A DNA stretch of 64,000 bases, taken from an uncultured Candidatus Saccharibacteria bacterium (GTDB lineage: Bacteria > Patescibacteriota > UBA1384 > DTJR01). This document shows, in pieces, positions 1 to 64,000 of this stretch. The position numbers were made by a program, and so were the translations under genes. The notes beneath the pieces are model-generated. The model saw only the letters and a list, made by a program, of their open reading frames with translations, had not been told where the DNA came from and did not search any database. The stretch spans positions 195,511 through 259,510 of the forward strand of contig CAZAOT010000002.1 in NCBI GenBank assembly GCA_964487045.1. The letters are read 5' to 3'. Each line of letters starts with the position of its first letter. Position 1 is the first letter of the stretch.

Positions 1-1313
1 ATAATCTGAATTGGTGTAACGGATACTCCTTGGCCAAAAGAAATCGTTGCTCTATTAACATCCTTCCAAGTCTTGGAATTTCGCAGTTGTCCCGATGATT
101 CACCCGAGATATCAATTCCTGTTTTAAGTCCAAATCCTATCTTTGTCAAAAATTGTCCCAACATATCATTTCCAACTTTGTCAGCTATCCACACCATCCC
201 AATATTGTCCGAGTTCTCTAAAATTTGAGTTACTGTTTCAAAACCATAGGCAGTATCTGTTGAGTTATGAATTTCATAATCATCAACTTTAATCATATTA
301 CTGAACCCACCCTCTTGTTCAGACGGTTTTGAGTCTGGTTCAACTAGCTTAGCATTAACAGCAGCAGCCACAACTACTGGTTTGAAAATCGAACCAGGCT
401 CCCAGTTTTGTCCAGTAACGGGATTAACAAATATGGACTGCTTATCGCCAGTGACTTCATTGAACTTATTTGGGTCATAAGAAGGGGAGGAGGCCATCGC
501 CATTATTGCGCCATCAGTGGGGTTCATAATAATAATCGAACCGCCTTCCGCTCCATAACGATCCATGCCCTCTTTCAGTTTTTTTTCTGCCATATATTGG
601 ATAGAGCGATCTATAGAAAGAACAATGCTTGCGCCACTCTTGCCAGGCTCACTCTCTTCCACTTTGATTACTCGGCCAAGATTATCTTTGATTCCCTTTA
701 AAACTCCCTTTTCCCCTTTTAGAAGGCCGTCATAATACTCCTCGACTCCATACTTACCATTTCCGTTATAGTCGACAAAACCAAGAGTTTGAGCCATAAA
801 TTCCTTCTCAGGATAAAATCTAGAATACTGACCCTCCAGGTAGACCCCTTTGATTTCAAGCTTAGCTACCTTGTCTGCCTCCTCTTGAGTCATTCGTTTC
901 TTAAGGGGTGGTATATACCATTTGTCACAATTAATTTTCCCGAAAACCTCTTCTTCTTTTAGCCCAGTACTTTCAGCAATTTTTTTAGCAGCATCTTTTT
1001 TATCCTTGATGTGCTTAGGTACAATCGCTAGATCATAAAGTTCAAGGTCACTGGCCAAGGGAAAAATTCCAGCCTTCTTCTGATCAAGTAGATTCGAGGA
1101 ATCGTTATCTTTGATATAAATATCTCCTCGCTTCGCCGGCTGGTCGATTTTAGTATAATATTGCCTCTCCGCCATTTCTTTATATTTTCCATTATCAATA
1201 ACCTGTCTAAGAAACAACCTAACACACAACATTCCTAGTAACGCAAAAATAAAAAAGGTTAAATACTTAATCCTTTTTGCCCTGCTTCTATCTATTCGAT
1301 CGTTGTCTATCAT
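1..1313 (-). CDS. ftsI: Peptidoglycan D,D-transpeptidase FtsI / PBP2-family penicillin-binding protein. N-terminal ~437 aa lie in the window; the gene continues past the window start.
   Basis: Manual minus-strand translation from the ATG at 1311-1313 gives MIDNDRIDRSRAKRIKYLTFFIFALLGML... with a TM anchor, a PBP dimerisation region, the SxxK motif (GSIFK) and an SxN-like NSDN. The start overlaps the ftsL stop in an ATGA, and the gene sits in dcw order after ftsL. The ORF track omits it because it has no stop inside the window. Confidence 0.8.
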   Translation of the reverse strand, partial: MIDNDRIDRSRAKRIKYLTFFIFALLGMLCVRLFLRQVIDNGKYKEMAERQYYTKIDQPAKRGDIYIKDNDSSNLLDQKKAGIFPLASDLELYDLAIVPKHIKDKKDAAKKIAESTGLKEEEVFGKINCDKWYIPPLKKRMTQEEADKVAKLEIKGVYLEGQYSRFYPEKEFMAQTLGFVDYNGNGKYGVEEYYDGLLKGEKGVLKGIKDNLGRVIKVEESEPGKSGASIVLSIDRSIQYMAEKKLKEGMDRYGAEGGSIIIMNPTDGAIMAMASSPSYDPNKFNEVTGDKQSIFVNPVTGQNWEPGSIFKPVVVAAAVNAKLVEPDSKPSEQEGGFSNMIKVDDYEIHNSTDTAYGFETVTQILENSDNIGMVWIADKVGNDMLGQFLTKIGFGLKTGIDISGESSGQLRNSKTWKDVNRATISFGQGVSVTPIQI

Positions 1314-1618
1314 TGAGTAGAAGATTCCATACCCTTTTCCTGGGCTTTCTCTTGAATTATCGAAAGGGCTTTTAGACGATTTGCCTCCACTTCAAGCCTT
1401 TCTTTTTCTGCAGTTAGCTTACTATTTTCATCATCTAAACCAGAGACAATATAATTTTTCGCGGCACTCTGGCTAGATTGGGAAAGATAGAATAATGAAA
1501 AAGCGGCTAGTACTACAATAGCCAATATTTTAACCGCATTTGGGCCAAGCACAACCCTTTGTTCAACTGAACGCTTTTTTACTCCTAGATCTTTGCTTCT
1601 TTTTCCAACAATGAACAT
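1310..1618 (-). CDS. ftsL: Cell division protein FtsL-like (single TM helix plus coiled coil).
   Basis: 102 aa with an N-terminal hydrophobic helix (ILAIVVLAAFSLFYL) followed by a coiled-coil stretch. It lies between rsmH and ftsI and is translationally coupled to ftsI through an ATGA overlap. Confidence 0.6.
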   Translation of the reverse strand: MFIVGKRSKDLGVKKRSVEQRVVLGPNAVKILAIVVLAAFSLFYLSQSSQSAAKNYIVSGLDDENSKLTAEKERLEVEANRLKALSIIQEKAQEKGMESSTQ

Positions 1619-1636
1619 GTCTATCCCCTCTTATAA

Positions 1637-2524
1637 TTATTCCTGGCCCTCGCCAGAAGCACGCACAGCGACTCTGAGTTTGGCGCTTCGACTTCGGGGG
1701 TTCTCTCTTATTTCACTATATTTCGCAACGAGTGGTTTCTTTGTTAAAATTTTTATTTTTCCACTTTGTTGTAAGTTTTTAAAAGTTTGTTTCACAATCC
1801 TATCTTCCAGAGAATGAAAACTGATAACGGCTATTCTTCCTCCATCTTCCAGGCAGTCTACTGCTTCAGGAAGAACCTCTGATAATGTCTCAAGCTCATT
1901 ATTAACCGCGATCCTTAGAGCTTGAAAAGTTTTAGTGGCAGGATTAATCTTTCCCTTTTTCTTAATGGCTTTATTTATAACTTCGCTAAGCTCTAACGCT
2001 GATTCAATTTTTTTGTGCCTTCTATAATCAACGATCGCCTTTGCAATTCTTCTAGAAAGATATTCATCAGAATATTTATAAATCAAATCGGCTAACTCTT
2101 TTTCGCTCATATAATTGACCAGCTCGCTCGCGGGCGTTCCGTTGCTTCGGTCAAGTCTCATGTCGAGCTTTGGGTCCTTAAATGAAAAACCGGCTCCAAG
2201 CTCGTCGTAATGATACGAAGAAAGACCAAGGTCAAAAAGTATTTTATCGACCTTTTTAATTTTCAATTTTTTCAAGATGCGACTAATATTAGAAAAATTG
2301 TCATTTACCAGATTGATTCTTTTATCTAATTGACCTGCTTTTTCGAAAATATCTCTGTCTTGTTCTATTCCGATAACTCTCCCAGATGAGCCAATTTTTT
2401 TCAGAATTTCTTTAGTATGACCACCGAAACCATACGTTGCATCTACCACCAGGTCACCTTTTTGAGGATCCAAGTGCTGCAGAACTTCTTCGATTAAGAC
2501 GCTTTGATGGTATGATTTTTCCAT
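1637..2524 (-). CDS. rsmH: 16S rRNA (cytosine1402-N4)-methyltransferase RsmH (MraW).
   Basis: Begins ...SVLIEEVLQHL...DATYGFGGHTKEIL..., the SAM-binding signature of the RsmH family. Positioned between mraZ and ftsL. Confidence 0.9.
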   Translation of the reverse strand: MEKSYHQSVLIEEVLQHLDPQKGDLVVDATYGFGGHTKEILKKIGSSGRVIGIEQDRDIFEKAGQLDKRINLVNDNFSNISRILKKLKIKKVDKILFDLGLSSYHYDELGAGFSFKDPKLDMRLDRSNGTPASELVNYMSEKELADLIYKYSDEYLSRRIAKAIVDYRRHKKIESALELSEVINKAIKKKGKINPATKTFQALRIAVNNELETLSEVLPEAVDCLEDGGRIAVISFHSLEDRIVKQTFKNLQQSGKIKILTKKPLVAKYSEIRENPRSRSAKLRVAVRASGEGQE

Positions 2525-2742
2525 ATATTAGTTTTAATGTTCTTATTACGACACGGGCGGAAAGGTTCCTCGATAGCTTCCAAACATTGGCAGAGCCAAA
2601 GCCCAGAGAGTTAAGCCTCCGCTTGCGCGAAGAGAGGAGCCCCCCTCCTTGCCCCGAGGGGTTTTTCGGGTTAACCGCCCATGTCAATACACTCGTGAGC
2701 AGCTGACCTAAAGCCAGCACTTCACGTTGCTACTTACGAATG

Positions 2743-3195
2743 TTACACACCCAGCTCAGACAAATTTTCAATTAATTCTTCGGCCCTCTTATCAGATTTA
2801 GCCGATTCTTTTTCAAAACCTTCTTTGCTCCAAATCTCTACTCGGTCATACAGACCCAGTACCATCGCATCTTTCTTTAGCGAACCATGTTTTTTCAGAT
2901 AACCCGGTAAAACGATCCTTCCCTGATTGTCAAAGTCCACTTCCTGGGCCGACGCGAGAATTACCCTTGCGTAAAGCCGAGCTGATGATTTTGTGAGTGG
3001 TAACTCGGCAATACTCTGCGCCATTTGTCTAAACTTGTCTTTGGCAAACAAAAAGAGACAGCCATCGAGCCCTTTGGAAAGAACCGCTCCTGATTTAAAC
3101 TCCTTTCGGAATTTTGAAGGAATTGCGATTCGGTTTTTCTCATCGATTGTGTGCTCAAACTGTCCAATAAACATTGTTTCACCACTTTTCCCCAC
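2743..3195 (-). CDS. mraZ: Transcriptional regulator MraZ.
   Basis: MFIGQFEHTIDEKNRIAIPSKFRKEF... shows two MraZ/SpoVT-AbrB-like repeats. The true start is probably the internal Met at 3174 (MFIGQ...). First gene of the dcw cluster. Confidence 0.8.
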   Translation of the reverse strand: MGKSGETMFIGQFEHTIDEKNRIAIPSKFRKEFKSGAVLSKGLDGCLFLFAKDKFRQMAQSIAELPLTKSSARLYARVILASAQEVDFDNQGRIVLPGYLKKHGSLKKDAMVLGLYDRVEIWSKEGFEKESAKSDKRAEELIENLSELGV

Positions 3196-3287
3196 CTTTT
3201 ACCACTGCAATCATATTACCCCTATCAAAAGGAGTGTCAATATAGAACAAAATGCGAACATAACAGGTTTAGTACAAATAGATCAAT

Positions 3288-4385
3288 TTATTTAAAATGA
3301 TACTCGCGCGGGATAGTTGGATTTAGGCCGGTCAAAATTTCCCTAACATTGGTGTTGGCGATATTTGCAAGCTCTTGAGCAAAAACTGATTCTTCCTTTT
3401 GTGATCCAATTAGAATTACCTCTTCACCTACCCGGCAACTTATACCAGTGACATCAATCATCATCGCATTCATATTTATAAATCCAATCACTTTAGCCCT
3501 TGCCCCTCCAATAATTACTTCAGATTTATTGGAAAGAGATCGTGGATAGCCGTCAGCATAACCCACTGGCGCAATAGCAATCTTCCTAGGACTTGCCGCC
3601 TTATAGAGCCTGTTATAAGAAACTGATTCTCCTTTGGCCACTCTTTTGAGAGCAATCACATGACTTTTCCATGACAGCACTGGAGAAAAATTAGCTTGAA
3701 GTTCAGGAATCTCGCTATAGCCGTATAGGCCAAGCCCTATCCTAATCGCATCAAGCTGGCTTTCACTATATAGATAGCTAGCATTGGTCGCAGCCATATG
3801 AGCCATCGGGATTGTGATTCGTTGTTGCTGGAGGCTGAACAATACATTTTGAAATTCTCTAAGTTGCTGCGAGGAAAATTCCGGATCAAGTGCATCGGCA
3901 TAATGAGAGTGAATTCCCTCTATCTTGATATGTTCGAATTTCGCTACTTCCAAAAACTTCTCGCTCGCTTCATACGATTTAAAACCCAATCTGTTCATAC
4001 CCGTATCAACTTCAAAATCAATCTTAGCCCAGCGATTATGTTTTTTTGCTTCAAGATGAAGTAAGTAAATTACATCAAGATCATAACCTGTAAGAGTTAA
4101 GTCGAACTCGAGTGCTTTATAAAAATGTTTCGGGTCCACATATCCTAGCACCAAGATTGGTGATTTTATCTTATTAACCCTAAGTTCTACCGCTTCATCA
4201 ATTGTCCAAGTAGCAAGCTGATCGGCGCCACTAGTCCAAATTGCTCTGGCAGTTTCAACTAGACCATGACCGTAAGCATTGGCTTTAACGACACCGATGA
4301 TTTTTGTCTCAGGATAAATTATCTTTCTGATCGCTGAAAGATTGTGAACAATCGAATTTAAATCAACTTCAATTAATGAATTCAT
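3288..4385 (-). CDS. alr: Alanine racemase.
   Basis: 365 aa with the PLP-site motif VVKANAYGHG near the N-terminus and an alanine-racemase C-terminal domain. Confidence 0.85.
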   Translation of the reverse strand: MNSLIEVDLNSIVHNLSAIRKIIYPETKIIGVVKANAYGHGLVETARAIWTSGADQLATWTIDEAVELRVNKIKSPILVLGYVDPKHFYKALEFDLTLTGYDLDVIYLLHLEAKKHNRWAKIDFEVDTGMNRLGFKSYEASEKFLEVAKFEHIKIEGIHSHYADALDPEFSSQQLREFQNVLFSLQQQRITIPMAHMAATNASYLYSESQLDAIRIGLGLYGYSEIPELQANFSPVLSWKSHVIALKRVAKGESVSYNRLYKAASPRKIAIAPVGYADGYPRSLSNKSEVIIGGARAKVIGFINMNAMMIDVTGISCRVGEEVILIGSQKEESVFAQELANIANTNVREILTGLNPTIPREYHFK

Positions 4386-4391
4386 TTGTTT

Positions 4392-5111
4392 TTACATTAC
4401 CTCATCGGGTAGCAATTTTCCAAATTCATAAATGAAATGCTCGAGAATAATTTTATAGGCTTTCTCAAAAACTGCTTGGTTGGTTTTATATGAAGAAACT
4501 TGCTCAGTAGATAAGCTTGAAACTACTCTAAGAAGCTTAATCTCTTCCGGTTCTGCCAGCAGGCACTCACCCCCAGAACAATGATGGTGCGCTAACCCTC
4601 CTTTTAAGTCAAAAACAAAGTCATCGCTTGCCAAAATCTTCTTTTGACAAAAGGCGCAGTTGTCAAACTCTGGAAGCGACCCAAGATCGCGTAGTACCTC
4701 AATTATAAATTTTAAAAAAATAAGTTGACGCTTCGATAGCGAAATTGACTCAACTAAAGCACAAAGGGAAATATAAGTATTCGGATGCGCTTCGCCAAGC
4801 TCAAATAGCCTGTCTATTATCTTAAGAGCGTAAGAAATAGTCTGGGTCTTCTCATATTCACCCCTAGCGCCAAATGGATGATATATCGGATCAATTTCAG
4901 TAATAATATCAATCGATTTTGTCTTGTGCAGATGAAATCTAGCGATCGTGCCTAGATCGGAATTGGGACTTAAGCGATTTCCCGGACGCCTCGCTCCTTT
5001 GGCCAAGCCTTCTATTTTGCCTTCTTCTTTAGAAAATAATGTTAAAATACGATCTTTTTCCAAAAAATTTCTTCTTCTTAAAACTATTGCATTAACCTTA
5101 AAACTATTCAC
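4392..5111 (-). CDS. recO: DNA repair protein RecO.
   Basis: 239 aa with an N-terminal OB fold (KVNAIVLRRRNFLEKDRILTLFSKEEGKIEGLAKGARRP) and a C-terminal Cys-rich region (CAFCQ...HHHC) typical of RecO. Confidence 0.75.
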   Translation of the reverse strand: MNSFKVNAIVLRRRNFLEKDRILTLFSKEEGKIEGLAKGARRPGNRLSPNSDLGTIARFHLHKTKSIDIITEIDPIYHPFGARGEYEKTQTISYALKIIDRLFELGEAHPNTYISLCALVESISLSKRQLIFLKFIIEVLRDLGSLPEFDNCAFCQKKILASDDFVFDLKGGLAHHHCSGGECLLAEPEEIKLLRVVSSLSTEQVSSYKTNQAVFEKAYKIILEHFIYEFGKLLPDEVM

Positions 5112-5142
5112 ATAATAAACATATTAGATTGCTCCTAAAAAG

Positions 5143-5580
5143 CAATGGGCGCTCTTGACCGAAGTCATGAGCACCCTATGTGAACGGTAGCCGATACAAT
5201 GGCTACCAAGGAAGTGTTGGTGAGAGCCTTTCGGATTTTTGGCCGGCCCTCCTAGCCTCAGCGATCATTTTCTCAGGCTGATCGCAAGCAAACACCTGTA
5301 CGCAGTTGGCCGCTGTCTGGGTGCGGCGGCCCGCTCTAGCCACAGTGTGGCTAAAGCACGTGAACTAGCTAGGGATAACCCAACTTTCACTCCTCCTTGA
5401 ATGCTTTGTGCGAAGAACCCGATTGGCCCTTCGCCTCTCTTGCTTTTTTGTATCCCGCGAAAGGGATCAAAAAACCGCGCTTCGGGGCGCGGTTTCTGGG
5501 GGAAAATCATTTTAATGACTGTTACCTCAGAAACCGCCCTCCGATTTGTTTTTTGGAAACAAAAAGGACGCCCATTGGGG
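5143..5580. ncRNA. GC-rich structured non-coding RNA candidate, possibly RNase P RNA (rnpB). Strand and identity unresolved.
   Basis: About 440 nt of strongly GC-enriched non-coding sequence in an AT-rich genome. The two ends are complementary (caatgggcg at 5145-5153 with cgcccattg at 5566-5574). Segments resemble RNase P conserved regions. On plus: GGUGAGAGCC (like GGUAAGAGCGC) and CAGAAACCGCCC or GAAGAACCCGAUUGG (like ACAGAACCCGGCUUA). On minus: GGAGGAGUGAAAGUUGGGUUAUCC (like GGAGGAAAGUCCGGGCUCC). Several stable hairpins are present, including one with a UUCG loop. The 81-, 69- and 64-aa ORFs predicted here are rejected. Confidence 0.4.
5466..5495 (-). terminator. Hairpin (ccgcgc-UUCGgg-gcgcgg) with a T6 run on the minus strand. 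Either an intrinsic terminator or an internal helix of the structured RNA.
   Basis: Perfect 6-bp GC stem with a UUCG-type loop. Read on the minus strand it is followed by TTTTTTGA. Confidence 0.35.
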
Positions 5581-5676
5581 AGTGTGAATTCCTAATTGAT
5601 GTGTAATTATTATTCATAGCAAATTAAAGAATATCTAACTTGTTCTTACCTGTCAATACCAACCTTAGTATTATAT

Positions 5677-5726
5677 CGCAAAAAGCGAGGAAAGTCAAGC
5701 CCAGCCCTCCTTTTGGCAGGCTGGGC
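5677..5726 (-). terminator. Rho-independent terminator downstream of the nucleotidyltransferase gene.
   Basis: 8-bp stem gcccagcc/ggctgggc, followed on the minus strand by a T-rich tract. Lies about 90 nt downstream of the stop at 5818. Confidence 0.5.
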
Positions 5727-5817
5727 GCCGACCCCTCTCTCTAGACCCGAAAACGAACACGAACATATAGTTCGAGTGAGCTATCGAGTTAGAGGGAGCG
5801 GGTCAAGCACATTTATC

Positions 5818-6621
5818 TTAGTTCCTCGATTTAAGTATTCTCTCGGCTTCTTCCTTATCCTCAGAGGTATTTATTCCAAGCGCCTCGCTTATATCATCTA
5901 TCTCAACAGTTTCTACTTTTTCGCCCTCGGCGATGGCCATCTCTACAATAGTATTAATATAATATTCTTTTTTGACCGGACTCATCTGAATTTTTGGAAG
6001 CGATGCAAATAACCATTTATTGTTAACGACAAAAATACTGGGGCTTTTTTCGGCGATTTTAAGCTGTTCGTCGGTTGCCTCCGGAACTTCCACTATCCCT
6101 AGGACTTTTCCCTGATCATCCCTTACTACCCTCCCATAACTATCAAATTTCTCCCGATCTATAACAGTTGCAAAAGTTAAGGTTGCTCCAGTTTCGGTAG
6201 CATGATTAATCATTTTTTCAAATGTTTTTTCGCTATAGAGTGCATGATCACCGTTGGAAATAAGCGTAAGTCCTTCTTCATCCTCCAAAAGCGCTTCGGC
6301 TTGCCTGACCGCATGGGCAGTTCCCAGTTGATCCTTTTGCCAAACATACTCACTTTTATCACCTAGATAATCAATCACCTGATTACCTAGAAAGCCAACT
6401 ACTGTCACAATCCTATCAACAATCCCCTTTTCCTTTAATTTTAGAAAAGGAGAAATCGACCAGTGAATAATTGGCTTGCCGGCGACTTCAAACATAACCT
6501 TTGGCTTGTCCGAGGCACCAATCCTTGTTCCTTTTCCGGCCGCCATCAAAACTACAAATATTTTATAATTGTTAACCATAATATCTCTATTTATCTTTTT
6601 ATAAATATACCAATTATTCAC
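5818..6621 (-). CDS. Sugar-phosphate nucleotidyltransferase. GlmU N-terminal-like uridylyltransferase domain only, with no acetyltransferase domain.
   Basis: VVLMAAGKGTRIGASDKPKVMFEVAGKPII...QLGTAHAV matches the NTP-transferase G-x-G-T-R signature and GlmU/RmlA-type motifs. The real start is probably the internal Met at 6579 (MVNNYKIF...). Confidence 0.7.
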   Translation of the reverse strand: MNNWYIYKKINRDIMVNNYKIFVVLMAAGKGTRIGASDKPKVMFEVAGKPIIHWSISPFLKLKEKGIVDRIVTVVGFLGNQVIDYLGDKSEYVWQKDQLGTAHAVRQAEALLEDEEGLTLISNGDHALYSEKTFEKMINHATETGATLTFATVIDREKFDSYGRVVRDDQGKVLGIVEVPEATDEQLKIAEKSPSIFVVNNKWLFASLPKIQMSPVKKEYYINTIVEMAIAEGEKVETVEIDDISEALGINTSEDKEEAERILKSRN

Positions 6622-6905
6622 TCTTGTTCAAGGTAAACCCCGTTAGAGAAGACAGCTCATTCACTTCAATTTATTAGCAATATTAGACTGCTAGCACCTG
6701 GAACAAACAACTCACCGCCGATAGAAATCCGTGGCCCTTCTCTAACGGGGTAAAAACAAAGGGGATAGGTGTTTTTGATCGTTGGCCCTCCAGCCTTAGA
6801 TCTAAACACATATCCCCTAAATGGATAGGAAACTTCCTTCCTTGAAGTATAGTTTCCAGAAATTCATGCCCGCCTGCCTTCCCAAGAATGCAGGATAACT
6901 AAAAA

Positions 6906-6958
6906 CCCAGTGACTCTCCCGTCACTCGGCCAGTCAGCAGGACTCTCCCGTCCTGGGG
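6906..6958 (-). terminator. Compound terminator-like structure: two adjacent hairpins with identical loops, closed by an outer stem, then a T-run on the minus strand.
   Basis: Plus strand reads cccag-[gtgac tctccc gtcac]-tcggccagtcag-[caggac tctccc gtcctg]-ggg. On the minus strand the structure is followed by GGGTTTTTAG. It sits 11 nt past the stop of the minus-strand ORF ending at 6969. Confidence 0.45.
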
Positions 6959-6968
6959 CCCAAAGCTG

Positions 6969-7214
6969 TCAAGCAGCTATACCAGCAGCCTGACGCAAGT
7001 CAGAGGCGCGATTCGGGTCAACTCCTCGCTCGCGTTTGCAGCTCTTGCATCTCTCGACAAGCCTGTGACCATCAAAGATCACTCGGCGGCCCTTCTTGAC
7101 CTTGGTGCCGATGACCATCTCGCGGCACTTTCCGTCGCAGCCTTCGCATCGGCGCTTCGCCCATTCGCCCCGGTACAGGACCCTAGTTATGACATGATTG
7201 TCCGACGGCATCAT
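6969..7214 (-). CDS. Hypothetical small basic Cys-rich (zinc-ribbon-like) protein, GC-rich island.
   Basis: 81 aa with CEGCDGKC...CKSC. Part of a tightly packed same-strand array with gaps of 10-25 bp. About 60% GC. Confidence 0.4.
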   Translation of the reverse strand: MMPSDNHVITRVLYRGEWAKRRCEGCDGKCREMVIGTKVKKGRRVIFDGHRLVERCKSCKRERGVDPNRASDLRQAAGIAA

Positions 7215-7224
7215 CTGCCTCCCT

Positions 7225-7554
7225 CTACGCTATTCGTTCGATCGGTTCGCCCGATAAGCTGAACCAGTTGGGGCCATTCTGCTTGTGGGAACAGATCATC
7301 CTGTATCCCCGATCACTCTTCTCGAGCATCTCGGTGACCTGACGGCCACAATAGAATAGCATCTTCGCGATCGCGAGTAGCCTGATCTCCTCGCTCGCTC
7401 CGCCGCCAACTGCTACCCTACCGTAGGTATGCAAAAGCGGCATCGGCGTGAGAAATTCATCAAGCTGATCCGGCGTCGCGACTCCTTCCGGAATAGTGAC
7501 GAGCTGACAGACCAGCCCGCCAATCGAAACGAAACCCGTACTACAGTCTTTCAT
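7225..7554 (-). CDS. Hypothetical protein, GC-rich island.
   Basis: 109-aa ORF in the same tightly packed minus-strand array. No family recognised. Confidence 0.4.
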   Translation of the reverse strand: MKDCSTGFVSIGGLVCQLVTIPEGVATPDQLDEFLTPMPLLHTYGRVAVGGGASEEIRLLAIAKMLFYCGRQVTEMLEKSDRGYRMICSHKQNGPNWFSLSGEPIERIA

Positions 7555-7568
7555 CTAAACCTCCCTTA

Positions 7569-7814
7569 TCACTGACCGGCAGCAGGCCAGCCACCACAGA
7601 CGTTCATGGTTGCAAGGCTGTGCGTGCGAAGCTCGTATGCTCGTTTCGCGAGCTCTAGCTCTTCGGCAGTTAGCTCGATCCGACTTGTACATAGACAGGA
7701 GCGGTGGAAATCAGGTTCTTCTCCTTCTTGGTCAGACTCGACTGCGAAGACCCTGGTCTGTCCGTCACACCTACTACAGTGCTTTGCGTGCCCTAAGTCT
7801 ACAATTGCCATCAC
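7569..7814 (-). CDS. Hypothetical small Cys-rich protein, GC-rich island.
   Basis: 81 aa with CSRCDG...CLC...CGGW. Same-strand array. The overlapping plus-strand ORFs are taken as GC-rich artefacts. Confidence 0.4.
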   Translation of the reverse strand: MMAIVDLGHAKHCSRCDGQTRVFAVESDQEGEEPDFHRSCLCTSRIELTAEELELAKRAYELRTHSLATMNVCGGWPAAGQ

Positions 7815-7839
7815 TCAACCTCCAGAATTCCATCAGTAG

Positions 7840-8238
7840 TTATTTATCCTTGAACGTAACTCGCCACTGCCCTTCGACGTGATCGTAGTCTTCAACTTCA
7901 AAGACGTTTGGCTTATGCTTGACCACATCCTCCTCCTCAGGCAAACCTTCGAGAAAGCCAGCCGACCCGCATGTTGTACAGATACGCAGTCTCATCATGC
8001 AGTAGAATCGGCGCTCTAGTCTCTCCTCAAGTTCGTCAGGAGGATGATAACTGTCTAGGCGCGCAACAAACGAAGTTCCGCCACATTCACAAGGCTTTGG
8101 AACCCCGTAAATGAGCGCTTCGTGAATCAACTCTGGAGCACCCATGCACTCTCCTCCTTTATGACTCTTTTTGTCAATCTTGTCGGCTCTCGACATATGT
8201 CGAAAGCTCACAGATAGACAAACCCGCACACTTTTCAA
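7840..8238 (-). CDS. Hypothetical Cys-rich protein, GC-rich island. The real start may be the internal Met giving about 100 aa.
   Basis: Contains PKPCECGG...CTTCGSAG motifs. Has its own upstream AT-rich spacer that could hold a promoter. Confidence 0.4.
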   Translation of the reverse strand: MKSVRVCLSVSFRHMSRADKIDKKSHKGGECMGAPELIHEALIYGVPKPCECGGTSFVARLDSYHPPDELEERLERRFYCMMRLRICTTCGSAGFLEGLPEEEDVVKHKPNVFEVEDYDHVEGQWRVTFKDK

Positions 8239-8318
8239 CCTCTCGCAGTATCCCTATTCGTGAATCTGCGAATAGGTTTCAAAGTGAGGGGTTATTTTTG
8301 GGATTCTTTTTTTAAGGT

Positions 8319-8346
8319 ACAAAAACAAAAACCGGCTCGAGGCCGG
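8319..8346 (-). terminator. Palindromic hairpin (ccggc-tcgag-gccgg) preceded on plus by an A-run, so a minus-strand terminator.
   Basis: The perfect palindrome ccggctcgaggccgg has a T-run after it on the minus strand. Confidence 0.4.
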
Positions 8347-8670
8347 TAGCAATTCTTGTGTTTTATTTTACAAACTAAATCGCCCGGCCTCCGTTGTCGG
8401 TAAAATAAAACCAAAAATTAACATTCATCAATTTCATTATTTAATAATTTATCAAACAAAAAATACTCTGTCAATCCCTCACTCTTAGTCGATATTGATG
8501 TATACAATTTTAATTTGACTCATGGTGTTTGATTCAATTATCTTCTTCCTAAAAATAAAATTCGAAACGGCATCAACTATCAAACACTTTGATTTGCAAT
8601 CATGAAGATACATATAAGTTTCTTTTGATATTGCATCTGATGATGCGAATCGACTAAGAGTGAGTGATCA

Positions 8671-8706
8671 AGAAAAGAGGGCCGTTGCGTCAAGAGACGC
8701 AACGAC
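8671..8706 (-). terminator. Rho-independent terminator after the standalone LeuA regulatory-domain gene.
   Basis: Stem of 8-9 bp, cgttgcgtc-aagag-acgcaacg. Read on minus it is followed by CCCTCTTTTCTTG. Lies about 30 nt downstream of the stop at 8736. Confidence 0.55.
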
Positions 8707-8735
8707 CCGTAATCATTTTGGCAGTATTAACCCTA

Positions 8736-9170
8736 CTATGTCATAACTGCCAGCTTATAAGCGTCCAGGATTGCCATCCAGCCGGCATGGTCCTGGTTCT
8801 GGTGTTCAGCCACCGAGACCCAATGCTCAGAACCTCGGCGAAACTTGACAATGCAACGGACGATTCCGCCTGGCGACCGATTGCCATCCCGCTTGATCAG
8901 CTCGATGTGATAGTCGTACAAAGTAATCGAGTCGATCTTGGGAAGCATCTCTGCTATCGCCTTGTGCAAGGCGCAATCAAAAGCGTCGATAGGTCCGACG
9001 CCATCACCCGCCGAGTGAGCTTGGCGACTACCTACTTCAACCTTGACGGTTGCTTCGGTGTTTGGTTCCTCCCCACTCCAGGTAGTATTCAGCGTGATGT
9101 TGGTTACCGCAAAAGGTTCGCCGGCTCCAGCATCCTTCAGTTCCCGTATTCGCTCTTGGACGTTTATCAT
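8736..9170 (-). CDS. Standalone LeuA allosteric/dimerisation (regulatory) domain protein.
   Basis: 144 aa. GDGVGPIDAFDCALHKAI...IVRCIVKFRRG parallels the C-terminal LeuA_dimer domain of the adjacent leuA ([15 protein letters not shown]...). Immediately downstream of leuA on the same strand. Confidence 0.55.
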   Translation of the reverse strand: MINVQERIRELKDAGAGEPFAVTNITLNTTWSGEEPNTEATVKVEVGSRQAHSAGDGVGPIDAFDCALHKAIAEMLPKIDSITLYDYHIELIKRDGNRSPGGIVRCIVKFRRGSEHWVSVAEHQNQDHAGWMAILDAYKLAVMT

Positions 9171-9208
9171 AACGATCCCCTTCTGAAGAGTTAGGCAGTC
9201 ATAACCCG

Positions 9209-10750
9209 CTAGTGGCCGTTGCCATTGTCCAGCATGATCAGACGATTGACGGCATTGACCAAAGCCATTGCAGAGGCACGAACAACGTCAGTATCAGCCG
9301 CGCGACCCGTCACTTCACGACCTTTTTCGTCCTTCACGTGAATGGTCGCCTCGCCGATCGCGTCGCCGCCGCGAGTAACCGATCGGACTGAGTAGTCAGA
9401 GATCTCTAGCTCGATCCCTGTGATCCGCTGAATCACGTTGAAGGCGGCATCTACCGGTCCGTTGCCGAGCGACACATTTTCGAATTCTGCTTCGCCTTTT
9501 CTGAGAATCATCGTCGCTTGAGGCTTCAGCAGACCACCTGTTATTGTCGTCAAGCTGACGAGTGACCAGAAATCCATCCCCTCGGGCACATCGGAGCCCA
9601 TTTCGGTCATGATAGCGACTAGATCCTCATCGAAGACTTGCTTCTTGTTGTCAGCTAGTGCCACAGCTCGCTCGTAGATCTTGGCCAGCTCTTCGTCGTT
9701 GACTGTATAACCGAGCTCCTTGAGCCTAGCTCGATAACCGTGCTTGCCGGAACGAGGCCCGAGGGGCAAAGCTGTCTCGGTGCTGGACCAGCCGACATCA
9801 GCCGGATCCATGATTTCGTAGGTCTGACGATCCTTGAGCATACCATGCTGATGGATACCTGCTTCATGCCGGAACGCATTCGAGCCCACGATAGCCTTGT
9901 TCGGCTGAACAACGAAGCTCGAGTATTGCGACACTAGCTTCGAGGTCCCAACCAGATGCTTGGTGCAGATATCGGTGTAAGCGTCGAACTGATCAGATCT
10001 TGTCTTCAGAGCCATGACCACTTCTTCGAGTGAGCAGTTGCCCGCTCTCTCACCGATGCCGTTGATGGTGCACTCGACTTGACCTGCTCCCGCACGGATT
10101 GCAGCGAGAGAATTGGCAGTAGCCATGCCTAGATCATTGTGGTTGTGCACGCTGATCGTTGCCTGTGAAATGTTCGGCACATTGGTGATCAAATCAACAA
10201 TCACCGCTTCCATGATCCAAGGCATGGTATAGCCGACCGTGTCAGGGATGTTGACCGTGGTCGCACCAGCCTCGATAACTGTCTGAACGACGAGGCGCAG
10301 GTACTCGCGATCAGTGCGCATGGCATCCTCAGCCGAGAACTCGACATCATCGCATAGAGTCTTGGCAAACTGAACGGCCGAGCGGGCAAGCTCGAGAACT
10401 TCCTCGTAGGTCTTCTCGAACTTCCTCTCGACGTGTAGCGGTGAAGTGCCGATGAAAGTGTGAATCCTGCGACGGCTCGCTGGGGCAATTGCCTCGGCGC
10501 AGGAAACGATGTCGCTCTCGTTGGCACGACAAAGTCCGCAGATGATCGGGCCATCAACCTGCTCGGCGATGGCTTGAACGGACCGGAAGTCGGCCGGCGA
10601 AGAGAAAGGAAAGCCTGCCTCAATGACATCTACGTTGAGCTGGGCCAGTCTTTTAGCAATGGCCAGCTTCTCATTCAGACTCATACTCGCACCGGGTGAT
10701 TGCTCACCATCACGAAGCGTCGTGTCAAAGATTGTGATCCTACGACTCAT
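9209..10750 (-). CDS. leuA: 2-isopropylmalate synthase (LeuA / citramalate synthase family) with a C-terminal regulatory domain.
   Basis: 513 aa. N-terminal [19 protein letters not shown] is the HMGL-like TIM-barrel signature, with [21 protein letters not shown] and a C-terminal LeuA_dimer domain. GGGAGG Shine-Dalgarno lies 7 nt before the ATG. About 58% GC against roughly 35-40% in the flanks. Confidence 0.9.
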
Positions 10751-10830
10751 GATACTACCTCCCAGATTTCGGGCGCTGTGCGCCCTTCGTTTATGCTAAA
10801 ACAAAAAGCACAAACGCCCGATTCCAGGCA

Positions 10831-10862
10831 AAAGAAAAACCGCCTGTGTAGGCGGCTTTTCT
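10831..10862. terminator. Bidirectional hairpin terminator (ccgcc-tgtgta-ggcgg) with an A-run on one side and a T-run on the other.
   Basis: Lies between leuA and the 88-aa ORF. On the minus strand the hairpin is followed by TTTTTCTTTTG. Confidence 0.45.
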
Positions 10863-11086
10863 GATTCGTGTGTAAAAAGGTACGGAAGCTTTATTGCCGC
10901 CAAGTAAAGTCTAAGCCTAGTAGTAGGCCAAGATTCACCAAAGCGGTTTTATTAATAAAGCTCCTCAACATAAGGAGATTCTAGCTTAATTAGATCAAAA
11001 ATGCAACACTATGATTTGCTATTTAATCTAAAAAAGAAAGCGGTCAACAACTGCCCGCTTGGTACGCATCGTTCTGATGCAATGAC

Positions 11087-11353
11087 TTACCGGCGTCTGC
11101 GACGCCGCGATTGACGAAAGGCCCTAGCCCTAGGCGACATTGTCGGAAATCCGGATGCAGTCATCGCTTCAACCGCGTCTCCTCTTCCTACCATGATCAG
11201 CCCGTCGAGAGCACTCGGTGCTTCGGCAATGCGCCCTCGGACAATTCCAGTAGCCTGATTGCGCTGCTGATACCGATCGAATGCAGCCCTCATCACCGCT
11301 CTGGTAACTTTCATTAAGTCACCTCCGTAGGCAAAAAATATCATTTTAGACAC
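11087..11353 (-). CDS. Hypothetical small protein with a poly-Arg C-terminus, at the edge of the GC island.
   Basis: 88-aa ORF ending RQSRRRRRR. No homologue recognised. An overlapping plus-strand ORF also exists. Confidence 0.3.
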   Translation of the reverse strand: MSKMIFFAYGGDLMKVTRAVMRAAFDRYQQRNQATGIVRGRIAEAPSALDGLIMVGRGDAVEAMTASGFPTMSPRARAFRQSRRRRRR

Positions 11354-11431
11354 AAAAAAACAATCCTATCCAAACATCCTGACCGACTTATTGTGAGTAT
11401 TTACAAATAAACTTGCCTAAAAAGCCTGTTC

Positions 11432-12298
11432 TCAACGCTGACAAATTGGGCAATAATGAGTACCCCTACCACCCACAACTACTCTCTTCACCTTACCGCA
11501 ACCACCCGGACATTGATTTCCAGTTTTTCGATATATTTTAAAATGATTCTGCATCTGGCCTGTTTTGCCGTCGATATCAACAAATGTATTTTCACTCGAG
11601 CCGCCATATTCAAGACCCATCTTAAGGACTTTTCTTATACAATCAATTAATTTAGTAAGCTCTACTCGCTTGACATCTTTAGCCAGTCGAAGAGGTGAAA
11701 TACCAGCGCAAAACAACGACTCATCCGCATAGATATTACCAATCCCAGCAATATTAGTTTGATCCATTAGTATTTGCTTGATTTTACTCTTTGGTCTGCG
11801 GGAGATAACGCTCATCAAATATTCCTCGGTCAATTCTTTTGTAAAAGGGTCTGGCCCGAGCCCCTTCAGCTCTCGCGTATCTTTAATTTTATCTTGGTCA
11901 AAAACCTTTATGTATCCAAATTTCCTAAGATCGTTAAAATATAAAACGCTTCCGTCTTTAAATTTAAAAATTACGTGAGTAAATTTATTTGGCAAATCCG
12001 CTACCCAATCATTGGATGGATGGCCTCCTGCCATTCGTTCACACTTATCTCCCGGTTTTTTATCGAAAATTAGTTGGCCGGTCATTTTCAAATGTATCAA
12101 AAGTGCTTTGCCGTTTGATAAATCAACTTCAATCATTTTGGCGTGTCTAGAAATTGACTTGGCCTTGCTTCCGACAACATCTGAGACTTCGCCGCTAAAA
12201 AGCTTCTTAGCCCTAATCTCAACTTCGACAATTTCTCGGCCGAGAATCTTACTTTCCAACCCTCTCTTTACAATTTCAACTTCGGGTAGCTCTGGCAT
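11432..12298 (-). CDS. mutM: Formamidopyrimidine-DNA glycosylase (Fpg/MutM).
   Basis: N-terminal MPELPEVE catalytic motif, an H2TH domain and a C-terminal zinc finger CPGGCG...THYCPICQ. Confidence 0.9.
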   Translation of the reverse strand: MPELPEVEIVKRGLESKILGREIVEVEIRAKKLFSGEVSDVVGSKAKSISRHAKMIEVDLSNGKALLIHLKMTGQLIFDKKPGDKCERMAGGHPSNDWVADLPNKFTHVIFKFKDGSVLYFNDLRKFGYIKVFDQDKIKDTRELKGLGPDPFTKELTEEYLMSVISRRPKSKIKQILMDQTNIAGIGNIYADESLFCAGISPLRLAKDVKRVELTKLIDCIRKVLKMGLEYGGSSENTFVDIDGKTGQMQNHFKIYRKTGNQCPGGCGKVKRVVVGGRGTHYCPICQR

Positions 12299-12299
12299 A

Positions 12300-12836
12300 T
12301 TATTTTTTTTCCTTAATTAGTAGAGCGGCCAGCGATGATCCCATTGAAATAATTTTATTATCGAGCACCATCTCAAAAACTTCATTCTTATCCATCAATA
12401 TAACTTCAATATCTTCGGTCACATCACCCGACTTTCGCTCTCCTTCTAGCAAGTGAGCATTTTTAGCATGGAAAATATGTATCTGACGATTAAGCTGCCC
12501 CATCGTCTCATAAAATTTCCCGAGTAACTCCAAACCTTCACATGTATAACCGGTTTCCTCTTCGAATTCGCGAATTACGCAATCCTCGATCGATTCGCCA
12601 GGATCGGAATGTCCAGAGGGAAATTCAAGTGCGACCTGATCTGGAAGATAACGAAACTGTTTAATCATGACAAGTTTATTGTCAGGTGTTTCCGCGACTA
12701 GCATTGCTGAGTCAGGACTGTTCCAATACAACCACTCTACTTGCTCCCCACTTGGAATTTCAACAATATCTTTATTGACTCGAAAATATTTATGATTAAA
12801 AACTTCCTCAGTTGAAATTTTATTCCAAGACTTCAT
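12300..12836 (-). CDS. NUDIX hydrolase (ADP-ribose pyrophosphatase-like).
   Basis: Nudix box GHSDPGESIEDCVIREFEEETGY. Confidence 0.8.
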   Translation of the reverse strand: MKSWNKISTEEVFNHKYFRVNKDIVEIPSGEQVEWLYWNSPDSAMLVAETPDNKLVMIKQFRYLPDQVALEFPSGHSDPGESIEDCVIREFEEETGYTCEGLELLGKFYETMGQLNRQIHIFHAKNAHLLEGERKSGDVTEDIEVILMDKNEVFEMVLDNKIISMGSSLAALLIKEKK

Positions 12837-12845
12837 TTTGAAAGA

Positions 12846-14942
12846 TTAGTTAGAGCAAGTAGCACTATTTAAAATACTTGAATTTAAACTATTTTCAAAT
12901 AAATAAACCCAATAGGCTTTTTTTGCTGAAATCTGAGAAACTTCGGGTAATATAGGATTTTGCGTTGAGCAGGTTGGTGAAAGCTTATCTACTCCTGTTA
13001 AAAGCGAAAAGACTGCACAAGCGTCAGACGACTGGGTGCTCTGAATAACAAAAACATTCGAATAAATTATTCTTGCGATTTTTAAATCTGACAAACTAAC
13101 ATTCTTAGCCAAACATTGCCCCTGGCGATTAATAATTGTATATCTCAAATCGCTAATATTTGATACTTGCTCATTCCAAAGCAAGTTCCATCCTGGTCTG
13201 AGCGATTTTTGCGAATCTGTTTGGCCGACTGAAGGTTGGTTTATGTTCGTATCCGCTGGAGAATAGATATAATACCCTCGGTTAGCCTGAAACGAAGCGG
13301 GCTGGCTAGATCCAGAAACATCCCATTTATTTTCCAACGAATTAAATCCAAATAAATACATCCCAGCCTGCAGCATTGAAGGTGCGAGCGCACTTCCATC
13401 GAACCCCAAAGTATTAAAACCCCTGTGTAGATTAATTGTATTATTAGTAGATACAGACACTGTTGGTGAAGCTGTCGGTGTTTGACCCTCTGGAATCATG
13501 CTAAGATTTAACGTAGGTGGAACAGAATTACTTACAACCAAACTTTGAGTAGTCGTTTGGTATCCAGACTTTTCCGCAACTATGTTCCAAGCCCCCTGCG
13601 AAAGAGAGAAGTATATAGCTCCGGAATTTGAGGTAACTCCTATATCTTTTACCAAATTATCTCCAATTATTGAGTAAGGTCCAGTTTGTTTTTGAACTTT
13701 TATCTTAACCCCAGACAAAGGCGTTGAGGCATCAGCTTTCTTAACTATGCCAACAACTGTTTCATTACCTCCCCCTGTAGAACTACCGTTAATAATAGGG
13801 CCTTGAGAATAATTACAACCAATTTTAATGCATGAAAATGACCATCCGCCTGAAGCGTCACTGCAAAAACCATCTGGGCAATTTGTTGATTGCAGGCCAG
13901 AGGCTTCGCAGGTTTGGCCATTCTGCCTCGGAATACAATTATGCAGGCCGATCGTCTTAAGCCTTGCCATATAATCAAAACTGCTCCCCATTTTGCTACC
14001 GCAGTATTGATTAGATAATTCTTCAGCCATCGACGTATTCGTCGTGTTTAGATATGGTGCTGCAATAGAATTTACTTCACAAAGCCTTTTATCGAACATC
14101 GTTCCACCGTGACATGTTGCATCTACTAGCTGACCATTGGCATATCTTTTTGAATCTTGATTAAAACTGTCACATTTACTTGCAATCATGGTCTCGCATG
14201 CGTCATTTAGACGCTCCTGGGTAACAGCAGCACCTATTTGGCAATATTTTGGATAAACCTGCTCATTGACACGTTTTAGGTTTTTACATTCGTCCAGACA
14301 CCTACAGCAGGAGTCGCTGTCTACCCCCTGCTCATTCTCGTCATTACCTTCTTCGCACATACAAGCATTCATTATTTTAGTTGGAGCCATCCTTGTCATA
14401 TCGTCCTGACAATGCGCCTGACATTCTCCAATATCAACCTTGGGATTGTTAGGATCACAATAATAGTCCATGGTGTCTTTGTAGCACGCTTGTTCTGAAT
14501 TATCAGCCTTAACGTCATTACATTTGGGCATCATCGGACTACCATTAGGCGGGGTGCAAGCCTTAGTCATCATCCCTCTGATTGCACAACAATTTTGAGC
14601 ATTATTGAGAGTATCTTCACCTGAGTAGCTCTTACATTGATTAATGTTAGTGAACTGACTATAGGAATAGTCGCCAGTAGACAAACCTTGCCCAGTGCAC
14701 ATTGCCTCCGGAATGGTAATAGAACAAGATCCTGTTTCTGTAGTCTGAGTAGGATATTGGGAAGTCTCGCAACTAACATGAATAGTCGGGCAAGTCTGCT
14801 GGCAACCGGGAGGAAAATAAGATACTGAATCTGCTGATATTTTATTTCGAATAAAACGTCCAGCTAAAAAAGAGAGACCAAATAGTAGCAAAGCTATCAA
14901 CAAAAACCTCAACCCCCACTTTAGCTTCCCCATTTTCTTCAT
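12846..14942 (-). CDS. Secreted Cys-rich surface protein with a CarboxypepD_reg-like domain and a conserved C-terminal domain shared with the ORF at 25074-25988.
   Basis: 698 aa. Has a signal peptide (MKKMGKLKWGLRFLLIALLLFGLSFLAG), more than 50 Cys in the central region, a VVGIVKKADASTPLSGVKIKVQ beta-sandwich region, and a C-terminal GWNLLW...AYWVYLF block. Confidence 0.65.
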   Translation of the reverse strand: MKKMGKLKWGLRFLLIALLLFGLSFLAGRFIRNKISADSVSYFPPGCQQTCPTIHVSCETSQYPTQTTETGSCSITIPEAMCTGQGLSTGDYSYSQFTNINQCKSYSGEDTLNNAQNCCAIRGMMTKACTPPNGSPMMPKCNDVKADNSEQACYKDTMDYYCDPNNPKVDIGECQAHCQDDMTRMAPTKIMNACMCEEGNDENEQGVDSDSCCRCLDECKNLKRVNEQVYPKYCQIGAAVTQERLNDACETMIASKCDSFNQDSKRYANGQLVDATCHGGTMFDKRLCEVNSIAAPYLNTTNTSMAEELSNQYCGSKMGSSFDYMARLKTIGLHNCIPRQNGQTCEASGLQSTNCPDGFCSDASGGWSFSCIKIGCNYSQGPIINGSSTGGGNETVVGIVKKADASTPLSGVKIKVQKQTGPYSIIGDNLVKDIGVTSNSGAIYFSLSQGAWNIVAEKSGYQTTTQSLVVSNSVPPTLNLSMIPEGQTPTASPTVSVSTNNTINLHRGFNTLGFDGSALAPSMLQAGMYLFGFNSLENKWDVSGSSQPASFQANRGYYIYSPADTNINQPSVGQTDSQKSLRPGWNLLWNEQVSNISDLRYTIINRQGQCLAKNVSLSDLKIARIIYSNVFVIQSTQSSDACAVFSLLTGVDKLSPTCSTQNPILPEVSQISAKKAYWVYLFENSLNSSILNSATCSN

Positions 14943-15005
14943 AATTAAATACTATAGCCTATTTGCTCTTTATTCAATCGCTTTAAAATACTTACGTCGC
15001 AATAA

Positions 15006-15665
15006 TCAAATATCAACAATAAGCTCAAAAATTGCGAAATGTTTAGGCGTGTGAAAATTTGGTGTCTGCTCCATATTTGGTACTAGCGCCTGAAAAGAAT
15101 TCTGCTGCGGATAACCATCGATCCTAAATAAGTTTCCTCTTAGCCTATCCCCCTCTTTTAGTTCTGAGACACTAAGCTCATCCACAGGAAGCTTGACTTG
15201 GGTAATCCAACGACCTGATTTATATTCGCCAAAATCGCCTGTTGATGAAATTCGCTGTTTAAACTCTAAGTCAGAATTCCAATTAATATCGACATTAAAT
15301 CCTGAGTCATGCCTTGAGCCAGTCGGGTTACTTACTTTCCCATCAAACTTTATTCCCATCGGTGAAAATTGAAGCTCGAGATAATTTTTAGGGATTGCCT
15401 CTCCAAAAGAGATGAATGCTTCCACTACCTCTTGCTCATAGATCGGATCATCATTATTCTGATACGTACCCCAAATATGATCGTCTTCCACGTCAAACAG
15501 AAAATACAAATATTTTTCACTCCACAGGATTTTCGCCTTCGCTTTCTTTAGGATAGGACTGCCACTTGTAACATCTTTGAGTTCGTAGAAGGATGTTTTA
15601 TCCCAATTAAGAGAAGGCCATTCGCTAAGCTCAAAACCTTCGGTCTTTTTGATTTGATAAATCAT
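15006..15665 (-). CDS. Carbohydrate-binding family 9-like (CBM9/DOMON-like) domain protein.
   Basis: 219 aa. LNWDKTSFYEL...YLYFLFDVEDDHIW pattern typical of CBM9_2-like proteins. The stop overlaps the galK start. Confidence 0.5.
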   Translation of the reverse strand: MIYQIKKTEGFELSEWPSLNWDKTSFYELKDVTSGSPILKKAKAKILWSEKYLYFLFDVEDDHIWGTYQNNDDPIYEQEVVEAFISFGEAIPKNYLELQFSPMGIKFDGKVSNPTGSRHDSGFNVDINWNSDLEFKQRISSTGDFGEYKSGRWITQVKLPVDELSVSELKEGDRLRGNLFRIDGYPQQNSFQALVPNMEQTPNFHTPKHFAIFELIVDI

Positions 15666-16831
15666 CTCTTTATTTCTTTTGCGCCATCAGAAGCATTGCA
15701 AATATATGCGTTTCCCTTAATTCCTAATTTTTGTCGATACATCTCTTCAAGTTCACCAGCAAAATGCTGAGCCGTTCCTCTTTTTACTAAGTTAATCGTG
15801 CAACCGCCAAATCCCCCGCCGATCATGCGAGAACCAATGATCCCCTCAATTTTCTTGCTCAAGTCTACCGCGGCATCTAACTCTGGGCATGAAACCTCAT
15901 AATCATTCCTCAGGCTATTATGGCATTCGTATAATATCTTACCGATCTGCTTGTAGTCATCATTGTTAAGCGCATCCTTCATTTTCATCACTCTGGTGTT
16001 TTCTGTAATAGGATGTTTGGCTCGACGATATACTAGATCACCTTGCTTATTGCCCAGTCTAGAAATTAACTCTGGCTTGAGCTCATCAAGCATTTCTATA
16101 GTCATATCTCGAAGCATCTCCAGCTTAGGATTTTTGAAAAATTCTCTAGCAATTTCGAGCACTTCTCTCGCCTGTCTCTTTCTTTCATCAAACGGCGAAT
16201 CGATCTGTTTGTGTCTGATCGTAGTTTCAAATACTACTATTTCTACATCTTGAGGAATCTTAATATATTCAAATTTTAATGTTCGACAATCAAGTAGCAC
16301 TGCGTGTCCTTCCTTGCCATTTGCGATGCAAAACTGGTCCATAATTCCACCGGTTGTTCCATACCACCACTCTGCTTCACAGCCAACCTTGGCTAACTCT
16401 ACCCGATCGAGTCCGAGCTTATAATAGTCATTCAGCAAATACGCAAATCCGGTTGCAAGTGATGAAGAGGAGGAAAGACCACTCCCAATTGGAATTGTTG
16501 AATGAATAGCAAAATTAATTCCCCCAAACTTATGCCCTCGTTTCTTAAGAACTTCAACTACACCTTGCAAATATAACATCCACTCATATTTTGTTCTAAC
16601 ACTCTTGCGTGTATCAAATTGGCCAATTTCATCAAATTTTTCAGAATATCCGCTAACTAAATCATGGTCTTTCGACATTGACCAAGTTATGCCCAGGTCA
16701 ATCGCAGCCGGCATCACATAGCCTGCATGATAATCGGAATGCTCCCCAATGATATTTACCCTACCCGGAGACCAATAATATTTCTCTGGTTCTCCTGAAA
16801 AGTGATTTTTAAATATTTTTTCTGATTCCAT
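15662..16831 (-). CDS. galK: Galactokinase.
   Basis: Galactokinase signature PGRVNIIGEHSDY, the GHMP kinase ATP motif PIGSGLSSSSSL and a C-terminal GGGFGGC. Confidence 0.9.
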   Translation of the reverse strand: MESEKIFKNHFSGEPEKYYWSPGRVNIIGEHSDYHAGYVMPAAIDLGITWSMSKDHDLVSGYSEKFDEIGQFDTRKSVRTKYEWMLYLQGVVEVLKKRGHKFGGINFAIHSTIPIGSGLSSSSSLATGFAYLLNDYYKLGLDRVELAKVGCEAEWWYGTTGGIMDQFCIANGKEGHAVLLDCRTLKFEYIKIPQDVEIVVFETTIRHKQIDSPFDERKRQAREVLEIAREFFKNPKLEMLRDMTIEMLDELKPELISRLGNKQGDLVYRRAKHPITENTRVMKMKDALNNDDYKQIGKILYECHNSLRNDYEVSCPELDAAVDLSKKIEGIIGSRMIGGGFGGCTINLVKRGTAQHFAGELEEMYRQKLGIKGNAYICNASDGAKEIKR

Positions 16832-16851
16832 AATATGCTTTAGTTATATTA

Positions 16852-17292
16852 ATGATAAAACGATTCTTTTATATCTTAATTGTTCCGGCATTTCTACTTA
16901 CAGGCTGTTCTAATCTACCAAAAAATGACTCTAAAAAGAAGGTCTCGATAGAGAATAGGAAATTCGAGCTGGAAATTGCAGACACGATTGAAGAGCATCG
17001 AAAAGGTTTAATGGACCGAAATGCCCTCGAAGCAGACAGGGGTATGTTATTTCTTTTTGACCAAAAAGACTACCAACAATTTTGGATGAAAAATACTTTA
17101 ATTCCGCTACAAGTAATCATGATCGATGACTGCCAAGTTGTAGATTTAATCGAAATGCCAAAAGAAGAGGATCCGGCAAACGCCAAAATGATCTATAAGT
17201 CGAGTAAACCAGCTAACAAGGCAATTGAACTCAATACTAAAACTTTTGACCAATCCCTAGTCGGTCAGAAGATTGAAGATCTTTGTAAGTGA
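16852..17292 (+). CDS. DUF192 family lipoprotein.
   Basis: Lipoprotein signal with lipobox LLTGCS. DUF192-like core (...RGMLFLFDQ...IPLQVIMID...). Confidence 0.65.
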   Translation: MIKRFFYILIVPAFLLTGCSNLPKNDSKKKVSIENRKFELEIADTIEEHRKGLMDRNALEADRGMLFLFDQKDYQQFWMKNTLIPLQVIMIDDCQVVDLIEMPKEEDPANAKMIYKSSKPANKAIELNTKTFDQSLVGQKIEDLCK

Positions 17293-17339
17293 TTGACTAT
17301 TAACAAGTTTTTGGCATTATTGTTCTAGCTCGAGAAGGG

Positions 17340-17672
17340 GTGAATAGCATGAAAGATGAGCATTTTGCTCTCAAACGAAACGAGTATGTCGTTGAGCAGC
17401 TTCGTGAGTTCGAGCGAGCCCTAGAGAGGCGCTGCCGAAAATCACGCAAGCGCAAAAAGCCAAAGTGGATGAGGCGCCGGCTCGATATCGCTCACTTGAT
17501 TGTTCTCGAGTTTCTTTCGTCTGATGATACCCGGTTCTGCCGCTATCAATTGCGCGAGTACGCGCGCAAGGTGCTTAACGCTAAGCCTAAAGGTTTTTCT
17601 AAGGCTTGGAGATATGTAACTGAGCAAGTGCAGAACTTCATAGATCTCGATACTTTGGGAGCGTCGCCTTAG
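17340..17672 (+). CDS. Hypothetical small basic protein. Locally GC-rich ORF overlapping the uvrC 3' end.
   Basis: 110-aa ORF at about 50% GC, embedded in AT-rich flanks. Highly basic (KSRKRKKPKWMRRR). No family recognised. Confidence 0.35.
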   Translation: MNSMKDEHFALKRNEYVVEQLREFERALERRCRKSRKRKKPKWMRRRLDIAHLIVLEFLSSDDTRFCRYQLREYARKVLNAKPKGFSKAWRYVTEQVQNFIDLDTLGASP

Positions 17673-18868
17673 TGCGCCGCTCCTTCGTTTTTTAATATTT
17701 TACGATGGAGCTTTTGATAGTAGCCTTTGGCAAATCGATGAGCTTCATCACGAACTTGTTTAAATAGTGCTATTTCGCCACGAGGCAAAATTCTAGAAGT
17801 TATAATTTCGTCTTTTTTTCGATCTGGTCCTTTGGCCAGTCCGACAATCGGAATATTCAAATTCAAACTTTTTAGCACGATCACCGCCGAATTTACCTGC
17901 CCTTTTCCACCATCAATAACTATCAAATCCGGGTGTGGCCAATTGTTTCGAAATCGTCTTCGCAGTACTTCCTTCATCATCCCAGTATCATTGGCGCCTT
18001 GAACTGATTTAATTTTGAACTTTCGGTATTCACTCTTTTCAGCCAAACCGTCTATAAAAACAACCATCGAGCCTGTTGCGAACGATCCGGAAATGTTAGA
18101 AATATCATAGCCTTCTACACGATCAAAGATCGTGTCTATTTCTTTTTTTATAGCAAATGAATGCTTTAAATGTTCAAGAGCTTGAAGCCTATCTCTAATT
18201 TGCGCTGCCTGCTCGTATTCCTCGTTTTTGGAAAATTTATTTAAGTCTTTTTTTAAGCTAGAGATTACTCTATCTTTCTTTCCTTCAAAAAAATCCCTCA
18301 CTAATCGAATGCTTTTTCGATACTGGGCTTTATCTACTTGCGAAATACAAGGGGCCGCGCAAAGACCAAGATAACCATACAGACATTGTTTCTTAGGTAG
18401 TTTCCGACAAGACCTAAAAGGCGCAATTTTCCTAATCAGCTCCAAAGCCAACGCCAGCGAGGCTCCTGAAAAGAATGGCCCGTAGATAATGGGATTTTTT
18501 TCCTTGATAGAAACGAGATCGGTTTCTCTTAGCGTATAAACCCTTGGGAACTCTTCGCGGGTGATATGGATATAAAGCTTCGACTTATCATCTTTCTCTT
18601 TAATATTATATATCGGGGAGTGTTTCTTAATTAATCTACTTTCAAGCAAAATTGCTTCAACCGTAGAGTCAGTTTCGATATATTCAATTTCTACCACTTC
18701 GGACATTTGTTTGGCAGTTTTGGTTGGAAGATTTTTTTGAAAATATGAAAGAACTCTGTGCTTTAACGAAGTAGCTTTGCCAACATAGATTATTTCTTTT
18801 TGCGTATTTGACATCAAATAAACCCCAGGAGACTCAGGAAAATTATTAATGGATGATTTTAAACTCAT
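17669..18868 (-). CDS. uvrC: Excinuclease ABC subunit C, short form (399 aa).
   Basis: GIY-YIG domain (PGVYLMSN...IIYVGKATSLKHRVLSYF), UVR domain (EYEQAAQIRDRLQALE) and the start of an RNase H-like domain. Translationally coupled to uvrA. Lacks the C-terminal (HhH)2 region of canonical ~600-aa UvrC. Confidence 0.8.
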   Translation of the reverse strand: MSLKSSINNFPESPGVYLMSNTQKEIIYVGKATSLKHRVLSYFQKNLPTKTAKQMSEVVEIEYIETDSTVEAILLESRLIKKHSPIYNIKEKDDKSKLYIHITREEFPRVYTLRETDLVSIKEKNPIIYGPFFSGASLALALELIRKIAPFRSCRKLPKKQCLYGYLGLCAAPCISQVDKAQYRKSIRLVRDFFEGKKDRVISSLKKDLNKFSKNEEYEQAAQIRDRLQALEHLKHSFAIKKEIDTIFDRVEGYDISNISGSFATGSMVVFIDGLAEKSEYRKFKIKSVQGANDTGMMKEVLRRRFRNNWPHPDLIVIDGGKGQVNSAVIVLKSLNLNIPIVGLAKGPDRKKDEIITSRILPRGEIALFKQVRDEAHRFAKGYYQKLHRKILKNEGAAH

Positions 18869-21690
18869 AGTAACTTTTTAAGATATTGTCCAGTTGAAGA
18901 ATTCTTCATGCCAGCAATAATCTCGGGACTTCCAGCAGCCACTATCTTTCCACCAGCTTCCCCTCCCTCTGGTCCAAGATCAATAATGTAATCAGCGACC
19001 TTGATCACGTCGAGATTATGTTCGATCACTACTACCGTGTTGCCAGCATCTACTAATCTATTAATTACCATAAGTAGCTTGGCAACATCATCGAAATGCA
19101 ATCCTGTCGTTGGCTCATCCAAAATATATAAAGTCTTGCCAGTAGCACGCTTTGATAGTTCGCTTGATAATTTGATTCGCTGAGCCTCCCCACCAGAAAG
19201 AGTCGTTGCGCTTTGGCCTAATTTCACATAGCCAAGACCAACATCCTTAAGCACCTTCAAAATATCATTTAGCTTCGGAATGCTTTTGAAGAATTCGTAT
19301 GCCTCCTCAACAGTTAAATCTAAAACGTCAGCGATATTTTTATCTTTATACTTAACTTCTAGGGTTTCGCGATTATATCTCTTGCCCTGACAAACGTCAC
19401 AAGGAATATAAACATCTGGCAAAAAATGCATTTCAATTTTTAACATTCCATCACCGGAGCATTTTTCACAACGACCGCCAGATACATTGAAAGAAAATCT
19501 TCCGGGCTTATATCCTCTAATTCTTGCCTCTTCGGTTGCCGCATATAGTTCACGAATAATATCAAAAGCTTTTGTATATGTTGCTGGATTTGATCGTGGT
19601 GTTCGACCAATCGGCGACTGATCAATATCGATAATTTTATCGATATTTTCTTTGCCAAGAATTTCTCTATATTGACCTGGCTTTTGCCAAGAACGCCCTA
19701 GTTCACGCGACAAGCCTTTAAACAGAATCTCATTAACAAGTGTTGATTTTCCAGATCCTGAAACACCCGTAACGCAGGTCAGAAGGCCGATCGGAATTTT
19801 GACATTAAGGTTTTTCAAATTATTTTCACTTGCCCCTACGATCGAAATATATTCGCCGCTTAATTTTCTTCTTGAGCGGGGAACTTCAATCTTCTTATCC
19901 CCCCTCAAATATTGCGCGGTCATCGAGTTTGTTTTCATAACTTCGCCTATTGAGCCCTGGGCTACAACTTCTCCTCCATTTACTCCAGCTCCCGGTCCGA
20001 TATCGATAATGTGATCAGCCGATCTAATTGTCTCTTCATCATGTTCAATCACCAAAACCGAGTTGCCTAGATCGCGAAGATTTTTAAGAGTATCAAGCAA
20101 GCGATTATTGTCTCGCTGGTGAAGGCCAATCGAAGGCTCATCTAGAACATAAAGTACACCGACTAAACCAGACCCAATTTGTGAAGCTAGCCTAATTCTT
20201 TGAGTCTCTCCGCCAGAGAGTGAATTTGCATATCGACTCAGAGTAAGATAATTAAGTCCGACATCGCTTAAGAATTTTAGTCTTGATGTAATTTCTTTTA
20301 TCAAACGCTCGGCAATAGTTTTTTCATTTTCATTTAATTTAGCACTGGAGAAAAAATCCAAGCATTTATCGATCGACATCGAAGTTACTTCATCAATATT
20401 TTTTCCATCTATCTTTACTGACAACGCTGATTCTTTTAATCTCTTACCTTTGCATTTCTCACAAGGCTGCTTGGACATGTATTTGGTAATCTCTTCCTTG
20501 ACCGCATCAGAATCAGTCTTGTGATATCTGGATTCAAGCAAACTTGCTAAACCATTAAAATAAATATAGAAAGTCCGAGCACGACCCTTTGTATAATAAG
20601 TTACTTTAAGCGGCTCTTCTGCGCCGCGACCATTTATCAGATAATCTATCTGGTCTGCTTTTAAATTTTTGATTGGAACATTTGTCTTAGCGCCAACTTC
20701 AGCCGCAGCCGCCCTAATGATTGAGCCATAATAATTAAAAGTTGAATAACTCCACGGCAAAAATGCTCCCTCTTCGATAGTTTTATTTTGATCAGGCGCG
20801 ATCAAACTTTCATCAACTTCTTGCGAATATCCAATTCCTAAACAATCCTCGCAAGCACCGTATGGACTATTAAACGAGAAGAGTCTAGGTTCGAGCTCAT
20901 CAAAAATATGTCCTTGCGAACAAGAAAATTTTGTTGAAAACGTCAGTTCCTCATCCCCGGATGAAATTATTACTCGGCCATCTGCTTCTAGAGTTGCTCT
21001 CTCTATCGCCTCGTTTAATCTAAGGGCATTTGCCTTTTCGATTTTGCCAACAATTTCAAAACTATCAACTAACAGATCAATTGTATGAACTTTATATCTT
21101 TCCAATCTCTTTGCCTGGCGCAGATTTACTTCCTTACCATCAATTCGAGCATTTTCGTAACCTTTTTGAAAATATTCCTGAAGCAGCGTAAGATAATCAC
21201 CCTTTCGACCTCGCACCACTGGAGAGAAAATTTTTACACTTTTTCCTTCTAAATTAGTAAAGATAAAATCAGCAATTTCATCGACTGAATATTGTTGAAT
21301 TGGAAGACCATCAATCGGGCAATATGCTTTTCCAATTCGTGCAAACAGAACTCTTAGATAATCATAAATTTCAGTAACCGTGCCGACAGTTGAACGAGGA
21401 TTTTTAGAAACTGCCTTTTGATCGATAGAAACAGCCGGCGACAATCCTTCGATATAGTCTACATCTGGTTTTTCCATTTGACCCAAGAATTGTCTAGCGT
21501 AACTAGATAAAGACTCGATATATCTTCTCTGACCTTCGGCAAAAATTGTATCAAATGCCAAAGAAGACTTGCCGGATCCTGACAAGCCAGTAATAACTAC
21601 AAATTTATTTCTTGGGATCTCGACATCAATATTTTTTAAATTATGTTCTCGAGCTCCCTTTACAAAAATCACGTCTTCCATAGAGCACAA
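18865..21690 (-). CDS. uvrA: Excinuclease ABC subunit A.
   Basis: 941 aa with two ABC ATPase modules (GLSGSGKSSLAFDTI and [15 protein letters not shown]), ABC signature LSGGE twice, and zinc-finger Cys pairs. Confidence 0.95.
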   Translation of the reverse strand: MCSMEDVIFVKGAREHNLKNIDVEIPRNKFVVITGLSGSGKSSLAFDTIFAEGQRRYIESLSSYARQFLGQMEKPDVDYIEGLSPAVSIDQKAVSKNPRSTVGTVTEIYDYLRVLFARIGKAYCPIDGLPIQQYSVDEIADFIFTNLEGKSVKIFSPVVRGRKGDYLTLLQEYFQKGYENARIDGKEVNLRQAKRLERYKVHTIDLLVDSFEIVGKIEKANALRLNEAIERATLEADGRVIISSGDEELTFSTKFSCSQGHIFDELEPRLFSFNSPYGACEDCLGIGYSQEVDESLIAPDQNKTIEEGAFLPWSYSTFNYYGSIIRAAAAEVGAKTNVPIKNLKADQIDYLINGRGAEEPLKVTYYTKGRARTFYIYFNGLASLLESRYHKTDSDAVKEEITKYMSKQPCEKCKGKRLKESALSVKIDGKNIDEVTSMSIDKCLDFFSSAKLNENEKTIAERLIKEITSRLKFLSDVGLNYLTLSRYANSLSGGETQRIRLASQIGSGLVGVLYVLDEPSIGLHQRDNNRLLDTLKNLRDLGNSVLVIEHDEETIRSADHIIDIGPGAGVNGGEVVAQGSIGEVMKTNSMTAQYLRGDKKIEVPRSRRKLSGEYISIVGASENNLKNLNVKIPIGLLTCVTGVSGSGKSTLVNEILFKGLSRELGRSWQKPGQYREILGKENIDKIIDIDQSPIGRTPRSNPATYTKAFDIIRELYAATEEARIRGYKPGRFSFNVSGGRCEKCSGDGMLKIEMHFLPDVYIPCDVCQGKRYNRETLEVKYKDKNIADVLDLTVEEAYEFFKSIPKLNDILKVLKDVGLGYVKLGQSATTLSGGEAQRIKLSSELSKRATGKTLYILDEPTTGLHFDDVAKLLMVINRLVDAGNTVVVIEHNLDVIKVADYIIDLGPEGGEAGGKIVAAGSPEIIAGMKNSSTGQYLKKLL

Positions 21691-21725
21691 TTATATGAAA
21701 AAACCGAACATAATGCAAACATCCG

Positions 21726-23717
21726 TTACCTGACTTTATTAAAAAATCCTGCAGCTTTCTTGAGTTCAATCGCCTGATCACGAAGTATCGCAGCTTCTTC
21801 AAACCTCATCTGCTCAGCCGCCTCCTTCATACTCTTTTCTTTCTCTTTTATCAGAGCCTTGATATCTGTTTGGGATAAATCTTTTTCAACATCATCAAGC
21901 TCTAGAGGTTTCAAATTTTCTACAATCGAATTAATTTCTTTTTTAATTGTAGTGGGAGTTATATGATGAACTTTATTATATTCTAGCTGAATAGCTCGCC
22001 TACGATTAGTCTCGTCGATGGCCCTCTTCATCGATCCAGTTATATTGTCAGCATAAAGGATAACTTTACCGTTGATATTTCTGGCAGCGCGACCAATCGT
22101 CTGAACAAGAGAAGTTTCTGATCTGAGAAATCCTTCTTTGTCAGCATCTAAAATTACTACAAGTGAGACTTCAGGCAGATCGAGTCCTTCTCTAAGAAGG
22201 TTTACCCCGATCAAAACATCAAACTCTCCTTGGCGAAGCGCAGAAAGGATTTCGATTCTCTCAAGTGTCTCTACATCAGAATGAAGATATCTAACCAAAA
22301 TATCTTTTTCTTTCAGATATGCTGTAAGATCTTCAGCCATTTTTTTAGTAAGAGTAGTTACTAAAGTTCGTTCATTATTTTTAACTCGTTTTTCAACTTC
22401 ACTTAGCAAATCATCGATTTGATTTTCAGAAGGCTTTATTACCACCTCAGGATCTATCAACCCTGTCGGACGGACCACCTGCTCGACGACTACATCCTTA
22501 GACTTTTCCTTTTCATAGATAGCAGGAGTTGCTGAAACAAATATCGTTTGAGGCATTTTCTTTTCAAATTCATCAAATTTAAGTGGACGATTATCTTTGG
22601 CCGCTGGAAGTCTAAAGCCAAAATCAACCAATGCATTTTTTCGAGACCTATCACCTTCATACATTGCTCGAACCTGTGACACGGTGACATGACTTTCATC
22701 AATTACCATCAGATAATCATCTCCATAATGCTCCTTAAAATAATCAAGCAAAGTGTAAGGTGCTTCTCCTGGCAAGCGACCATCAAAATATCTTGAATAA
22801 TTTTCAATGCCATTGCAGTAGCCGATTTCGCGTATCATCTCGATGTCGTAACGCGTCCGCCTTGAAAGTCGCTCCGCTTCAATAATCTTTCCATCTTTTT
22901 GAAATTTTTTAAGCTGCTCATCAAGATCCTTTTCAATCTGGCTGATCGCGCCTTCTCTTGTCTCTTGAGGAATTACATAATGGCCAACAGGAAATATTTG
23001 CAACTCATTAATATTTTCCAAAACGTTACGATTTAATTTATGAAGAACTTCAATTTTATTGACTACTCCGCCCTCAAGATCAAAGCGATAAATAAGCTCT
23101 TTGTCGGCAGGCATTAGCTCAAAGTAATTTCCCATTAATCTAAAAGTACCCCGTTTAAGTTCGACCTCATCTCGATTGAAATTTAAAGCAAGTAACTTTT
23201 TCATAAGGTCGTATCCGCTTGTAGCGTCACCGACTTTTATTTCAACAATACTTCTTCGATATAATTCTGGAGAGCCTAGACCATAAATACAGGACACCGA
23301 AGCAACTACAATCACATCATCTCTAGAAAGAATTGACTGTGAAGCGGAATTTCTAAGTCGGTCGATCTCTTCATTAATCGTCGATTCCTTTTCGATATAC
23401 GTATCAGTATTGGGAAGATATGCTTCCGGCTGATAATAGTCGTAATAACTGACAAAATACTCAACCGCATTATTTGGGAAAAACTGCCTAAATTCCTGAG
23501 TTAATTGAGCTGCTAACGTCTTATTATGAGCGATAACTATCGTCGGTTTTTGGGTTTTATCTATAACATTAGCAATCGTAAAGGTCTTTCCACTTCCGGT
23601 TACGCCAAGAAGAGTTTGGAATTTGACTCCATTATTGATGTTTTTCGATAACTCCGAAATTGCCTCTGGTTGACTCCCAGAAGGCTTAAGGTCGGATATA
23701 AGTTTAAACTTGGACAT
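21726..23717 (-). CDS. uvrB: Excinuclease ABC subunit B.
   Basis: 663 aa with helicase motif I GVTGSGKTF, a beta-hairpin region, a DEAD-like DESH motif and a C-terminal UVR domain (EEAAILRDQAIELKK). Confidence 0.95.
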   Translation of the reverse strand: MSKFKLISDLKPSGSQPEAISELSKNINNGVKFQTLLGVTGSGKTFTIANVIDKTQKPTIVIAHNKTLAAQLTQEFRQFFPNNAVEYFVSYYDYYQPEAYLPNTDTYIEKESTINEEIDRLRNSASQSILSRDDVIVVASVSCIYGLGSPELYRRSIVEIKVGDATSGYDLMKKLLALNFNRDEVELKRGTFRLMGNYFELMPADKELIYRFDLEGGVVNKIEVLHKLNRNVLENINELQIFPVGHYVIPQETREGAISQIEKDLDEQLKKFQKDGKIIEAERLSRRTRYDIEMIREIGYCNGIENYSRYFDGRLPGEAPYTLLDYFKEHYGDDYLMVIDESHVTVSQVRAMYEGDRSRKNALVDFGFRLPAAKDNRPLKFDEFEKKMPQTIFVSATPAIYEKEKSKDVVVEQVVRPTGLIDPEVVIKPSENQIDDLLSEVEKRVKNNERTLVTTLTKKMAEDLTAYLKEKDILVRYLHSDVETLERIEILSALRQGEFDVLIGVNLLREGLDLPEVSLVVILDADKEGFLRSETSLVQTIGRAARNINGKVILYADNITGSMKRAIDETNRRRAIQLEYNKVHHITPTTIKKEINSIVENLKPLELDDVEKDLSQTDIKALIKEKEKSMKEAAEQMRFEEAAILRDQAIELKKAAGFFNKVR

Positions 23718-23769
23718 AATTAAAGACTACAATAGCAGATTGCACCCTTAAAATGAAGTAGCGACTTAA

Positions 23770-24210
23770 TTATTTAGCTTTTAACAGCGGACCTAGATCG
23801 ACGTTCTTGCCCTGAACTTGTGCTTTTAGGGAGTAGCTCTTACCGTTTTCGGTTTTTGTATAATCCATGCCAAGCGGAACTTCCTTGAGTAGGTCGGGAG
23901 TTAAATCGTCTAGTTTGTCTGGATATTTGCCCTTTTCTATACCATAAACGTCGAGCGCTTGCTGAACTTCTAGAACAGGAGTGTATGATTTTTGAAATTT
24001 AGCGTATTTAAGCCCTCCATATGATGTATACGAGAGAAGAAGGAGTGCAATTATACTTATTAGTGTAACTACCCATTTTGTTGCATTAGACCAGCGCGAA
24101 ACAAGCCATACAGGAATGGCCGCGACTGGCGTTAGATAGGCGATACAAACGATACAAACAATATCTCGCCAGCTTTCTGATTTCTCAACTTGATTAGCTG
24201 TTTCTTCCAT
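23770..24210 (-). CDS. Membrane protein with a pseudopilin (GspG-like) C-terminal fold.
   Basis: 146 aa. Two hydrophobic helices, then QALDVYGIEKGKYPDKLDDLTPDLLKEVP, which resembles the T2SS GspG/type IV pilin-like domain. No canonical prepilin cleavage motif. Confidence 0.45.
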   Translation of the reverse strand: MEETANQVEKSESWRDIVCIVCIAYLTPVAAIPVWLVSRWSNATKWVVTLISIIALLLLSYTSYGGLKYAKFQKSYTPVLEVQQALDVYGIEKGKYPDKLDDLTPDLLKEVPLGMDYTKTENGKSYSLKAQVQGKNVDLGPLLKAK

Positions 24211-24283
24211 ATGTATATTTTAACACAAATTTAATAATGCAAGTACATTTTGCCATTGAGCTTACCAGTGATAAGATAAATTA

Positions 24284-24667
24284 ATGAAAGTGATTGCATT
24301 TGGAACATTCGATCCAATCCATAAAGGCCATGAAGACTTTTTAAGGCAAGCCAAGAAACTCGGGCATTTAATTGTAGTAGTTTCTCACGATGATAAGATT
24401 AAGCTTGAGAAGAACAGGGATCCAAGAGAGTCCAGCCATGATAGACTTGAAAAAGTAAAAGCTCTAAATATCGCTGATGAAATAATTATAAGTGAACCAG
24501 GAGAGCAATTTAATTTGCTCGAAAATATAAATCCCGATATTATTGCTCTCGGTTACGACCAGAAAATCCCTGAACCCTTGAAAAATAAGGTAAAAAAGTA
24601 TAATATAATAACGCTCAAGCCCTTTAAACCGGAAGTCTATAAGTCAACGCTTCTGACTAAAAAGTAG
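24284..24667 (+). CDS. Cytidylyltransferase-family nucleotidyltransferase (HxGH; RibL/TagD-like small adenylyl/cytidylyltransferase).
   Basis: 127 aa. GTFDPIHKGH has the (H/T)xGH motif of the CTP_transf_like superfamily, as in archaeal-type FAD synthetase RibL. Confidence 0.7.
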   Translation: MKVIAFGTFDPIHKGHEDFLRQAKKLGHLIVVVSHDDKIKLEKNRDPRESSHDRLEKVKALNIADEIIISEPGEQFNLLENINPDIIALGYDQKIPEPLKNKVKKYNIITLKPFKPEVYKSTLLTKK

Positions 24668-24696
24668 TTACTTGATTATTTACAAATTTAATTGGG

Positions 24697-24771
24697 GGCC
24701 TCATCATCTAGTGGTTAGGATACCAGGTTTTCATCCTGGACACCGGGGTTCGACTCCCCGTGAGGTCACCA
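24697..24771 (+). tRNA. tRNA-Glu(TTC).
   Basis: Hand-folded cloverleaf. Acceptor GGCCTCA/TGAGGTC (one G-U pair), D-arm ATCT-AGTGGTTAG-GGAT, anticodon stem CCAGG/CCTGG with loop TTTTCAT (anticodon TTC), T-arm CGGGG-TTCGACT-CCCCG. CCA is encoded. Confidence 0.8.
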
Positions 24772-24819
24772 ATTAAATTTGTCTAGTAAGGAGTAGGTTT
24801 TTGTTCCACCCAAAAACCG

Positions 24820-24860
24820 CATCCTGGACACCGGGGTTCGACTCCCCGTGAGGTCACCAT
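24820..24860 (+). repeat. Direct repeat of the tRNA-Glu 3' half (anticodon-stem 3' strand through CCA), att-like scar.
   Basis: CATCCTGGACACCGGGGTTCGACTCCCCGTGAGGTCACCA is identical to 24732-24771. The preceding 5' portion does not match the tRNA. Confidence 0.7.
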
Positions 24861-24861
24861 C

Positions 24862-24890
24862 AGAAAATCACCCGAAAGGGTGGTTTTTTG
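24862..24890 (+). terminator. Hairpin terminator (cacccGAAAgggtg plus T6) directly abutting the duplicated tRNA-Glu 3' end. Also one arm of an inverted repeat with 27763-27800.
   Basis: atcagaaaatcacccgaaagggtggttttttgatgg. GNRA-type loop, 5-bp GC-rich stem, then T6. Confidence 0.55.
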
Positions 24891-24910
24891 ATGGCTTTGA
24901 TCCACGGGAA

Positions 24911-24990
24911 AAGAGTCGAAGGCCGGAGTGAGCGAAGGCGAACGAGGCGGGGTCGACGGAAATTTCAGCAGGAATTTACCGGTGACCGAC
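24911..24990 (+). repeat. Conserved tRNA-associated element, copy 1 of 3. Ends in a degenerate tRNA T-arm/acceptor-like segment.
   Basis: ggccggag...ggcggggtcgacgg-aaatttcagcaggaattt-accggtgaccgactccccgtgcg parallels 52131-52215 and the reverse complement of 38318-38398. The central hairpin is preserved by compensatory changes. Confidence 0.5.
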
Positions 24991-25073
24991 TCCCCGTGCG
25001 CTTTTCGGACGCAACGAAAAGCTAATGTAATTCACCAACTATTTTTTATTTCTCAACTTTAGGGTATTAGATT

Positions 25074-25988
25074 TTAGTAGACATAAACCCAAAAAGCTTT
25101 ACCCGAAGGTAGCTTGGAAACGGATCCAATCTGACCGCTTGGACAGTTAGCTGATACTTGCGTATCAGAAAGTAGTTTAAAATACTCACAAGACTGACTA
25201 GCTAATTCGTTATCAATTATATAAACATTATTAAGGATCCTGTTCTCACTAGACCACCCATCAATAGATTTGATCTGACCATCTATTTCCAGCTGAATTT
25301 GGGATTTTGATTTTTCATTAACCGACCAAAGCAAATTCCATCCCTTAGAAACCTTGTAAAGATTCACAATTACTAAATCTACTGGAACAGATATTGTTTT
25401 TGCAGATCCGGGATTATATACATAATACCCATAGAACTGGCTCGCATTAAACGAAGAACCACCAGGATATAAAAGCCATTTGTTGTTTACGCCATCGAAT
25501 CTATACAGATAAAGACCATTTTGCGCAAAGAAGTCACCTGACACCTCTTTTGTATTTCCAAAAACACTAAATCCATGGGGAAAAGATATCGTCTTATAAT
25601 TTGCTCCACTCGAAGTTGATGGTAATGATGATGACGCACCAGAAACGTCCCTTTCCCTCATAGGACCTATTTCACCAAATACTCCCGATTCTTTAAAATT
25701 AAATGGTTCAAATCCAATCAAGCTAATTGCAGGTGAACTTGTCTTGAGACGATAGTCCCCCGCACCCGCATCCTCAAATTGCGGATCAGCAAATACCGAA
25801 TGATTTTCTAAATTGTTGATTCCATTAGCTTGCCACAGATTTTCAAGCCATGACCATGCTCTTAATTTTGGTCCGCCATTATTTATAAAAACTGATGGAT
25901 GACTTGTATCTTCACCAGAATAATCAAAATACAAATTATAGTCCCTTTGCGCAATCATTTTTGCGAGCATCTCCCTCTCTAAGCCCAC
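25074..25988 (-). pseudogene. 5'-truncated gene for a surface protein: C-terminal beta-helix-like end plus the conserved C-terminal domain shared with 12846-14942. The upstream part is replaced by a duplicated segment.
   Basis: The ORF has no signal peptide and begins mid-domain (…ADPQFEDAGAGDYRLKTSSPAI, typical of the end of a parallel beta-helix protein). Its C-terminal region (YGYYVYNP...GWNLLW...AFWVYVY) is paralogous to the C-terminus of the 698-aa secreted protein. It abuts the 780-bp duplication at 26042. Confidence 0.45.
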
Positions 25989-26002
25989 AGCACAATCAGA
26001 GT

Positions 26003-26392
26003 TCAGATAAAGTGGGCGAGTTGGATTATTTGGATCACCTGGGCGCGAGCTTTCACATCCGCTTTCTTCATATGATAAAGTTCACCAACCATCTCAAGTG
26101 TTTCTCTGCCTGTCATAAATTCATCAACGGCTGCAAACTGGCCAGCCAATCCTATTTCATGCCTAACCTTAGAGCCTTCAGTGCAAACATCAAATCCAGC
26201 AACCTCCATCGTCCCACTATCTGGCATCGTAAGTGTTGCTAAAAGTCTTACTAAAGTAGTCTTGCCAGCTCCGTTTGGACCTAGCAATGCATGAATCGTG
26301 CCCTTTTCGATATCCAGGCTCAATCGATCTAAGGCAACAGTTTTGCCAAAACTTTTTGTAATATCCTTTACGTGAATAATTGCTTGAGCCAT
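26003..26392 (-). pseudogene. Truncated copy (first ~120 codons) of the ABC transporter ATP-binding gene found intact at 39324-40262.
   Basis: The protein is identical to the 39324-40262 product through ...MKKADVKARA and then diverges into junk. It lies inside the 780-bp duplication. Confidence 0.7.
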
Positions 26393-26824
26393 TTTACCTA
26401 GATTCCTTAATTTTTCTCTTAACCTTTTCCTTCATTTCAACCACCCTGGATGAAAACGCCGTCATTTTGTCCAGAAATTCATTTAGTTTCTCAGCTTCAA
26501 TCATATGAAGCATTTCCCCAACACCAAAAAATACAAACTTATCACCGGTTTTAATTTTTAATTCATCTCGAGCTTCAATAGGCACAACAATTTGGCCTTT
26601 CTCCCCGATAGTTCCGACTCCGTAAAATTTCTTACATTGATGCATTTTTTCACTATTTGATTATTTCCTACATTTCATACATTACATACTAAACATAATG
26701 ATGTCAATAAAAAAATGAGCATTTGCCCATTTTTTTTACGGTACCTCTGGCGCTTATTCGACTCCCTCGGCTGCCAAATATCAACAAAAAAAGAGCTAAT
26801 GCTCGTTCTTTGTTGATCTGGTAC
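26042..26824. repeat. Near-identical ~780-bp duplication, copy A. Copy B is 39903-40693. It ends with 6 nt of the tRNA-Arg(TCG) 3' end.
   Basis: Nucleotide identity from ggcgcgagctttcacatcc... through ...gttgatctggtac, with only a few indel/SNP differences in the last ~40 bp. Includes the abrB-like gene, the ABC ATPase 5' portion and the tRNA-proximal hairpin. Confidence 0.85.
26394..26645 (-). CDS. AbrB/SpoVT-family DNA-binding protein (duplicate copy of 40264-40515).
   Basis: 83 aa, identical to the 40264-40515 product. GEKGQIVVPIEARDELKIKTGDKFVFF is a swapped-hairpin AbrB-type domain. Confidence 0.65.
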   Translation of the reverse strand: MHQCKKFYGVGTIGEKGQIVVPIEARDELKIKTGDKFVFFGVGEMLHMIEAEKLNEFLDKMTAFSSRVVEMKEKVKRKIKESR

Positions 26825-27012
26825 CCTACTCCGGTCTATAAACCTCATCAGATACCTTAGTCACTATACCTTGTAGAAGCACTTTTTTCAAGAAAAAATG
26901 GCACACAATGGCACAGTATAAAAAAGGGGTGTTCCATTTTATATTTGACTTAGTTGGTCCACCCGTCATCCATTAAAATTTGATAGATATTTCTCATTTC
27001 TTTATTGCACTA

Positions 27013-27041
27013 TTGACAATTTATGACATATGTTCTATATT
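27013..27041 (+). promoter_or_regulatory. Sigma70-like promoter TTGACA-17-TATATT upstream of the DUF134 gene.
   Basis: TTGACA at 27013-27018, a 17-nt spacer, TATATT at 27036-27041. An AAAGGA Shine-Dalgarno at 27054 lies 5 nt before the ATG at 27064. Confidence 0.5.
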
Positions 27042-27063
27042 CAATCTGTAATGAAAGGAATAT

Positions 27064-27582
27064 ATGCGAGGAAGACCTAAGAGAAAAAGATGTATAAACT
27101 TTGTACCAGAGATTACTTATTTTAAGCCAGCGGGTATCCCCCTTCGTGAACTCCAAGAAGAGATACTTTCTTTAGATGAGGCAGAAGCTCTTCGGCTTAC
27201 GGATATTGAAGGACTTGACCAAGAAACTGCCGCAAAGAAAATGGGTATAGTCAGAATAACTTATCTAAATATCATCCATAGCGCGCACAAAAAAGTTGCA
27301 CGAGCTTTAATATACGGAAAAAGCATCCAATTGAAGGGAGGTGATGTTATAATGCCGAACCTAGATGGAACTGGACCGCAGGGTCAAGGACCGATGACAG
27401 GCAGAGGCCAGGGTAGAGGAATGGGTAGAGGACAAAATGCACCTGGGCCAAGAGCTGGCGGAAGCGCGGAATGCACTTGCCCAAGTTGCGGCGAGAAAGT
27501 TGCTCACACTAAAGGAGTGCCTTGCTCGCAAACCAAATGTCCGAAATGTGATACGCCAATGCGTGGCGTGTTCTGTAGCTAA
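27064..27582 (+). CDS. DUF134 (UPF0251) DNA-binding protein fused to a C-terminal DUF5320-like Gly/Arg-rich zinc-ribbon domain.
   Basis: N-terminal [15 protein letters not shown]...FKPAG...[22 protein letters not shown] is DUF134-like. The C-terminus has [23 protein letters not shown] followed by CTCPSCG...CPKC. Confidence 0.7.
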
Positions 27583-27624
27583 GAAAAAAGAGTCGGATGC
27601 GTACGACCGGCTCTTTTTTTGTTT
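27583..27624 (+). terminator. Rho-independent terminator of the DUF134 gene.
   Basis: Stem gagtcgg/ccggctc with a 10-nt loop, followed by TTTTTTTGTTT immediately after the stop codon. Confidence 0.6.
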
Positions 27625-27661
27625 AAAATTTATAATAAGGAGAAAATTGGCTAATTTTTAA

Positions 27662-27680
27662 CAGGTTGGAGGGCCGAGTG
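27662..27680 (-). repeat. 19-bp copy of the tRNA-Lys(CTT) 3' end. Proposed left att direct repeat of the integrated element.
   Basis: ttggagggccgagtgggat is identical to 38222-38240, the 3' acceptor/T-stem of the intact tRNA-Lys. A further 9-nt copy (ggccctcca) at 27790-27800 is fused to an inverted copy of the 24862-24890 terminator. Confidence 0.6.
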
Positions 27681-27872
27681 GGATCCTCGGCGATAATAGC
27701 TTTTTCAAATGAACATCGCCTTGCGCACCCATCCTTCGGATGGGTTCAATTCCGAGACAATCTTCCATCAAAAAACCACCCTTTCGGGTGTTTTTCTGAT
27801 GGAGGGCCTTATCTTACGCTATTATAACCTTGATTGAAGATAATGAATACTGGAAAGCACTCGGTTCTAAAC

Positions 27873-28817
27873 TTAACTATGCTTTTTAATCAAACTATCA
27901 AAACTTTGTTTTTCAACATTTTGAGGCATTGAAGATCTTGGGACAACAGTGTATCTCACCGGCTTATCGCTATCCCTGTTTTTCTCAGGAATATGCTTTA
28001 TGACAAGACCCTTTGGCAATTTAAAAGCTAAAAGGAAAACGATGATGTCCTCGCAGAAAGGAAATAAATTTTCCCACATTTTTGATAAATAAGATGGAAT
28101 ATCTAAATCGTTAATTCTTGGTTCAACCCCAATTGGTTGATTCTTTGAGTCTAAGTGGTATTCAATGCAAGGAAGTTGAAAACCCGAATGTTCAATTTGT
28201 GTCCGTACATCAATGAATTGCGAAAACCACTTCTCTCTATCATCTTTAACCATATCAATGAAAAATTTCATTCCTCCACTTGGATTATTTTCTAAAAACT
28301 TTTTACTTTCCTTATCAAAGTCACTGTCTGATTTAAATATAAACGAAATTTTAAAATCTAAAAATTTTGCAAACCTAATTATGTTTTGATTAGCGATATA
28401 ACCTCTGATAAAAAAATCTTTGAACCAAATATTGAGATTGTCATCAATGGATTCATCTACTCTCAAAGTCTGGTTTTCCACTTTTACAATCTCTCCGCTT
28501 TTGATCTTTTGTCGGTGTTGAACAAGAAGGTTTACACACTCTTCCATTACAATTCTCGCTTCAATTAAATTTTGCAGGACTGGTCCATAAAATTTATCAA
28601 ACTCTCTACGATCCTCTTCCGTTGAGAATACAAAATCTCTTATCTCTAAAATCTGCATTCTCATTCTTGCAGTAAATAGATCTTGCGACCCAAGGTCAGA
28701 GACCTTTACTAAAGTATGTAAAATTTTCTGTTCCTTTTTGTTCATACAACACTTTTTATATTTCTTTCCGCTTTTGCAAGGGCAGGGATCATTTCTTTTT
28801 ATCTTTGTCATTTTCAA
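27873..28817 (-). CDS. SEC-C motif-containing protein of unknown function.
   Basis: N-terminal SEC-C metal-binding motif PCPCKSGKKYKKCC, followed by about 280 aa with no recognised family. Located inside the tRNA-Lys element. Confidence 0.55.
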   Translation of the reverse strand: MKMTKIKRNDPCPCKSGKKYKKCCMNKKEQKILHTLVKVSDLGSQDLFTARMRMQILEIRDFVFSTEEDRREFDKFYGPVLQNLIEARIVMEECVNLLVQHRQKIKSGEIVKVENQTLRVDESIDDNLNIWFKDFFIRGYIANQNIIRFAKFLDFKISFIFKSDSDFDKESKKFLENNPSGGMKFFIDMVKDDREKWFSQFIDVRTQIEHSGFQLPCIEYHLDSKNQPIGVEPRINDLDIPSYLSKMWENLFPFCEDIIVFLLAFKLPKGLVIKHIPEKNRDSDKPVRYTVVPRSSMPQNVEKQSFDSLIKKHS

Positions 28818-28931
28818 AAATTATTCTCCTGTCAATATTATTAGCCATAAACCACCAACCATGCAACAAGAGAACTTATTTTATTCAAACATTAAATACG
28901 TTATACTTAGGATAACTTAGGAGGGAATAAG

Positions 28932-30431
28932 ATGTTACCAGAGGAACAATCAAGTGCCAGCGCCTTATTAACAGTAAGTGAAGCCTCGGAAATATTAGGG
29001 CTACATCCCGATACCCTTAGAGATTGGGACAACTCTGGATTCTTGAAATGTATTAGAATCGGAAAAAGAAGAGACAGGCGTTACCAGAGAAATGATATTG
29101 AGAGGATCTTGTCGGAAGGCACCATTCAAAGAAAAACAGACCAAGGAGAGAGACTAAGACTAATTGAAGAGAAATATCACGTTAATTACCCCGAAACAAA
29201 TTCGGCTACATATACAAGTTTAGTTAACTATAGAGCGGACTTAAAAAGCCCCTTTCAAGGATGGTACAACTACAAGGAAGGATATTCTCTTGAGTTGAAT
29301 CACTTGATCTTTCAATATTTCGGCACGAAGGCAGGTGATTTAATTCTTGATCCCTTCTCGGGAAGCGGCACAACATTACTTGCAGCCAAACAGATAGGTC
29401 TCAGATCAGTCGGATATGAAGTAAATCCTTTTTCTCATTTTCTTTCTGTTGTTAAGACTAGAGATTATTCACCAACCGATTTAAAAACAATTAAAGAAAC
29501 CCTCTGCAATTTTAAAAAGGAGTCGCTGAAGAATGTTAAGTTTGACAAACCAAAGTTATCCACAATTGATAAACTATTTAGTTCTGAAACATTATCTGAA
29601 TTGATGGCAATCAGACAATTCGTTGATAACCTCCCAAGCCAAAAAACAAAGGATTTATTTTTCTTGGCTTGGTTGTCGGGTTTAGAAGAACTATCAAATT
29701 ATAGAAAAGCAGGAAATGGACTCAAAATTCGGAAGACTAAGAATCAAACAACACCAGATCCAAAAAAAACAATTATTCAAAAGATTTCATTAATGATTGA
29801 TGACATCAGCTCCCAGACAACAAAGTCATCCAGCAATGATTTAGAGCCAGTTATCTATAGGAAGTCTTCTCTCAATCTTATTGAAGATATAGAGAAAGGA
29901 TCCGTGAGAGGGGTGATATTTTCGCCACCCTACGCAAACTGCTTTGATTACACAGAAATCTACAAAATTGAATTGTGGCTAGGTGGGTTTGTGCACGACT
30001 ATTCCGATCTGAAGGAGTTGAGAATGGAGACAGTAAAATCTCATCTCAACAGGAAATTTGAAAATCATGGCGATCTTGATATTCCAATCTTGGCAAAGAT
30101 TATAGGAGAAGTTTCTAGGTCAAAGATTTGGGATAAAAGGATACCTAAAATGATTCAGGGGTATTTTGAAGATATGGGGCAAGCACTTTCTCAGCTGTAT
30201 TTAACATTAGAGAAGGGAGGGTTTTGCTGTGTGATTGTAAGTAATTCATCGTATTCCGGCATTATCATTCCAACCGATTTAATAATCTCAGAGATTGCCG
30301 AACAAATAGGATTTACTATTAGAAAAATAGATGTCGCCCGATTTATTATAACCAGCTCGCAGCAATACCACACTACAAAGAGATGGGGTAAATATTTAAG
30401 AGAAAGTATAATTTACATGGAAAAAATATGA
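28932..30431 (+). CDS. DNA methyltransferase (amino-MTase; probably N6-adenine) with an N-terminal MerR/excisionase-type HTH. First of two paralogous MTases.
   Basis: HTH SEASEILGLHPDTLRDWDNSGFL. SAM motif I LDPFSGSGTTLLAA. Catalytic motif IV SPPYANCFDY about 180 aa later. Confidence 0.75.
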   Translation: MLPEEQSSASALLTVSEASEILGLHPDTLRDWDNSGFLKCIRIGKRRDRRYQRNDIERILSEGTIQRKTDQGERLRLIEEKYHVNYPETNSATYTSLVNYRADLKSPFQGWYNYKEGYSLELNHLIFQYFGTKAGDLILDPFSGSGTTLLAAKQIGLRSVGYEVNPFSHFLSVVKTRDYSPTDLKTIKETLCNFKKESLKNVKFDKPKLSTIDKLFSSETLSELMAIRQFVDNLPSQKTKDLFFLAWLSGLEELSNYRKAGNGLKIRKTKNQTTPDPKKTIIQKISLMIDDISSQTTKSSSNDLEPVIYRKSSLNLIEDIEKGSVRGVIFSPPYANCFDYTEIYKIELWLGGFVHDYSDLKELRMETVKSHLNRKFENHGDLDIPILAKIIGEVSRSKIWDKRIPKMIQGYFEDMGQALSQLYLTLEKGGFCCVIVSNSSYSGIIIPTDLIISEIAEQIGFTIRKIDVARFIITSSQQYHTTKRWGKYLRESIIYMEKI

Positions 30432-31702
30432 ATAAAGTTGACCTTGAAATAGTGGAAGTAGACGAACTCCCCCTGAACCCAATAAGGAATCGCGTTTACT
30501 CCATTAACTCAAAAAATATCGGTGTATATACACACAGCTTTTTTAAGTATCCCTGTAAGTTTATCCCTCACATTCCAAGATGGGCAATAAAAAAATACCT
30601 TAAAGGCGACGGAGCGGTATTAGATCCTTTTTGTGGGTCAGGAACAACACTTGTAGAAGGTATCATTCTTGGTAAAAATTCTTATGGCATAGATATTGAC
30701 CCGTTTGGAAGAATGCTTACTCTAGGAAAGACCGAGCGATTTTCAGAAAAGGAAGTCATAGAGCTAGAAAAGATTGGTAGGGAAATAGTCAGAAAATCTA
30801 AAGATATGAAATTTGAGAAAAAATATATTCCACCAATTCCAAATATTGAGCATTGGTTTAGTCAACAAAGCATAGAATCTCTTGCCTCCATAAAAAAAGC
30901 TATTAAAAAATATTCTTTAAAAAGTAAATACGAAAATTTCTTTTATATAGTATTTGCTTCAATTATTAGGAAAGCATCTAAAGCCGATGAAGCGTCACCT
31001 AAACCATACATCTCATCCAGATTCGGTAAAAAACAATGCAATGTTTTTGATTTATTTGAGAAATTCTTTGATAAATATCTAATAAAGATTAAAGAGTTCA
31101 GCGCCATTGCCCCAAGAAAAAATATTTCAAAGATTGTCGGAAATGATGCGAGAAAATTCAAAAAGATGCCAGAGTCAATCAGCTTAGCTATAACCTCTCC
31201 CCCGTATATAAATGCATTTGATTATGTCAGAACACTTAAACTTGAAAACTACTGGCTTGATCTTGTTAACGAAGAAAAATTGTTAACGATTAGGTCTAAT
31301 AGCGTTGGCACAGAAACGATAGCTAAGAACGAACGTAATAAGCTTGTAATTAGCGATATTGAATCCAAGAAGCTCAGACACGCAGTAGAGGAGATAGCCG
31401 AGAAGGATAAGCGGAGATCAATCGTCGTAACCAAATATTTTGAAGACCTAGCGCTAAATCTTCAAGAGGTTTATAAGTCACTTAAGAAAGATGGGGTCTA
31501 TGTAATTGTTGTTGCAGATAGTAATATAAGAAATGTAGAGGTTCCAACACACGAAATACTTTGTGAGCTAGGCAAGAAAACTGGTTTTGTGGTTGAGAAT
31601 ATCTTTGCATATGTTATAAAGAACAGATATCTCCGAATTCCCAGAGAGGGACGAGGAGGGTTTATGCATAACGATTGGATAATATGCCTGAAGAAGAAGT
31701 AG
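30428..31702 (+). CDS. DNA methyltransferase (amino-MTase), paralogue of the upstream MTase.
   Basis: Motif I LDPFCGSGTTLVEG. Motif IV SPPYINAFDY. The 4-bp start/stop overlap with the upstream gene implies translational coupling. Two MTases suit an asymmetric Type IIS site. Confidence 0.75.
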   Translation: MNKVDLEIVEVDELPLNPIRNRVYSINSKNIGVYTHSFFKYPCKFIPHIPRWAIKKYLKGDGAVLDPFCGSGTTLVEGIILGKNSYGIDIDPFGRMLTLGKTERFSEKEVIELEKIGREIVRKSKDMKFEKKYIPPIPNIEHWFSQQSIESLASIKKAIKKYSLKSKYENFFYIVFASIIRKASKADEASPKPYISSRFGKKQCNVFDLFEKFFDKYLIKIKEFSAIAPRKNISKIVGNDARKFKKMPESISLAITSPPYINAFDYVRTLKLENYWLDLVNEEKLLTIRSNSVGTETIAKNERNKLVISDIESKKLRHAVEEIAEKDKRRSIVVTKYFEDLALNLQEVYKSLKKDGVYVIVVADSNIRNVEVPTHEILCELGKKTGFVVENIFAYVIKNRYLRIPREGRGGFMHNDWIICLKKK

Positions 31703-33477
31703 CAGTTGACGCTTCACAATCCAGAAGAGAAGTTTGGCTCATACCCAAGCGATGTAACATTCACCAAATTATTGGTATGGTTGATATTCTTGCGACACAA
31801 GATTTCAATGAACGGATTTGGAATCATGGTAAACAAGAAGCCCTAGGTACAAAAATGGGACTTAGAAAACTTACAGATTCGGGTAGATCAATTACTGGGC
31901 AATCTGTTAGAACTTTACTTGCGAATGGGCCTAAGTATCTAGGTTTTGTTTATATTGATGACGGATCAAAAAAAATATTTGTTACAGACATTGGTTTAGA
32001 GCTAATAAGGGAGAATCTTTTACATTCGGAAAATAATAGCAACCTATCCGACTGGGAAAATAATAATCCAATTGATTCTTCGGAAGCATTTAAGAAACAA
32101 CTTTCAAAGTTAATATTAAACAATCCTCTTGTACGTACTGAGACGAATGGTGTATTAGTCTTCCCCTTTAGGAATACAGTAAAGCTCGCTTTAGACCTAG
32201 AATATTTAGATATTGAAGAACTTGCCTACATAGTATTTAGCATGAAATCAGAAGATGAGTATGACTTGATTAAGGAGAGAATAATTAATTTCCGAGCATT
32301 GACCCCTTTGCAAAGAGATAGAGAGATTGAGGCTTATTCCAGAACCGAAGCTGGTCAGCTGACACTAGTTAAAGCCCCATCTGCTGGATATTACATGTCT
32401 TTTTGTTGCGCTTCGGGACTTTTTGAACGAACTCGGGTTAACGCGAATAGGACTAGGCAGCCGCTTGCGGCAATTAAATTGAGAGATCAAGATGGGGCTA
32501 TCGCCCTTGTTGAGAAATACCAAGCGGCTAGAATATATGATTTCAAAGAAAACTTAAAATTATGGATTGAATACTACTCCTCGCCTAATCGTCTCTTTCC
32601 TCCCCACGACATTACAATTAATTTCAAAGCAAATAAAGGCATATCTTTAGTTGAAATTTTTAAGGATGGAGTAGCTGTCGGTGGCGATATTATTGATGAA
32701 AATAATTCCAAGTTAGTCGTACCAATGTTCCCCGATGAACCCTATTCACTTATTGCTTATGATTCTGATGCGAGCAAGAATTATGAAAAACATATCTCTG
32801 TACAGAACGAAACAGGGGATGTTGAAATAGACCTCGGTACAAGCGAACCAACAGCAGAAGTTAGAACCTCCGAAAATATCAAAAAACTTATCCTGGAAAT
32901 GTTTTCAAGTAAAAGTGGCTTTGACAGTGAATATGAAAAAAGATTAAACCTCTTGCTGAGGAGATTATCTTTAAACCGCTTTGACAGTATTAGAAAGGGC
33001 GGACGACTAGAGTTTCTTTTCAGCGAATTACTTGAGCAACTAAAAAGCAATGGTGTTGTAGATTTCGTGAATTGGTATGGGTCAGTAAAACAATACGGTC
33101 TTGCCTACCCCGCACCTGGAGGTCTTAACGGTAACCCTGATATAGTATTCGGGATAGACAATATAACGGTTGTTCTTGAGCTCACCACAATAAGGGCCAA
33201 TGCTGGGCAATGGGCCGGATCTGAGGCCGCTTCTGTCCCTGATCACATTCAAAGATATCAAAGGGAGACTGGAGCAAAAGATAATATTTTAGGTATCTTT
33301 TGTGCTCCTAGCATCAACGACAGAGTAAGGAATAATTTTGCTGCTCACTCCGAAAGGTCCGGAAGAGCTCATATCTGCCTCTCGGTTGAAGAGATGCTAG
33401 AATTGCTTTCCCGGGACAGACAACACATAATTCAAGAACTTAGAGATTTACAAAGTCAGTCTATCTCCAGAGACTAA
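31675..33477 (+). CDS. Probable Type IIS restriction endonuclease (AlwI/PleI/N.BstNBI-family-like).
   Basis: 600 aa, overlapping the second MTase gene. The C-terminal region has a PD-(D/E)xK-like PDIVFGIDNITVVLELTT. The size and the two-MTase context match GAGTC/GGATC-type IIS systems. The family assignment is from memory, not from an alignment. Confidence 0.5.
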   Translation: MDNMPEEEVAVDASQSRREVWLIPKRCNIHQIIGMVDILATQDFNERIWNHGKQEALGTKMGLRKLTDSGRSITGQSVRTLLANGPKYLGFVYIDDGSKKIFVTDIGLELIRENLLHSENNSNLSDWENNNPIDSSEAFKKQLSKLILNNPLVRTETNGVLVFPFRNTVKLALDLEYLDIEELAYIVFSMKSEDEYDLIKERIINFRALTPLQRDREIEAYSRTEAGQLTLVKAPSAGYYMSFCCASGLFERTRVNANRTRQPLAAIKLRDQDGAIALVEKYQAARIYDFKENLKLWIEYYSSPNRLFPPHDITINFKANKGISLVEIFKDGVAVGGDIIDENNSKLVVPMFPDEPYSLIAYDSDASKNYEKHISVQNETGDVEIDLGTSEPTAEVRTSENIKKLILEMFSSKSGFDSEYEKRLNLLLRRLSLNRFDSIRKGGRLEFLFSELLEQLKSNGVVDFVNWYGSVKQYGLAYPAPGGLNGNPDIVFGIDNITVVLELTTIRANAGQWAGSEAASVPDHIQRYQRETGAKDNILGIFCAPSINDRVRNNFAAHSERSGRAHICLSVEEMLELLSRDRQHIIQELRDLQSQSISRD

Positions 33478-33650
33478 TCTTTTTTACGACTCGGAAAACT
33501 CGGTTTTTCTATTGATGAATCAGGGGCATTATCCAAAAAGCTCAAATAGCTCTAATTCCTTTTTTAGTGACTCTATAAACTCTGATTTGTTTTTTTAATG
33601 ACTCAGAAAACTCAGGTTTTCGCTATTACCTGCCGATATCAAACGTTTTT

Positions 33651-34892
33651 TTATAGTGAGGTTATCGTTTCGCCTAGTGGTGTGCTAAGTTGCCATTGAG
33701 GTCCATTGCTAGTTCCCATTTCATTTATCAACCCAAGCTCGTGTTGCTTCATCCAATCTTCAGGCGCTTTATAGGCATAATCTTGGTTTTTAACTAGGTT
33801 CATGCAATATGAAATATCTTTACAATCAGGTGGTAATTTAACCTGACCATCTTTATCTCTAACTTTTCCATAGTTTAGATCCCAGTCAATATATTCTTGA
33901 ATTTTTTCATCGCTATCAAAGAGATGAAAATAAGATGATTTATCCTTAGAATGCATTTCTCGCGCAGCATTTTTAAGTTCATCGTCCGTTGGTTTTCTTG
34001 AAAAAACGATCATTTTCCAAGTCTGCCCAGTTTGTTGATAACTTTTTACCTCTCTATAACTCAAAGCGGTAATTGGAGTGTTGGTAGGCGTTGAAGTTTG
34101 CGTTTTGCTCTGTTCAGTTTGCTTTGGGCTTGGAGTTTCTGTTGGGACTTGAGTTTTGTTTTCTATACTTTTAACCTTAGTTGGTACTTCCTTTGGAATA
34201 TAGTTTATGGCTATATCCTTACTCTCACTTTGATTCCCAGCTTTATCGCGAGCAATAATCTGAAATTTGTTCTCTCCCTTATCAAGGGCAATTCCTTTAA
34301 TGGTAAAGCTATTACTCTTAACCTTAACTTTTTTAATTTCTTTTGTATTTTTTATTACGACAATTTCCGCTTTTGCCTCGGAGCTTCCCTTGATATCTAG
34401 CTTATTTCGCTCCGTGGGGCTTTGTGGCGCTTCAATTGTCAGGGATGGGGATATTGTATCTAAAACCACTGATGCTTCATTGCTCTGCCTGATCCTGCCC
34501 TCCATATTTGTTGAACTTACCATGAGTTTATTTTCGCCTTCTTTTAGCTCTAAACTCTTAAATGAAAATTTGCCCTGATTATCTGCTTTGGCTTCTTCCT
34601 TTAATTCAGAATTGAAATAAATTTTCACCACCGAATCATTAAAAGCATTGGTTCCGGAAATTATAAGCGCTTTTTGATTCGTTGGACTTTTAACCGCATC
34701 TAAGTATGGAATTCCTTTTGCAAATACTGTGAATATTATTACAGAGGCAATAGTTAGAGGAACGAAGATCAAGGAAATGACTTTCCTATTTGAGTAACTT
34801 TTAAGAATTCGTTTAAAAACTAAAGGCTTAATCATTCCAACAATAAATGCTATTCCAAAAATGAAGAACAGCGCCATAAACAATGAGTCCAT
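33651..34892 (-). CDS. Membrane-anchored surface protein with Ig-like (Big-type) domains.
   Basis: 413 aa. N-terminal TM segments, then repeated beta-sandwich-like segments (…ISGTNAFNDSVVKIYFN…KGENKLMVSS…, …KGENKFQIIARDKAGN…) and a Thr/Pro/Gln-rich linker. Confidence 0.55.
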   Translation of the reverse strand: MDSLFMALFFIFGIAFIVGMIKPLVFKRILKSYSNRKVISLIFVPLTIASVIIFTVFAKGIPYLDAVKSPTNQKALIISGTNAFNDSVVKIYFNSELKEEAKADNQGKFSFKSLELKEGENKLMVSSTNMEGRIRQSNEASVVLDTISPSLTIEAPQSPTERNKLDIKGSSEAKAEIVVIKNTKEIKKVKVKSNSFTIKGIALDKGENKFQIIARDKAGNQSESKDIAINYIPKEVPTKVKSIENKTQVPTETPSPKQTEQSKTQTSTPTNTPITALSYREVKSYQQTGQTWKMIVFSRKPTDDELKNAAREMHSKDKSSYFHLFDSDEKIQEYIDWDLNYGKVRDKDGQVKLPPDCKDISYCMNLVKNQDYAYKAPEDWMKQHELGLINEMGTSNGPQWQLSTPLGETITSL

Positions 34893-35009
34893 AATATCCC
34901 CCGTTTAAATTAATTTATAGTTGGTCCAAACAATTAGAATGCTATATAATCACTGGTCAATATTCAAGTAGAGGAGTATAAAGTAAAAAGAATTAAAATT
35001 AAAATTAAT

Positions 35010-35660
35010 ATGAAATATTCAACTAGCACAACAGACAAAATCAAGAAGTTGTGCGAATTCATACAAGGACAGATTGAGCTTAAAGGTAAATTCAAAGTTC
35101 AGTTTGACGACACACATGCAGGAATTGCCAATGATACTAAAAATGTTATTGAGCTCTTAAGAAAAAATGAATGCCTGTTCAGAACAGTAGAGAAAAGGAC
35201 AATAGTATACCCAGAGAACTTTAACGAAGAACATGATTTCTTTACTCTTGAGATAGATCCAATAAAATTTAACAACTATATCAGAAATGAACTACGTATC
35301 CTTCCTCCAAGTATTGAAAGTATTGGTGAAATTAAGAAAATAGAATATCTGGAAAATTTCAGATCATTTTCTTTAAATGATAGAAAAAGTGAAATTCAAT
35401 TAAAGGGCGGAAAAAAGATTGCTGATATTCTTGAGCTCCTATGGAAGAATAGAAGAGTATCTAGAAAAGGTAGGGTTGATCCACTACGAATTGGAGAATT
35501 TTATAATATTGAACCTCTTATGCAAAATAGCAGAACAGTAAGTACAGAAGCTTTGCTCAGAAGTATTGGGAGGATTAATACTTTCTTCGTAGAAAACTAT
35601 CTACCAATGAGAATAGAAAGTAAGAATCAAGAAAAGTTTCGCCTAGAGATTAATTTTTGA
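35010..35660 (+). CDS. Hypothetical protein (element cargo).
   Basis: 216-aa ORF with typical AT-rich coding composition. No family recognised. Confidence 0.5.
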   Translation: MKYSTSTTDKIKKLCEFIQGQIELKGKFKVQFDDTHAGIANDTKNVIELLRKNECLFRTVEKRTIVYPENFNEEHDFFTLEIDPIKFNNYIRNELRILPPSIESIGEIKKIEYLENFRSFSLNDRKSEIQLKGGKKIADILELLWKNRRVSRKGRVDPLRIGEFYNIEPLMQNSRTVSTEALLRSIGRINTFFVENYLPMRIESKNQEKFRLEINF

Positions 35661-35788
35661 CAAGCGTTAGACAAAATTGGACAAAATTGACAGAGTTTTA
35701 GATTGAAGTTAGGGTGTGCTAAGCCGCATACGCTGAATCGTCTATTTTGTCTTATTCTGTAAAGCTGCCTGCGTGGTAATTTTATTCT

Positions 35789-36031
35789 ATGAATGAGAAT
35801 AACAATTACTACAAATCTTCCGACCTTGGCTGTTCAGCGGCATTAATTACTGCTGGTTTTGAATTAATGACGATAGAGAAAAATGACCCCAAGAGGGTTA
35901 TTTTTGTTTTTGATATATCAAAAGAGATACAGCTTTCCGCGGAAGACTATTTGTCTGACAGATTGCAGGTCAGTGCCCGAAGATATTTTGAAAATCTACG
36001 AGTTCTTAAAAGCAGAATTTACGCAGACTAA
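35789..36031 (+). CDS. Hypothetical small protein (element cargo).
   Basis: 80-aa ORF. No family recognised with confidence. Confidence 0.45.
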   Translation: MNENNNYYKSSDLGCSAALITAGFELMTIEKNDPKRVIFVFDISKEIQLSAEDYLSDRLQVSARRYFENLRVLKSRIYAD

Positions 36032-36177
36032 AAATAAAAAATGAAACTGCAACAAAATCAAACTAATCAACGCGAACTTTCAATGGAAGAATTGGAAGAC
36101 CTTTTCGCAGCCCAACTAGCAGAGATTTTTGTTGAGCAGATTTTAGATGAAGAAAAAAATAAAGATGAAAATTACCA

Positions 36178-36564
36178 ATGGACGAGTACGAACTTAAGTC
36201 AAAGCTAAGAGGTTATTTCAATTTCCCGAGATCACTTATTATTGATTTAGCTACAAATAATATAACGCCTGATCAATTTACTCTATTTACTGTTTTTCTA
36301 GGACTAGCTAGCTGGGACAGTAGAGGAAAAAACTATGCAACTATAAATACTTCTAATCGCGAGATTTCCAAAATACTCCACTGGAATAGAAATAAAATCG
36401 GGCTTAATAAGGGGTTACTATTTGGCCGCAAATATATTGATTTACTAAATGGAAAAAACCGCCAACTCAAAATAAGAATCAATAACCCTGAGCTATTTTA
36501 CTCAAAAATTACAGGAGAAGTGTCCAAGACGAGAGCCACTAAGGTTAATCCAAGGCCCACTTAA
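36178..36564 (+). CDS. Hypothetical protein, possibly a winged-helix DNA-binding or replication-associated protein (element cargo).
   Basis: 128-aa ORF directly upstream of the recombinase gene. Contains an HTH-like segment (NREISKILHWNRNKIGLNKG). Weak support. Confidence 0.4.
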   Translation: MDEYELKSKLRGYFNFPRSLIIDLATNNITPDQFTLFTVFLGLASWDSRGKNYATINTSNREISKILHWNRNKIGLNKGLLFGRKYIDLLNGKNRQLKIRINNPELFYSKITGEVSKTRATKVNPRPT

Positions 36565-36713
36565 CAGATTAAATTTCTTTATTTAATTTTCTTTGAAGAT
36601 AGCAATGTATTAATGAGAATAAATATTTTAATAATAAGGAGGCAAAAATGTTAGAATTGTTATAGAAGCAATAAAAAAAGTATAAACACTGGATAAATAA
36701 TTAATCAAAAAAA

Positions 36714-38264
36714 ATGAAATGTTTAATTTACTCACGAGTTAGTACCGAAGACCAAGCAGAAAAGGGACGATCAATTGGTGACCAAATCAAAATGTGCAAA
36801 AGATATGCTGATGACAACGGCTATCGCATTATAGATATATTCAAGGATGAAGGAAAAACTGCTACAAATATGAATCGGGCAGGGCTACAAGATCTAATCA
36901 TTAAATGTCAGGAAGAAAAGGATATAGCTTGTGTACTTGTACAAGACACGGATCGTCTTGCAAGGAACACATCCGATCATCTCCAAATAAAAGCGATTCT
37001 GAAAAAAGCAGGAGCAAGGGTAATCTCTATTAGCCAACCAATGCTTGATGACGAAACCCCCGAGGGTCAATTTATGGATTTGGTTATTGCAGGGGTAAAT
37101 GCCTTTCAGTCAAAAATTACAGGAAGAAAGGTGAGTAAATGCATGAAAGAGAAATTTCTTGAAGGTGTGTGGCCTAGCTGGGTAACCGTTGGATATATTA
37201 ATGACGATATCGGAACTCTAGAAAAACCTATGAATGTAATCTCAGATGATAAATTCAAACAGCCACTTATAAAGGAAGCTTTTAGATTATTCTCAAAAGG
37301 AATCTATAGCGTGGAAGAAGTCAACGACATAGTCTTCAAAAAGGGCTTAACCGGAAGGCATGGAAAAAAGATGTCTCCATCAGAGCTAAATAGGGTATTG
37401 AAAAACCCTTTTTATTTTGGATTGATGCGGTGGAACGGATTGGAAAAAATGGGTACGCACACTAAGATCATTACTAAATCTCTATTTGACCAGTGTCAGA
37501 ATGTTTTTATTGAACGCAATATGATGGCTAATCGTGAAAGAAAACATAACTTCCTATTAAGAGGTTTTGTCTACTGTGGAACTTGTGGAAAAAGATTGAC
37601 CGCTGAGTATCATGGCTCTAAATTTTATTACCATTGTGCTTCAAAACTTCATAGCAACAAAGGACAAAATTTTGATGGGGATACTACCGAAGCGAGAATT
37701 GAGCAATTGTTTGACCAACTTAAGTTACCAGATGACTTTACAAAAAAAGTATTTTCAAAAGCGGAGGAAATACTTAAGAATTCGCGTGTTGAAGTTAACC
37801 AGACAAAAAGAACTCTTAATGCACAAAAAGCAAAATTAGAAACAAAGAGAGACTCAATTGAAGATAGATTACTTGAAGGAGTAATTACCTCTGATGTATA
37901 TGTAAGGCAACATAATAGCGTTGAGGAGCAAATAAAAAATATTGAGAAACAGCTTGATGACGCAAATCATAATAAAAATGAGAATATAAAAGTTTTTGAA
38001 AAATTGATGTTTTTATCTGGAAATTTAGGAGAAGCTTACCGACTAGCTAATCCAAGAATCAAAAGGCATTACCTAACAATATTTTGGGATAGAATTGAAA
38101 TCAAAAATCATAAGATAAAAAAAGCGGTCCCGACAAAGACCTACTTAAAATTATTTCCTGGCATGAACTATAACAAACCTGAAAATTTGGTTGCGAACCA
38201 TAAAATTATAAAAGAACGAAATTGGAGGGCCGAGTGGGATTCGAACCCACGACCAATTGCTTAA
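36714..38264 (+). CDS. Large serine recombinase (integrase) of the tRNA-Lys-associated element.
   Basis: 516 aa. Resolvase-type catalytic domain (LIYSRVSTEDQ...DQ...DRLARN), a recombinase domain, a zinc ribbon (CGTCGKRLTAEYHG...YYHC) and a coiled-coil tail. The last 14 codons read into the tRNA-Lys 3' end, so the gene overlaps the att core. Confidence 0.85.
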   Translation: MKCLIYSRVSTEDQAEKGRSIGDQIKMCKRYADDNGYRIIDIFKDEGKTATNMNRAGLQDLIIKCQEEKDIACVLVQDTDRLARNTSDHLQIKAILKKAGARVISISQPMLDDETPEGQFMDLVIAGVNAFQSKITGRKVSKCMKEKFLEGVWPSWVTVGYINDDIGTLEKPMNVISDDKFKQPLIKEAFRLFSKGIYSVEEVNDIVFKKGLTGRHGKKMSPSELNRVLKNPFYFGLMRWNGLEKMGTHTKIITKSLFDQCQNVFIERNMMANRERKHNFLLRGFVYCGTCGKRLTAEYHGSKFYYHCASKLHSNKGQNFDGDTTEARIEQLFDQLKLPDDFTKKVFSKAEEILKNSRVEVNQTKRTLNAQKAKLETKRDSIEDRLLEGVITSDVYVRQHNSVEEQIKNIEKQLDDANHNKNENIKVFEKLMFLSGNLGEAYRLANPRIKRHYLTIFWDRIEIKNHKIKKAVPTKTYLKLFPGMNYNKPENLVANHKIIKERNWRAEWDSNPRPIA

Positions 38265-38297
38265 GAGGCAACTGCTCTACCGCTGAGCTATCGGCCC
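38223..38297 (-). tRNA. tRNA-Lys(CTT).
   Basis: Hand-folded. Acceptor GGGCCGA/TCGGCCC, D-arm GCTC-AGCGGTA-GAGC, anticodon stem GTTGC/GCAAT with loop CTCTTAA (anticodon CTT), T-arm GTGGG-TTCGAAT-CCCAC. CCA is encoded. Confidence 0.8.
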
Positions 38298-38317
38298 ATG
38301 CATTTCTATTGTTAAAA

Positions 38318-38492
38318 GTTCGAATCCGATTCGGTCACCCGTCAAAATCTGTTGATTTTGCGGTCGACCCCGGCTCGGCCCGTCGGCCTGCGCCTCTTTG
38401 ACGTTTAGCTCGCCATTCCACCCGTCGAGCCGTCAAAGCCCACGACCAATTGCTTGAAGTGCGACAACTGCACAACCCGTGAGCTATCGGCC
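38318..38492 (-). repeat. Conserved tRNA-associated element, copy 2 of 3 (38318-38398), followed by a degenerate copy of the tRNA-Lys 5' two-thirds (38437-38492).
   Basis: Minus-strand read: gggccgatagctcacgggttgtgcagttgtcgcacttcaagcaattggtcgtggg is a degenerate tRNA-Lys 5' part. Then ...aggccgacgggccgagccggggtcgaccg-caaaatcaacagattttg-acgggtgaccgaatcggattcgaac matches the elements at 24911-24990 and 52131-52215. The 70-aa ORF predicted here is rejected. Confidence 0.5.
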
Positions 38493-38550
38493 CAATCTTG
38501 AATTATTCTACCGTATTCGAGAGAATATTTCAATTCAACAAGACGCTTTT

Positions 38551-39327
38551 TTAGACTGCTCGCCTGAACAAACGTGATGAGATTGGACCAAATACAACTA
38601 TAATTGCTAATATCCATATCAAAGTATATAAAACAGAGCTGGATTCAGCGCCACCAGTAGAAAGATATCTCACGGCATTAACAACATGAGTCACAGGTTG
38701 GTTCTCGGCAAATTTTTGAAGCCATGAAGGCATTGTTTGTACTGGGACAAAGACCGAACTGGCAAATACCAATGGAAATATCCAAACAAATCCTGCTACT
38801 TGCGCAGTCTCAGAGTCTTTCACCGCCAACCCAATTGTCAGAGAAATCCACGAGAAAGCAAAACCAAATAAGACTACTAAACCTACAGCGGCCAAAGCAT
38901 GCCAAATCCCCTGCTCGAATCTAAATCCAAGTCCCATACCGACTCCAGTCATTATCAAAACGACCATAATATTACGGCAGGCGTCAGCCAATGTTCTACC
39001 GGCTACAATCGATCCGCGTGAAATAGGCAGACTCAAGAATCTATCTACCACGCCTTTGCCCAAGTCTTCCGCCATACCTACACCAGTCTGAGCTGATCCA
39101 AATAGCGCAGTCTGGGCTAAGATACCAGGCAGGAGAAAAACAATGTAGGAGCTCCCGCTAGTTGATCCCGACACCGCTCCACCAAAAACATAATTAAAAA
39201 GAAACAAGAACATAACTGGCTGAAACGCAGAGAAAAATAATAGTTGAGGCGTTCGCCAAACCCTTGTTAAGTTACGCTTAGCGATTATCAGAATATCGTG
39301 TAAAAAATTATATAAATTTATTATCAT
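38551..39327 (-). CDS. ABC-2 type transporter permease.
   Basis: 258 aa with 6 predicted TM helices, overlapping the ATPase gene upstream on the same strand. Confidence 0.7.
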   Translation of the reverse strand: MIINLYNFLHDILIIAKRNLTRVWRTPQLLFFSAFQPVMFLFLFNYVFGGAVSGSTSGSSYIVFLLPGILAQTALFGSAQTGVGMAEDLGKGVVDRFLSLPISRGSIVAGRTLADACRNIMVVLIMTGVGMGLGFRFEQGIWHALAAVGLVVLFGFAFSWISLTIGLAVKDSETAQVAGFVWIFPLVFASSVFVPVQTMPSWLQKFAENQPVTHVVNAVRYLSTGGAESSSVLYTLIWILAIIVVFGPISSRLFRRAV

Positions 39328-40262
39328 TTCGTTTTTCTCCCAGTTACCGCAAGAAATACATCATCAAGGCTAGGTCTATGTAGTGAAATTTCTTCTGGCT
39401 CGATGCCTGCTTTTAAAAGCGCATCTGCTACTAACAAAAGCGTCTTGCTACCATCTTTAGCCGGTAAACGTACCGCTGCAGTTAGTGAGTCAATATTTAT
39501 ATTTTTATTAATTTTATAGAGAACCTTCTCACCATCGGCCTGTTGATTTTCCCTAAAACGCACTTCTATAACATCACGACCAAGTGATTTTTTAAGCTCC
39601 ACCGGAGTTCCCTCCGCAGCTATTCGCCCTTTATCAATTACAGTAATGTAATCCGCTAACGCATCAGCCTCCTCCATATACTGGGTTGTCAATAAAATCG
39701 TTGATCCATCCTTTACAAGATCACGAATAATATTCCACAGCTCTGAACGAGTCCGTGGATCGAGTCCGGTAGTCGGCTCATCTAAGAAAATGACTTTAGG
39801 CTGATATACCAAACTTGCTCCGACATCAAGACGGCGGCGCATACCACCAGAGTAGGTTTTGGCTGGTCTATCAGCAGCTTCGGTAAGACCTAATTTTTCA
39901 AGTAACTCCTTGGCGCGAGCTTTCACATCCGCTTTCTTCATATGATAAAGTTCACCAACCATCTCAAGTGTTTCTCTGCCTGTCATAAATTCATCAACGG
40001 CTGCAAACTGGCCAGCCAATCCTATTTCATGCCTAACCTTAGAGCCTTCAGTGCAAACATCAAATCCAGCAACCTCCATCGTCCCACTATCTGGCATCGT
40101 AAGTGTTGCTAAAAGTCTTACTAAAGTAGTCTTGCCAGCTCCGTTTGGACCTAGCAATGCATGAATCGTGCCCTTTTCGATATCCAGGCTCAATCGATCT
40201 AAGGCAACAGTTTTGCCAAAACTTTTTGTAATATCCTTTACGTGAATAATTGCTTGAGCCAT
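39324..40262 (-). CDS. ABC transporter ATP-binding protein (DrrA/ABC-2 exporter type).
   Basis: Walker A GPNGAGKTT, ABC signature YSGGMRRRL, Walker B ILFLDEPTTGLD. 312 aa. Confidence 0.85.
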   Translation of the reverse strand: MAQAIIHVKDITKSFGKTVALDRLSLDIEKGTIHALLGPNGAGKTTLVRLLATLTMPDSGTMEVAGFDVCTEGSKVRHEIGLAGQFAAVDEFMTGRETLEMVGELYHMKKADVKARAKELLEKLGLTEAADRPAKTYSGGMRRRLDVGASLVYQPKVIFLDEPTTGLDPRTRSELWNIIRDLVKDGSTILLTTQYMEEADALADYITVIDKGRIAAEGTPVELKKSLGRDVIEVRFRENQQADGEKVLYKINKNINIDSLTAAVRLPAKDGSKTLLLVADALLKAGIEPEEISLHRPSLDDVFLAVTGRKTK

Positions 40263-40263
40263 T

Positions 40264-40515
40264 TTACCTAGATTCCTTAATTTTTCTCTTAACCTTTTCC
40301 TTCATTTCAACCACCCTGGATGAAAACGCCGTCATTTTGTCCAGAAATTCATTTAGTTTCTCAGCTTCAATCATATGAAGCATTTCCCCAACACCAAAAA
40401 ATACAAACTTATCACCGGTTTTAATTTTTAATTCATCTCGAGCTTCAATAGGCACAACAATTTGGCCTTTCTCCCCGATAGTTCCGACTCCGTAAAATTT
40501 CTTACATTGATGCAT
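40264..40515 (-). CDS. AbrB/SpoVT-family DNA-binding protein, likely regulator of the downstream ABC exporter.
   Basis: 83 aa. GEKGQIVVPIEARDELKIKTGDKFVFF. Located 1 bp upstream of the ABC ATPase gene. Confidence 0.65.
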   Translation of the reverse strand: MHQCKKFYGVGTIGEKGQIVVPIEARDELKIKTGDKFVFFGVGEMLHMIEAEKLNEFLDKMTAFSSRVVEMKEKVKRKIKESR

Positions 40516-40645
40516 TTTTTCACTATTTGATTATTTCCTACATTTCATACATTACATACTAAACATAATGATGTCAATAAAAAAATGAGCATTTGCCCAT
40601 TTTTTTTACGGTACCTCTGGCGCTTATTCGACTCCCTCGGCTGCC

Positions 40646-40688
40646 AAATATCAACAAAAAAGAGCTAATGCTCATTTTTTTGTTGATC
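40646..40688 (-). terminator. Long hairpin terminator immediately 3' of tRNA-Arg(TCG).
   Basis: atcaacaaaaaagagc-taat-gctcatttttttgttgat: a stem of about 16 bp, followed on the minus strand by a T-rich tract. A copy sits at 26779-26820 within the duplication. Confidence 0.5.
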
Positions 40689-40765
40689 TGGTACGCCCGG
40701 AGGGATTCGAACCCCCGACCTACTGTTCCGAAGACAGTCGCTCTAATCCACTGAGCTACGGGCGC
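40689..40765 (-). tRNA. tRNA-Arg(TCG).
   Basis: Hand-folded. Acceptor GCGCCCG/CGGGCGT (G1-U72), D-arm GCTC-AGTGGATTA-GAGC, anticodon stem ACTGT/ACAGT with loop CTTCGGA (anticodon TCG), T-arm GGGGG-TTCGAAT-CCCTC. CCA is encoded. Confidence 0.8.
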
Positions 40766-40768
40766 ATA

Positions 40769-41272
40769 TTATTTATACAATTCTTTCAACGCATGCGTGG
40801 TATTTTTGAATGCCAATTCTTTCCACGGAACAGCTTCTTCGGAAAACCATCCATAATCAGAATTTTCACTATCAAGCTTAATCTCACCTGACTTGATTTT
40901 ACATCGATAAAACAAGTTTAGCGTATAAAAATTACCTTTAACATATTCATATTTATCAACTACTATTGTCAGTATTTCAACTGGCTCGATTTCGACTGAC
41001 AGCTCTTCGCTCATTTCTCGCTGAAGCCCCTCAACCGGGCCTTCGCCATTCTCCAAAAACCCACCTGGAAGATCCCATTTACCATGATAAGGATTGATTG
41101 CTCTTTTGATTAGCAGAACCTCATTTTGGTTATTTACAATCACGGCTGAAGCGGTTGGCTTTGAATTTTGATAGAATACAAAATCGCAATCGGCACAGAC
41201 AGGATGCAAAGTGTGATCGAGTTTTTTCGACTTTAGTGATCCTCCACACTTTGGGCAAAATTTGTAATTCAT
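40769..41272 (-). CDS. NUDIX hydrolase with an N-terminal zinc ribbon (NADH pyrophosphatase-like).
   Basis: CPKCGG...CADC zinc ribbon, then Nudix box GGFLENGEGPVEGLQREMSEELSV. Confidence 0.8.
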   Translation of the reverse strand: MNYKFCPKCGGSLKSKKLDHTLHPVCADCDFVFYQNSKPTASAVIVNNQNEVLLIKRAINPYHGKWDLPGGFLENGEGPVEGLQREMSEELSVEIEPVEILTIVVDKYEYVKGNFYTLNLFYRCKIKSGEIKLDSENSDYGWFSEEAVPWKELAFKNTTHALKELYK

Positions 41273-41277
41273 TTTAT

Positions 41278-41353
41278 TGGGGTGGCCAGACGGGCTCGAA
41301 CCGACAACCTACAGTTCCACAAACTGTTGCTCTGCCATTGAGCTATGGCCACC
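41278..41353 (-). tRNA. tRNA-His(GTG) with an encoded G-1.
   Basis: Acceptor GTGGCCA/TGGCCAC with an extra 5' G opposite discriminator C (the tRNA-His hallmark). Anticodon stem ACAGT/ACTGT with loop TTGTGGA (anticodon GTG). T-arm GTCGG-TTCGAGC-CCGTC (one wobble). CCA is encoded. Confidence 0.75.
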
Positions 41354-41454
41354 ATACTAAACAAGATTATACCTTAAATTCACATCTTCTTCAAGGATTA
41401 TACAAAAACCCGACCGAGGGGAAGTCGGCCGGGAATTTGTATCAAAAGGACTTG

Positions 41455-41916
41455 TTAATTAGCATTGTGACAGTTTCCTGCACCTCTTCCGCCATTACCC
41501 TGTCCATTTCCACCGAATCCAATATATTCGTGGACCTTGTCGAAGTCGATACCGTTATCTTTGTAGAACTGTTCCATCTCGGCTCTTTTCGAACCTCGCT
41601 CGCCTCTAATTTCAGCCTGCTTGTCGAGAATCTTCTGCTTTTGTTCAGAGGTGATGACACCATCTTTGATCGCTTCATCAAGCTTAGAAGATACTTCGGC
41701 TTGTCGCTCTTTTTGCTTTTCAACTCGAATCTCTTCCATTGCTGAGTCAACTTTTGCTTGATCGATGCCCAACTTCTGCGCCAAAGCCTCGGTATTTGGC
41801 CCTCGTCTTCCAGCCGTATCATCAGCGAGTGCTTTTGCTGAATAGAGTGCGCCACTTAGAACTAGAGCTCCCAGTAACATCATCGGAACAATTATTTTCG
41901 AGTTTTTCATCTTCAC
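41455..41916 (-). CDS. Small secreted protein with a coiled-coil/charged middle and a Gly-rich C-terminus. Hypothetical.
   Basis: 153 aa with a signal peptide (MKMKNSKIIVPMMLLGALVLSGALYSAKALA) and a C-terminal FGGNGQGNGGRGAGNCHNAN. Lies upstream of the MacB-like ABC genes. Confidence 0.5.
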   Translation of the reverse strand: MKMKNSKIIVPMMLLGALVLSGALYSAKALADDTAGRRGPNTEALAQKLGIDQAKVDSAMEEIRVEKQKERQAEVSSKLDEAIKDGVITSEQKQKILDKQAEIRGERGSKRAEMEQFYKDNGIDFDKVHEYIGFGGNGQGNGGRGAGNCHNAN

Positions 41917-41978
41917 TCACCACCCTTCTTGTTATTTACTTTATGATCTTAGTTTATTATTTAATACTGAAAGGAAGC

Positions 41979-42644
41979 TTAAGACAGCTTGCCATCTTTC
42001 ATGTGAAAAATTTTATCAGCCTGGCTTGCTATACTCTCATCGTGAGTCACAACAATAATCGCTGTTTTTTTAGTTCTGGCTAATTTCTTAAGTAGATCAA
42101 TTATAACTTTTCCAGTTGCCGAGTCTAAGTTTCCAGTCGGCTCATCAGCTAAAATTATTTTCGGATCATTGGCAAGAGCTCTCGCAATTGAAACCCTCTG
42201 TTGCTCTCCTCCAGAAAGCCGACCCGGCATCCTGGAATGCTTGTCGTCGGAAATACCAACCTGATTCAAAAGTTTCTGAGCCCGCTCTTGCTGTTCGGCT
42301 TTTGAAATACCATTGAATTCAAGCGAAAGCATTACATTTTCAAGTGCAGTTAAATTCGGAATTAGATTATAATTCTGAAATACAAATCCGATACTACTTC
42401 TTCGATAGGAAATTAATTTCATATCGGATAATTTGGCAATATCCTTACCTTCAATCTCAATCGAACCCGAAGTAGGACGATCAAGCGCACCGAGCAGAGC
42501 AAGCAGTGTGCTTTTTCCGCTTCCACTTTTTCCAACTATTGCGTTGAAGCTTCCCTCTACCAGCTCGAAATTTACATCCCTAACCGCTTGAACCTTATTT
42601 TCTCCAGAGACAAATTCTTTTGATAGTTTTTGTACTTTAATCAT
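41979..42644 (-). CDS. ABC transporter ATP-binding protein (MacB/LolD/FtsE-like).
   Basis: Walker [12 protein letters not shown], signature [15 protein letters not shown], Walker [13 protein letters not shown]. Confidence 0.85.
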
Positions 42645-42657
42645 TTTATCCTTTTAA

Positions 42658-43992
42658 TTATTCAGCCCTCATTACTTCCGCTGGTGAAATCTTAGCAATT
42701 ATAAATGATGGAATTACACTACCTAATATTGCAATCATAAGAGCGGCGAGAAGACCATATAGAATTACATCGAAGCCTACATTTGCTGAGATATTTCGAA
42801 GTCCATTTTGCGCTCCACTGATTACTCCAGCCCCAACTCTCATCATCATCATGTGACCTTCTCCAGGATTTCTAGGACCACTTGATACATTATTATTCAC
42901 TAAAACTTTCAAGATTGGATTGGACAAGAGGACTCCGGCAATAATTCCTATCGCGCTACTTGTCAGTGTAAGCACCAGTGACTCAATCGCAAACTGCGCA
43001 GTCACTAGATAGTTTGAAGAACCAATCGCTTTAAGCACGCCTATCTCCCTTCTTCGTTCTCGGACGATCATAACCATCGTTAAAAATAGAATAATTGCAC
43101 CGGCTATAAGCGAGCCAACCAAACTATAAGTAGATATTGTTTTAATGTTCTCAAGCGGTGCAACAGCCTCTTTAGCTGAATCCTGCGATGAAACAATATC
43201 TGCTTTATCACTCATAATCTCTTTAATCTTAGATGACACTGAATCGAGTTTATCAACTGAGTCCACCTGCACTAAAACACTATTAACCTGCCCTGATTGA
43301 TCCGAAAGACTTTGTAGTGATTTTATAGGCATAACCACAAGGTTATTTGCAAAATTGTTGCCTGCATCAAAAATCCCAACCAGTTTAATGTCCTTGTCAT
43401 ATGCCTTAAATGTTTGGCCTACTGAGAGATTGTTTTTTTCCGCTAGAGACTTACCGAGCATCGCAATATTCTCCTCAGAATTTCCGTCAAATTTCTCACC
43501 GCTAGTTACGTCAAATTTACTTACATTCAAATTAGTTGTTACCGATAAATCATTTGTCGCAGTAATCATAAGCGGCATTTGAAAATTATGATTTTCACTG
43601 CTCATAGTTGATGAGCCAGCGCGCTGCTGCCTCTGGCCAAAACTTCCCGCTTCAACTGCAGATGCGAGACTGGTTCCTCTTGATAAGTGATCGTTTAGGG
43701 TTTTTATCACTTTACTTACTCCATCGACTTTCGAGATTTTGTCAATATTCTCATCCGTTAAAAGCTCTCCGCCTCCTTCAAAACCCCTTATACCCGCCGG
43801 TGAAACTGAGAGTGTATTTCCAATAGAAGATTTAACTGAAGAAATTTTTGATGTAACTGTATTTAAAGAAATCAGCATGACGAGCGATAAGCCTATCGCA
43901 ATTGATAGTATTAAAATAACCGACACCGATCTAACTCCATTTCGAAACGCATTTCTGTAGCCTCTACTTATTACGCCCATATACATTCTCAA
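42658..43992 (-). CDS. ABC transporter permease, FtsX/MacB-like, with a large extracytoplasmic domain.
   Basis: 444 aa with an N-terminal TM, a periplasmic domain of about 250 aa and a C-terminal FtsX-like 3-TM bundle. Confidence 0.75.
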   Translation of the reverse strand: MRMYMGVISRGYRNAFRNGVRSVSVILILSIAIGLSLVMLISLNTVTSKISSVKSSIGNTLSVSPAGIRGFEGGGELLTDENIDKISKVDGVSKVIKTLNDHLSRGTSLASAVEAGSFGQRQQRAGSSTMSSENHNFQMPLMITATNDLSVTTNLNVSKFDVTSGEKFDGNSEENIAMLGKSLAEKNNLSVGQTFKAYDKDIKLVGIFDAGNNFANNLVVMPIKSLQSLSDQSGQVNSVLVQVDSVDKLDSVSSKIKEIMSDKADIVSSQDSAKEAVAPLENIKTISTYSLVGSLIAGAIILFLTMVMIVRERRREIGVLKAIGSSNYLVTAQFAIESLVLTLTSSAIGIIAGVLLSNPILKVLVNNNVSSGPRNPGEGHMMMMRVGAGVISGAQNGLRNISANVGFDVILYGLLAALMIAILGSVIPSFIIAKISPAEVMRAE

Positions 43993-44161
43993 ATTAATCT
44001 TTTCTTAAGAATAAATTCGTTTACTGAAAAATAGCTTAAACCAAAACGGCCCAGGGGGAAGGGGCCGTTTTGGTTTGTTTAGAGATCAATTAGGTGGGCA
44101 CATTGCTTGCCTACTTTCTCTTAGTTCTACATCAGTTTAGCAATGCATTCTGAAATTTTGC

Positions 44162-45205
44162 TTAAGTTCGACTTTTACGAAGCAATACCTTGAATTCGCT
44201 CCCCTTCTCCGGCGAGCTTTTGACCGAGATAGATCCTTCGTTTAAATCAATTATTTGTTTTGCTAGCGACAAACCTAAACCATAGCCATCGATTTTAGTT
44301 TTGGCGCGAGAGTGGTCTGCTCTATAAAACCTATCAAAAATATATGGTAAATCGCTACTCTTGATTCCGACTCCATGATCCTTTACTGTAACTGCAACAT
44401 TTGAACCCTCCTCAAACATTTTTATTTCGACTTTAGAATTTTTACTGGAATATTTTATTGCGTTATCAATCAAGATGACAAAAAGCTCTACAAGATTATC
44501 TTTGTCGCCGACAACTCTAAATGGCTTAAGCTCATTTTCAAATTGGATGTTTTTATTTTTCGCGAGCGCCGAAATCCTCTCATAAGACTCAATGATCACT
44601 TCCTCTATACTGAGTTCATTACTTTCATTTTGCTCTTTCTCATATCTCGCTAATCTCAAAAGTGCACCAGAAAGATTTTCCAGTTTAGAAATTTCTTCAA
44701 TATTGCTACTTAATAATTTTCTTGCGTCATCCTTAGAAAGATTTTTTTGTCTTAGCGCTACTTCTATCTCAGCTCGCATAGCTGCTAGTGGCGTTCGAAG
44801 TTCGTGACTTGCGTCTGCCGTAAATCGCTGCTGACTTTCCATCGCTCCCTCAAGAGGATGAAGGGTTTTTTTGGCTAAGAAATAACTGAGTGCTGAAGAA
44901 ATCGCCAGAATAATAAGGTTAAAATAAATTAGTCTGTCCTGAAGACTACCATTAATTTCGGTAATTTGCTCAACTCTTGCATGTTCTAAATTCTCAAACC
45001 CTGGCGGAAGCTTTCCAGGCGAGCACTGGTTGATAATCTTATATGTTCTGCCGAGTCCTTTACCAAGTTCTTTGGTCGAAATGTTATAAATAACCATCGA
45101 AAAACTTATGGAAATTGCCATAGCAATCAAGACATAAAAAATAGAAAGCTTGATCGCTGCCCACTCGAAATCACTGATTCTTTTTATTATCTTATTCATC
45201 TTCAC
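44162..45205 (-). CDS. Sensor histidine kinase (intramembrane-sensing type).
   Basis: Two TM helices with a short loop, HisKA H-box ADASHELRTPL and a HATPase_c domain (GLGLSLAKQII). Overlaps the response-regulator gene. Confidence 0.8.
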   Translation of the reverse strand: MKMNKIIKRISDFEWAAIKLSIFYVLIAMAISISFSMVIYNISTKELGKGLGRTYKIINQCSPGKLPPGFENLEHARVEQITEINGSLQDRLIYFNLIILAISSALSYFLAKKTLHPLEGAMESQQRFTADASHELRTPLAAMRAEIEVALRQKNLSKDDARKLLSSNIEEISKLENLSGALLRLARYEKEQNESNELSIEEVIIESYERISALAKNKNIQFENELKPFRVVGDKDNLVELFVILIDNAIKYSSKNSKVEIKMFEEGSNVAVTVKDHGVGIKSSDLPYIFDRFYRADHSRAKTKIDGYGLGLSLAKQIIDLNEGSISVKSSPEKGSEFKVLLRKSRT

Positions 45206-45890
45206 TTATTTTATACCCGAATCCCCTTACTGTCTTTATCAGTGGTTTTGAATTTTTAAATGGTTTATCAATTTTATTTCGCAAGTAACCGATAAAAACT
45301 TCTACCGTATTTGGCAGTATATCTGCGTCATAATCCCAAACATGAGCAATAATATTGTCCTTAGTTAGAATTCTGCCTTTATTTCTAAGTAAGTATTCGA
45401 GTAATCCAAACTCCTTCGTAGATAACTTCAACTGCGTGCTACCCCTTTTAACAATAAATTCCTTTGTATTAAGCTCTAGATCAGCAATCTTCAATATCTC
45501 ATTTTCCAAATTACTAGGTCTTCTAAGGAGCGCTCTAACTCTTGCAATGAGCTCTTCAAAGGAAAATGGTTTTATCAAATAGTCATCAGCACCGCAATTC
45601 AAACCATCAACACGATCACTAACCTTGTCTTTTGCCGTAAGCATTAATATTGGAACTTTTTTTTGATCATCTCTAAGCCTTCTACAAATCTCCATACCAT
45701 CCAATTTGGGGAGCATTCTGTCTAAGATAATAAGATCGTAGTCTATTGTACTCGCCTGTCCATAACCATCTTCACCGTCAAATGATACATCAACAGCAAA
45801 AGAATCTTGTTCGAATCCTTTTTTTAAAGCATTAGCAATCTTGTGATCATCTTCGACTATAAGTATTCGCATAAGCAAATAATATACCAC
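45192..45890 (-). CDS. OmpR-family response regulator.
   Basis: Receiver domain (ILIVEDD...DLIILD...MLTAKD) with a winged-helix output (…LLEYLLRNKGRILTKDNI…VRGFGYKI). The real start is probably at MRILIVEDD. Confidence 0.85.
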   Translation of the reverse strand: MVYYLLMRILIVEDDHKIANALKKGFEQDSFAVDVSFDGEDGYGQASTIDYDLIILDRMLPKLDGMEICRRLRDDQKKVPILMLTAKDKVSDRVDGLNCGADDYLIKPFSFEELIARVRALLRRPSNLENEILKIADLELNTKEFIVKRGSTQLKLSTKEFGLLEYLLRNKGRILTKDNIIAHVWDYDADILPNTVEVFIGYLRNKIDKPFKNSKPLIKTVRGFGYKISEDE

Positions 45891-45935
45891 AAATACTTAA
45901 AATTTGCTGAGGATAAAGCTATTTAAGTTGTTTTT

Positions 45936-46379
45936 ATGAGTGATTATAGTAGAATTGCATTACAACTTAAAAGGAGATATATGAAGGGATTTAACGACAA
46001 CATAGAGAAGTCGACTCTTGAAAACGACAATTTTAGAAAGGTATTGTACACTGGCAAGCATAGCCAGTTGGTATTGATGAGTCTTAAGCCAAGCGAAGAC
46101 ATAGGGATGGAAACTCACGATGAAAATGATCAGTTTTTTAGGTTTGAATCAGGCACGGGAAAGGTTGTTATAGACGGCAACGAATACGAAGTATCAGATG
46201 GAAGCGCCGTAGTGGTACCAATGGGCGCCGAACACAATGTCATAAACACTTCAGATAGCGAGCCGTTAAAACTTTACACCATCTATTCCCCGGCACATCA
46301 CAAAGATGGAATTGTCCGAGCGACAAAGGAAGAAGCATCTCGAAATGAAGCCGAATTCGACGGCCAGACGACAGAATAA
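45936..46379 (+). CDS. Cupin-domain protein.
   Basis: 147 aa with a cupin_2 two-motif pattern (METHDENDQFFRFESGTG...AVVVPMGAEHNVIN). Confidence 0.6.
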   Translation: MSDYSRIALQLKRRYMKGFNDNIEKSTLENDNFRKVLYTGKHSQLVLMSLKPSEDIGMETHDENDQFFRFESGTGKVVIDGNEYEVSDGSAVVVPMGAEHNVINTSDSEPLKLYTIYSPAHHKDGIVRATKEEASRNEAEFDGQTTE

Positions 46380-46435
46380 TAAATCTAAATAAAACAAAAA
46401 GTGGGCCGACGGCCCACTTTTTGTTACCGACTAGT

Positions 46436-49400
46436 TTAGTCCCTTTTCTTGATGAAATAATAGGACAGTCCTCCGATTCCTACAAGTATAATCAAATGCC
46501 ACCATCTCCACCATCCGGCGTTTGAATTTTCAGCTGTATCGCCTTTGACAACTGGGGTTGGCTCGCTTGCCACACTATCTTCTTCCAAGTCTGCCTCTAT
46601 GCTTGAGTCTATATCCTGAGCAATTACAATATTTCCATTTTCTTCCAATAGATTTTCATCTTGTTTATTATCACTAACTTCAACCACTGTACTGGCTTGC
46701 GAAGCTGGCTCGGCACTTGTCTGATTTTCAGAGCTTGTTTCTTCTTCCGCAGGAACTAGCGGCTGCTCGGCTGGCTCTGCAACATAAATATTATTGATCG
46801 TAACAGTTCTAACTGTCTTGTTGCCCGCTTGATCAATAGCTGTGAAGTCAAATGAACCGTTTTTAGTAAATGTGTAAGACGGCTCATTTAATGTTCCTTC
46901 GTTTGTGGTTGCACTCACAATAATACTTTCGGTAGTAGGCTCGGTTGAATAATCGCTTATGGTAATAACTGGGGCAGTATTATCAACATTAATCTCCATT
47001 TCCGAAGTAGTTGTCTTGTTGCCCGCCTTGTCATAAATCACTGACCAAATCTTATGAGTTCCATCTTCAACTTTTGTCGTATCCCAGTCTACAGTATAGG
47101 GAGCGATAAAATCAGTACCGATGAGGGTTGGGGTGCTCGCGTGATAAAATTCGACTTTGTCGATACCGAGACCGTCATCCTCACCGCTTGTCACAAGCGA
47201 TACCAAGGACCTCATATAGCTCCCCGGCTCTATATCATTTATGGATCCCTTCGGAACATTCTTATCTATGTTTTCGATTTTTACTCTTTGGCGAGTCTGG
47301 TTGCCAAGTGAATCTGTAGCAACAAACTCAAATTCTCCGTTTGAAGTAAAGGTGTGCGAAGTGAAGTTCAGTGATCCCTCCTCTACTGATGCATATACTG
47401 TGATATCCTGATTAGTCGGAGTTAGTAAGTATGGAGCGATTGTAAGCTCAGGACCCACTTTGTCTATATTGGTTATAGTAATAGTTCTTGTTGTTACATT
47501 ACCAGCCGGATCAGTGGCTACAAAATCAAAGGTACCGTTTGAAGTAAATGTATAAGAGCTTTGATTTAAACTACCCTCATTTGAGCTTGCAGTAACTACA
47601 ACATCTTCGTTCGTTGGATCAGTCGTATAAGGATCTATTGTTATAACCGGCAGAGTATTATCAACCGAAGTTACAATAGTTGCTGAAGTTTTAACGTTAC
47701 CAGCCTTGTCGTAACCTATCGAGTAAAGATGATAGGCACCATCAGCAACCAACCTCGTATCCCAGTCGATAACATAAGGAGCAAGATTATCTTCAGAAAT
47801 TTTCCCTGTCTCAGTTGAATAGAATTCGACTTTATCTATTCCGCTTTCATTATCATGCACTTCGGCTTGAATAGCGATGGTTTGCTTCACAAAATTAAAA
47901 GGTTCAGGGGAAGTTATTGTAATTCCTTGTGGCTGCACCTTATCGATATTCTCAATAGAAACTATTTTTGAAGTAGTGTTGCCAGCCTCGTCGGTTGCGA
48001 CAAATTCAAATGATCCGTTTTCAGTAAATGTATGAGAGGTTTCATTAAGCCTTCCTTCATCTGTAGATGCGGTAACTACAATATCTTTATTTGTCGGGCC
48101 CTTTTCGTAGTCGCTCAGCGTGATAACCGGAGCCAGCCGGTCAATGTTTGTAATCGTTACTGTCTTTTGCGACTTATTTCCAACTGCGTCTATTGCTTCA
48201 AAATTGAATGAATCGTTTTGCGTGAATGTATATGTAGATTGATTCAGCGTTCCCTCGTTTATAGATGCAGTTACCTCAATATCCTTATTTGTCGGATTTG
48301 TTTCATATGGCAAGATCGTGATTACCGGTGCGGTTTTATCGATATTCGTGATAGTAACTGTTTTTGTTGTTTTATTGCCTGCTTCGTCGGTTGCCTCAAA
48401 ATCAAACGAGCCATTTTCAGTGAATGTATGTGATGTGTGATTAAGAGTTCCTTCGTTTGTCGATGCGTAAACAATTATGTCTTGATTGGTTGGATCTTGA
48501 TTGTATGAATCAATAGTAATAATTGGAGGTGTCGCATCGATTTTGAAATTAACCGAGCTCGTCTGACCGCTAACATTCGTAACCGTAATATTGTAGTCGC
48601 CATCCTCACTAACAGTCACTCCAGAAATTGCCGGCATTCCATTTAGCGACCCAAGACCATTATCCCAAGTAATAGTTTTGGCCGTATTGTAAAGTCCGCC
48701 GTCTTCAACTCCTGAAATAACTGGTGCGTTATAAATTGCTTTGTCGGTAGCGAGATAAATCTTCGAATCTTTAATGTAATAAACGAAGCGATTTGCGCCA
48801 TTGGTTGTAACCGAAGGATTCGATCCTAGGTTATCAATGTTTACCGGCGCTGAAAAACCTTCGCCAAAATTTTCGCTATAGTTCACACCAGAGTTGACAT
48901 ATGCGATTGCGACTGATGAATTGCTGGCGCTTATCGCTGGCGCAGAGCCAGCCACTAAATCGCTAGATACCCAAGCACCTCCGCTTATAAGACCATGTTT
49001 GATACCACCATAGAGCACATGTGCTCTGCCTAAAGCATCTATTGTTAGCGAATTTTTATAAAGTGCATAATTTCCTCCAAGATTGACCGAGGCTCCTGGA
49101 ATATTCGTATGATATTGCAAATCGTATCCTACATCATTTCCATTGGGCCAGCGCCAAATACTTGTATGCCAGAAGAGAAGATGATAATTGTCACTATCAT
49201 CAACAGAAATTGAAATAGGATGTTGGTTATAGTAAGCTGCTCCCCAAGAACCCGAAGACGAGTAATCTCGATAACCATTCCACCCAGCAATATATTCGAA
49301 TGTTCCGTTTATATTTGATGCATAAATAAGATCTATGTTACTATAATCGTCACCTGCATAATAAAAAGTTCTCATAAAGATATGCGCATTGCCGTTTGTG

Positions 49401-49801
49401 TCGGTATCAAGGTCGACATAACTTGCGTCAGTGCCGATGCCAACATTGACCTCGTTATCCCAGTCACCATTAAAAGTCTCATAGATAACCGATCCGGCAT
49501 TAATATATGCAACGTGGGGAACTCCTGAATTATCTATGGAGAGAGCGGGATTTGATCCTGAGCCGATGAGTACTTCAGCGTCTCGATTTTTGGTTAAATA
49601 AATACTTCCCGATCTTTCATATACCACAAATGTATTGCCTGAATTATCAGTAGCTGAATCGATGTTTGACCCAACAGCTATTTCATAATTGTTCGAAAGA
49701 GTGATAGGGTCAGCTGCTTTTGCTTCAAGAAAACCTACTAGTACGATCCCAAGAGAAAACATTGCAAGAACCAATATCGTCATTTTTATTTTAGAAATCA
49801 T
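46436..49801 (-). CDS. Giant cell-surface protein with an N-terminal beta-propeller-like region, about eight tandem ~90-aa Ig-like repeats and a C-terminal TM anchor.
   Basis: 1121 aa with a signal peptide. Repeats of the form ...IDKTAPVITI.PY.TNPTNKDI.VTAS.NEGTLN.S.YTFT.NGSF.F.A.D.AGN.T.KTVTI.NIDK. The C-terminus has an acidic/Ser-rich stalk and a WWRWWHLIILVGIGGLSYYFIKKRD anchor. Confidence 0.7.
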   Translation of the reverse strand: MISKIKMTILVLAMFSLGIVLVGFLEAKAADPITLSNNYEIAVGSNIDSATDNSGNTFVVYERSGSIYLTKNRDAEVLIGSGSNPALSIDNSGVPHVAYINAGSVIYETFNGDWDNEVNVGIGTDASYVDLDTDTNGNAHIFMRTFYYAGDDYSNIDLIYASNINGTFEYIAGWNGYRDYSSSGSWGAAYYNQHPISISVDDSDNYHLLFWHTSIWRWPNGNDVGYDLQYHTNIPGASVNLGGNYALYKNSLTIDALGRAHVLYGGIKHGLISGGAWVSSDLVAGSAPAISASNSSVAIAYVNSGVNYSENFGEGFSAPVNIDNLGSNPSVTTNGANRFVYYIKDSKIYLATDKAIYNAPVISGVEDGGLYNTAKTITWDNGLGSLNGMPAISGVTVSEDGDYNITVTNVSGQTSSVNFKIDATPPIITIDSYNQDPTNQDIIVYASTNEGTLNHTSHTFTENGSFDFEATDEAGNKTTKTVTITNIDKTAPVITILPYETNPTNKDIEVTASINEGTLNQSTYTFTQNDSFNFEAIDAVGNKSQKTVTITNIDRLAPVITLSDYEKGPTNKDIVVTASTDEGRLNETSHTFTENGSFEFVATDEAGNTTSKIVSIENIDKVQPQGITITSPEPFNFVKQTIAIQAEVHDNESGIDKVEFYSTETGKISEDNLAPYVIDWDTRLVADGAYHLYSIGYDKAGNVKTSATIVTSVDNTLPVITIDPYTTDPTNEDVVVTASSNEGSLNQSSYTFTSNGTFDFVATDPAGNVTTRTITITNIDKVGPELTIAPYLLTPTNQDITVYASVEEGSLNFTSHTFTSNGEFEFVATDSLGNQTRQRVKIENIDKNVPKGSINDIEPGSYMRSLVSLVTSGEDDGLGIDKVEFYHASTPTLIGTDFIAPYTVDWDTTKVEDGTHKIWSVIYDKAGNKTTTSEMEINVDNTAPVITISDYSTEPTTESIIVSATTNEGTLNEPSYTFTKNGSFDFTAIDQAGNKTVRTVTINNIYVAEPAEQPLVPAEEETSSENQTSAEPASQASTVVEVSDNKQDENLLEENGNIVIAQDIDSSIEADLEEDSVASEPTPVVKGDTAENSNAGWWRWWHLIILVGIGGLSYYFIKKRD

Positions 49802-49885
49802 AAAATCTCCTTATTTATGGCTACTTAGCAATATATCAATAAATTTTCAAATAGCAAAAGTTTTTTAGAAAAGCTGATTACTCAT

Positions 49886-49960
49886 GAATGGCATTAAAAA
49901 AACTCTTTTTCAGGGTAAAATATCAAAAATGGAACGGGAATGGCTAGATTGTTAGAAAAA
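49886..49960 (+). repeat. Degenerate copy of the tRNA-cluster promoter plus the first ~23 nt of tRNA-Pro (copy 1; copy 2 at 51810-51884).
   Basis: aatggcattaaaaaaactctttttcagggtaaaatatcaaaaatggaacgggaatggctagattgttaga versus aatggcattgaaaaaaactctttttcagggtaaaatatcaaagatggaacggggcgtggctcaattggtaga. Confidence 0.6.
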
Positions 49961-49991
49961 AATTAAAAGATGGGTTCGGTCCATCTTTTAA
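49954..49991. terminator. Bidirectional hairpin terminator (agatgg-gttcggt-ccatct) flanked by A- and T-runs.
   Basis: aaaaaaattaaaagatgggttcggtccatcttttaattt. It would serve the minus-strand DedA-like gene ending at 50010. Confidence 0.5.
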
Positions 49992-50009
49992 TTTGAACAA
50001 ATTTGCTAA

Positions 50010-50591
50010 TTAAAAGGTTATTGCCAAGTCGATAACGAAGAATATGCCTACAATATTAAGTGCAAAAGTTACTAACAAAAACTGCCAAGTTTTGATCTTG
50101 GAAATCCCCATTAGCGAGATTCCAACTTCATCTGGGATAATCGGGACTAAAATCACTGCTGCGCCAAAAATTGGAATTATCCAAGAAAAATAAGGACTTG
50201 CAAATATCATCCTTATCAAAGATCTTTTTTTAAACCTAAACAGTGGGGCAATCTCTTCAAAGACGTGATTTTTCATAAATCTCAAGATAAGCAGATCCCC
50301 GATAGCTGCTCCAGAAGAAGCAGCGATTGCAATCCAGACAGGATTCAACAGAGAATTAGAAAATTCAAAAAGAATTGCCGAGGCAGGTACGACAGTGAAT
50401 ATTGAGACGAACAAAATGCCAGATAAAAAAGCACCGAGATAACCAAGTGAACCAATTTTCGCAACGAAGTATTGAATTGCGGGCGTCTCTATAAAATAAA
50501 AAAACAAAGCAATAGCAATAATAAGCAAAAAAGTATTTTTATATTGCCAATTTTTCCACCTTTTCCTCAGATTTTTTTCTATCTCGTGCAT
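50010..50591 (-). CDS. DedA/TVP38-TMEM64 (VTT-domain) family membrane protein.
   Basis: 193 aa, polytopic. The hydrophobic pattern and GAAIGDLLILRF/IPDEVG motifs suit the DedA family. Assignment tentative. Confidence 0.5.
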   Translation of the reverse strand: MHEIEKNLRKRWKNWQYKNTFLLIIAIALFFYFIETPAIQYFVAKIGSLGYLGAFLSGILFVSIFTVVPASAILFEFSNSLLNPVWIAIAASSGAAIGDLLILRFMKNHVFEEIAPLFRFKKRSLIRMIFASPYFSWIIPIFGAAVILVPIIPDEVGISLMGISKIKTWQFLLVTFALNIVGIFFVIDLAITF

Positions 50592-50598
50592 TTCTATT

Positions 50599-50961
50599 TT
50601 ATTCCTTGTCAGAACAGGGATGGCAGATCATCCCTGCATCATCTTCTGACAAATTTTGGCATTCCCAACAATCAATCTTAACTTCACGAGCCTCGCTGAT
50701 AATACTAATTGCTCGGCCCTCGGTCAGCGCTAGAGTAATTTTTTGACAGGCTTCGGTTAGAATCCGCTGATAAGTACTTTGCGAAATCCCCATCTTAATC
50801 GCTGCAGCTTCTTGACCAAGACCCTCAAGACTCCTAAGGCGTAAAGACTCCAATTCACTATCAGTTAAGTAAACTATCTGATTTTCAGAATATTCTCCCT
50901 GAGGCTTGAAAAGTCTTATTTTTGGATGCTTGCTAATATGGCAATGTTTTTTGGGTCTCAT
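50599..50961 (-). CDS. DUF134 (UPF0251) DNA-binding protein with a C-terminal Cys cluster. Paralogue of 27064-27582.
   Basis: MRPKKHCHISKHP...FKPQG...LSLEGLGQEAAAIKMGISQSTYQRIL plus C-terminal CWEC...CHPC. Confidence 0.65.
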   Translation of the reverse strand: MRPKKHCHISKHPKIRLFKPQGEYSENQIVYLTDSELESLRLRSLEGLGQEAAAIKMGISQSTYQRILTEACQKITLALTEGRAISIISEAREVKIDCWECQNLSEDDAGMICHPCSDKE

Positions 50962-50971
50962 CTATCTTATT

Positions 50972-51706
50972 TTACTGTGCCGTCCAGCCACCGTCTACAT
51001 TTAGTATTTCTCCCGTAATATATTCTGCCTCGTCAGAAGCTAGGTATAAAGCGGCATTGGCAATATCTTCAGGTTTACCGACATATCCCATGGGTGTAGC
51101 TGAAGTAACTAGATTATTGAAATCTTGGCTAGTCAAAGCCTCATCCGTCATGTTAGTTTTAATGAAACCTGGTGCGATACCGTTTACCCTAACTTTTGAA
51201 GTCGCAAGCTCCATAGCTGCAGCCCGAGTCAGCTGAACTGCTCCGCCTTTTGCCGCACAGTAAGCAATTGCACCGTTAAATCCTACTCGGCCGAGTATGG
51301 AGCACATATTAATAATCGAACCTTCAACTTTATTTCTAACCATTGAATTGGCAGCCGCTCGCATAGTCTTAAATACTCCAGATAGATTCACTTCTATAAC
51401 TTTGTTCCAAGTTGAATCATCGGTGTCCAAGACAGTACCCATATTGCCAATGCCTGCATTACAGACAGCAATATCAACTTTTCCGAACTTCTCTTCTGCT
51501 TTTTTAAACAAATCTTCCACCTCATCTGTTTTTGTAACATCACACTTTATAAACGATCGGTGATTTTCTTTTTCCGATAAAAAATCCGGTTTATTTATAT
51601 CGGAATATATGACCTTCGCTCCTTCTTTTGCAAATCTGTCCGCAATTGCTTTGCCAATTCCAGAGTTAGCTCCTGTTACAACTGCCACTTTATCTTTTAG
51701 ACGCAT
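50972..51706 (-). CDS. SDR-family oxidoreductase (FabG-like 3-oxoacyl-ACP reductase).
   Basis: TGANSGIGKAIA Rossmann motif, NAG motif (CNAGIG), catalytic S...YxxxK (YCAAKGG). Confidence 0.85.
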   Translation of the reverse strand: MRLKDKVAVVTGANSGIGKAIADRFAKEGAKVIYSDINKPDFLSEKENHRSFIKCDVTKTDEVEDLFKKAEEKFGKVDIAVCNAGIGNMGTVLDTDDSTWNKVIEVNLSGVFKTMRAAANSMVRNKVEGSIINMCSILGRVGFNGAIAYCAAKGGAVQLTRAAAMELATSKVRVNGIAPGFIKTNMTDEALTSQDFNNLVTSATPMGYVGKPEDIANAALYLASDEAEYITGEILNVDGGWTAQ

Positions 51707-51817
51707 AGAACCTCCTTTATTTTGAATATATACCCATAATATAAGAAATATTTTTTAAGTCAATAACCTTTTTTTTCGCCTACAAATTCGGATATAGTCA
51801 CTAAGCTTGAAATGGCA

Positions 51818-51846
51818 TTGAAAAAAACTCTTTTTCAGGGTAAAAT
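51818..51846 (+). promoter_or_regulatory. Sigma70-like promoter TTGAAA-17-TAAAAT driving the tRNA-Pro/Gly/Arg cluster.
   Basis: TTGAAA at 51818-51823, a 17-nt spacer, TAAAAT at 51841-51846. tRNA-Pro begins 14 nt downstream. Confidence 0.55.
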
Positions 51847-51859
51847 ATCAAAGATGGAA

Positions 51860-51935
51860 CGGGGCGTGGCTCAATTGGTAGAGTGCCGGCTTTGGGAGCC
51901 GGAGGTTCCGAGTTCGAGTCTCGGCGCCCCGACCA
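51860..51935 (+). tRNA. tRNA-Pro(TGG).
   Basis: Acceptor CGGGGCG/CGCCCCG. Anticodon stem CCGGC/GCCGG with loop TTTGGGA (anticodon TGG). T-arm CCGAG-TTCGAGT-CTCGG. CCA is encoded. Confidence 0.8.
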
Positions 51936-52010
51936 AACTTCATTCCTTCGGAATTTCGCTTGGCGAGCCAGATCATTTGCGGGCCCGCCCTGCCGAAGCT
52001 TTAAGCGAAG

Positions 52011-52085
52011 GCGGGTATAGTATAGTGGTTATTATGCGAGTTTTCCAAACTCGAGATGCGGGTTCGATTCCCGCTACCCGCTCCA
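52011..52085 (+). tRNA. tRNA-Gly(TCC).
   Basis: Acceptor GCGGGTA/TACCCGC. Anticodon stem CGAGT/ACTCG with loop TTTCCAA (anticodon TCC). T-arm GCGGG-TTCGATT-CCCGC. CCA is encoded. The D-stem is weak (3 bp). Confidence 0.7.
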
Positions 52086-52130
52086 GAAAAAATTACTCAG
52101 TAATTTTTGAGGTGGAGCGATCGGGAATTG

Positions 52131-52215
52131 AAAGGCGGAGGCCGACGGGCCGAGCCGGGGTCGAGCGCGATTTCAGCAGAAATCGACGCGTGACCGATTC
52201 CCGCTACCCGCTCCA
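52131..52215 (+). repeat. Conserved tRNA-associated element, copy 3 of 3. Ends with a 21-nt duplicate of the tRNA-Gly 3' end.
   Basis: aaaggcggaggccgacgggccgagccggggtcgagcg-cgatttcagcagaaatcg-acgcgtgaccgattcccgctacccgctcca. The last 21 nt repeat 52065-52085. The 152-aa ORF predicted across this tRNA region is rejected. Confidence 0.55.
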
Positions 52216-52231
52216 AAAAAGAAGGAAATAT

Positions 52232-52308
52232 GCGCCCTTAGCTCAGATGGATAGAGCGACTCCCTTCTAAGGAGTAGGTCGCAGGTTCGAATCCTGCAGG
52301 GCGTACCA
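52232..52308 (+). tRNA. tRNA-Arg(TCT).
   Basis: Acceptor GCGCCCT/AGGGCGT (G1-U72). Anticodon stem ACTCC/GGAGT with loop CTTCTAA (anticodon TCT). T-arm GCAGG-TTCGAAT-CCTGC. CCA is encoded. Confidence 0.8.
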
Positions 52309-52426
52309 GATAAGTTGGTTCTAGGCGACCGGAATGCCGTCATCGCCAAAAATCAACAGGTTGGCATCAAAAATAAAAAAATGGCTTGAAGCCATTTTTT
52401 TATTTTGCCCTCTGCTGGAATCGAAC

Positions 52427-53773
52427 CTAACGAATTACCGAGATCTTCTTATCTTTCAAACTCATCTTAATTTTCAAACAGTTTAGGAGTTCTCGTTTTT
52501 CTTCACGAGACCCCTCACGAAGTACGAACTTTGAGTAATCTCTTAGATCCACTTTATTTTCTAAGTCCCTACTGACTTTCTGCTTTAATATTTTTGACAT
52601 AAATCTTTCATATCGTTCAATCTCGCTGTTGAGATGTTTTTGAGTGTTTAACGAATCGATATTGACTTGATCGATAATTTCACAAATTTGATCGGTCACA
52701 TCTTCTTCGCGAATGTAGGGCTGTTTACAGTCGCGATCTTTTCCACCAGTGCAATGATAGTAGACATATCTTCGAATTACTCCGTTGTCTTGCCGTTTGA
52801 ACTTCTCTTCGGCCGTCACGCCAGAACCACATACACCGCAGTAAATTAACTTAGTGAAATCGAATTCTTTGGTTCCTGGACGAGATTTAGGAATAATTGC
52901 CAATCTTGCCTGAACTTTATCAAATAGTTCCTTGGTAATGATCGATTCATGTCCGGCTTGATACCAAACGCCCGATCCCTTTGGATATTCGAAAGAGCCG
53001 TAATAATAATGATTGTTTAAAATTGCATAAACCGAGCTCAACACAACTAACCGACCTTGTCTGCTCCTAAAATCTATTGAGTTAAGCCAGCCGAGTACTG
53101 TTCTACCGCTTTCCCCATGGGAAACCCTTTCAAATATTTCTTTAATTATCGGAGCTCTTTCAGGATCTAAGAATATTTTCTTATAGCCTTTTTTACCACC
53201 AATTTCATTCAAGTAACCAAGCGGTGGAGCGCATGGTCTAAATCCCATCTCACATTTGGCCTTGAGCCCTCTTTTTACGTTAATGACTTTATTATCATTT
53301 TCTAACTTTGCCTGGCTTCCTAGAATCATCAACAAGAATTTATCGTTCGGTGAATTTGTAAACGTCTGATTAATTGTTCTGATTTCCAATAAATAATTCT
53401 GGTCCATCAGATCTACTAAAGTACCGAGATCGCCCGCGTTCCTACTTAAACGGTCTGGAGCCCAAGCAAGGATACCTTGAATTTTGTCTTCTCTAATATC
53501 TTTGATAATCGACATAAAAACAGGCCGTTCGCCTGAATTCTTTGCTGAATGACTTTCTTTTCTTATGTCAGCCACCTCCAAACCGTCTCTATCAGCAACC
53601 GTTAGCATTTCTTTCAACTGAGAATCAATCGACAAGGCTTGCAATTCGTCCCTCTCTGTCGATTTTCTTGCGTAAAGACAGAACTTGATCTTCTTATTTC
53701 CGGGCAATGTAGCTTCCATAGCAGAGAGGAAGGTACCGCAAGTGTTAGTTAAGTCAAGCAAAAACCCTTCCAT
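52427..53773 (-). CDS. Large serine recombinase (integrase) adjacent to the tRNA cluster.
   Basis: 448 aa. Resolvase catalytic domain (CLYARKSTERDELQALSIDSQ...DRLSRN), a recombinase domain and a zinc ribbon (CGVCGSGVTAE...YVYYHC). Confidence 0.85.
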   Translation of the reverse strand: MEGFLLDLTNTCGTFLSAMEATLPGNKKIKFCLYARKSTERDELQALSIDSQLKEMLTVADRDGLEVADIRKESHSAKNSGERPVFMSIIKDIREDKIQGILAWAPDRLSRNAGDLGTLVDLMDQNYLLEIRTINQTFTNSPNDKFLLMILGSQAKLENDNKVINVKRGLKAKCEMGFRPCAPPLGYLNEIGGKKGYKKIFLDPERAPIIKEIFERVSHGESGRTVLGWLNSIDFRSRQGRLVVLSSVYAILNNHYYYGSFEYPKGSGVWYQAGHESIITKELFDKVQARLAIIPKSRPGTKEFDFTKLIYCGVCGSGVTAEEKFKRQDNGVIRRYVYYHCTGGKDRDCKQPYIREEDVTDQICEIIDQVNIDSLNTQKHLNSEIERYERFMSKILKQKVSRDLENKVDLRDYSKFVLREGSREEKRELLNCLKIKMSLKDKKISVIR

Positions 53774-53840
53774 ACCTGTTAGCTTGGTGCTATGATTGAG
53801 CTAAATTGGTGTGATTCTTTATTAAAATTCAGAAAATTAA

Positions 53841-55328
53841 ATGACTAAGATAGAGCTATCCAAATTAGAACAACATATCTCAAAAGCTGCATGGATATTA
53901 AAGGGTCCAGTAGATGCTGCCGATTTCAAGGTTTATATTTTTCCTTTACTTTTCTTCAAACGAATTTCTGATGTCTATGATGAAGAATATATTCATATGC
54001 TCGAAGAATCTGGTGGCGACGATAGTTATGCCAAACTTGAGGAATTTCATCGTTTTGTAATTCCAGATGACTGCCACTGGGAAGATGTTCGATCAAAAAC
54101 CGTAAATGTCGGGCAAGCCCTTCAGTATGCATTCCGCGAGATCGAGAAGGCTAATCAGAAGTTTCTCTATGGTATCTTCGGTGACGCTCAATGGTCAAAT
54201 AAAGAAAAGCTTTCCGATAGCTTACTGATAGACCTGATAGAGCATTTCTCAAAAGTAAACCTCTCCACATCGAATGTAGATTCCGATATTCTTGGCCAAT
54301 CATACGAGTACCTTATCAAACAATTCGCTGATTTGACGAATAAAAAAGCAGGAGAATTCTATACACCACGTTCGGTTGTGCATCTGATGGGTAGAATAAT
54401 AGATCCAAAAGAAGGTGAATCAATCTACGATCCTGCGTGTGGTACCGGAGGGATGCTCCTGGAATGTGTAGAAGATCTCCGAAGAGAAAACAAAGATCCA
54501 AGAACTTTGAAAATATACGGGCAAGAAAAGAATTTGACTACCGCCTCGATAGCTCGGATAAATATGTTTTTACATGGCGTAGAAGATTTTAAAATAGTCC
54601 GTGGCGATACTCTTAGGAATCCTGCATTTTATGATGGCGATCAACTAGCCACATTCGATTGCGTAATAGCTAATCCACCATTCTCACTTAAAAAATGGGG
54701 TGATGATCTATGGATTAAGGACCCTTATGGAAGGAATTTTGCCGGGGTGCCACCGACTGGAAACGGCGATCTCGCTTGGGTTCAACATATGATTAAATCC
54801 ATGGCATTTCCACACGGAAGAATTGCAGTTGTATTGCCTCATGGCGCACTATTTAGAAAGGGTCGTGAAGGAGAAATTCGCAAGGCTATTCTAAAAATGG
54901 ATATTTTAAAAGCTGTGATTGGTCTTGGACCCAATATTTTTTATGGGGCTGGTATATCTGCATCAATCCTTATTTTTAAGGCAAACAAATCCGTAGATGA
55001 GAAAGGCAAAGTATTATTTATTGACGCATCCGATCAAATTCGGGTTGGGCGGGCTCAAAACTATTTGGAAGAAAAACATTCAAATCAAATTTATGATTGG
55101 TATTCAAATTTTGCAGAAGTTAAGAATAGTGTGCATTGCGCCACATTAGAGGAAATAGAAAAGAATGATTTCTCTCTGAACATACCATTATATGTAGAGA
55201 AAATTGTTGAAGACGATCTACCTTCAATTGATGAGGCGACTAATCAGCTGAAAGCATCAATGGATGAAATGTGGAAGGCAGAAGACAAGCTAAAAGAATT
55301 GCTTAAGGAATTTTCTTTGATGGAATAA
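53841..55328 (+). CDS. hsdM: Type I restriction-modification system methyltransferase subunit HsdM (copy 1).
   Basis: HsdM N-terminal domain, SAM motif I (DPACGTGGML) and catalytic motif IV NPPFS. 495 aa. Confidence 0.85.
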   Translation: MTKIELSKLEQHISKAAWILKGPVDAADFKVYIFPLLFFKRISDVYDEEYIHMLEESGGDDSYAKLEEFHRFVIPDDCHWEDVRSKTVNVGQALQYAFREIEKANQKFLYGIFGDAQWSNKEKLSDSLLIDLIEHFSKVNLSTSNVDSDILGQSYEYLIKQFADLTNKKAGEFYTPRSVVHLMGRIIDPKEGESIYDPACGTGGMLLECVEDLRRENKDPRTLKIYGQEKNLTTASIARINMFLHGVEDFKIVRGDTLRNPAFYDGDQLATFDCVIANPPFSLKKWGDDLWIKDPYGRNFAGVPPTGNGDLAWVQHMIKSMAFPHGRIAVVLPHGALFRKGREGEIRKAILKMDILKAVIGLGPNIFYGAGISASILIFKANKSVDEKGKVLFIDASDQIRVGRAQNYLEEKHSNQIYDWYSNFAEVKNSVHCATLEEIEKNDFSLNIPLYVEKIVEDDLPSIDEATNQLKASMDEMWKAEDKLKELLKEFSLME

Positions 55329-55330
55329 TT

Positions 55331-56794
55331 ATGGCTATAAAGCAACAAGCATTAGAAAAATATCTTTGGGGAGCAGCGACTTTGCTTCGTGGTGTTATCG
55401 ATGCCGGAGATTATAAGCAATACATCTTTCCTCTACTTTTCTATAAAAGAATATGTGATGTATATGACGAAGAAACCGCTACAGCCTTAGAAGAATTCGG
55501 GGGTGATTTTGCAGAAAATCATCGTTTCAAGGTTCCGAAAAATTCACATTGGAATGATGTCCGTCAGATTACGGTGAATGTTGGACAAGCGCTACATACT
55601 GCCTTGAGAGAAATCGAAAAAGCTAACCAAGATATGCTCTATGGGATATTTGGTGATGCATCTTGGACGAACAAAGATCGCCTTTCGGATGAAATTTTAA
55701 TAAATATACTCGAGCATTTTTCTGAACAAAATCTAAGTGTAGCGAACGTTCCCAACGATGAGTTGGGCGATGCCTATGAATTTTTGATTAAAAAGTTTGC
55801 AGATGATAGCGGTCACACAGCAGCTGAATTTTATACAAACCGAACCGTGGTTCATTTAATGACTTTAATAATGGACCCACAGCCAGGTGAAAGCATTTAT
55901 GATCCGACATGCGGTTCAGGCGGACTATTACTTAATTGTGTAAATCATTTGAAAGAACGAGGTAAAGAATTCAGAACACTCAAGCTGTACGGACAAGAAC
56001 TAAATCTTATGACCTCGTCTATCGCTCGTATGAATATGTTCCTGCATGGGATCGAGGATTTTCAGATTGTTAGGGGGGACACGCTTGCCCAACCTAAGTT
56101 CCTTGAGAATGACCAGCTTAAAACATTTGATGTCATTCTGGCTAATCCACCTTACTCAATTAAAAGATGGAATCGTGATGCATGGACCAAGGATCCATAT
56201 GGCAGAAATATTTACGGAACACCACCACAAGGTTGTGCTGACTATGCTTTTGAGCAGCATATTCTTAAGAGCTCAAATATAGAGCGAGGTAGAAGCGTTG
56301 TTCTTTGGCCACATGGAGTTCTCTTTCGGAATACCGAACAAGTATTTCGTGAAAAGATGCTAAAAGACGATATTGTAGATGCGGTGATTGGTCTTGGGCC
56401 GAACCTATTCTATAATTCGCCGATGGAATCCTGCTTACTGGTCTGCAGAAGTAACAAACCCGAAGAACGTAAAGGTAAGGTAATTTTTATAAACGCCGTT
56501 AATGACGTCACTAGACAGAATGCCTTTTCTTATTTAGAAGATGAGTCCATTCAAAAAATCTATAATGCCTACAAAGCTTTTGAAGATATTAATGGATTCG
56601 CCAAAGTTATTGACAATGATGCAATTATTTCAAATAAATCAAATCTGAGTATACCCCTTTATGTTTCACAAATTTCTTCAACGGAGGAGCAAAAAGATGT
56701 TATGGAAGTCGTTAAAGAATGGGCTGAAAGCAGCAAAAAGTTAAAAAAGAGTGCCGAGGAACTTTTTCAGATGATCGAAAAGGAGTTGATATGA
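55331..56794 (+). CDS. hsdM: Type I restriction-modification system methyltransferase subunit HsdM (copy 2, divergent paralogue).
   Basis: Same architecture as copy 1: YIFPLLFYKRICDVYDEE, motif I DPTCGSGGLL, motif IV NPPYS. Roughly half the residues are identical to copy 1 by eye. Starts 3 bp after the copy 1 stop. Confidence 0.85.
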   Translation: MAIKQQALEKYLWGAATLLRGVIDAGDYKQYIFPLLFYKRICDVYDEETATALEEFGGDFAENHRFKVPKNSHWNDVRQITVNVGQALHTALREIEKANQDMLYGIFGDASWTNKDRLSDEILINILEHFSEQNLSVANVPNDELGDAYEFLIKKFADDSGHTAAEFYTNRTVVHLMTLIMDPQPGESIYDPTCGSGGLLLNCVNHLKERGKEFRTLKLYGQELNLMTSSIARMNMFLHGIEDFQIVRGDTLAQPKFLENDQLKTFDVILANPPYSIKRWNRDAWTKDPYGRNIYGTPPQGCADYAFEQHILKSSNIERGRSVVLWPHGVLFRNTEQVFREKMLKDDIVDAVIGLGPNLFYNSPMESCLLVCRSNKPEERKGKVIFINAVNDVTRQNAFSYLEDESIQKIYNAYKAFEDINGFAKVIDNDAIISNKSNLSIPLYVSQISSTEEQKDVMEVVKEWAESSKKLKKSAEELFQMIEKELI

Positions 56795-57942
56795 TGGCAG
56801 CCGAATCACAAATAAAAAATATCTTGAATAATGAGGATAAATCTACTTGGGATTTGGTGTCTTTTGGCGATGTAGCAAGGGAACCGAGAGAATCGATCTC
56901 AAATCTTGAAGAAAGTCAAGTAAAACGGTTTGTCGGCCTAGAGCATATTAGTCCCAAGGATATTCACATCAGGTCATGGGGCGATGTTTCCGATGGAACT
57001 ACTTTCACCAGATCATTTAAAAAAGGGCAGGTGCTTTTCGGTAAAAGACGTGCCTATCAAGGCAAGGCTGCTTTAGCGGACTTTGACGGAGTTTGTTCTG
57101 GCGACATATTAGTTCTCGAGGCAAATGAAGAAAAAATGGAGCCAGGGTTATTGCCATTCTTAGTACATAGCGAAGGTTTTTATAATTGGGCCGTAAGCAC
57201 TTCTGCGGGATCACTTTCTCCTCGTACAAAATTCAAAGATTTATCTCGATACGAATTCCGGCTTCCGCCACGACTTCTTCAGAAGCAAATGGTGCGAATA
57301 CTGTGGGCTATCGATGAGGCTGAGAGTGGGTATATTAAGTTCTGTGAATCATTGAAATCAATGAAGAAGGCACTTTTCCAATTCTTCACCAGAGAAGCCG
57401 AACCAAAAAAAAGACTTGGAGAGTGTCTTATTCTTTCAAAAAAGAAGAGTGCATATCCTCACGAGGAAAAGTATTATTTAGGATTGGAGAATATCGATTC
57501 AGGGGCTTATGTTACAAATAGATCTATAGACGCGAAAGCAGTAAAATCAACCTGTAATATTTTCACAAAAGGTCAATTGCTTTACAGTAAACTTAGGCCC
57601 AATCTGGATAAAGCGATCATCTCAAGTTTTGAAGGTATTTGTACAACCGAGCTTCTTGTCTATGATGCCAAAGATAACAATAATTTGTATTACATTCTTA
57701 ATTTCTTACACTCAGATGATTTTATCCATTATGCAACTTCAAGAAGTTTCGGTACTAAAATGCCAAGGACATCACACGAGATTATTTCTGAATATTTGAT
57801 TTACGCTCCCACTGGCAAAGAACAAGAAGAGATATTAGAACAATTTTCCAAGATAAACGAATTAGAAGAAAGCTCTAAATCTCTGTTACGTAAGATAAAT
57901 CAGATAAAAACATCAATTATAAGTAAGGGGTTTAACAAATGA
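56791..57942 (+). CDS. hsdS: Type I restriction-modification specificity subunit HsdS.
   Basis: 383 aa with two target-recognition-domain halves separated by conserved helical spacers. Overlaps the stops/starts of the flanking hsdM and hsdR. Confidence 0.75.
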   Translation: MMAAESQIKNILNNEDKSTWDLVSFGDVAREPRESISNLEESQVKRFVGLEHISPKDIHIRSWGDVSDGTTFTRSFKKGQVLFGKRRAYQGKAALADFDGVCSGDILVLEANEEKMEPGLLPFLVHSEGFYNWAVSTSAGSLSPRTKFKDLSRYEFRLPPRLLQKQMVRILWAIDEAESGYIKFCESLKSMKKALFQFFTREAEPKKRLGECLILSKKKSAYPHEEKYYLGLENIDSGAYVTNRSIDAKAVKSTCNIFTKGQLLYSKLRPNLDKAIISSFEGICTTELLVYDAKDNNNLYYILNFLHSDDFIHYATSRSFGTKMPRTSHEIISEYLIYAPTGKEQEEILEQFSKINELEESSKSLLRKINQIKTSIISKGFNK

Positions 57943-60911
57943 CATTTAATGAACTAAATACAACAGAACACTTTATTCTGAATGAATTAGCTGGGATCAG
58001 CTTGGAGCAGCTTAAGGATGAGAATTATCGTGCTTCCGAGTCAGCCTTTCAGCCCGGTTCTGGGCAGTGGATTTATGCACCGTATAACCAATTGAAAAGA
58101 GAATTTTCGGATGTGCTTATTGAGTCTTTGCTCAAGGATGCACTTGTTCGGCTAAATCCCGACATTGCGACAAACCCTGCAAGAGCAGATGAAGTAATAT
58201 ATAAATTACGTGCCATTCTAATATCTGTTGGTAACTCTGGGTTGGTTCGAGCGAATGAGGAATTTTCAGCGTGGTTGCGGGGCGATAAGAGCATGCCATT
58301 TGGTGAAAATAATCAGCATGTAAGTATTAACCTGATCGATTTTGAAAATCCAAAGAACAATACATATATTGTTACAAATCAATACACTGTAAAAGGATCA
58401 GCTGAAAAGCGACCAGATATGGTTATGCTGGTGAATGGAATTCCTCTTGTTACAGCTGAATTCAAAACTCCGGTTCGTCCGGCAATCTCATGGCTTGATG
58501 GCGCAATTGATATCCACGATGATTATGAGAATACGATTCCTCAATTATTTGTCCCGAATGTATTTTCTTTTTCAACGGAGGGTAAAACATTTCGTTATGG
58601 TTCAGTAAGAATGCCACTTGAACTTTGGGGTCCTTGGCGCAATCAAGCCGCAAGCAGCTCGGGTTTATCAGAAATCAAACAAGCTCTGAACGGTTTGCTC
58701 AAACCAGAGAACATGCTTGATATGCTACAGAACTTCACTTTATTTGCTACGGACAACAAGAAACAGAGAATTAAGATTATCGCTCGATATCAGCAATTCG
58801 AAGGTGCAAATATGATTGTTGAACGAGTAAAAGCTGGTAAGCCTAAAAAAGGTCTTATTTGGCATTTTCAGGGTTCTGGTAAATCTTTGTTGATGGTTTT
58901 TGCGGCACAGAAATTGCGTCGTAGCCCAGAGCTGAAGAGCCCAACTGTACTCATTGTCGTAGACCGTGTTGATCTAGATACTCAAATCACAGGAACCTTT
59001 AATGCTACCGATGTGCCAAATGTAATATCCACCGATAATAGGTCAGAGCTTCAGGAGTTGCTTAGCAAAGACACAAGAAAAATTATCATCACAACTATTT
59101 TTAAGTTTGCAGAAGCGGATGGAGTTTTGAACGATAGAGAGAATATCATTGCGCTCGTTGATGAGGCTCATCGTACCCAAGAAGGTGATCTGGGAAGAAA
59201 GATGCGTGACGCCTTACCAAATGCGTTTCTTTTTGGTCTAACTGGAACCCCTATTAACAAATCTGATCGTAATACTTTTTGGGCTTTTGGCGCCGAAGAG
59301 GATGAACAAGGTTACATGTCGAGATACACATTCCAAGATTCGATTCGCGATAATGCCACGCTCCCACTTCATTTTGAACCACGGTTGCTCGAAGTTCATG
59401 TTGAAAAAGATTTGATTGATGCAGAATTCGATCTGATAACTGAGCATTTATCTGAGACCGATAGGACTAATCTCGTCAAAAAAGCGGCGCAAATGTCAGC
59501 GTTTCTTAAATCCCCAGCTCGTGTCCACATGATAGTAAAGGATATAGTTAACCACTTTAATACTAAAGTCGATCCATTCGCATTTAAAGCACAAATTGTC
59601 ACGCCTGATCGAGCTGCCTGCGATCAATATAAACAGGAACTTGATAAATTGTTACCTCCTGAAGCAAGTGCCGTTGTTATTTCAACTGGTGGCAAGGGTG
59701 AGTCAGATACCGATCTTAAGCAAAAATATTACATTACCAAAGAAGAACAGGAAAAATTACTCGATAATTTTAGAGATCCTCAGCATCCATTAAAGTTCTT
59801 AATTGTGACTGCAAAGCTCCTGACTGGCTTTGACGCACCTATTCTTCAATGTATGTATCTCGATAAAGCCCTTAAAGATCATAATTTATTGCAGGCAATC
59901 TGCCGAACAAACCGTGTTTATAAAGATAAAACGCATGGTTTAGTGGTTGACTACTTTGGTGTGTTTGATGATGTTGCAAAAGCTCTTGAGTTTGATGACG
60001 CTAGCGTCCGCTTGGTAATCACTGATATCAACGAGATTAAAAGTAAGCTGCAACAACTCATCGACCAGTGCCTTTCTCATTTTGGTGAAGTTGATCGTTC
60101 GGTTGAAGGTTACGAAGGACTGTTGCTTGCTCAGGATTGCCTAAATACCGACGAGAAAAGGGATGAATTCGCCGCTGACTATAGTTTGTTATCTAGAGCA
60201 TGGGAAGCGTTATCTCCCGACCCAATTTTGAATAAGTTTCAAAAAGAATATTCTTGGTTATCTCAGGTTTACGAATCGGTTAGGCCAGCATCGGGTGATA
60301 CAGGGAGGTTGTTGTGGCATGCGCTTGGTGCCCAGACGATGAAACTTGTACATGATCATATCCAAGTTCAGCGGGTCAATGATGATTTAGAAGAGATAGT
60401 CCTTGATGCTCAAGTTGTTGAGGATTTGATGAAAAAAGGAAACGAGAAAAATATCAAGCTCATTGAACTAGAGATTAGTAAAAGACTTAGTGGTCACGGA
60501 AATGATCCTAAGTTTGTGGCCTTGGGCATTCGGCTGGAGGAATTGCGGGACAGGGCTGAAAGGGGTTTGATTAACAGTGTTGAGTTTCTAAAAGATCTTA
60601 TTCAGATCGCGAAAGATACAGTGCAACTTGAGAACAAGTTGGATCCACAAGAGAAGAAAGACACTGCTAAGACCGCCCTCACAGAATTGTTCTTGGAGAT
60701 GAAAACAGAACAAACTCCCGCGATAGTAGAGAGAATTGTAAATGACATTGACGAAATAGTAAAGATTGTGCGTTTCCCTGGTTGGCAAAGTACGGCAGCA
60801 GGCGAAAGAGAAGTTAAACAGGCTCTCCGCAAGACGCTCTATAAGTATTCTCTGCACAAAGACAATATTTTATTCGATCGATCCTACGAATATATAAGGC
60901 AGTATTACTAA
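57939..60911 (+). CDS. hsdR: Type I restriction enzyme R subunit HsdR.
   Basis: 990 aa. N-terminal nuclease domain, SF2 helicase motifs (GSGKS, DEAH within LVDEAHRTQEG, QAICRTNR) and a C-terminal helical domain. Confidence 0.9.
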   Translation: MTFNELNTTEHFILNELAGISLEQLKDENYRASESAFQPGSGQWIYAPYNQLKREFSDVLIESLLKDALVRLNPDIATNPARADEVIYKLRAILISVGNSGLVRANEEFSAWLRGDKSMPFGENNQHVSINLIDFENPKNNTYIVTNQYTVKGSAEKRPDMVMLVNGIPLVTAEFKTPVRPAISWLDGAIDIHDDYENTIPQLFVPNVFSFSTEGKTFRYGSVRMPLELWGPWRNQAASSSGLSEIKQALNGLLKPENMLDMLQNFTLFATDNKKQRIKIIARYQQFEGANMIVERVKAGKPKKGLIWHFQGSGKSLLMVFAAQKLRRSPELKSPTVLIVVDRVDLDTQITGTFNATDVPNVISTDNRSELQELLSKDTRKIIITTIFKFAEADGVLNDRENIIALVDEAHRTQEGDLGRKMRDALPNAFLFGLTGTPINKSDRNTFWAFGAEEDEQGYMSRYTFQDSIRDNATLPLHFEPRLLEVHVEKDLIDAEFDLITEHLSETDRTNLVKKAAQMSAFLKSPARVHMIVKDIVNHFNTKVDPFAFKAQIVTPDRAACDQYKQELDKLLPPEASAVVISTGGKGESDTDLKQKYYITKEEQEKLLDNFRDPQHPLKFLIVTAKLLTGFDAPILQCMYLDKALKDHNLLQAICRTNRVYKDKTHGLVVDYFGVFDDVAKALEFDDASVRLVITDINEIKSKLQQLIDQCLSHFGEVDRSVEGYEGLLLAQDCLNTDEKRDEFAADYSLLSRAWEALSPDPILNKFQKEYSWLSQVYESVRPASGDTGRLLWHALGAQTMKLVHDHIQVQRVNDDLEEIVLDAQVVEDLMKKGNEKNIKLIELEISKRLSGHGNDPKFVALGIRLEELRDRAERGLINSVEFLKDLIQIAKDTVQLENKLDPQEKKDTAKTALTELFLEMKTEQTPAIVERIVNDIDEIVKIVRFPGWQSTAAGEREVKQALRKTLYKYSLHKDNILFDRSYEYIRQYY

Positions 60912-60920
60912 ATTAACCTT

Positions 60921-62480
60921 ATGAAACTTCTATTAGCTGGTCCCGGTACAGGTAAAACGACTAAGATAAAGGAGATGTTGACATCTCACTCCAATCTGGA
61001 TAGGGTGTTAGTTTTGTCTTTCACGAATGCTACAGTCCAAGATCTGATCCAAAGCTTTGCTGAAGATGGAATCGATATTACAGACCGTAATTGCCAGACA
61101 CTGCATAAATATGCATTGAGGCTGAATCATCAAAAAAATTTGCATATCCTAAATTCCGTTGAGGAAGATTGTCTTGGTTTTTATTCGAAAAAGTTCAATA
61201 TAGCTTTCCGCGATTTGTGTCGCGTGTTGGGGTGTATAACATTCGATCAAATGATTGTCCAAACAACGGCATATATTCAATCTAACCCAGCGTATCTTAA
61301 TGACCTTATTGGAGAAATAGATTTATTGATTGTCGATGAATATCAAGATTTTAACCAAACTGAAAGAGGTCTTATTTCATTAATTTCACAAAATGCAAAT
61401 GATTCCATCATATTAGGTGATGACGATCAATGCATATATGATTTTAAAGATGCAGATGCAGACGGAATAATGCAATTATATAACGACAGTGATGTCGAAA
61501 ATTTAGATCATCACAATGTCTGCTACCGTTGTCCGGACTGTGTTATTGACGCTTCTACTTCTCTTATTCAAAATAATCAACGGAGAGTCGCTAAGAATTG
61601 GATCAAAAATGGTAAAGAGGGTCAGCTTACATTTTGTCAATTTAGAACTCGGGATGAAGAGGCTGATTACATAATCAAAGAGATAGCATCCATTAAAAGT
61701 AACGACCCCAATTCAAGCATTATGGTTCTTTCGTCAGTAGGGTTTGCGCTAGATATAATTCATGACCAGCTCATCGAAAAAAACATTGAATTTGCTAATC
61801 TTTGCAGCCAAAAAATAGATCTAGAGAGCTTGAAAAAGCTTTGGGAAGTCAGGGCTATTCTAGGTAGTAAGAAAATACTGAATTTGCTATTTTTAATATT
61901 CCCTGGCATAAAAGGCAGTAAAAAATTATTAGCTGCACTAGCAACGAAGATGGGCGATACCTTAAGTGTCGAGACTATCGTAGACTTTATTGAGAATAAC
62001 AAGCTCATTGATTTTGATCTCCTCGAGTCGATAAAAAAAGGTCGATCTCTACAGGATCTGGTAAATGAATCTCAATATCTATTCCTGGCAGAACACCTGA
62101 ATGAATCAAAACTCGAGAGTGATTTAGAAAAGATCTCGCAGCTCATAACGGAGCCTGTATCTTTTGACCAAAATGGTATAAATCTTCTTTCCATCCATAA
62201 GTCAAAAGGCTTACAAGCGGAAAATGTGTTCATCGTCGGAGCAGTTGAAGGAATATTGCCCAATGTTCTTAGGGGGTTAGACAGTATTGAAATGCAAAGA
62301 AGATTACTTTTCGTTGGTATGAGTCGTTCCAAATCTAAACTCTATATTACATCAGCGATTGAATGGGACGGGAAATATGTAAATAAGTCAGACAAGGCTC
62401 AGTTTAAGTTTGACTTTAGATCTAGAAAGTATCTAGGCCGTGCATCTACATTTATATCAGAACTTAATTTACCGCAATGA
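60921..62480 (+). CDS. Short UvrD/PcrA-like superfamily-1 helicase (519 aa). Candidate defence-associated helicase.
   Basis: Motif I AGPGTGKTT, motif II LIVDEYQDFN, motif VI-like SIHKSKGLQAENVFIVG. It lacks the long accessory domains of UvrD. Starts 10 bp after hsdR and overlaps the next gene by 4 bp. Confidence 0.75.
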   Translation: MKLLLAGPGTGKTTKIKEMLTSHSNLDRVLVLSFTNATVQDLIQSFAEDGIDITDRNCQTLHKYALRLNHQKNLHILNSVEEDCLGFYSKKFNIAFRDLCRVLGCITFDQMIVQTTAYIQSNPAYLNDLIGEIDLLIVDEYQDFNQTERGLISLISQNANDSIILGDDDQCIYDFKDADADGIMQLYNDSDVENLDHHNVCYRCPDCVIDASTSLIQNNQRRVAKNWIKNGKEGQLTFCQFRTRDEEADYIIKEIASIKSNDPNSSIMVLSSVGFALDIIHDQLIEKNIEFANLCSQKIDLESLKKLWEVRAILGSKKILNLLFLIFPGIKGSKKLLAALATKMGDTLSVETIVDFIENNKLIDFDLLESIKKGRSLQDLVNESQYLFLAEHLNESKLESDLEKISQLITEPVSFDQNGINLLSIHKSKGLQAENVFIVGAVEGILPNVLRGLDSIEMQRRLLFVGMSRSKSKLYITSAIEWDGKYVNKSDKAQFKFDFRSRKYLGRASTFISELNLPQ

Positions 62481-63199
62481 ACTATCGTCTAATTGCAATT
62501 CAAATTGGAGATATGCTGAAATATGACTCAACCGTTAACGACATTAATCGCGCCGCCCAATCAGTATTTAGTTTCAAATGCGACACATTCCCGAATGAAT
62601 CGATTACTTCTGTCCGAGCTCAATCGATTTTCGACTGGGTGATGTCGCTCGCAAGGCAAAGAATGGACAATGATGAGCGAAATGCGAGATTGCTTCAATT
62701 TATCGAATTGATCACTCCTGAATCTTTCAAAGACGCAATTAACAAAATATTAGATCAAGGCGGGCTTCTAACTCAGTCGGCAGTATCAAAAAATGACTTT
62801 CACAGCAGAAACTTTCACTCAGAGATTAATAAACATTGTTTGAAGTTATTTTCTCAGGGTAATTATTTTCATTCAGTCTTTGAGGCAGCAAAAGTGTTCA
62901 ATAAAAAAGTTCAGGAGAAAGCCAAGAGTGTAAAAGATGGTCAAGCTTTGATGATGGAGGCTTGGACGAGTTCGGGAGTATTAAAACTGACGCGTTGTGA
63001 AAGTGAAACCGATAAAAATGTTCAAGAGGGAGTCAAGTTTCTTTCGGCGGGACTGATGCAAGCGTTACGAAATCCAACTGCGCATGAACCGGCACTGGAT
63101 TGGCCAATATCCAAAGAAGATTGCCTGGATATGCTTAGTTTTATTTCGTATCTTCTAAGGCAATTGGATAAAGCAGTGTTTTTTAAGCAAGAGAAATGA
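62477..63199 (+). CDS. TIGR02391 (Hypoth_Ymh) family protein, a defence-island-associated domain.
   Basis: The C-terminal half (...FHSVFEAAKVFNKKVQEKA...GQALMMEAW...QEGVKFLSAGLMQALRNPTAHEP...DCLDMLSFISYLLRQLD) matches my recollection of the TIGR02391/Ymh pattern (F..A.K.LE...G..LM..AF...EQ.G...L..G....RNP.AH). Translationally coupled on both sides. Confidence 0.6.
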   Translation: MNYRLIAIQIGDMLKYDSTVNDINRAAQSVFSFKCDTFPNESITSVRAQSIFDWVMSLARQRMDNDERNARLLQFIELITPESFKDAINKILDQGGLLTQSAVSKNDFHSRNFHSEINKHCLKLFSQGNYFHSVFEAAKVFNKKVQEKAKSVKDGQALMMEAWTSSGVLKLTRCESETDKNVQEGVKFLSAGLMQALRNPTAHEPALDWPISKEDCLDMLSFISYLLRQLDKAVFFKQEK

Positions 63200-63993
63200 A
63201 ACTGAATTATCTTTTTGACTCAAATGCCGTACTAGTACAAGATGAGAATCCAAATGAAATTCACGACTTATACACCTTTAATTTTTTAGGAGAAAAAATC
63301 ATCTGGAAGGCTCAAAAGCCCGGGCGGGAGGTCGTCCTAGAGTTAGTTCTGCGTAACCAGAACTTTAAGAAGAAGATTGAGAAAATTCTAAAATTTGCGT
63401 CACTTGTTGTATATAGGGACAGCCATGTGGATAGCTTTAGATACTTGTTTCACGTGAACGCTAATGTAGGTCGATTACCAAGTCAGGCCGGACTAGAAAC
63501 TAGATTTATCGTTATTGGTAACGAGCCATTATTCACAAACAAAATGTGGTCTATGCTATCTTTTTATCTTGAGGCTAAAAATTCCACAAGTTTTTATTAT
63601 AAGTTTATTTGTTTGTATAAAATTATAGAGATTGATAATTTGCGGAATGAAAAACGAAATGGAAAAAAAATTCTAGTTGAAGATTCGCAAGCAACACAAA
63701 AGTATATCGAAATGGAAATAAGCAATATTCTAACCCGACAAGAGCTTGATGAACTCAATAGAGAGGTTGAATCAACAATGCTGAAAAATAAAAATATCGG
63801 AGAATATTTTAAGCATTTATTTCGTGATGCATTTGCTCACACCGGATACTTGACCAGAAACGATTATAAATTCGGTTATCCTACGATGAATCCGACAAAT
63901 TTTGATGATTATTTAAGATACCAGAAAGCCGTCAACTGGTTTGATGAAATAGCCAAGAGAGCAGTAAGAAAGAACGAGCCGAAACTAGCATGA
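63196..63993 (+). CDS. Hypothetical protein, third gene of the helicase-Ymh operon.
   Basis: 265-aa ORF whose start overlaps the upstream stop (ATGA). Another ATG at 63990 overlaps its stop, so the operon continues past the window. No family recognised. Confidence 0.5.
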   Translation: MKLNYLFDSNAVLVQDENPNEIHDLYTFNFLGEKIIWKAQKPGREVVLELVLRNQNFKKKIEKILKFASLVVYRDSHVDSFRYLFHVNANVGRLPSQAGLETRFIVIGNEPLFTNKMWSMLSFYLEAKNSTSFYYKFICLYKIIEIDNLRNEKRNGKKILVEDSQATQKYIEMEISNILTRQELDELNREVESTMLKNKNIGEYFKHLFRDAFAHTGYLTRNDYKFGYPTMNPTNFDDYLRYQKAVNWFDEIAKRAVRKNEPKLA

Positions 63994-64000
63994 ATTATCT

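Follow-up and report, generated by a model that had tools for sequence, protein, structure and literature searches.

In Corynebacterium diphtheriae, a leu leader peptide is encoded upstream of leuA and the leader of ilvB is leaderless (PMC5784534), which provides precedent both for a leu leader ahead of leuA and for a leaderless leader. Armatimonadota-like leuA loci are built differently: in L110 and L086 (63–65% GC), a T-box (53–56 bits, E ~1e-10) occupies the position at which the leuA described here carries a leader peptide. That gene lies in a GC-rich island within a 64-kb stretch of AT-rich DNA (the window). The account we consider probable is that the island is foreign, has been partly adjusted to host composition, is conserved in a small related group, and comprises three minus-strand transcription units, two of them attenuator-controlled.

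The original prediction of a GC-rich island, with AT-rich nucleotidyltransferase and fpg genes on either side, is borne out by sliding-window GC and by the GC3 of the seven island genes. A 4.6-kb block at 6.75–11.35 kb has 50–59% GC versus 39% elsewhere, and all 1-kb windows with GC above 0.48 fall between 6.5 and 11.5 kb (64 kb scanned; mean 0.398, sd 0.040). In 300-nt windows, GC climbs from 0.39–0.42 at 6.45–6.9 kb to 0.49–0.59 over 6.75–8.25 kb, drops to an internal minimum of 0.30–0.33 at 8.25–8.70 kb, recovers to 0.52–0.58 across 8.7–10.8 kb, and then passes through 0.42 (10.8–11.1 kb) and 0.49–0.51 (10.95–11.4 kb) before settling at ~0.40. All seven genes lie on the minus strand; their GC3 of 0.50–0.655 stands at z = 5.3 to 10.4 relative to host ORFs (n=47; 0.341 +/- 0.030, maximum 0.432), and a Shine-Dalgarno match of 4 nt or more precedes every one of them, compared with 15 of 47 host genes. 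The flanking genes were identified as an NTP-transferase gene (5818–6621) and fpg (11432–12298).

A full-length leuA and a separate protein made only of the LeuA dimerisation domain had been proposed, and both are present. The leuA gene (9209..10750, minus strand) encodes a 513-aa protein with PF00682, PF22617 and PF08502, which scores 718 bits against NF002086 (cut-off 532), aligns over residues 2–355 with N. meningitidis IPMS 3RMJ (E 5e-120) and has a dN/dS of 0.125 against its counterpart in the related locus L087; as read from its domains, it is an intact 2-isopropylmalate synthase with catalytic and regulatory domains both kept. The 144-aa protein (8736..9170, minus strand) is a standalone LeuA allosteric/dimerisation domain (PF08502, E 4e-13). 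Because LeuA keeps its own PF08502 at residues 371–504, this domain was not split off from it, contrary to the earlier suggestion. By homology the 144-aa protein is instead an extra, divergent, citramalate-synthase-like copy of the regulatory domain, its best NCBIfam region being positions 411–514, the C-terminus, of the TIGR00977 citramalate synthase model. It has no close relative in a 5.8-billion database and no PDB sequence match. In L087 the orthologue shares 41% identity, and its gene overlaps the leuA stop codon. An intrinsic terminator with a 13-pair stem and T-tract (8679..8708, minus strand) closes the operon.

Upstream of leuA, a conserved leader ORF and a consensus fold define a predicted leucine-codon leader-peptide attenuator (10830..10971, minus strand). 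The ORF (10971–10891) encodes MLRSFINKTALVNLGLLLGLDFTWRQ up to its stop codon, includes the leucine run L-G-L-L-L-G-L, and is kept in L087–89 and L094; across related loci the leader region has 77% nucleotide identity over 188–244 nt. The attenuator would consist of a long hairpin across the ORF, a GGCGGC antiterminator strand and a terminator (~10862–10838) with its T-tract, and the consensus fold contains the ORF hairpin, with four compensatory pairs, together with the terminator. A putative promoter (10978..11006, minus strand; TTGCAT, 17 nt, TAGAAT), read from sequence and alignment, has a weak -35 and is absent from the promoter-scan results; since the ATG is only 6 nt past the -10, the leader would be near-leaderless. 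A conserved GC hairpin (10771..10785, minus strand) separates the attenuator terminator from the leuA ribosome-binding site. Neither this leader nor the aromatic leader described below has an Rfam match. Leader attenuators ahead of both operons had not been mentioned in the earlier prediction.

The AT-rich spacer, once regarded as a mere interruption of the island, instead holds a terminator, a 195-bp inverted-repeat insert, a promoter and a predicted aromatic-codon leader-peptide attenuator (8324..8437, minus strand) with leader ORF, antiterminator and terminator. The leader ORF (8437–8375), present in five loci, encodes MKLMNVNFWFYFTDNGGRAI up to its stop codon and includes the residues F-W-F-Y-F-T-D. 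The antiterminator, in which GGAGGCCGGGCGAUUU pairs with GAAUUGCUACCGGCCUC, has 20 pairs, three of them compensatory (RNAalifold); the terminator scan places the terminator at 8347–8331 plus T-tract, and covariance-model matches for the attenuator score 81–128 bits. Alternative RNA structures are thus predicted, with compensatory changes in the aromatic antiterminator as in the Leu leader hairpin. A promoter-like site (8446..8474, minus strand; TTGACA, 17 nt, TG-n-TAAATT) scores 10/12 with TG in the promoter scan; its TTGACA -35 does not vary among three aligned loci and can be read in L093 and L094 as well. With just 8 nt between the -10 and the leader ATG, this leader, too, appears near-leaderless. 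Because leaders of the same type precede genuine aromatic-pathway genes, namely a PDH/PDT fusion and aminotransferase in L093 and, in L098, prephenate dehydratase (read by eye) followed by DAHP synthase, we read this leader as an aromatic sensor. The MITE-like insert (8474..8668, neither strand assigned), single-copy in the window and ending in 20-bp inverted repeats (I5, 95% complementary), sits between the upstream terminator and the aromatic promoter. In L108 and L109 a terminator-like T-tract directly abuts TTGACA without the insert, which, judged from these loci, is outside the conserved module. Directly 5' of the s101 ribosome-binding site is palindrome I12 (8171..8203, minus strand), a conserved hairpin (TCGACATATGTCGA) with the motif CAAGATTGACAA; when the window is aligned with L108 and L109, the motif shows no change, and the hairpin arms vary between loci with pairing kept.

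The four small minus-strand ORFs beyond this leader are real genes, as originally proposed, since their dN/dS values are 0.21–0.29. Their description as Cys-rich holds for three, which have paired CxxC or CxC, and fails for the 109-aa ORF. The first gene past the aromatic attenuator, s101 (7840..8145), encodes a 101-aa CxCGG...CxxCG protein whose family retains the Cys pattern; within its 132-aa ORF (7840–8238), the most probable start codon is the ATG at 8145, which follows AAGGAGG. Next is s81b (7569..7811; ORF to 7814; SD GGAGG), an 80-aa zinc-ribbon-like protein with C-terminal GGWPAAGQ. Its C-terminal part has a dN/dS of 0.29 against the related locus L107; a weak relative occurs in L109 (86 aa, ...GWLPAGL; E 0.01 by BLASTP against a tiny database), and a similar ending, judged by eye, in L094 (48 aa, ...GWLCAGY). 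The 109-aa s109 (7225..7554) belongs to a rare family. Last, s81a (6969..7211; ORF to 7214; SD GGGAGG; GC3 0.65) encodes an 80-aa basic, zinc-ribbon-like protein with two CxxC pairs, with dN/dS 0.27 and dS 0.68 against L107 and no Pfam, NCBIfam, PHROG or PADLOC match. Very few relatives were found for the two small-ORF families searched, and fold evidence for the small proteins was not significant. The twin hairpins noted earlier are indeed present at the operon's 3' end (6909..6955, minus strand; hairpins at 6909–6926 and 6938–6955): CAGGAC-GGGAGA-GTCCTG and GTGAC-GGGAGA-GTCAC, with GGGTTTTT directly after the second, share the 12-nt direct repeat GACTCTCCCGTC in two copies 29 nt apart, match the terminator scan at 6926–6909 and are almost unchanged in L107. 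At the island's other end lies s75 (11087..11314, minus strand; SD GGAGGTGA, GC3 0.51), a GC-rich, 75-aa Arg/Ala-rich ORF (75/88-aa ORF spanning 11087–11353) served by a ribosome-binding site and terminator of its own. It is called as a gene in the Logan contigs L001 and L002 and had no family match in profile searches; it is seen in this lineage only, and L087 holds an unrelated 52-aa ORF at the same place.

The island is real, and no assembly chimera: both junctions and the spacer recur in separate run-level assemblies. Logan contigs from three runs (SRR11845623, SRR11845624 and SRR11845625) tile it, L001 covering uvrC...fpg-leuA-domain, L002 running from the 75-aa ORF across the spacer as far as the beginning of the first small ORF, and L083/L084/L085 covering the small ORFs, with L083 and L084 extending into the NTP-transferase gene. 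That a GC-rich piece of another organism was joined to a Patescibacteria contig in assembly or binning would suit the sharp compositional break and the several Logan contigs that stop at hairpins or inverted repeats within the island, yet with the left junction also in a different accession series (SRR27710321), and the fpg-leuA junction in a related genome from SRR30681657-59, this is exceedingly improbable. Foreign origin is supported because the nearest named LeuA relatives are Armatimonadota (63–69% identity; contigs 63–65% GC), which makes the high-GC donor of the original prediction plausible. A recent event, private to one reduced genome, in which such a donor passed on an orphan leuA block, could also draw on the strong GC and GC3 deviation and on the finding that no amino-acid biosynthesis gene besides the island's was seen among ORFs scanned in the 64 kb. 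It is nevertheless very unlikely. L087, whose host proteins are mostly only 69–83% identical to the window's, carries leuA and the domain directly after fpg (uvrA-uvrC-DUF192-galK-CBM9-fpg-leuA-domain) at 55–60% GC against flanks of ~41%, so that an equally GC-rich leuA is at least partly typical of the lineage. Island modules recur in L093, L094, L095, L108 and L109, and leaders and small-ORF families in L093, L094, L108 and L109; in L108 and L109 (the latter from the same sample as L087) the aromatic leader is followed by s101- and s109-like genes. The island is therefore a lineage feature, and no private recent acquisition. Moreover, even the closest LeuA reaches just 69% identity. The GC3 of leuA is 0.88 in donor-like copies and 0.735, 0.73, 0.71, 0.69 and, in the window, 0.63 in attenuator-bearing ones; the window's value lies midway between 0.88 and the 0.34 of host genes, which indicates long residence. 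The related AT-rich genomes that bear the island are probably Patescibacteria (CPR), as suggested by Fpg, with 38–44% similarity to MAGs mostly labelled as such.

One ancient acquisition and strictly vertical inheritance thereafter, with GC kept by selection or slow mutation and a fast-evolving window LeuA, would account for the homologous leaders and for leuA after fpg in both genomes. It also gains from the pairing of the two island LeuA in 32/54 quartets with mid-clade taxa, and from an apparent excess of shared four-fold A/T between window and L087 (32 versus ~18 expected, a rough estimate from overall GC3). This reading is unlikely, however: 66% of four-fold sites differ between the two leuA copies, near saturation, yet both remain GC3-rich, and L087 LeuA shares 81% identity with Armatimonadota P0002 against 68% with window LeuA, with additive distances that misfit a sister relation and distance quartets that do not recover one. 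The LeuA data thus conflict, distances standing against shared leader and shared A/T, and one entry against repeated entry or in-situ coding-sequence replacement; among the Armatimonadota-like contigs sampled, none has a relative of the standalone domain or of the small ORFs. Comparison with L107 bears directly on descent. Window positions 6560–6850 are ~99–100% identical, whereas the small ORFs are 58–94% identical in 50-nt windows, with dS 0.6–0.8 (cassette ~0.7); such alleles beside a near-identical flank indicate that cassette alleles were replaced between strains, and hence that descent was not strictly vertical. The flank is only ~290–340 nt long, and because some of it falls in a structured region, constraint may explain part of its conservation. 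Replacement from strain to strain, the MITE-like insert and the small, fast-diverging, unannotated ORFs could also be taken to mark a prophage, defence-island or other mobile-element remnant with leuA as chance cargo. That is very improbable: no small protein has a PHROG or PADLOC match, no viral contig with the aromatic-leader sequence pattern or an s101/s109 relative was found, a viral structure library gave no significant match, the island is marked in the 64-kb window by neither an integrase nor a tRNA gene nor a flanking direct or att-like repeat, and the predicted amino-acid attenuators would control genes in a manner typical of metabolic operons.

We thus favour a foreign, partly adjusted island, which unites foreign composition and gene content with conserved leaders, with divergent cassette alleles beside a near-identical flank and with the purifying selection seen in leuA and the small ORFs. 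The first transcription unit would be the 75-aa ORF alone. The second would be a leucine-controlled operon of promoter, near-leaderless leader ORF, terminator, leuA and standalone domain. When charged tRNA-Leu is scarce, a ribosome would stall at the CUA CUA CUA codons of the leader and open the long hairpin, such that GGCGGC pairs with GCCGCC, the terminator's 5' arm, and transcription reads through; with ample leucine, a ribosome at the stop codon would mask GGCGGC and the terminator would form. By the same logic, aromatic amino acids would control the third unit, encoding the four tiny proteins. These, of which three are zinc-ribbon-like, may, very tentatively, be starvation-induced nucleic-acid-binding factors. 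The leuA coding sequence may derive from an Armatimonadota-like, high-GC lineage with T-box-controlled leuA, and the standalone domain, apparently translationally coupled to leuA in L087, may be a regulatory subunit that works on LeuA in trans, perhaps with isoleucine-type sensing. Homologous recombination would exchange cassette alleles within the group, and so may slow the island's drift to host composition.

A single GC-rich block stands out in the window, as had been predicted, in both 300-nt and 1-kb scans. Every 1-kb window above 0.48 GC falls within 6.5-11.5 kb, against a window mean of 0.398 (sd 0.040). At 300-nt resolution, GC climbs from about 0.40 to 0.49-0.59 across 6.75-8.25 kb, falls to 0.30-0.33 at 8.25-8.70 kb, recovers to 0.52-0.58 as far as 10.8 kb and, after a dip to 0.42, closes with a last block of 0.49-0.51 at 10.95-11.4 kb. 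The island, whose genes all lie on the minus strand, has an NTP-transferase gene (5818-6621) on one side and fpg (11432-12298) on the other. Its gene content is likewise as described from the sequence: leuA (9209-10750; 513 aa), a 144-aa protein whose only domain is PF08502 (8736-9170), four small ORFs and, at the 3′ end, twin hairpins; a fifth small ORF encodes 75 aa. GC3 of the seven island genes is 0.50-0.655 (z = 5.3 to 10.4), compared with 0.341 ± 0.030 and a maximum of 0.43 for the 47 host ORFs in the window, and their synonymous codon choice for Leu, Arg, Phe and Tyr is unlike that of host genes. All seven possess a GGAGG-type ribosome-binding site, compared with a match of at least four bases in just 15 of the 47 host genes.

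In composition and codon usage the block has the character of a horizontally acquired genomic island, and leuA alone adds an affinity to distant taxa, its product falling within a clade that holds Armatimonadota-labelled proteins. Hallmarks of mobility are absent, with no direct repeats flanking the island and no recombinase domain in its proteins. The closest tRNA gene lies at 24.7 kb, and a search for tRNA-targeted integration or att repeats found neither. Nor is the distribution sporadic: the island occurs after fpg in a related genome (contig L087), its modules recur in two further loci (L108 and L109), and no empty site was found. A prophage or defence origin was rejected because the small proteins have no PHROG or PADLOC match; viral contigs scanned with the aromatic-leader pattern and profiles of the small ORFs s101 and s109 yielded no match, and a BFVD fold search with the small proteins returned nothing at E 0.001 or better. 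The island is of a known kind, horizontally derived and equipped with classical attenuators, but its setting and cargo are unusual. A survey of genomic islands in 125 Patescibacteria genomes found very few amino-acid biosynthesis genes among those transferred (11 HT and 18 GI genes; PMC12455944). Like those islands, the present one is a block of deviant composition in a streamlined genome, with donors from outside the phylum; unlike them, it is without mobility genes and is kept across diverged relatives (PMC12455944).

LeuA is a predicted 2-isopropylmalate synthase. It exceeds the equivalog cut-offs of NF002086 (718 bits; cut-off 532) and TIGR00973 (661 bits; cut-off 598.7), combines HMGL-like, HCS_D2 and LeuA_dimer domains, and aligns over residues 2-355 with the Neisseria enzyme (3RMJ), keeping the motifs TLRDGEQ, HxHNDLG and GERAGN of an intact core. 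As in the short-form synthases represented by these models and by 3RMJ, the protein has a catalytic TIM-barrel, a subdomain and, at the C-terminus, a regulatory domain. In the window LeuA it is this last domain that diverges fastest. What sets the window gene apart from that form is its predicted regulation by an attenuator and its partnership with a standalone regulatory domain.

The 230 nt 5′ of leuA are 77% identical at the nucleotide level between the window and L087, and equally between the window and L094, a locus carrying island modules; this conservation is far above expectation given that the proteins are just 63-69% identical. A leader peptide is kept in all three loci (MLRSFINKTALVNLGLLLGLDFTWRQ in the window, MTRSFNITGILNLSLLLGLDFDWRR in L087 and MLRSIINLSALNLDLLLGLDFAWRR in L094, each ending at a stop codon), with seven Leu among 26 codons, including the run CUA CUA CUA. 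A predicted terminator, GCCGCCUACACAGGCGG followed by a U-tract, lies before leuA at about 10862-10830. The consensus fold combines this terminator with a long hairpin that spans the leader ORF and contains four compensatory pairs, and GGCGGC at codons 24-25 is complementary to GCCGCC in the terminator 5′ arm, as an antiterminator would require; because both strands are invariant, this pairing carries no covariation. The leader ATG sits 6 nt past a TAGAAT box, which makes a leaderless transcript the probable template for the peptide. A shortage of charged tRNA-Leu would allow leuA and the free domain to be transcribed. Other regulatory classes were sought: the T-box model RF00230 has no match at E up to 1 in 4900-11500, and Rfam returned no riboswitch, T-box or leader family either at E up to 1 over the same interval or, for the island, at gathering thresholds in searches of the whole window and five related loci.

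Leader-peptide attenuation is a textbook mechanism, the enterobacterial leu leader being the attenuator of the leucine operon. In Corynebacterium, a leu leader peptide lies 5′ of leuA, and the ilvB leader of C. diphtheriae is leaderless, its start codon adjoining the transcription start (PMC5784534). With the enterobacterial and Corynebacterium (PMC5784534) leu attenuators the window shares a short ORF with a run of Leu codons, an intrinsic terminator, leuA, and a mutually exclusive antiterminator overlapping the end of the leader ORF. It differs in having no sequence or Rfam similarity to them, in its longer peptide (26 aa) with the pattern LGLLLGL, in its probable Patescibacteria setting, and in an operon made up of leuA and a standalone regulatory domain rather than leuABCD. 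In the literature that we searched, no paper links attenuation or leader peptides with Patescibacteria.

The AT-rich spacer within the island had been taken as a mere interruption. Its low GC (0.30-0.33) is real, but the spacer holds a second predicted attenuator unit, this one aromatic. A predicted TTGACA / TG-n-TAAATT promoter accompanies the leader ORF MKLMNVNFWFYFTDNGGRAI, in which a F-W-F-Y-F run supplies the control codons and whose peptide is kept in five loci. The antiterminator, pairing GGAGGCCGGGCGAUUU with GAAUUGCUACCGGCCUC, is the RNAalifold consensus, with 20 pairs of which three are compensatory, and the terminator (ACCGGCCUCGAGCCGGU plus a U-tract) occupies 8347-8325. The unit is conserved in L094, L108, L109 and L093, and under scarcity of charged aromatic tRNAs the four small proteins would be made. 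For the two predicted attenuators, then, anatomy and conservation are established by comparison of loci. Phenylalanine attenuators of the E. coli pheL type govern pheA and pheST. The aromatic leader resembles these in being Phe-rich with Trp and Tyr, in its terminator/antiterminator alternatives, and in lying before aromatic-pathway genes in L093 and L098; in the window, L094, L108 and L109, by contrast, it stands before tiny zinc-ribbon-like proteins rather than enzymes or a tRNA synthetase, and it has no Rfam match.

A covariance model built from the five aromatic-leader copies recovers these at 81-128 bits, along with weaker relatives that are further leader-peptide attenuators. Among them are isoleucine-type leaders, with runs of three to four Ile codons (AIIIAIII, AIIII, SIIII) and each with a terminator: MKLLAIIIAIIITPAQAVAVS at L094 1936-2051, before an unannotated 85-aa ORF downstream of leuA; MIYSAIIIINFITPLAAVVC at L093 1671-1785, before an unannotated 72-aa ORF downstream of leuA; and MSKKVPKEIISIIIINMNQPSGWRVF at about 4560-4717 of L103, a 31%-GC contig, before a citramalate synthase gene. 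The aromatic leader of L098 is another of these weaker relatives. The L093 aromatic leader precedes a prephenate dehydrogenase/dehydratase (PDH/PDT) fusion and an aminotransferase. The amino-acid assignments of the leaders are supported by the genes downstream in L093, L098 and L103, which fit, and none of the leaders, in the window or in related loci, matches Rfam. L093 as a whole (6.2 kb) is a mosaic in GC, with leuA at 0.61, the PDH/PDT fusion at 0.42, the aminotransferase at 0.58 and a ROK kinase at 0.43, pointing to similar patchworks of foreign biosynthetic genes in other such genomes.

The spacer also contains a 195-bp element (8474-8668) with 20-bp terminal inverted repeats, 95% complementary, between the upstream terminator T-tract and the −35 of the aromatic promoter. 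L108 and L109 are without it at the corresponding position. In the genome assembled from SRR30681657-59, contigs L087, L088 and L089 all stop shortly past the standalone-domain gene, and at that place a different inverted repeat is present, both in the tail of L088 and in the head of L109. These contig ends and differing repeats at the position of the 195-bp element suggest an insertion hot spot past the standalone-domain gene.

The four small ORFs are real genes. Ribosome-binding sites precede them, their GC by codon position is of the coding type, their Cys patterns are conserved, and comparison with a strain contig, L107, shows purifying selection (dN/dS 0.21-0.29). The s101 family has three cluster representatives in 1.84 billion. 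One of them lies on L109, a contig that shares its sample with L087, with s109-like and zinc-ribbon ORFs behind it; another, on L108, has the same upstream leader; a relative of s109 lies in L094, downstream of another leuA. For s109 there is a weak DTD-like hint, DTD being an aminoacyl-tRNA deacylase. Directly 5′ of the s101 ribosome-binding site, on the minus strand at 8171-8203, a hairpin with the invariant motif CAAGATTGACAA is kept in L108 and L109, although the preceding 180 nt are not, and this element may serve as an operator or in the control of translation. Our best guess is that the small proteins are starvation-induced factors associated with nucleic acids or translation, though we consider it rather unlikely to be right.

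The standalone regulatory domain had been interpreted as split off from LeuA. That interpretation fails because the enzyme bears all three of its domains, LeuA_dimer included, and the 144-aa protein is an additional copy. The latter matches PF08502 over residues 23-139 (49.9 bits; cut-off 24.9) and has no catalytic domain. Among NCBIfam models it fits the C-terminal part of citramalate synthase best (E 5e-15, compared with 0.03 for leuA_bact), and the only relatives it has in the JGI metagenomes, 25-38% identical, are the C-terminal ends of full-length proteins resembling citramalate synthase. Both results oppose its being a duplicate of the window LeuA C-terminus, and we rejected that origin. 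No close relative was found among 5.8 billion database proteins, and there was no PDB sequence match. In L087 the standalone domain is 149 aa and its start overlaps the leuA stop codon, an arrangement that suggests translational coupling of enzyme and free domain and their assembly in a complex. Acetohydroxyacid synthase has trans-acting small regulatory subunits, IlvN and IlvH, and on their model the free domain may change how feedback acts on LeuA and perhaps add isoleucine-type sensing. The likeness, one of analogy and not homology, lies in a small protein with only a ligand-binding regulatory fold encoded directly after a branched-chain catalytic gene and, in L087, overlapping it; the differences are that the LeuA_dimer fold is not ACT and that the putative LeuA partner already carries its own regulatory domain.

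A comparable arrangement occurs in L098 (Ga0066639_10000773), an AT-rich metagenome contig (0.36 GC, range 0.29-0.44) that also carries ComEC and NDK. Its cluster at 6783-12753 comprises CimA, a 170-aa standalone LeuA_dimer protein, a long-form LeuA and an aromatic leader, MNIRTNNWFFGFSFFTDR, after which come a gene judged by eye to encode prephenate dehydratase and then DAHP synthase. Shared with the window are a condensing enzyme, a free regulatory domain and an aromatic attenuator. In contrast to the island, L098 is AT-rich throughout, has LeuA in the long form (PF22615), and bears biosynthetic genes rather than small ORFs after the attenuator; the standalone domains of L098 and the window are only about 26-33% identical over part of the length. 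Because such a pairing exists in native AT-rich composition, the enzyme/free-domain architecture is not an accident of the island.

Could the island be an artifact of assembly? Logan run-level contigs from SRR11845623, SRR11845624 and SRR11845625, retrieved by exact-protein look-up, tile the island and both junctions: L001 carries everything from uvrC to the standalone domain, fpg and leuA included; L002 holds the 75-aa ORF, crosses the spacer and reaches the first small ORF; and L083 and L084 link the small ORFs with the NTP-transferase gene. In L107, from a separate accession series (SRR27710321), the small ORFs are joined to the same host flank. A chimera is very unlikely, since separate run-level assemblies reproduce both junctions and L107 the left one.

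How the island came to its present state is less simply answered. The original prediction envisaged a private acquisition from a high-GC donor. Foreign composition is in keeping with this, but L087 bears leuA and the domain after fpg as well, so that such genes are at least partly typical for this lineage. The order there is uvrA-uvrC-DUF192-galK-CBM9-fpg, a 52-aa ORF, leuA and the standalone domain; leuA has 55-60% GC between flanks of about 41%, and its product is 68% identical to window LeuA, host proteins being 69-83% identical except DUF192 at 46%. The nearest named relatives of LeuA, Armatimonadota proteins from high-GC genomes, point to a plausible donor lineage for the enzyme. In three such loci (L086, L090 and L110), all ordinary higher-GC contigs, a peptidase M16 gene rather than a free regulatory domain comes after leuA, and full-length T-box matches precede it at L110 363-672 and L086 7306-7645 (53-56 bits, below the Rfam gathering score; E 3e-11 and 1.5e-10). 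Two tRNA genes lie just 5′ of the T-box/leuA region in L110. Because a T-box is found there and a leader peptide in the island, it is the leuA coding sequence, as far as sequence comparison can tell, and not the regulatory region, that resembles the Armatimonadota-like lineage. GC3 of leuA is 0.88 in L110 and L086 and 0.735, 0.73, 0.71, 0.69 and 0.63 in the attenuator-bearing copies, the window copy being lowest, with host genes at 0.34; the series looks like partial amelioration.

Whether leuA entered once or several times, or was replaced in situ, is where the evidence divides. A single entry is favoured by the homologous leader, by the position of leuA after fpg in both genomes, by the free domain common to both, and by 32 shared A/T four-fold sites where about 18 would be expected on a rough estimate from overall GC3. 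Several entries or replacement in situ are favoured by the 81% identity of L087 LeuA to an Armatimonadota LeuA (P0002), compared with 68% to that of the window; additive distances that misfit a sister relation, and four-fold sites that are 66% different, speak the same way. Mosaic recombination inside L087 LeuA was rejected, as a sliding-window comparison found no N-terminal segment nearer the window protein. The strain contig L107 bears on the question at closer range: its host-side 290 nt are about 99-100% identical to the window, falling to 94% at the island edge, while its small ORFs are 58-94% identical in 50-nt windows (dS 0.62-0.77). Since divergent cassette alleles adjoin near-identical flanks, descent of the island is not strictly vertical. 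A diversity-generating retroelement as the source of these differences was rejected, there being no adenine bias in the substitution spectrum and dN/dS being 0.2-0.3.

We infer that the host belongs to the Patescibacteria. The best Fpg identities to GTDB species representatives are 38-44%, the host species is not among these, and the top matches are mostly Patescibacteria-labelled (Collierbacteria, Saccharibacteria, Buchananbacteria, Komeilibacteria). Elsewhere the window encodes MraZ/MraW, alanine racemase, RecO, UvrABC, GalK, ABC transporters, a two-component system, two restriction-modification islands and two large serine recombinases; the ORFs scanned in the 64-kb window, part of a contig of at least 283 kb, include no other gene for making amino acids, neither leuBCD nor ilv. 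The block at 27.8-38.3 kb, low in GC (0.31-0.37), probably represents an integrated element. It encodes an AlwI-like restriction enzyme and two DNA methylases, and its large serine recombinase (36714-38264) abuts tRNA-Lys (38223-38297). Another such insertion, a defence island, is probable at 52.2-64.0 kb, where a large serine recombinase (52427-53773) sits beside tRNA-Arg (52232-52308), followed by type I restriction-modification genes (two hsdM, hsdS, hsdR), a gene for a UvrD-like helicase and others for proteins with Hypoth_Ymh and MauJ domains.

Several smaller features deserve mention. Between the CBM9-domain gene and fpg lie a NUDIX gene and a 698-aa Cys-rich protein (12846-14942) that has what looks like a hydrophobic signal segment at its N-terminus and lacks a recorded Pfam family; because the CBM9-domain gene adjoins fpg in L087, the pair is another lineage-specific insertion. 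At 6637-6751, a perfect 15-bp inverted repeat with 85 nt between its arms, unique in the window and with one mismatch in L107, lies about 55 nt upstream of ATG 6579, the NTP-transferase start per Logan gene call; the region 6625-6965 folds with z = −4.3, and the repeat could either be the relic of a MITE or form a leader or regulatory RNA. On the minus strand at 5135-5585, between promoter-like sites (5698-5628) and the recO start, an ORF-poor stretch of some 430-450 nt is GC-rich (0.51-0.53) and has a predicted MFE of −186.7 kcal/mol (z = −8.1 versus shuffled sequences), with a closing helix 5143-5156 / 5564-5577. With no Rfam family and no tmRNA call in this stretch, it is a candidate unknown structured RNA.

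Taken jointly, these observations could be read as a foreign-composition amino-acid starvation regulon kept by a Patescibacteria-like symbiont group, with leader-peptide attenuators sensing charged tRNA (Leu, aromatic and, in sister loci, Ile). These would switch on both a committed, feedback-controlled leucine step with a trans-acting regulatory subunit, possibly feeding a host-shared pathway, and new tiny zinc-ribbon starvation effectors. The GC richness would stem from repeated allele replacement by recombination, including with GC-rich (Armatimonadota-like, perhaps host) DNA. We give this reading as a whole only a slim chance of being correct.

Descriptions of Patescibacteria usually deny them amino-acid biosynthesis and credit them with simple regulation. 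Here, a lineage that is probably Patescibacteria keeps a foreign leuA under purifying selection behind a predicted classical leucine attenuator, implying that the cell monitors its own pool of charged tRNA-Leu and couples the enzyme to its leucine supply. The recurrence of a condensing enzyme with a free allosteric-domain copy in an unrelated AT-rich contig suggests an undescribed trans regulation of LeuA- and CimA-type enzymes. The GC3 series (0.88; 0.74-0.63; 0.34) and the replacement of alleles between strains make up a small natural system in which to set amelioration against recombination in reduced genomes. With aromatic amino acids or, in sister loci, isoleucine as its signal, the same kind of attenuator appears wired to tiny proteins of families with almost no other known members, and this wiring provides a testable handle on the amino-acid starvation response in such organisms.

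What the first reader, a model, noticed from the sequence alone, without database searches (positions are those of the whole stretch)
24911..24990. Conserved element of about 80 nt with a covarying hairpin, found at three different tRNA loci, each time fused to a tRNA 3'-end fragment
Three copies are present: 24911-24990 (next to tRNA-Glu), 38318-38398 (minus strand, next to tRNA-Lys) and 52131-52215 (next to tRNA-Gly). All share aggccg(a/g)...ggggtcga, then a hairpin, then g(t/g)gaccga(c/a/t)tc, and end in a degenerate tRNA T-arm/acceptor segment. The hairpin stems differ between copies but stay complementary: gatttc/gaaatc, caaaatc/gattttg, gaaatt/aatttc. The loops are conserved (CAGCAG or CAACAG). 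Such covariation suggests selection on structure. Two of the three copies are beside large serine recombinase genes. The simplest reading is a conserved arm of the attachment site, or a small structured RNA, belonging to one family of tRNA-targeting integrative elements that have used different tRNAs.
Basis: seen in the sequence. Interest (0 to 1): 0.65.

Follow-up and report, generated by a model that had tools for sequence, protein, structure and literature searches.

The report
Structured cassette copying tRNA tails
A roughly 100-base folded element, apparently undescribed, sits just after many tRNA genes in the tiny genomes of Patescibacteria (candidate phyla radiation, CPR) bacteria, closes its fold with an inverted and a direct copy of that tRNA's own 3' tail, and comes and goes like a miniature mobile element.

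Summary
Three copies share GGGGTCGA-N9-CARCAG-N10-GTGACCGA, where 0 are expected by chance. All three hairpins stay paired through compensatory changes.

They belong to a large family. I found about 110 copies in at least 56 Patescibacteria/CPR assemblies. Rfam 15 has no match even at E<=10, IMG/VR has none, and I found no paper.

Anatomy, on the tRNA-sense strand:
- an intact tRNA
- an A/T-rich palindromic hairpin
- A', a decaying inverted copy of tRNA positions 56-76
- a conserved three-way junction: P2, then P3 with a CAGCAG loop
- an exact direct repeat of the tRNA tail from C56 to CCA

A' and the repeat pair to form the closing stem P1. P1 covaries with T-loop position 59.

The large serine recombinase (LSR) link does not hold. 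LSR genes occur in 5 of 75 loci. LSR1 in the window belongs to a separate island of about 10.5 kb integrated in tRNA-Lys.

Close relatives differ in whether, and after which tRNA, the element is present. Newer copies lie next to the tRNA, ahead of older remnants. Tails and A' decay, and four copies in one genome share an identical core.

Best reading, at about 0.5: a non-autonomous, structure-dependent mobile cassette that targets the tRNA T-loop and tail. The mobilising activity is unknown, and whether it acts as RNA or as single-stranded DNA is unresolved.

The parts
52011..52085 (+). tRNA-Gly(tcc), intact host tRNA of copy 3
   Evidence: ARAGORN; Rfam tRNA 70.1 bits
52086..52112 (+). Copy 3 spacer: A-run / hairpin / T-run palindrome (aaaaaattac-tca-gtaattttt). 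It continues the palindrome formed by the tRNA tail and A'.
   Evidence: Sequence. Palindrome score 0.44 against a control median of -0.12. Not called as a terminator by the simple scan.
52113..52129 (+). Copy 3 A' (P1 5' strand): a decayed inverted copy of tRNA-Gly 56-76. tggagcg pairs with cgctcca, and cgggaatt pairs with gattcccg.
   Evidence: MFE structure; family-wide P1 covariation
52130..52195 (+). Copy 3 conserved core. J1/2 GAAA (52130-52133). P2 (52134-52156): GGC-GGA-GGCC-GACG-GGCC-GA-GCC. J2/3 GG (52157-52158). P3 (52159-52195): GGUC..GACC base with an invariant G.U pair and loop CAGCAG (52174-52179).
   Evidence: CM hit of 92 bits. MFE -56.7 kcal/mol, z -4.9. Covariation.
52195..52215 (+). 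Copy 3 direct repeat: an exact copy of tRNA-Gly C56 to A76, including CCA. It is also the P1 3' strand. tRNA-Arg(tct) follows 16 nt later.
24697..24771 (+). tRNA-Glu(ttc), host tRNA of copy 1
24820..24859 (+). Extra exact duplicate of the tRNA-Glu 3' half (anticodon loop to CCA), 48 nt after the tRNA. Probably the scar of another integration event.
24860..24894 (+). Copy 1 spacer hairpin T* (TCAGAAAATCACCCGAAAGGGTGGTTTTTTGATGG). It is palindromic with the preceding CCA. A second copy lies at 27765-27799(-).
24903..24917 (+). Copy 1 A' remnant: cacggg pairs with cccgtg and gagtc pairs with gactc, the two separated by an AAAA bulge.
   Evidence: MFE -40.6, z -4.5
24918..24987 (+). Copy 1 core. 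It has the P2 variant with a tandem G.A hairpin (GUGAGCGAAGGCGAAC) and a P3 with loop CAGCAG (24966-24971).
   Evidence: CM 84.7 bits
24987..24998 (+). Copy 1 direct repeat, truncated. It matches tRNA-Glu positions 56-67 (cgactccccgtg) and then diverges.
38438..38493 (-). Copy 2: degenerate 5' part of a tRNA-Lys copy (positions 1 to about 53), directly upstream of the element.
   Evidence: 22-mer with 4 mismatches to the tRNA-Lys 5' end
38396..38437 (-). Copy 2: extra hairpin (tttgacg...cgtcaaa) that takes the place of the A' strand.
   Evidence: Same layout in L051, L074 and L083.
38333..38395 (-). Copy 2 core: P2 GGC-GCA-GGCC-GACG-GGCC-GA-GCC, and P3 with loop CAACAG. P1 is degenerate.
   Evidence: CM 60.4 bits. 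MFE -33.8, z -5.1.
38318..38333 (-). Copy 2: a 6-nt remnant of the tRNA-Lys tail (cgaatc), followed by ggattcgaa(c), which looks like the start of a further, deleted copy.
38223..38297 (-). Intact tRNA-Lys(ctt), downstream of copy 2. Its 3' end is overlapped by the LSR1 reading frame.

Best explanation
The three copies belong to a large Patescibacteria-wide family of small cassettes of about 150-190 nt that accumulate at the 3' end of tRNA genes.

Each cassette has four parts:
- an A/T-rich hairpin spacer;
- A', an inverted copy of the tRNA tail;
- a conserved three-way-junction core of about 65-85 nt;
- a direct copy of the tRNA tail from T-loop position C56 to CCA.

A' pairs with the direct copy to close the junction (P1). 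This places the conserved core exactly at the boundary with the T-loop sequence (..GUGAC|CGAnUCC..).

I read it as a non-autonomous, structure-dependent mobile element. It inserts at the T-loop/tail of a tRNA gene, leaves the tRNA intact because the tail is duplicated, and then decays.

Shown here: the anatomy, the covariation, the strand specificity, the tRNA linkage, the lack of a linked protein, the turnover between close relatives, the tRNA-proximal position of newer copies, the decay of tails and A', and near-identical cores at different tRNAs in one genome.

Inferred only: that the conserved junction is the part recognised by, or catalytic for, the insertion reaction; that insertion happens at position 55/56, or equivalently right after position 76; and that a trans-acting recombinase, nuclease or reverse transcriptase, or the fold itself, does the chemistry.

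Unresolved: whether the active form is RNA or single-stranded DNA, and how A' becomes matched to each new tRNA.
For: Family size and range:
- The covariance model gave 92 + 22 matches at E<=0.01 in the sources searched, a few of them weak hits in non-CPR loci.

tRNA linkage:
- 55 of 74 have an intact same-strand tRNA ending 42-180 nt upstream (two further off), covering 18 amino-acid types.
- Identity with the tRNA starts at the CGA of the T-loop. In 27 of 36 clean cases it ends within 1 nt of the tRNA 3' end.

Structure:
- P3 is 97.7% paired with 9 covarying pairs, and the P2a pair 34/66 reads CG35 GC21 UA7 AU4.
- The P1 pair opposite T-loop position 59 reads UA22 AU14 CG14 GC9.
- 0 of 500 shuffles reach the observed covariation, and slid registers drop to about 40% paired.
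- TTG/CAA replaces TCG/CGA at tRNAs with TTCAA loops.
- There is an invariant G.U pair, and the sense strand folds better than the antisense (z -4.9 and -4.5 against -3.3 and -1.8).

Palindrome:
- The stretch from tRNA position 56 to A' is a long imperfect palindrome. The median score is 0.27 against -0.12 for tRNAs without the element.

Signs of mobility:
- Relatives whose neighbouring SDR protein is 97% identical (L125) have no element. Those at 89% identity (L126) have one after tRNA-Pro. The window has one after tRNA-Gly, with MazG deleted.
- tRNA-Glu is empty in L119, L120, L123 and L124.
- L052 carries a new cassette between tRNA-Ser and the deleted remnant of the cassette that is intact in L094.
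- There are tandem and truncated copies.
- Four copies at three loci in genome MEVX, after at least two different tRNAs (Gly, Arg), share an identical core with different spacers and A'.
- Mismatched tails and A' show decay.

No linked gene.
Against: - No mobilising enzyme was identified.
- No excised form or clean filled/empty pair with identical flanks was found.
- The model does not explain how A' and the repeat come to match each new tRNA while the core stays identical. Gene conversion among cores is an alternative explanation for the identical cores.
- The deep conservation of the junction sequence across CPR classes, and the RNA-like motifs (tandem G.A, invariant G.U), would also fit a host-beneficial RNA.
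- The element lies inside tRNA operons. Copy 3 is 16 nt before tRNA-Arg, with a promoter-like site upstream of tRNA-Pro. It is therefore probably transcribed in any case.
- A few relatives of the core are not next to any tRNA (L037 5635, L093 2254, L044 6094).
Confidence: 0.5

Rival explanations
1. A host-beneficial small RNA made from tRNA operons. The three-way junction would bind a protein or ligand, and the appended tRNA tail (C56-CCA), held by P1, would act as a tRNA-tail mimic. Possible roles are a decoy or substrate for tRNA 3'-end enzymes or toxins, or a spare part for tail repair.
For: - Strong structure conservation with RNA-type motifs.
- Same strand as the tRNA and a position inside tRNA operons.
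- The tail copy usually ends exactly at CCA.
- Copies at the same tRNA-Arg(tct)/tRNA-Leu position in two WWE3 genomes differ by compensatory P3 changes (L053 and L071).
Against: - Presence and tRNA partner change between genomes whose neighbouring proteins are 89-97% identical.
- Tails and A' decay. In L049 the tail carries a mismatch that would break the acceptor pairing, and copy 1 keeps only 12 nt.
- There are truncated and tandem copies.
- An A-run/hairpin/T-run, possibly a terminator, often separates the tRNA from the element.
Confidence: 0.22
2. An RNA-level mobile or self-processing ribozyme. The junction would catalyse cleavage or ligation at the GAC|C56 boundary, with the P1 5' strand acting as an internal guide that pairs with T-loop/T-stem nucleotides 56-62 of a tRNA. 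DNA copies would arise secondarily through a reverse transcriptase. This is a special case of the best explanation.
For: - The conserved unpaired purines cluster at the junction next to the boundary.
- The guide-like strand covaries with T-loop position 59.
- The boundary is constant at C56.
- No linked protein.
- From my own knowledge, not tested here: DGR-type reverse transcriptases are common in CPR.
Against: - No similarity to any Rfam ribozyme at E<=10.
- My hand mapping onto the hammerhead and hairpin-ribozyme cores failed. For example, the A15.1-U16.1 equivalent is absent, and P2a covariation excludes the alternative pairing.
- Tails usually lack CCA when the gene lacks it, so they were not copied from mature tRNA. 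L029 and L085 are exceptions.
- Group II introns are reported absent from Patescibacteria (PMC13011429).
Confidence: 0.15
3. One reading: a conserved arm of the attachment site of tRNA-targeting integrative elements that use large serine recombinases.
For: - LSR genes lie within 0.3-1 kb of copies 2 and 3.
- In L112 an LSR frame abuts the tail repeat.
- Larger insertions sit between cassette copies in L045 and L036.
Against: - LSR genes are present in only 5 of 75 loci.
- There is no island between the tRNA and its repeat.
- The LSR1 island has its own repeat, 27667-27688 with 38223-38240, on the other side of tRNA-Lys.
- There are no matches in IMG/VR viral contigs.
Confidence: 0.05
4. Passive by-product: tRNA pseudogene fragments and palindromes produced by replication template switching at the self-complementary TTCGAA T-loop, with no selected function for the core.
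For: - The palindromic layout of tail, spacer and A'.
- Pseudo-tRNA 5' parts upstream of copy 2, L051, L074 and L083.
Against: A core of about 65-85 nt that is unrelated to tRNA sequence is conserved, with abundant compensatory changes, across at least 56 assemblies from many CPR classes.
Confidence: 0.03

Closest known systems
Genomic islands and prophages integrated at tRNA 3' ends (attL/attR repeats of the tRNA tail; T-loop sublocation described by Williams 2002 - my own knowledge)
   Same: The tRNA stays intact. A direct repeat of its 3' end starting in the T-loop bounds the insert. Newer inserts lie next to the tRNA.
   Different: The insert is only about 130-170 nt with no genes and no integrase. 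It carries an inverted copy of the tail and a conserved three-way junction that abuts the crossover point.
Integron gene cassettes and their attC sites (my own knowledge)
   Same: Small units in polar arrays at one fixed site. The recombination element has a conserved fold but a variable sequence, is strand-specific, and has short conserved boxes at the crossover.
   Different: There is no IntI gene or attI. The fixed site is a tRNA T-loop/tail. The stem arms are copies of the target itself. The cassettes carry no ORF.
REPINs, MITEs and Correia-type miniature elements (my own knowledge)
   Same: Non-autonomous, hairpin-forming, multi-copy intergenic elements of about 100-150 nt, presumably mobilised in trans.
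   Different: The terminal inverted repeats are not element-specific. They equal the tail of whichever tRNA is adjacent. Insertion is restricted to tRNA 3' ends. The centre is a conserved branched fold rather than a simple hairpin.
Retron msr-msd non-coding RNA (my own knowledge)
   Same: The topology is the same: a closing stem made of flanking inverted repeats, a conserved short hairpin, a long hairpin with variable sequence, and a conserved G just after the 5' strand of the closing stem.
   Different: There is no adjacent reverse transcriptase or effector gene, and no sequence similarity (Rfam). The closing stem is tRNA-derived.
Group I introns in tRNA and tmRNA genes of Patescibacteria (PMC13011429)
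   Same: The same phylum. A structured insertion associated with tRNA genes. tmRNA introns sit in the T-loop.
   Different: The core is 65-85 nt, against more than 200 nt for a group I intron. There is no Rfam group I match. The host tRNA is uninterrupted, and the element lies downstream of it.

Membership tests
Attachment-site arm of large-serine-recombinase integrative elements | A recombinase gene is consistently adjacent, and the element lies at the end of an island bounded by att repeats. | tested here: not met
   LSR homologues occur in 5 of 75 loci. The gap between tRNA and element is 42-101 nt in most loci, so there is no island. The LSR1 island has separate repeats.
Any curated RNA family (Rfam 15), including hammerhead, twister, twister-sister, hatchet, pistol, HDV-like, group I/II intron, T-box, tmRNA and IS605-type RNAs | A covariance-model match at the gathering score, or at least E<=10. 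| tested here: not met
   Only tRNAs reach the gathering score in the window. There are 0 matches at E<=10 on 52080-52225.
Structured RNA (or single-stranded DNA) element under selection for its fold | Compensatory base changes in several helices, beyond shuffled and slid controls. | tested here: met
   20 of 27 pairs change on both sides. The covariation score is 0.488 against a shuffled 0.155, reached by 0 of 500 shuffles. Pairing is 86% against 30-42% in slid registers.
Structured RNA (as opposed to a double-stranded DNA site) | Strand asymmetry: G.U is tolerated and A.C is not, and the sense strand folds better. | tested here: inconclusive
   In P3, G.U 79 against A.C 3, but 70 of the 79 come from one invariant pair. 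In P1, G.U 12 against A.C 31. The sense strand has the stronger z-scores. This fits RNA or single-stranded DNA of the tRNA-sense strand.
Mobile element | Presence/absence polymorphism between close relatives, and multiple near-identical copies at different sites. | tested here: met
   L125, L126 and the window differ at the tRNA-Pro/Gly/Arg cluster. tRNA-Glu sites are empty in four related loci. Identical cores sit at three loci (four copies) of genome MEVX. L052 has a new copy upstream of an old remnant.
Mobile element | An excised intermediate, or a filled/empty pair with identical flanks that defines the exact inserted segment. | tested here: inconclusive
   The metagenome scan for an empty tRNA-Gly/tRNA-Arg junction found nothing. 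The relatives found have diverged flanks.
MITE / REPIN | Element-specific terminal inverted repeats that are conserved between copies. | tested here: not met
   The inverted arms equal the adjacent tRNA's tail and differ between copies, while the core is conserved.
Self-cleaving ribozyme | Site-specific self-scission in vitro. | not testable with these tools
   No sequence match to known classes. My hand mapping to the hammerhead and hairpin cores failed.
Retron | An adjacent reverse-transcriptase gene. | tested here: not met
   No recurrent neighbouring protein family. No reverse-transcriptase family among the 20 window ORFs scanned.

The most novel reading that the evidence does not exclude
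The three-way junction is a new kind of guide-bearing mobile nucleic acid. Its 5' strand reads T-loop/T-stem nucleotides 56-62 of a tRNA or tRNA gene by base pairing. The fold itself, or a single trans-acting host enzyme that recognises it, joins the core to C56. This builds polar arrays of tail-duplicating cassettes at tRNA genes. That would make it an RNA- or ssDNA-programmed insertion system without an element-encoded protein, in the most reduced bacterial genomes known.
Probability: 0.15. Interest if true: 0.92.

Novelty: categorically new. Interest (0 to 1): 0.8.

Why it matters
Patescibacteria have genomes of about 1 Mb and little room for junk. Even so, this element follows 3 of the 7 tRNA genes in one 64-kb window, and about half of the tRNAs in the sampled loci, which were selected for carrying it.

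If it is a mobile element, it is a new way of parasitising tRNA genes without harming them: the tail is duplicated and the arms are built from the target. It would also explain many unannotated tRNA fragments and pseudo-tRNAs in CPR genomes. Its tail repeats appear to serve as secondary landing sites for larger islands (L045, L036, L112, and tRNA-Lys in the window).

If it is a functional RNA, it is a widespread and abundant new RNA class that carries a tRNA-tail mimic.

Either way it provides a defined, compact fold of about 100 nt with a testable reaction site at the GAC|C56 boundary. It should also be added to RNA family databases, which would improve CPR genome annotation.

Tried and rejected
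- Rfam at the gathering score and at E<=10: nothing but tRNAs.
- Hand mapping of the junction onto the type II hammerhead (GAAA / CUGANGA / NUH), hairpin-ribozyme loops, twister-sister and K-turn consensus. Each failed on at least one invariant feature, and the alternative pairings conflict with the covarying P2a helix.
- Group I intron remnant: too short and no model match. The mSystems paper on Patescibacteria tRNA introns concerns position 35/36 in the anticodon loop.
- TIGR-Tas arrays: unrelated 36-nt repeat units.
- LSR linkage and viral carriage: negative.
- Prediction that the spacer after the tRNA equals the flank after the repeat, as fold-back copying of the local flank would give: only marginal (mean 5.6 of 13 matches against 4.8 under the null), driven by tandem copies.
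- Idea that the tail is copied from mature tRNA with added CCA: two cases fit (L029, L085). Most genes without CCA have repeats without CCA.
- Idea that A' derives from the tRNA's own 5' acceptor and T-stem strands: rejected. A' includes the complement of NCCA, and it pairs with T-loop position 59 in the complementary register, not the copied one.
- Six literature searches found no description.
- The search for an empty tRNA-Gly/tRNA-Arg junction in metagenomes found nothing.
Full report

Yes. Reading the three places and aligning them shows a shared block of about 65-85 nt. Its most conserved part is GGGGTCGA-N9-CARCAG-N10-GTGACCGA.

With up to three mismatches allowed, this pattern occurs exactly three times in the window: 24949-24989(+), 38331-38371(-) and 52157-52197(+). 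None is expected in shuffled sequence. A covariance model built later, scanned with all filters off, finds the same three (92, 85 and 60 bits) and nothing else above noise.

Each copy lies beside a tRNA gene found by ARAGORN and Rfam: Glu 24697-24771, Lys 38223-38297(-) and Gly 52011-52085. Each copy ends in sequence identical to that tRNA's 3' part. The central hairpins differ in sequence and remain paired.

**2. What the element looks like**

After removing chance hits in GC-rich genomes, and one multi-copy gene of a Poriferihabitaceae genome, 74 true members remained, all in Patescibacteria/CPR assemblies. The lineages include Saccharibacteria, WWE3, Woesebacteria, Collierbacteria, Berkelbacteria, and Moran-, Nomura-, Campbell-, Kaiser- and Paceibacteria. 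They come from at least 56 assemblies.

A covariance model (R1) found further, more divergent copies in the same loci: 92 and 22 matches at E<=0.01 in two searches, a few of them weak hits in non-CPR loci.

The window itself is CPR. The closest named homologue of the gene next to tRNA-Glu is from Berkelbacteria, at 73% identity.

The common layout, all on the tRNA-sense strand, is:
- (i) An intact tRNA. 55 of 74 members have one ending 42-180 nt upstream (two further off), covering 18 amino-acid types.
- (ii) A spacer that is usually an A-run, a hairpin and a T-run.
- (iii) A 5' strand that I call A'.
- (iv) A junction, GAAA or GAAU.
- (v) P2: a 3-bp helix, an internal loop (GGA or GCA opposite GA), and a distal hairpin with a GACG-type loop, or a variant with tandem G.A pairs.
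- (vi) Two unpaired G residues.
- (vii) P3: a GGUC/GACC base with an invariant G.U pair, an irregular stem of variable sequence, and usually a CAGCAG loop.
- (viii) A direct repeat of the tRNA from T-loop position C56 to the 3' end.

Identity with the tRNA always starts at the CGA of the T-loop. In 27 of 36 clean cases it ends within 1 nt of the tRNA 3' end.

A' pairs with the start of the repeat to make the closing helix P1. The single-sequence folds of copies 3 and 1 give exactly this three-way junction: -56.7 and -40.6 kcal/mol, z -4.9 and -4.5. The opposite strand folds less well, at z -3.3 and -1.8.

**3. Is the fold selected?**

On 70 distinct sequences:
- P3 is 97.7% paired, with nine pairs that change on both sides.
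- P2a is 96.7% paired. Pair 34/66 reads CG 35, GC 21, UA 7, AU 4.
- The P1 pair opposite T-loop position 59 takes all four Watson-Crick forms: UA 22, AU 14, CG 14, GC 9.
- No shuffle out of 500 reaches the observed covariation score.
- Sliding the 3' partners by 1-3 columns drops pairing from 86% to 30-42%.

Where the tRNA has a TTCAA T-loop, the element reads ..GACCAAG.. and A' reads ..CTTG.., a further compensatory change.

**4. The inverted copy**

A' is more than a 7-bp guide. In many copies it is recognisably a full inverted copy of tRNA positions 56-76, including TGG opposite CCA. It has decayed by point changes and small deletions. Copy 3 reads tggagcg-at-cgggaat against a perfect tggagcgggtagcgggaat. 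L045, L018, L030 and L055 are nearly perfect.

The whole stretch from tRNA position 56 through the spacer to A' is a long imperfect palindrome. Its median normalised self-complement score is 0.27, against -0.12 for tRNAs without the element. The terminator-like hairpin is the tip of this palindrome.

Beyond the inner seven or so pairs, P1 pairing falls close to chance in the fixed register. The full-length arm is therefore a birth feature that decays, and only the inner part is maintained.

**5. The serine recombinases**

Both ORFs are large serine recombinases by Pfam: Resolvase, Recombinase and the zinc ribbon. In 75 family loci, LSR homologues occur in only five. An all-against-all comparison of 1,048 neighbouring ORFs finds no protein family in more than six loci.

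In the window, LSR1 (36714-38264) ends inside the 3' end of tRNA-Lys. An 18-nt copy of the tRNA-Lys tail lies at 27667-27688(-). This bounds an island of about 10.5 kb that carries methyltransferases and an AlwI-type restriction enzyme. Copy 2 lies on the other, 5' side of tRNA-Lys.

LSR2 (52427-53773) adjoins tRNA-Arg(tct) and a type I restriction system, not tRNA-Gly.

The recombinase proximity is explained by tRNA genes being integration hot spots. Tail repeats may add landing sites. Larger insertions sit between cassette copies in L045 and L036, and an LSR frame abuts the repeat in L112.

IMG/VR viral contigs contain no copy.

**6. Stable partner or mobile element?**

Several results point to turnover.

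(a) Relatives found through the neighbouring SDR gene differ at the tRNA cluster.
- At 97% protein identity, L125 has tRNA-Pro, a 2-nt gap, tRNA-Gly, MazG and tRNA-Arg, with no element.
- At 89% identity, L126 has an element after tRNA-Pro and none after tRNA-Gly.
- The window has the element after tRNA-Gly, and MazG is deleted.
- The flank after the repeat in the window (ccaaaaaagaagg) still resembles the ancestral flank (ccaaaaatgaaaa).

(b) tRNA-Glu is identical in L119 and L120 but carries no element there. L123 and L124 are also empty. L121 has only a mini-hairpin plus a tail repeat.

(c) L094 has tRNA-Ser, spacer s2, the element and the repeat. The related L052 has a different cassette directly after tRNA-Ser, followed by the first 13 nt of s2 and the 3' half of an older P3 with the start of its repeat. 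The newer cassette therefore lies nearest the tRNA.

(d) Tandem and truncated copies are common: L018, L033, L035, L058, L103 and L113.

(e) In one WWE3 genome (MEVX), four copies at three loci, after at least two different tRNAs (Gly, Arg), share an essentially identical core of about 85 nt. Their spacers and A' strands differ.

(f) Repeats and A' strands decay. The L049 repeat carries a change that would break an acceptor pair, copy 1 keeps 12 nt, and copy 2 keeps 6 nt.

A smaller class has a degenerate 5' part of the same tRNA directly upstream, an extra hairpin, a short repeat, and the intact tRNA about 30 nt downstream. It includes copy 2, L051, L074 and L083. These look like derivatives in which the unstable palindrome was partly deleted in a redundant tRNA copy. 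That is inference.

Other core types with the same A'/repeat architecture exist in L012, L040 and L049. A few relatives of the core are not next to a tRNA (L037, L093, L044).

**7. Most likely mechanism**

I favour, at about 0.5, a non-autonomous, structure-dependent mobile cassette that inserts at the T-loop/tail of tRNA genes. The segment gained, relative to an empty site, can be written in two equivalent ways: tail-spacer-A'-core inserted at position 55/56, or spacer-A'-core-tail inserted after position 76. Either way the tRNA remains intact.

The conserved junction lies exactly at the boundary with C56. It is the natural candidate for the site recognised by a trans-acting enzyme, or for the catalytic part. 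As a single strand, the unit folds into a rod, with tail and spacer paired to their inverted copies and the junction at one end.

Not explained: how A' and the repeat become matched to each new tRNA while the core stays the same. A fold-back or hairpin step that copies the local tail is suggested by the palindrome. Its simplest prediction, that the spacer equals the downstream flank, is not met in general. Gene conversion among cores is an alternative explanation for the identical cores.

Whether the active form is RNA or single-stranded DNA is open. The evidence for the tRNA-sense strand is the invariant G.U pair and the better sense-strand folds. The G.U against A.C counts are mixed.

**8. 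Rivals**

- A host-beneficial RNA with a tRNA-tail mimic (0.22). It fits the RNA-like fold and the position inside tRNA operons. It fits the turnover and decay poorly.
- A ribozyme-driven, RNA-level process (0.15). It is attractive because of the guide-like strand and the lack of a protein, but there is no similarity to known ribozymes, and most tails were not copied from mature tRNA.
- A passive by-product (0.03).

The last two are contradicted by the data above.

**9. Comparison with known systems and novelty**

The element shares single features with several known systems. With tRNA-integrating islands it shares the tail repeat and the polarity. With integron cassettes and attC it shares polar arrays and a fold that is conserved while the sequence varies. 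With REPINs and MITEs it shares size, copy number and the lack of genes. With retron RNAs it shares topology. It fails a defining feature of each (see the membership table).

It matches no Rfam 15 family. I found no description in the literature library. The nearest paper, on group I introns in Patescibacteria tRNAs, concerns a different position and a different, much larger RNA.

I therefore rate it as a new kind of element. The caveats are that its mechanism is not established and the literature search was limited to open-access text.

Noticed in passing
window 27667-38297: An integrated island of about 10.5 kb. It is bounded by tRNA-Lys(ctt) (38223-38297, minus strand) and an 18-nt copy of its 3' end at 27667-27688(-). 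It carries LSR1 (36714-38264), two N6/N4 DNA methyltransferases, an AlwI-type restriction enzyme, Ig-domain proteins and a SEC-C-motif protein.
   Followed up: partly
window 24860-24894(+) and 27765-27799(-): A 35-nt hairpin, TCAGAAAAWCACCCGAAAGGGTGGTTTTTTGATGG, occurs twice (0 expected by chance). Each copy comes immediately after a tRNA ...CCA fragment: the tRNA-Glu 3' half, and a short ggccctcca tRNA-Lys fragment at about 27800-27812. The second copy is followed by about 77 nt and then the tRNA-Lys tail copy. This resembles the cassette layout but with an unrelated, weakly structured middle (z -2.0).
   Followed up: partly
window 24772-24859: tRNA-Glu is followed, after 48 nt, by an exact duplicate of its 3' half from the anticodon loop to CCA. 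This looks like the scar of a different integration event with its crossover in the anticodon loop.
   Followed up: no
window 51936-52010: The 75-nt spacer between tRNA-Pro and tRNA-Gly contains a hairpin (cccgcc...ggcggg) whose 3' arm is the 5' acceptor strand of tRNA-Gly. In the close relative L125 the two tRNAs are only 2 nt apart.
   Followed up: no
L012 (tRNA-Ser-cga), L040 (tRNA-Lys-ctt), L049 (tRNA-Lys-ctt), L036 3164-3292 and 6172-6311: Other inserts share the flanking architecture (inverted tail strand + GAGAA/CGAAAG ... + direct tail repeat) but have different or much longer middle parts. This suggests a superfamily of tRNA-tail cassettes.
   Followed up: no
L037 5635-5737, L093 2254-2350, L044 6094-6191: Covariance-model matches of 38-50 bits keep P2 and the CAGCAG hairpin. 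They lack the GGGGUCGA/GUGACCGA base and have no tRNA nearby. They may be free-standing relatives or old derivatives.
   Followed up: no
L121 about 2985-3075: In a Berkelbacteria relative, tRNA-Glu is followed by ggacgag, a 22-nt hairpin and a slightly diverged copy of the tRNA tail. It is either a minimal or a collapsed version of the cassette.
   Followed up: no
L029 and L085: The tail repeat ends in CCA although the adjacent tRNA gene does not encode CCA. Most other genes without CCA have repeats without CCA.
   Followed up: partly
L001, L006, L015, L046 and about 10 further loci (OZ241969.1): A Poriferihabitaceae genome holds many identical copies of a GC-rich, apparently coding sequence that matches the search pattern by chance. 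It is unrelated to the element and is probably a multi-copy gene such as a transposase.
   Followed up: no
window 53841-56794: Two adjacent HsdM-type N6 methyltransferase genes (495 and 487 aa) lie next to LSR2, followed by an HsdR-type gene (57939-60911). This is a type I restriction system with a duplicated methylase, probably on a second island at tRNA-Arg(tct).
   Followed up: no
L060 and L094: The spacer after tRNA-Ser (tgctttcggcaggcttgcc...) is about 80% identical between a contig binned as Saccharibacteria and a WWE3 genome, although the tRNAs differ (tga and gga anticodons). This points to horizontal transfer or mis-binning.
   Followed up: no

Follow-up and report, generated by a model that had tools for sequence, protein, structure and literature searches.

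A segment of 783 nt that ends at a tRNA-Arg gene is present twice in the window, the whole 64,000-nt stretch of DNA analyzed here: once at the start of a transporter operon and once against a truncated gene for a surface protein. How did the second copy arise, and did a site-specific recombinase acting at the tRNA gene place it there, as a sequence-only reading of the window had proposed?

The two copies and their settings

The copies form a direct repeat in the same orientation and were detected by seed extension, MAFFT and self-BLAST, after which their limits were measured exactly. Throughout, we compare the window with the metagenome-scan relatives L081 and L082 (~78–80% nucleotide identity) and with L173 and L174 (~82%).

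26042–26824, no strand: copy A (ectopic), 783 nt, with a hairpin, a decayed tRNA-Arg remnant, a terminator, an abrB-like gene and ATPase codons 1–117, at a site that is empty in L173/L174
39912–40694, no strand: copy B (native), 783 nt, placed by alignment and by synteny with L081 and L082

The sequence-only reading had described a recent-looking duplication of about 780 bp, which is present by all three methods. Its description of the repeat holds, the coordinates of copy B aside: these had been given as 39903–40693 and are off by 9 nt at the start and by 1 nt at the end. Over an alignment of 784 columns, the copies differ at four: two are substitutions, one is a 1-nt deletion and one lengthens an A-run by a single A. 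All four fall in 26786–26808, in both arms of one hairpin, and the initial 750 nt are identical. Such a resemblance cannot be chance. The homology has sharp edges, with no similarity past either boundary, and the copies are spaced 13.87 kb apart with 13.1 kb of single-copy DNA in between.

The genes within and beside the two copies, together with the tRNA gene at the right end of copy B, are as follows.

25074–26041, minus strand: 5'-truncated surface/secreted-protein ORF (ORF 25074–25988, its frame open up to the junction 26041/26042)
26003–26392, minus strand: truncated ABC ATPase ORF, 117 native residues followed by a 12-aa foreign tail
26394–26645, minus strand: AbrB/MazE-fold gene of copy A, 83 aa, intact (Pfam)
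38551–39327, minus strand: ABC-2 permease gene of the native operon (Pfam), syntenic in L081 and L082
39324–40262, minus strand: full-length ABC ATPase gene, 312 aa (Pfam); the repeat starts inside this gene, after codon 117
40264–40515, minus strand: AbrB/MazE-fold gene of copy B, 83 aa (Pfam)
40689–40765, minus strand: tRNA-Arg(tcg) (ARAGORN, Rfam), whose last 6 nt (40689–40694) are the right end of copy B

The native operon runs on the minus strand through the abrB-like gene, the ABC ATPase and the ABC-2 permease, and copy B is its start. The two abrB-like genes give the same Pfam match and are identical, because the gene lies within the 750-nt stretch that the copies share without a difference; both are 82–84% identical to their counterpart ahead of the ATPase gene in L082 and L081. 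They also share one upstream region, in which a terminator, a TTGACA box and the operator-like block GTGTAAnGTATGAAAnGTAGGAAA are conserved between the window and these two related genomes, in agreement with the earlier proposal that each abrB-like copy has its own promoter region.

The ATPase fared differently in the two places. Copy A had been said to hold only about 120 of its codons, and codons 1–117 were found; the stub retains Walker A, has lost the signature motif and Walker B, and is probably a pseudogene. Next to it, the surface-protein ORF is conserved only in its C-terminal ~180 aa. Its homologs measure 450–540 aa, and it is 5'-truncated because it is without their N-terminal signal/TM region, which bears out the claim that copy A adjoins a truncated surface-protein gene. 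That gene had also been called a paralog of the secreted-protein gene. The C-terminal domain of ~190 aa is indeed common to it and to the 698-aa ORF at 12846–14942, at 28% identity, and the likeness is confined to that domain. No similarity was found to the Ig-domain protein at 33651–34892, considered as another paralog, or to the 881-aa gene of an island in L082, considered as an origin of the stub.

Gene order in the relatives identifies the setting of each copy. L081 reads abrB, ATPase, permease, HTH gene and tRNA-Lys. L082 reads tRNA-Arg(tcg), 3.4 kb with the 881-aa gene, a 12-nt copy of the tRNA-Arg 3' end (CCGGGCGTACCA), a terminator, abrB, ATPase, permease, HTH gene, tRNA-Lys, a 124-aa ORF, a cytidylyltransferase gene, tRNA-Glu and UvrB. 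The orthologous tRNA-Arg in L082 thus hosts a 3.4-kb island, on whose flanks 12 nt of the tRNA 3' end recur. In the window, a decayed remnant of the tRNA end occupies the position of the L082 12-nt repeat, upstream of the abrB terminator.

26739–26766 in copy A and 40609–40636 in copy B, minus strand: decayed tRNA-Arg 3'-end copy, GCGCCAGAGGTACCG, orthologous to the 12-nt remnant of L082

Because of this synteny and of the remnant at the matching place, copy B is the native copy, on both its sides. The earlier assignment of copy B to a native context agrees with the order abrB–ATPase–permease–tRNA-Lys kept in both L082 and L081. The remnant itself is the trace of an older insertion at tRNA-Arg, one that predates the duplication since it is found in both copies.

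Copy A lies in the spacer between tRNA-Glu and a DUF134 gene, in a setting that can be compared with L173 and L174.

24697–24859, plus strand: tRNA-Glu (24697–24771), a 48-nt insert and an exact 40-nt copy of the tRNA 3' end (24820–24859), forming the left edge of the variable spacer
26825–27012, no strand: unique sequence right of copy A, 188 nt, with a weak minus-strand promoter-like site (26891–26863) and an ATG at 26848
27064–27582, plus strand: DUF134/UPF0251 gene, which with its promoter and terminator (27013–27629) is a conserved backbone unit

Both relatives read cytidylyltransferase gene, tRNA-Glu, terminator, GC-rich element, DUF134, terminator and an intact tRNA-Lys, and their DUF134 protein is 91% identical to that of the window. 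The distance from tRNA-Glu to the DUF134 promoter is 326 nt in L173/L174 versus 2,241 nt in the window, where the extra material of ~1.9 kb consists of the surface-protein stub, copy A and the 188 nt of unique sequence. On this evidence from gene order and spacing, the site of copy A is shown to be empty in L173/L174. The L173 spacer could not be aligned with the pieces of the window spacer above the level of shuffles, so the limits of the 1.9-kb insertion are approximate. The window is thus a conserved backbone (tRNA-Glu, short spacer, DUF134, tRNA-Lys, ABC-2 permease, ABC ATPase, abrB-like gene, tRNA-Arg(tcg)) with two separate insertions, one of ~1.9 kb and one of 10.56 kb. Within this backbone, the top species-representative match of the ATPase is 58% identical and comes from Saccharimonadales, and the DUF134 protein is 88% identical to that of a Berkelbacteria MAG.

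An ancestral neighborhood of the surface-protein gene and DUF134, under which a single gene would contain both junctions, has only a weak promoter match and an ATG as its basis. The pairing was not seen beside DUF134 in L168–L176, and we rejected these two genes as ancestral neighbors.

The presence of both copies in one molecule rests on the assembly. In an assembly or population artefact, real copies would have been mislinked across the 750-nt identical stretch or two strain variants merged; the true state could be, for example, a 13.87-kb circle (26825–40694) and a chromosome that reads surface-protein stub, repeat, tRNA-Arg. The 283-kb contig was assembled from an uncultured organism, short reads phase a 750-nt identical repeat poorly, and this alternative linkage is the exact product expected of homologous recombination between the copies. 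However, a graph assembler cannot invent junctions, so both novel ones must occur in the reads, and the assembled order is colinear with L173 (tRNA-Glu, DUF134, tRNA-Lys) and with L082 (tRNA-Lys, permease, ATPase, abrB, tRNA-Arg). The four hairpin differences moreover give each copy a distinct signature, and the 783 bp occur twice whichever linkage holds. We therefore consider an artefact very unlikely.

Junctions and the tRNA-Arg 3' end

The four differences and the right junction both lie at a hairpin.

26774–26822, no strand: long imperfect hairpin of copy A, carrying all four copy differences, its stem extending into the CCA of the tRNA remnant
40644–40692, no strand: hairpin of copy B, directly 3' of the tRNA-Arg end

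The hairpin is ~49 nt long with up to ~20 paired positions and has a predicted stability of −20 to −24 kcal/mol (z-scores −4 to −6). Its arms measure 17/17 nt in copy A and 16/18 nt in copy B, as the four differences alter both. These differences bear on the age of the duplication. To call it recent, as had been done from the sequence alone, is plausible, yet gene conversion could also maintain the identity of the copies. An old duplication would then have been homogenized, with the hairpin end as the edge of a conversion tract. Conversion tracts typically fade near the edge of homology, and the confinement of all four differences to the last 40 nt, next to 750 identical nt, is in line with such a history. 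Against it, no decayed homology is present past either boundary, the gene on the left flank is another one, conserved in its own right, and the compensating changes in arm length look like hairpin-specific mutation and not like residual old divergence. We regard homogenization of an old duplication as improbable; it bears in any case on the timing and not on the origin of the copy.

At the left junction (26041/26042), ATPase codon 117 is joined to the interior of the surface-protein ORF, with a match of only 3 nt, CCT. At the right junction (26824/26825), copy A reads TGGTAC/CCTACTCC versus TGGTAC/GCCCGG in the tRNA gene, and no common sequence is present past the 6 nt. The tRNA share of the repeat is exactly these last 6 nt, GTACCA (tggtac on the plus strand); that the repeat ends with the last 6 nt of tRNA-Arg had been noticed before, and the ARAGORN prediction of the tRNA at 40689–40765 agrees. 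Positions as near to a tRNA 3' end as the right junction make up ~0.14% of the window, and chance placement of this breakpoint 6 nt inside a tRNA 3' end is unlikely. The right junction also lies 2–3 nt past the foot of the hairpin.

We searched the DNA right of copy A for traces of a tRNA or of an element end. A pseudo-tRNA was rejected: Rfam gave no tRNA-like match at E<=5 in 26825–26900, and when the flank was aligned locally to six tRNAs its scores did not exceed those of shuffled sequence. The flank shares 9 nt with the tRNA-Arg of L168 (TGGTACCCT), a match that goes no further, and the comparison with the region 52309–52430 gave a weak score that was not significant. The flank is unlike the ends of the recombinase element of the window or of L164, and it was rejected as such an end. 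It is absent from the relatives, and an exact search of viral contigs for the right junction came back empty.

The tRNA-end junction had been read as implying an integrase. This is unsupported as stated: the tRNA contributes 6 nt only, and no integrase or element end adjoins the junction. In a more explicit version, a recombinase would have made the tRNA-side junction when an element at the tRNA-Arg 3' end used a secondary site in the spacer or excised aberrantly. It would have carried along 777 bp of host flank, and 26041/26042 would be an illegitimate end or the result of a later deletion. The right junction, CCGGGC/GTACCA, does lie inside the 12-nt repeat that flanks the island at the same tRNA in L082, another genome, and a site-specific nick within this core could have started the event. 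The older decayed tRNA-Arg 3' remnant within the repeat points the same way, as do the many partial copies of tRNA 3' ends nearby (tRNA-Glu, 40 nt; tRNA-Gly, 26 nt; tRNA-Lys, 18 nt), the two large serine recombinase genes in the window and a probability of ~0.001 for tRNA-end placement by chance.

Integrases leave direct repeats composed of tRNA sequence, however, and the 6 nt of tRNA in common compare with proven cores of 12–40 nt here, the tRNA-derived direct repeats measuring 12 nt (L082 island), 18 nt (serine-recombinase element) and 40 nt (tRNA-Glu). To the right of the junction, neither an integrase gene nor the terminus of an element is present; 188 nt of unique sequence lead into the conserved DUF134 promoter. 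Pfam detected nothing recombinase-like adjoining 26042 or 26824, and no tyrosine integrase among ~30 larger ORFs (covering 21.7–41.3 kb in full and the rest partly). For the delimited serine-recombinase element, the crossover site is the T-arm of another tRNA, tRNA-Lys, 860 nt away. At its other end the repeat stops midway through a coding sequence, and at least one further illegitimate junction would still be required. Finally, the foot of the hairpin, at 2–3 nt, is an equally good cause of the breakpoint. Taking both sides together, we find it doubtful that a recombinase made the tRNA-side junction. We also think it unlikely that a recombinase really cut at this end of the repeat and that an element targeting the tRNA 3' end, by aberrant excision or by use of a secondary site, copied a host regulator and its promoter to a new locus. 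If true, an integrative element of an uncultured Patescibacteria lineage would here have captured a host gene naturally and doubled its dosage.

A serine-recombinase element in tRNA-Lys

The sole recombinase gene between the copies (36714–38264) belongs to an element with its own 18-nt core.

27685–38240, no strand: large-serine-recombinase element, 10.56 kb, with the 18-nt core at 27667–27684 and 38223–38240
38223–38297, minus strand: tRNA-Lys(ctt), its 3' part supplied by the element, overlapping the 3' end of the recombinase gene

Positions 1158–1833 of L173 match window positions 27013–27684 and positions 1815–1872 match 38222–38279, with an overlap of 19 nt. The 18-mer TGGAGGGCCGAGTGGGAT has exactly two occurrences in the window, at 27667 and 38223. 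The segment 27685–38240 is a precise insertion in the T-arm of tRNA-Lys because the L173 halves of the intact tRNA overlap in this manner and because the 18-mer occurs twice. Its GC content is below that of the flanks, and its cargo comprises a SEC-C protein, an AlwI-like restriction-modification system with two methylases, an Ig-domain protein, DUF5659 and the recombinase.

The recombinase has 516 aa with Resolvase, Recombinase and zinc-ribbon domains (Pfam), and these domains together with the precise insertion identify it as a predicted large serine recombinase of an integrative element. Homologs at 56–58% identity likewise end inside a convergent tRNA. One of them lies at tRNA-Lys(ttt) in L164, with a displaced 13-nt tRNA copy 11 kb away, and L161–L163 have a homolog at tRNA-Glu(ctc). 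No relatives turned up when viral contigs were searched with the recombinase protein.

The element accounts for 10.56 kb of the 13.87-kb copy spacing, and the copies would be separated by ~2.5 kb once it is discounted. Between it and copy A there are 860 nt, and the two have no end in common. Copy A was rejected as part of the element, whose left end at 27685 is fixed by the 18-nt core and by the intact tRNA-Lys of L173. Judged from these positions, the repeat is shown to be independent of the recombinase element.

In its Resolvase, Recombinase and zinc-ribbon domains, and in the location of the gene at one element end, the system resembles phiC31, Bxb1, A118 and the SCCmec Ccr elements, and it shares with these elements the precise insertion and an empty site in a relative. 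It differs from them in targeting a tRNA gene, with the 3' end of the recombinase gene overlapping and rebuilding the 3' part of the tRNA, and in its 18-nt core identity. A 2020 survey described serine integrases as not known to use tRNA genes and listed 14 predicted cases among 297 (PMC7192596). The present by-product is a delimited serine-recombinase element in a tRNA gene, a target class called unreported for serine integrases (PMC7192596), and it is more notable than the repeat. In this group of Patescibacteria, tRNA genes appear to be targets of serine and not of tyrosine integrases.

Origin of the ectopic copy and comparison with known systems

With moderate confidence, we favor the reading that copy A is the leftover of an illegitimate (non-homologous) rearrangement and is neither a mobile unit nor an attachment-site repeat. 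As expected of a dispersed duplicate, one copy lies in the ancestral context seen in L081 and L082 and the other at the site empty in L173/L174; the junctions are without long homology (3 nt left, none right), and genes are truncated. A simple tandem duplication was rejected in view of the two novel junctions and of the 13.1 kb of single-copy DNA between the copies, and it is for the same reason that a tandem duplication is possible only with a subsequent deletion. Campbell-type insertion of a circle by homologous recombination was discarded as well, copy B being native on both sides and copy A on neither. So was an attachment-site repeat, only 6 of the 783 nt being tRNA and the other 777 lying downstream of the gene.

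We infer the order and type of the events as follows. The tRNA-Arg-proximal 783 bp of the abrB–ABC operon would have been copied into the tRNA-Glu/DUF134 spacer, ~3.3 kb upstream when the recombinase element is discounted, where copy A now lies against the 3' two-fifths of a surface-protein gene. In route (a), the interval between 26825 and the tRNA-Arg end would have been duplicated in tandem, creating the novel join 26824/26825, and a later deletion, joined at 26041/26042, would have removed most of the upstream copy and the 5' part of the surface-protein gene. In route (b), a one-step repair patch with the operon as template would have been inserted into a break in the surface-protein gene. 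The two routes match the anatomy equally well, and neither can be shown from a single genome. The tRNA-side breakpoint was probably placed by fragile or template-switch-prone DNA: here the foot of the hairpin meets a tRNA 3' end that earlier insertions had struck.

Copy A, on this account of illegitimate rearrangement, is an ordinary dispersed segmental duplicate that yielded pseudogenes; the surrounding stretch of this small genome is rich in tRNA genes and prone to islands. Copy A falls outside every mobile-element family because the tests that define them failed, and it is a dead-end fragment of ordinary genome wear and no new kind of element. What it left behind is debris, a dead ATPase stub and a dead surface-protein gene, and one intact additional abrB-like regulator gene with its own conserved promoter/operator. 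Two identical abrB-like genes with their promoter/operator regions could alter the dosage of the regulator for the ABC-2 transporter operon. The 783-bp direct repeats also render the 13.9-kb interval unstable and a trap for assemblers: homologous recombination between them could loop out 13.9 kb with tRNA-Lys(ctt), the working transporter and the restriction-modification island. Taken alone, the repeat is of little consequence, another case of reduced genomes collecting pseudogene debris near tRNA genes.

Among known systems, islands at the extreme tRNA 3' end resemble the repeat in that one of its ends lies in the last 6 nt of tRNA-Arg(tcg) and in that the orthologous tRNA of L082 has a 3.4-kb island flanked by 12 nt. 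The repeat differs from them in being 99% non-tRNA, with no integrase and no second tRNA-derived repeat, and copy A is not at a tRNA gene. Williams is said to have distinguished, in 2002, sublocation classes of integration at tRNA genes. The lambda gal/bio specialized transducing genomes arise by aberrant excision that captures host flank, and they share with copy A the relocation of a host segment that runs from the attachment site to an arbitrary point in a neighboring gene. Here, however, the captured piece is without an attached element, and its re-insertion needs more illegitimate events.

Duplication followed by trimming is a classic pathway for segmental duplications in Salmonella and E. 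coli, with illegitimate or microhomology joins. Copies A and B resemble these trimmed duplications in being near-identical direct copies with sharp ends, one native and one truncated, and in having junctions with 0–3 nt of homology, one of them beside a quasi-palindrome. The difference is that the copies are not adjacent here and that the intermediate tandem state is one that we infer.

tRNA genes and synteny breakpoints

Our comparison of the window with related contigs indicates that tRNA genes are the location of synteny breakpoints within this clade. The cytidylyltransferase gene, tRNA-Glu and its terminator are inverted in L082 (13293-14011), a related metagenome contig sharing the native-copy synteny, relative to the window (24284-24894) and to L173, a relative with an empty element site. 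The DUF134 gene adjoins tRNA-Lys in the window and L173 only, and is convergent with a tRNA-Arg(tcg) in L168 and L169, two contigs examined for its neighbourhood. The window also does not have the HTH gene found between the permease gene and tRNA-Lys in L082 and in L081, which shares the same synteny.

Partial tRNA copies, small elements and other features

24895-24995; 52133-52202; 38298-38395: GC-rich stretch, window
L082 9500-9600; L173 862-925: GC-rich stretch, relatives
L082 6137-9645: 3.4-kb island at tRNA-Arg(tcg)
46436-49801: Ig-domain protein gene (1121 aa), with internal DNA repeats at 46788-48493 (67-77% identity)
52427-53773, minus strand: second large serine recombinase gene, convergent with tRNA-Arg(tct)

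The 3' end of tRNA-Glu is duplicated exactly over 40 nt, 48 nt beyond the gene (insert and copy together, 24772-24859), and the 48-nt insert terminates in a hairpin, GGTTTTTGTTCCACCCAAAAACC. The insert carries the motif TTTGTTCCRCCCAAA, which also comes before partial copies of tRNAs in L082, at 9603-9633 and 13765-13790; its presence at these positions in both the window and L082 suggests that a small element, or the end of one, recurs at the 3' ends of tRNAs. The L082 island is bounded by a 12-nt direct repeat, CCGGGCGTACCA, at 6202-6213 and 9634-9645, and encodes an 881-aa protein with no Pfam match. A decayed remnant orthologous to this repeat is present in the window at 40609-40636 and 26739-26766.

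A stretch of about 100 nt with the form TCGAAGGCCGGAG...CGAGGCGGGGTCG...GTGACCGA recurs next to tRNA genes or tRNA remnants and is GC-rich, whereas the genome is otherwise 40% GC; it has no Rfam match.

The stop codon of the second recombinase gene falls inside a stretch resembling a tRNA 3' half (52408-52433), and L168 keeps a comparable tRNA half and terminator without the recombinase (8630-8690). Separately, 26 nt of the tRNA-Gly 3' end recur at 52195-52220 (96% identical to 52065-52090), 109 nt past the gene and before tRNA-Arg(tct), and the 5' portion of tRNA-Lys is partly copied (82% identical) at 38439-38494, within 38298-38550.

A serine-recombinase element in tRNA-Lys

27685-38240: 10.56-kb large-serine-recombinase element, core repeats 27667-27684 and 38223-38240
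28932-33477: restriction-modification module on this element

The module comprises a 499-aa methylase with a fused MerR-type HTH, a 424-aa methylase and a 600-aa AlwI-like endonuclease. Within the left end of the element, an inverted 38-nt copy of the tRNA-Glu terminator (24857-24894; 97% identical) lies at 27765-27808 and immediately adjoins TGGAGGGCC, the final 9 nt of tRNA-Lys.

The element has inserted precisely within the T-arm of tRNA-Lys(ctt). The recombinase gene extends at its 3' end into this tRNA and restores the tRNA's 3' part. The site is unoccupied in L173 (1815-1872) and in a second relative, L174. Homologues of the recombinase (56-58% identity) on four contigs, L161-L164, likewise overlap tRNA-Lys(ttt) or tRNA-Glu(ctc). 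According to a 2020 survey (PMC7192596), serine integrases using a tRNA as their target were unreported.
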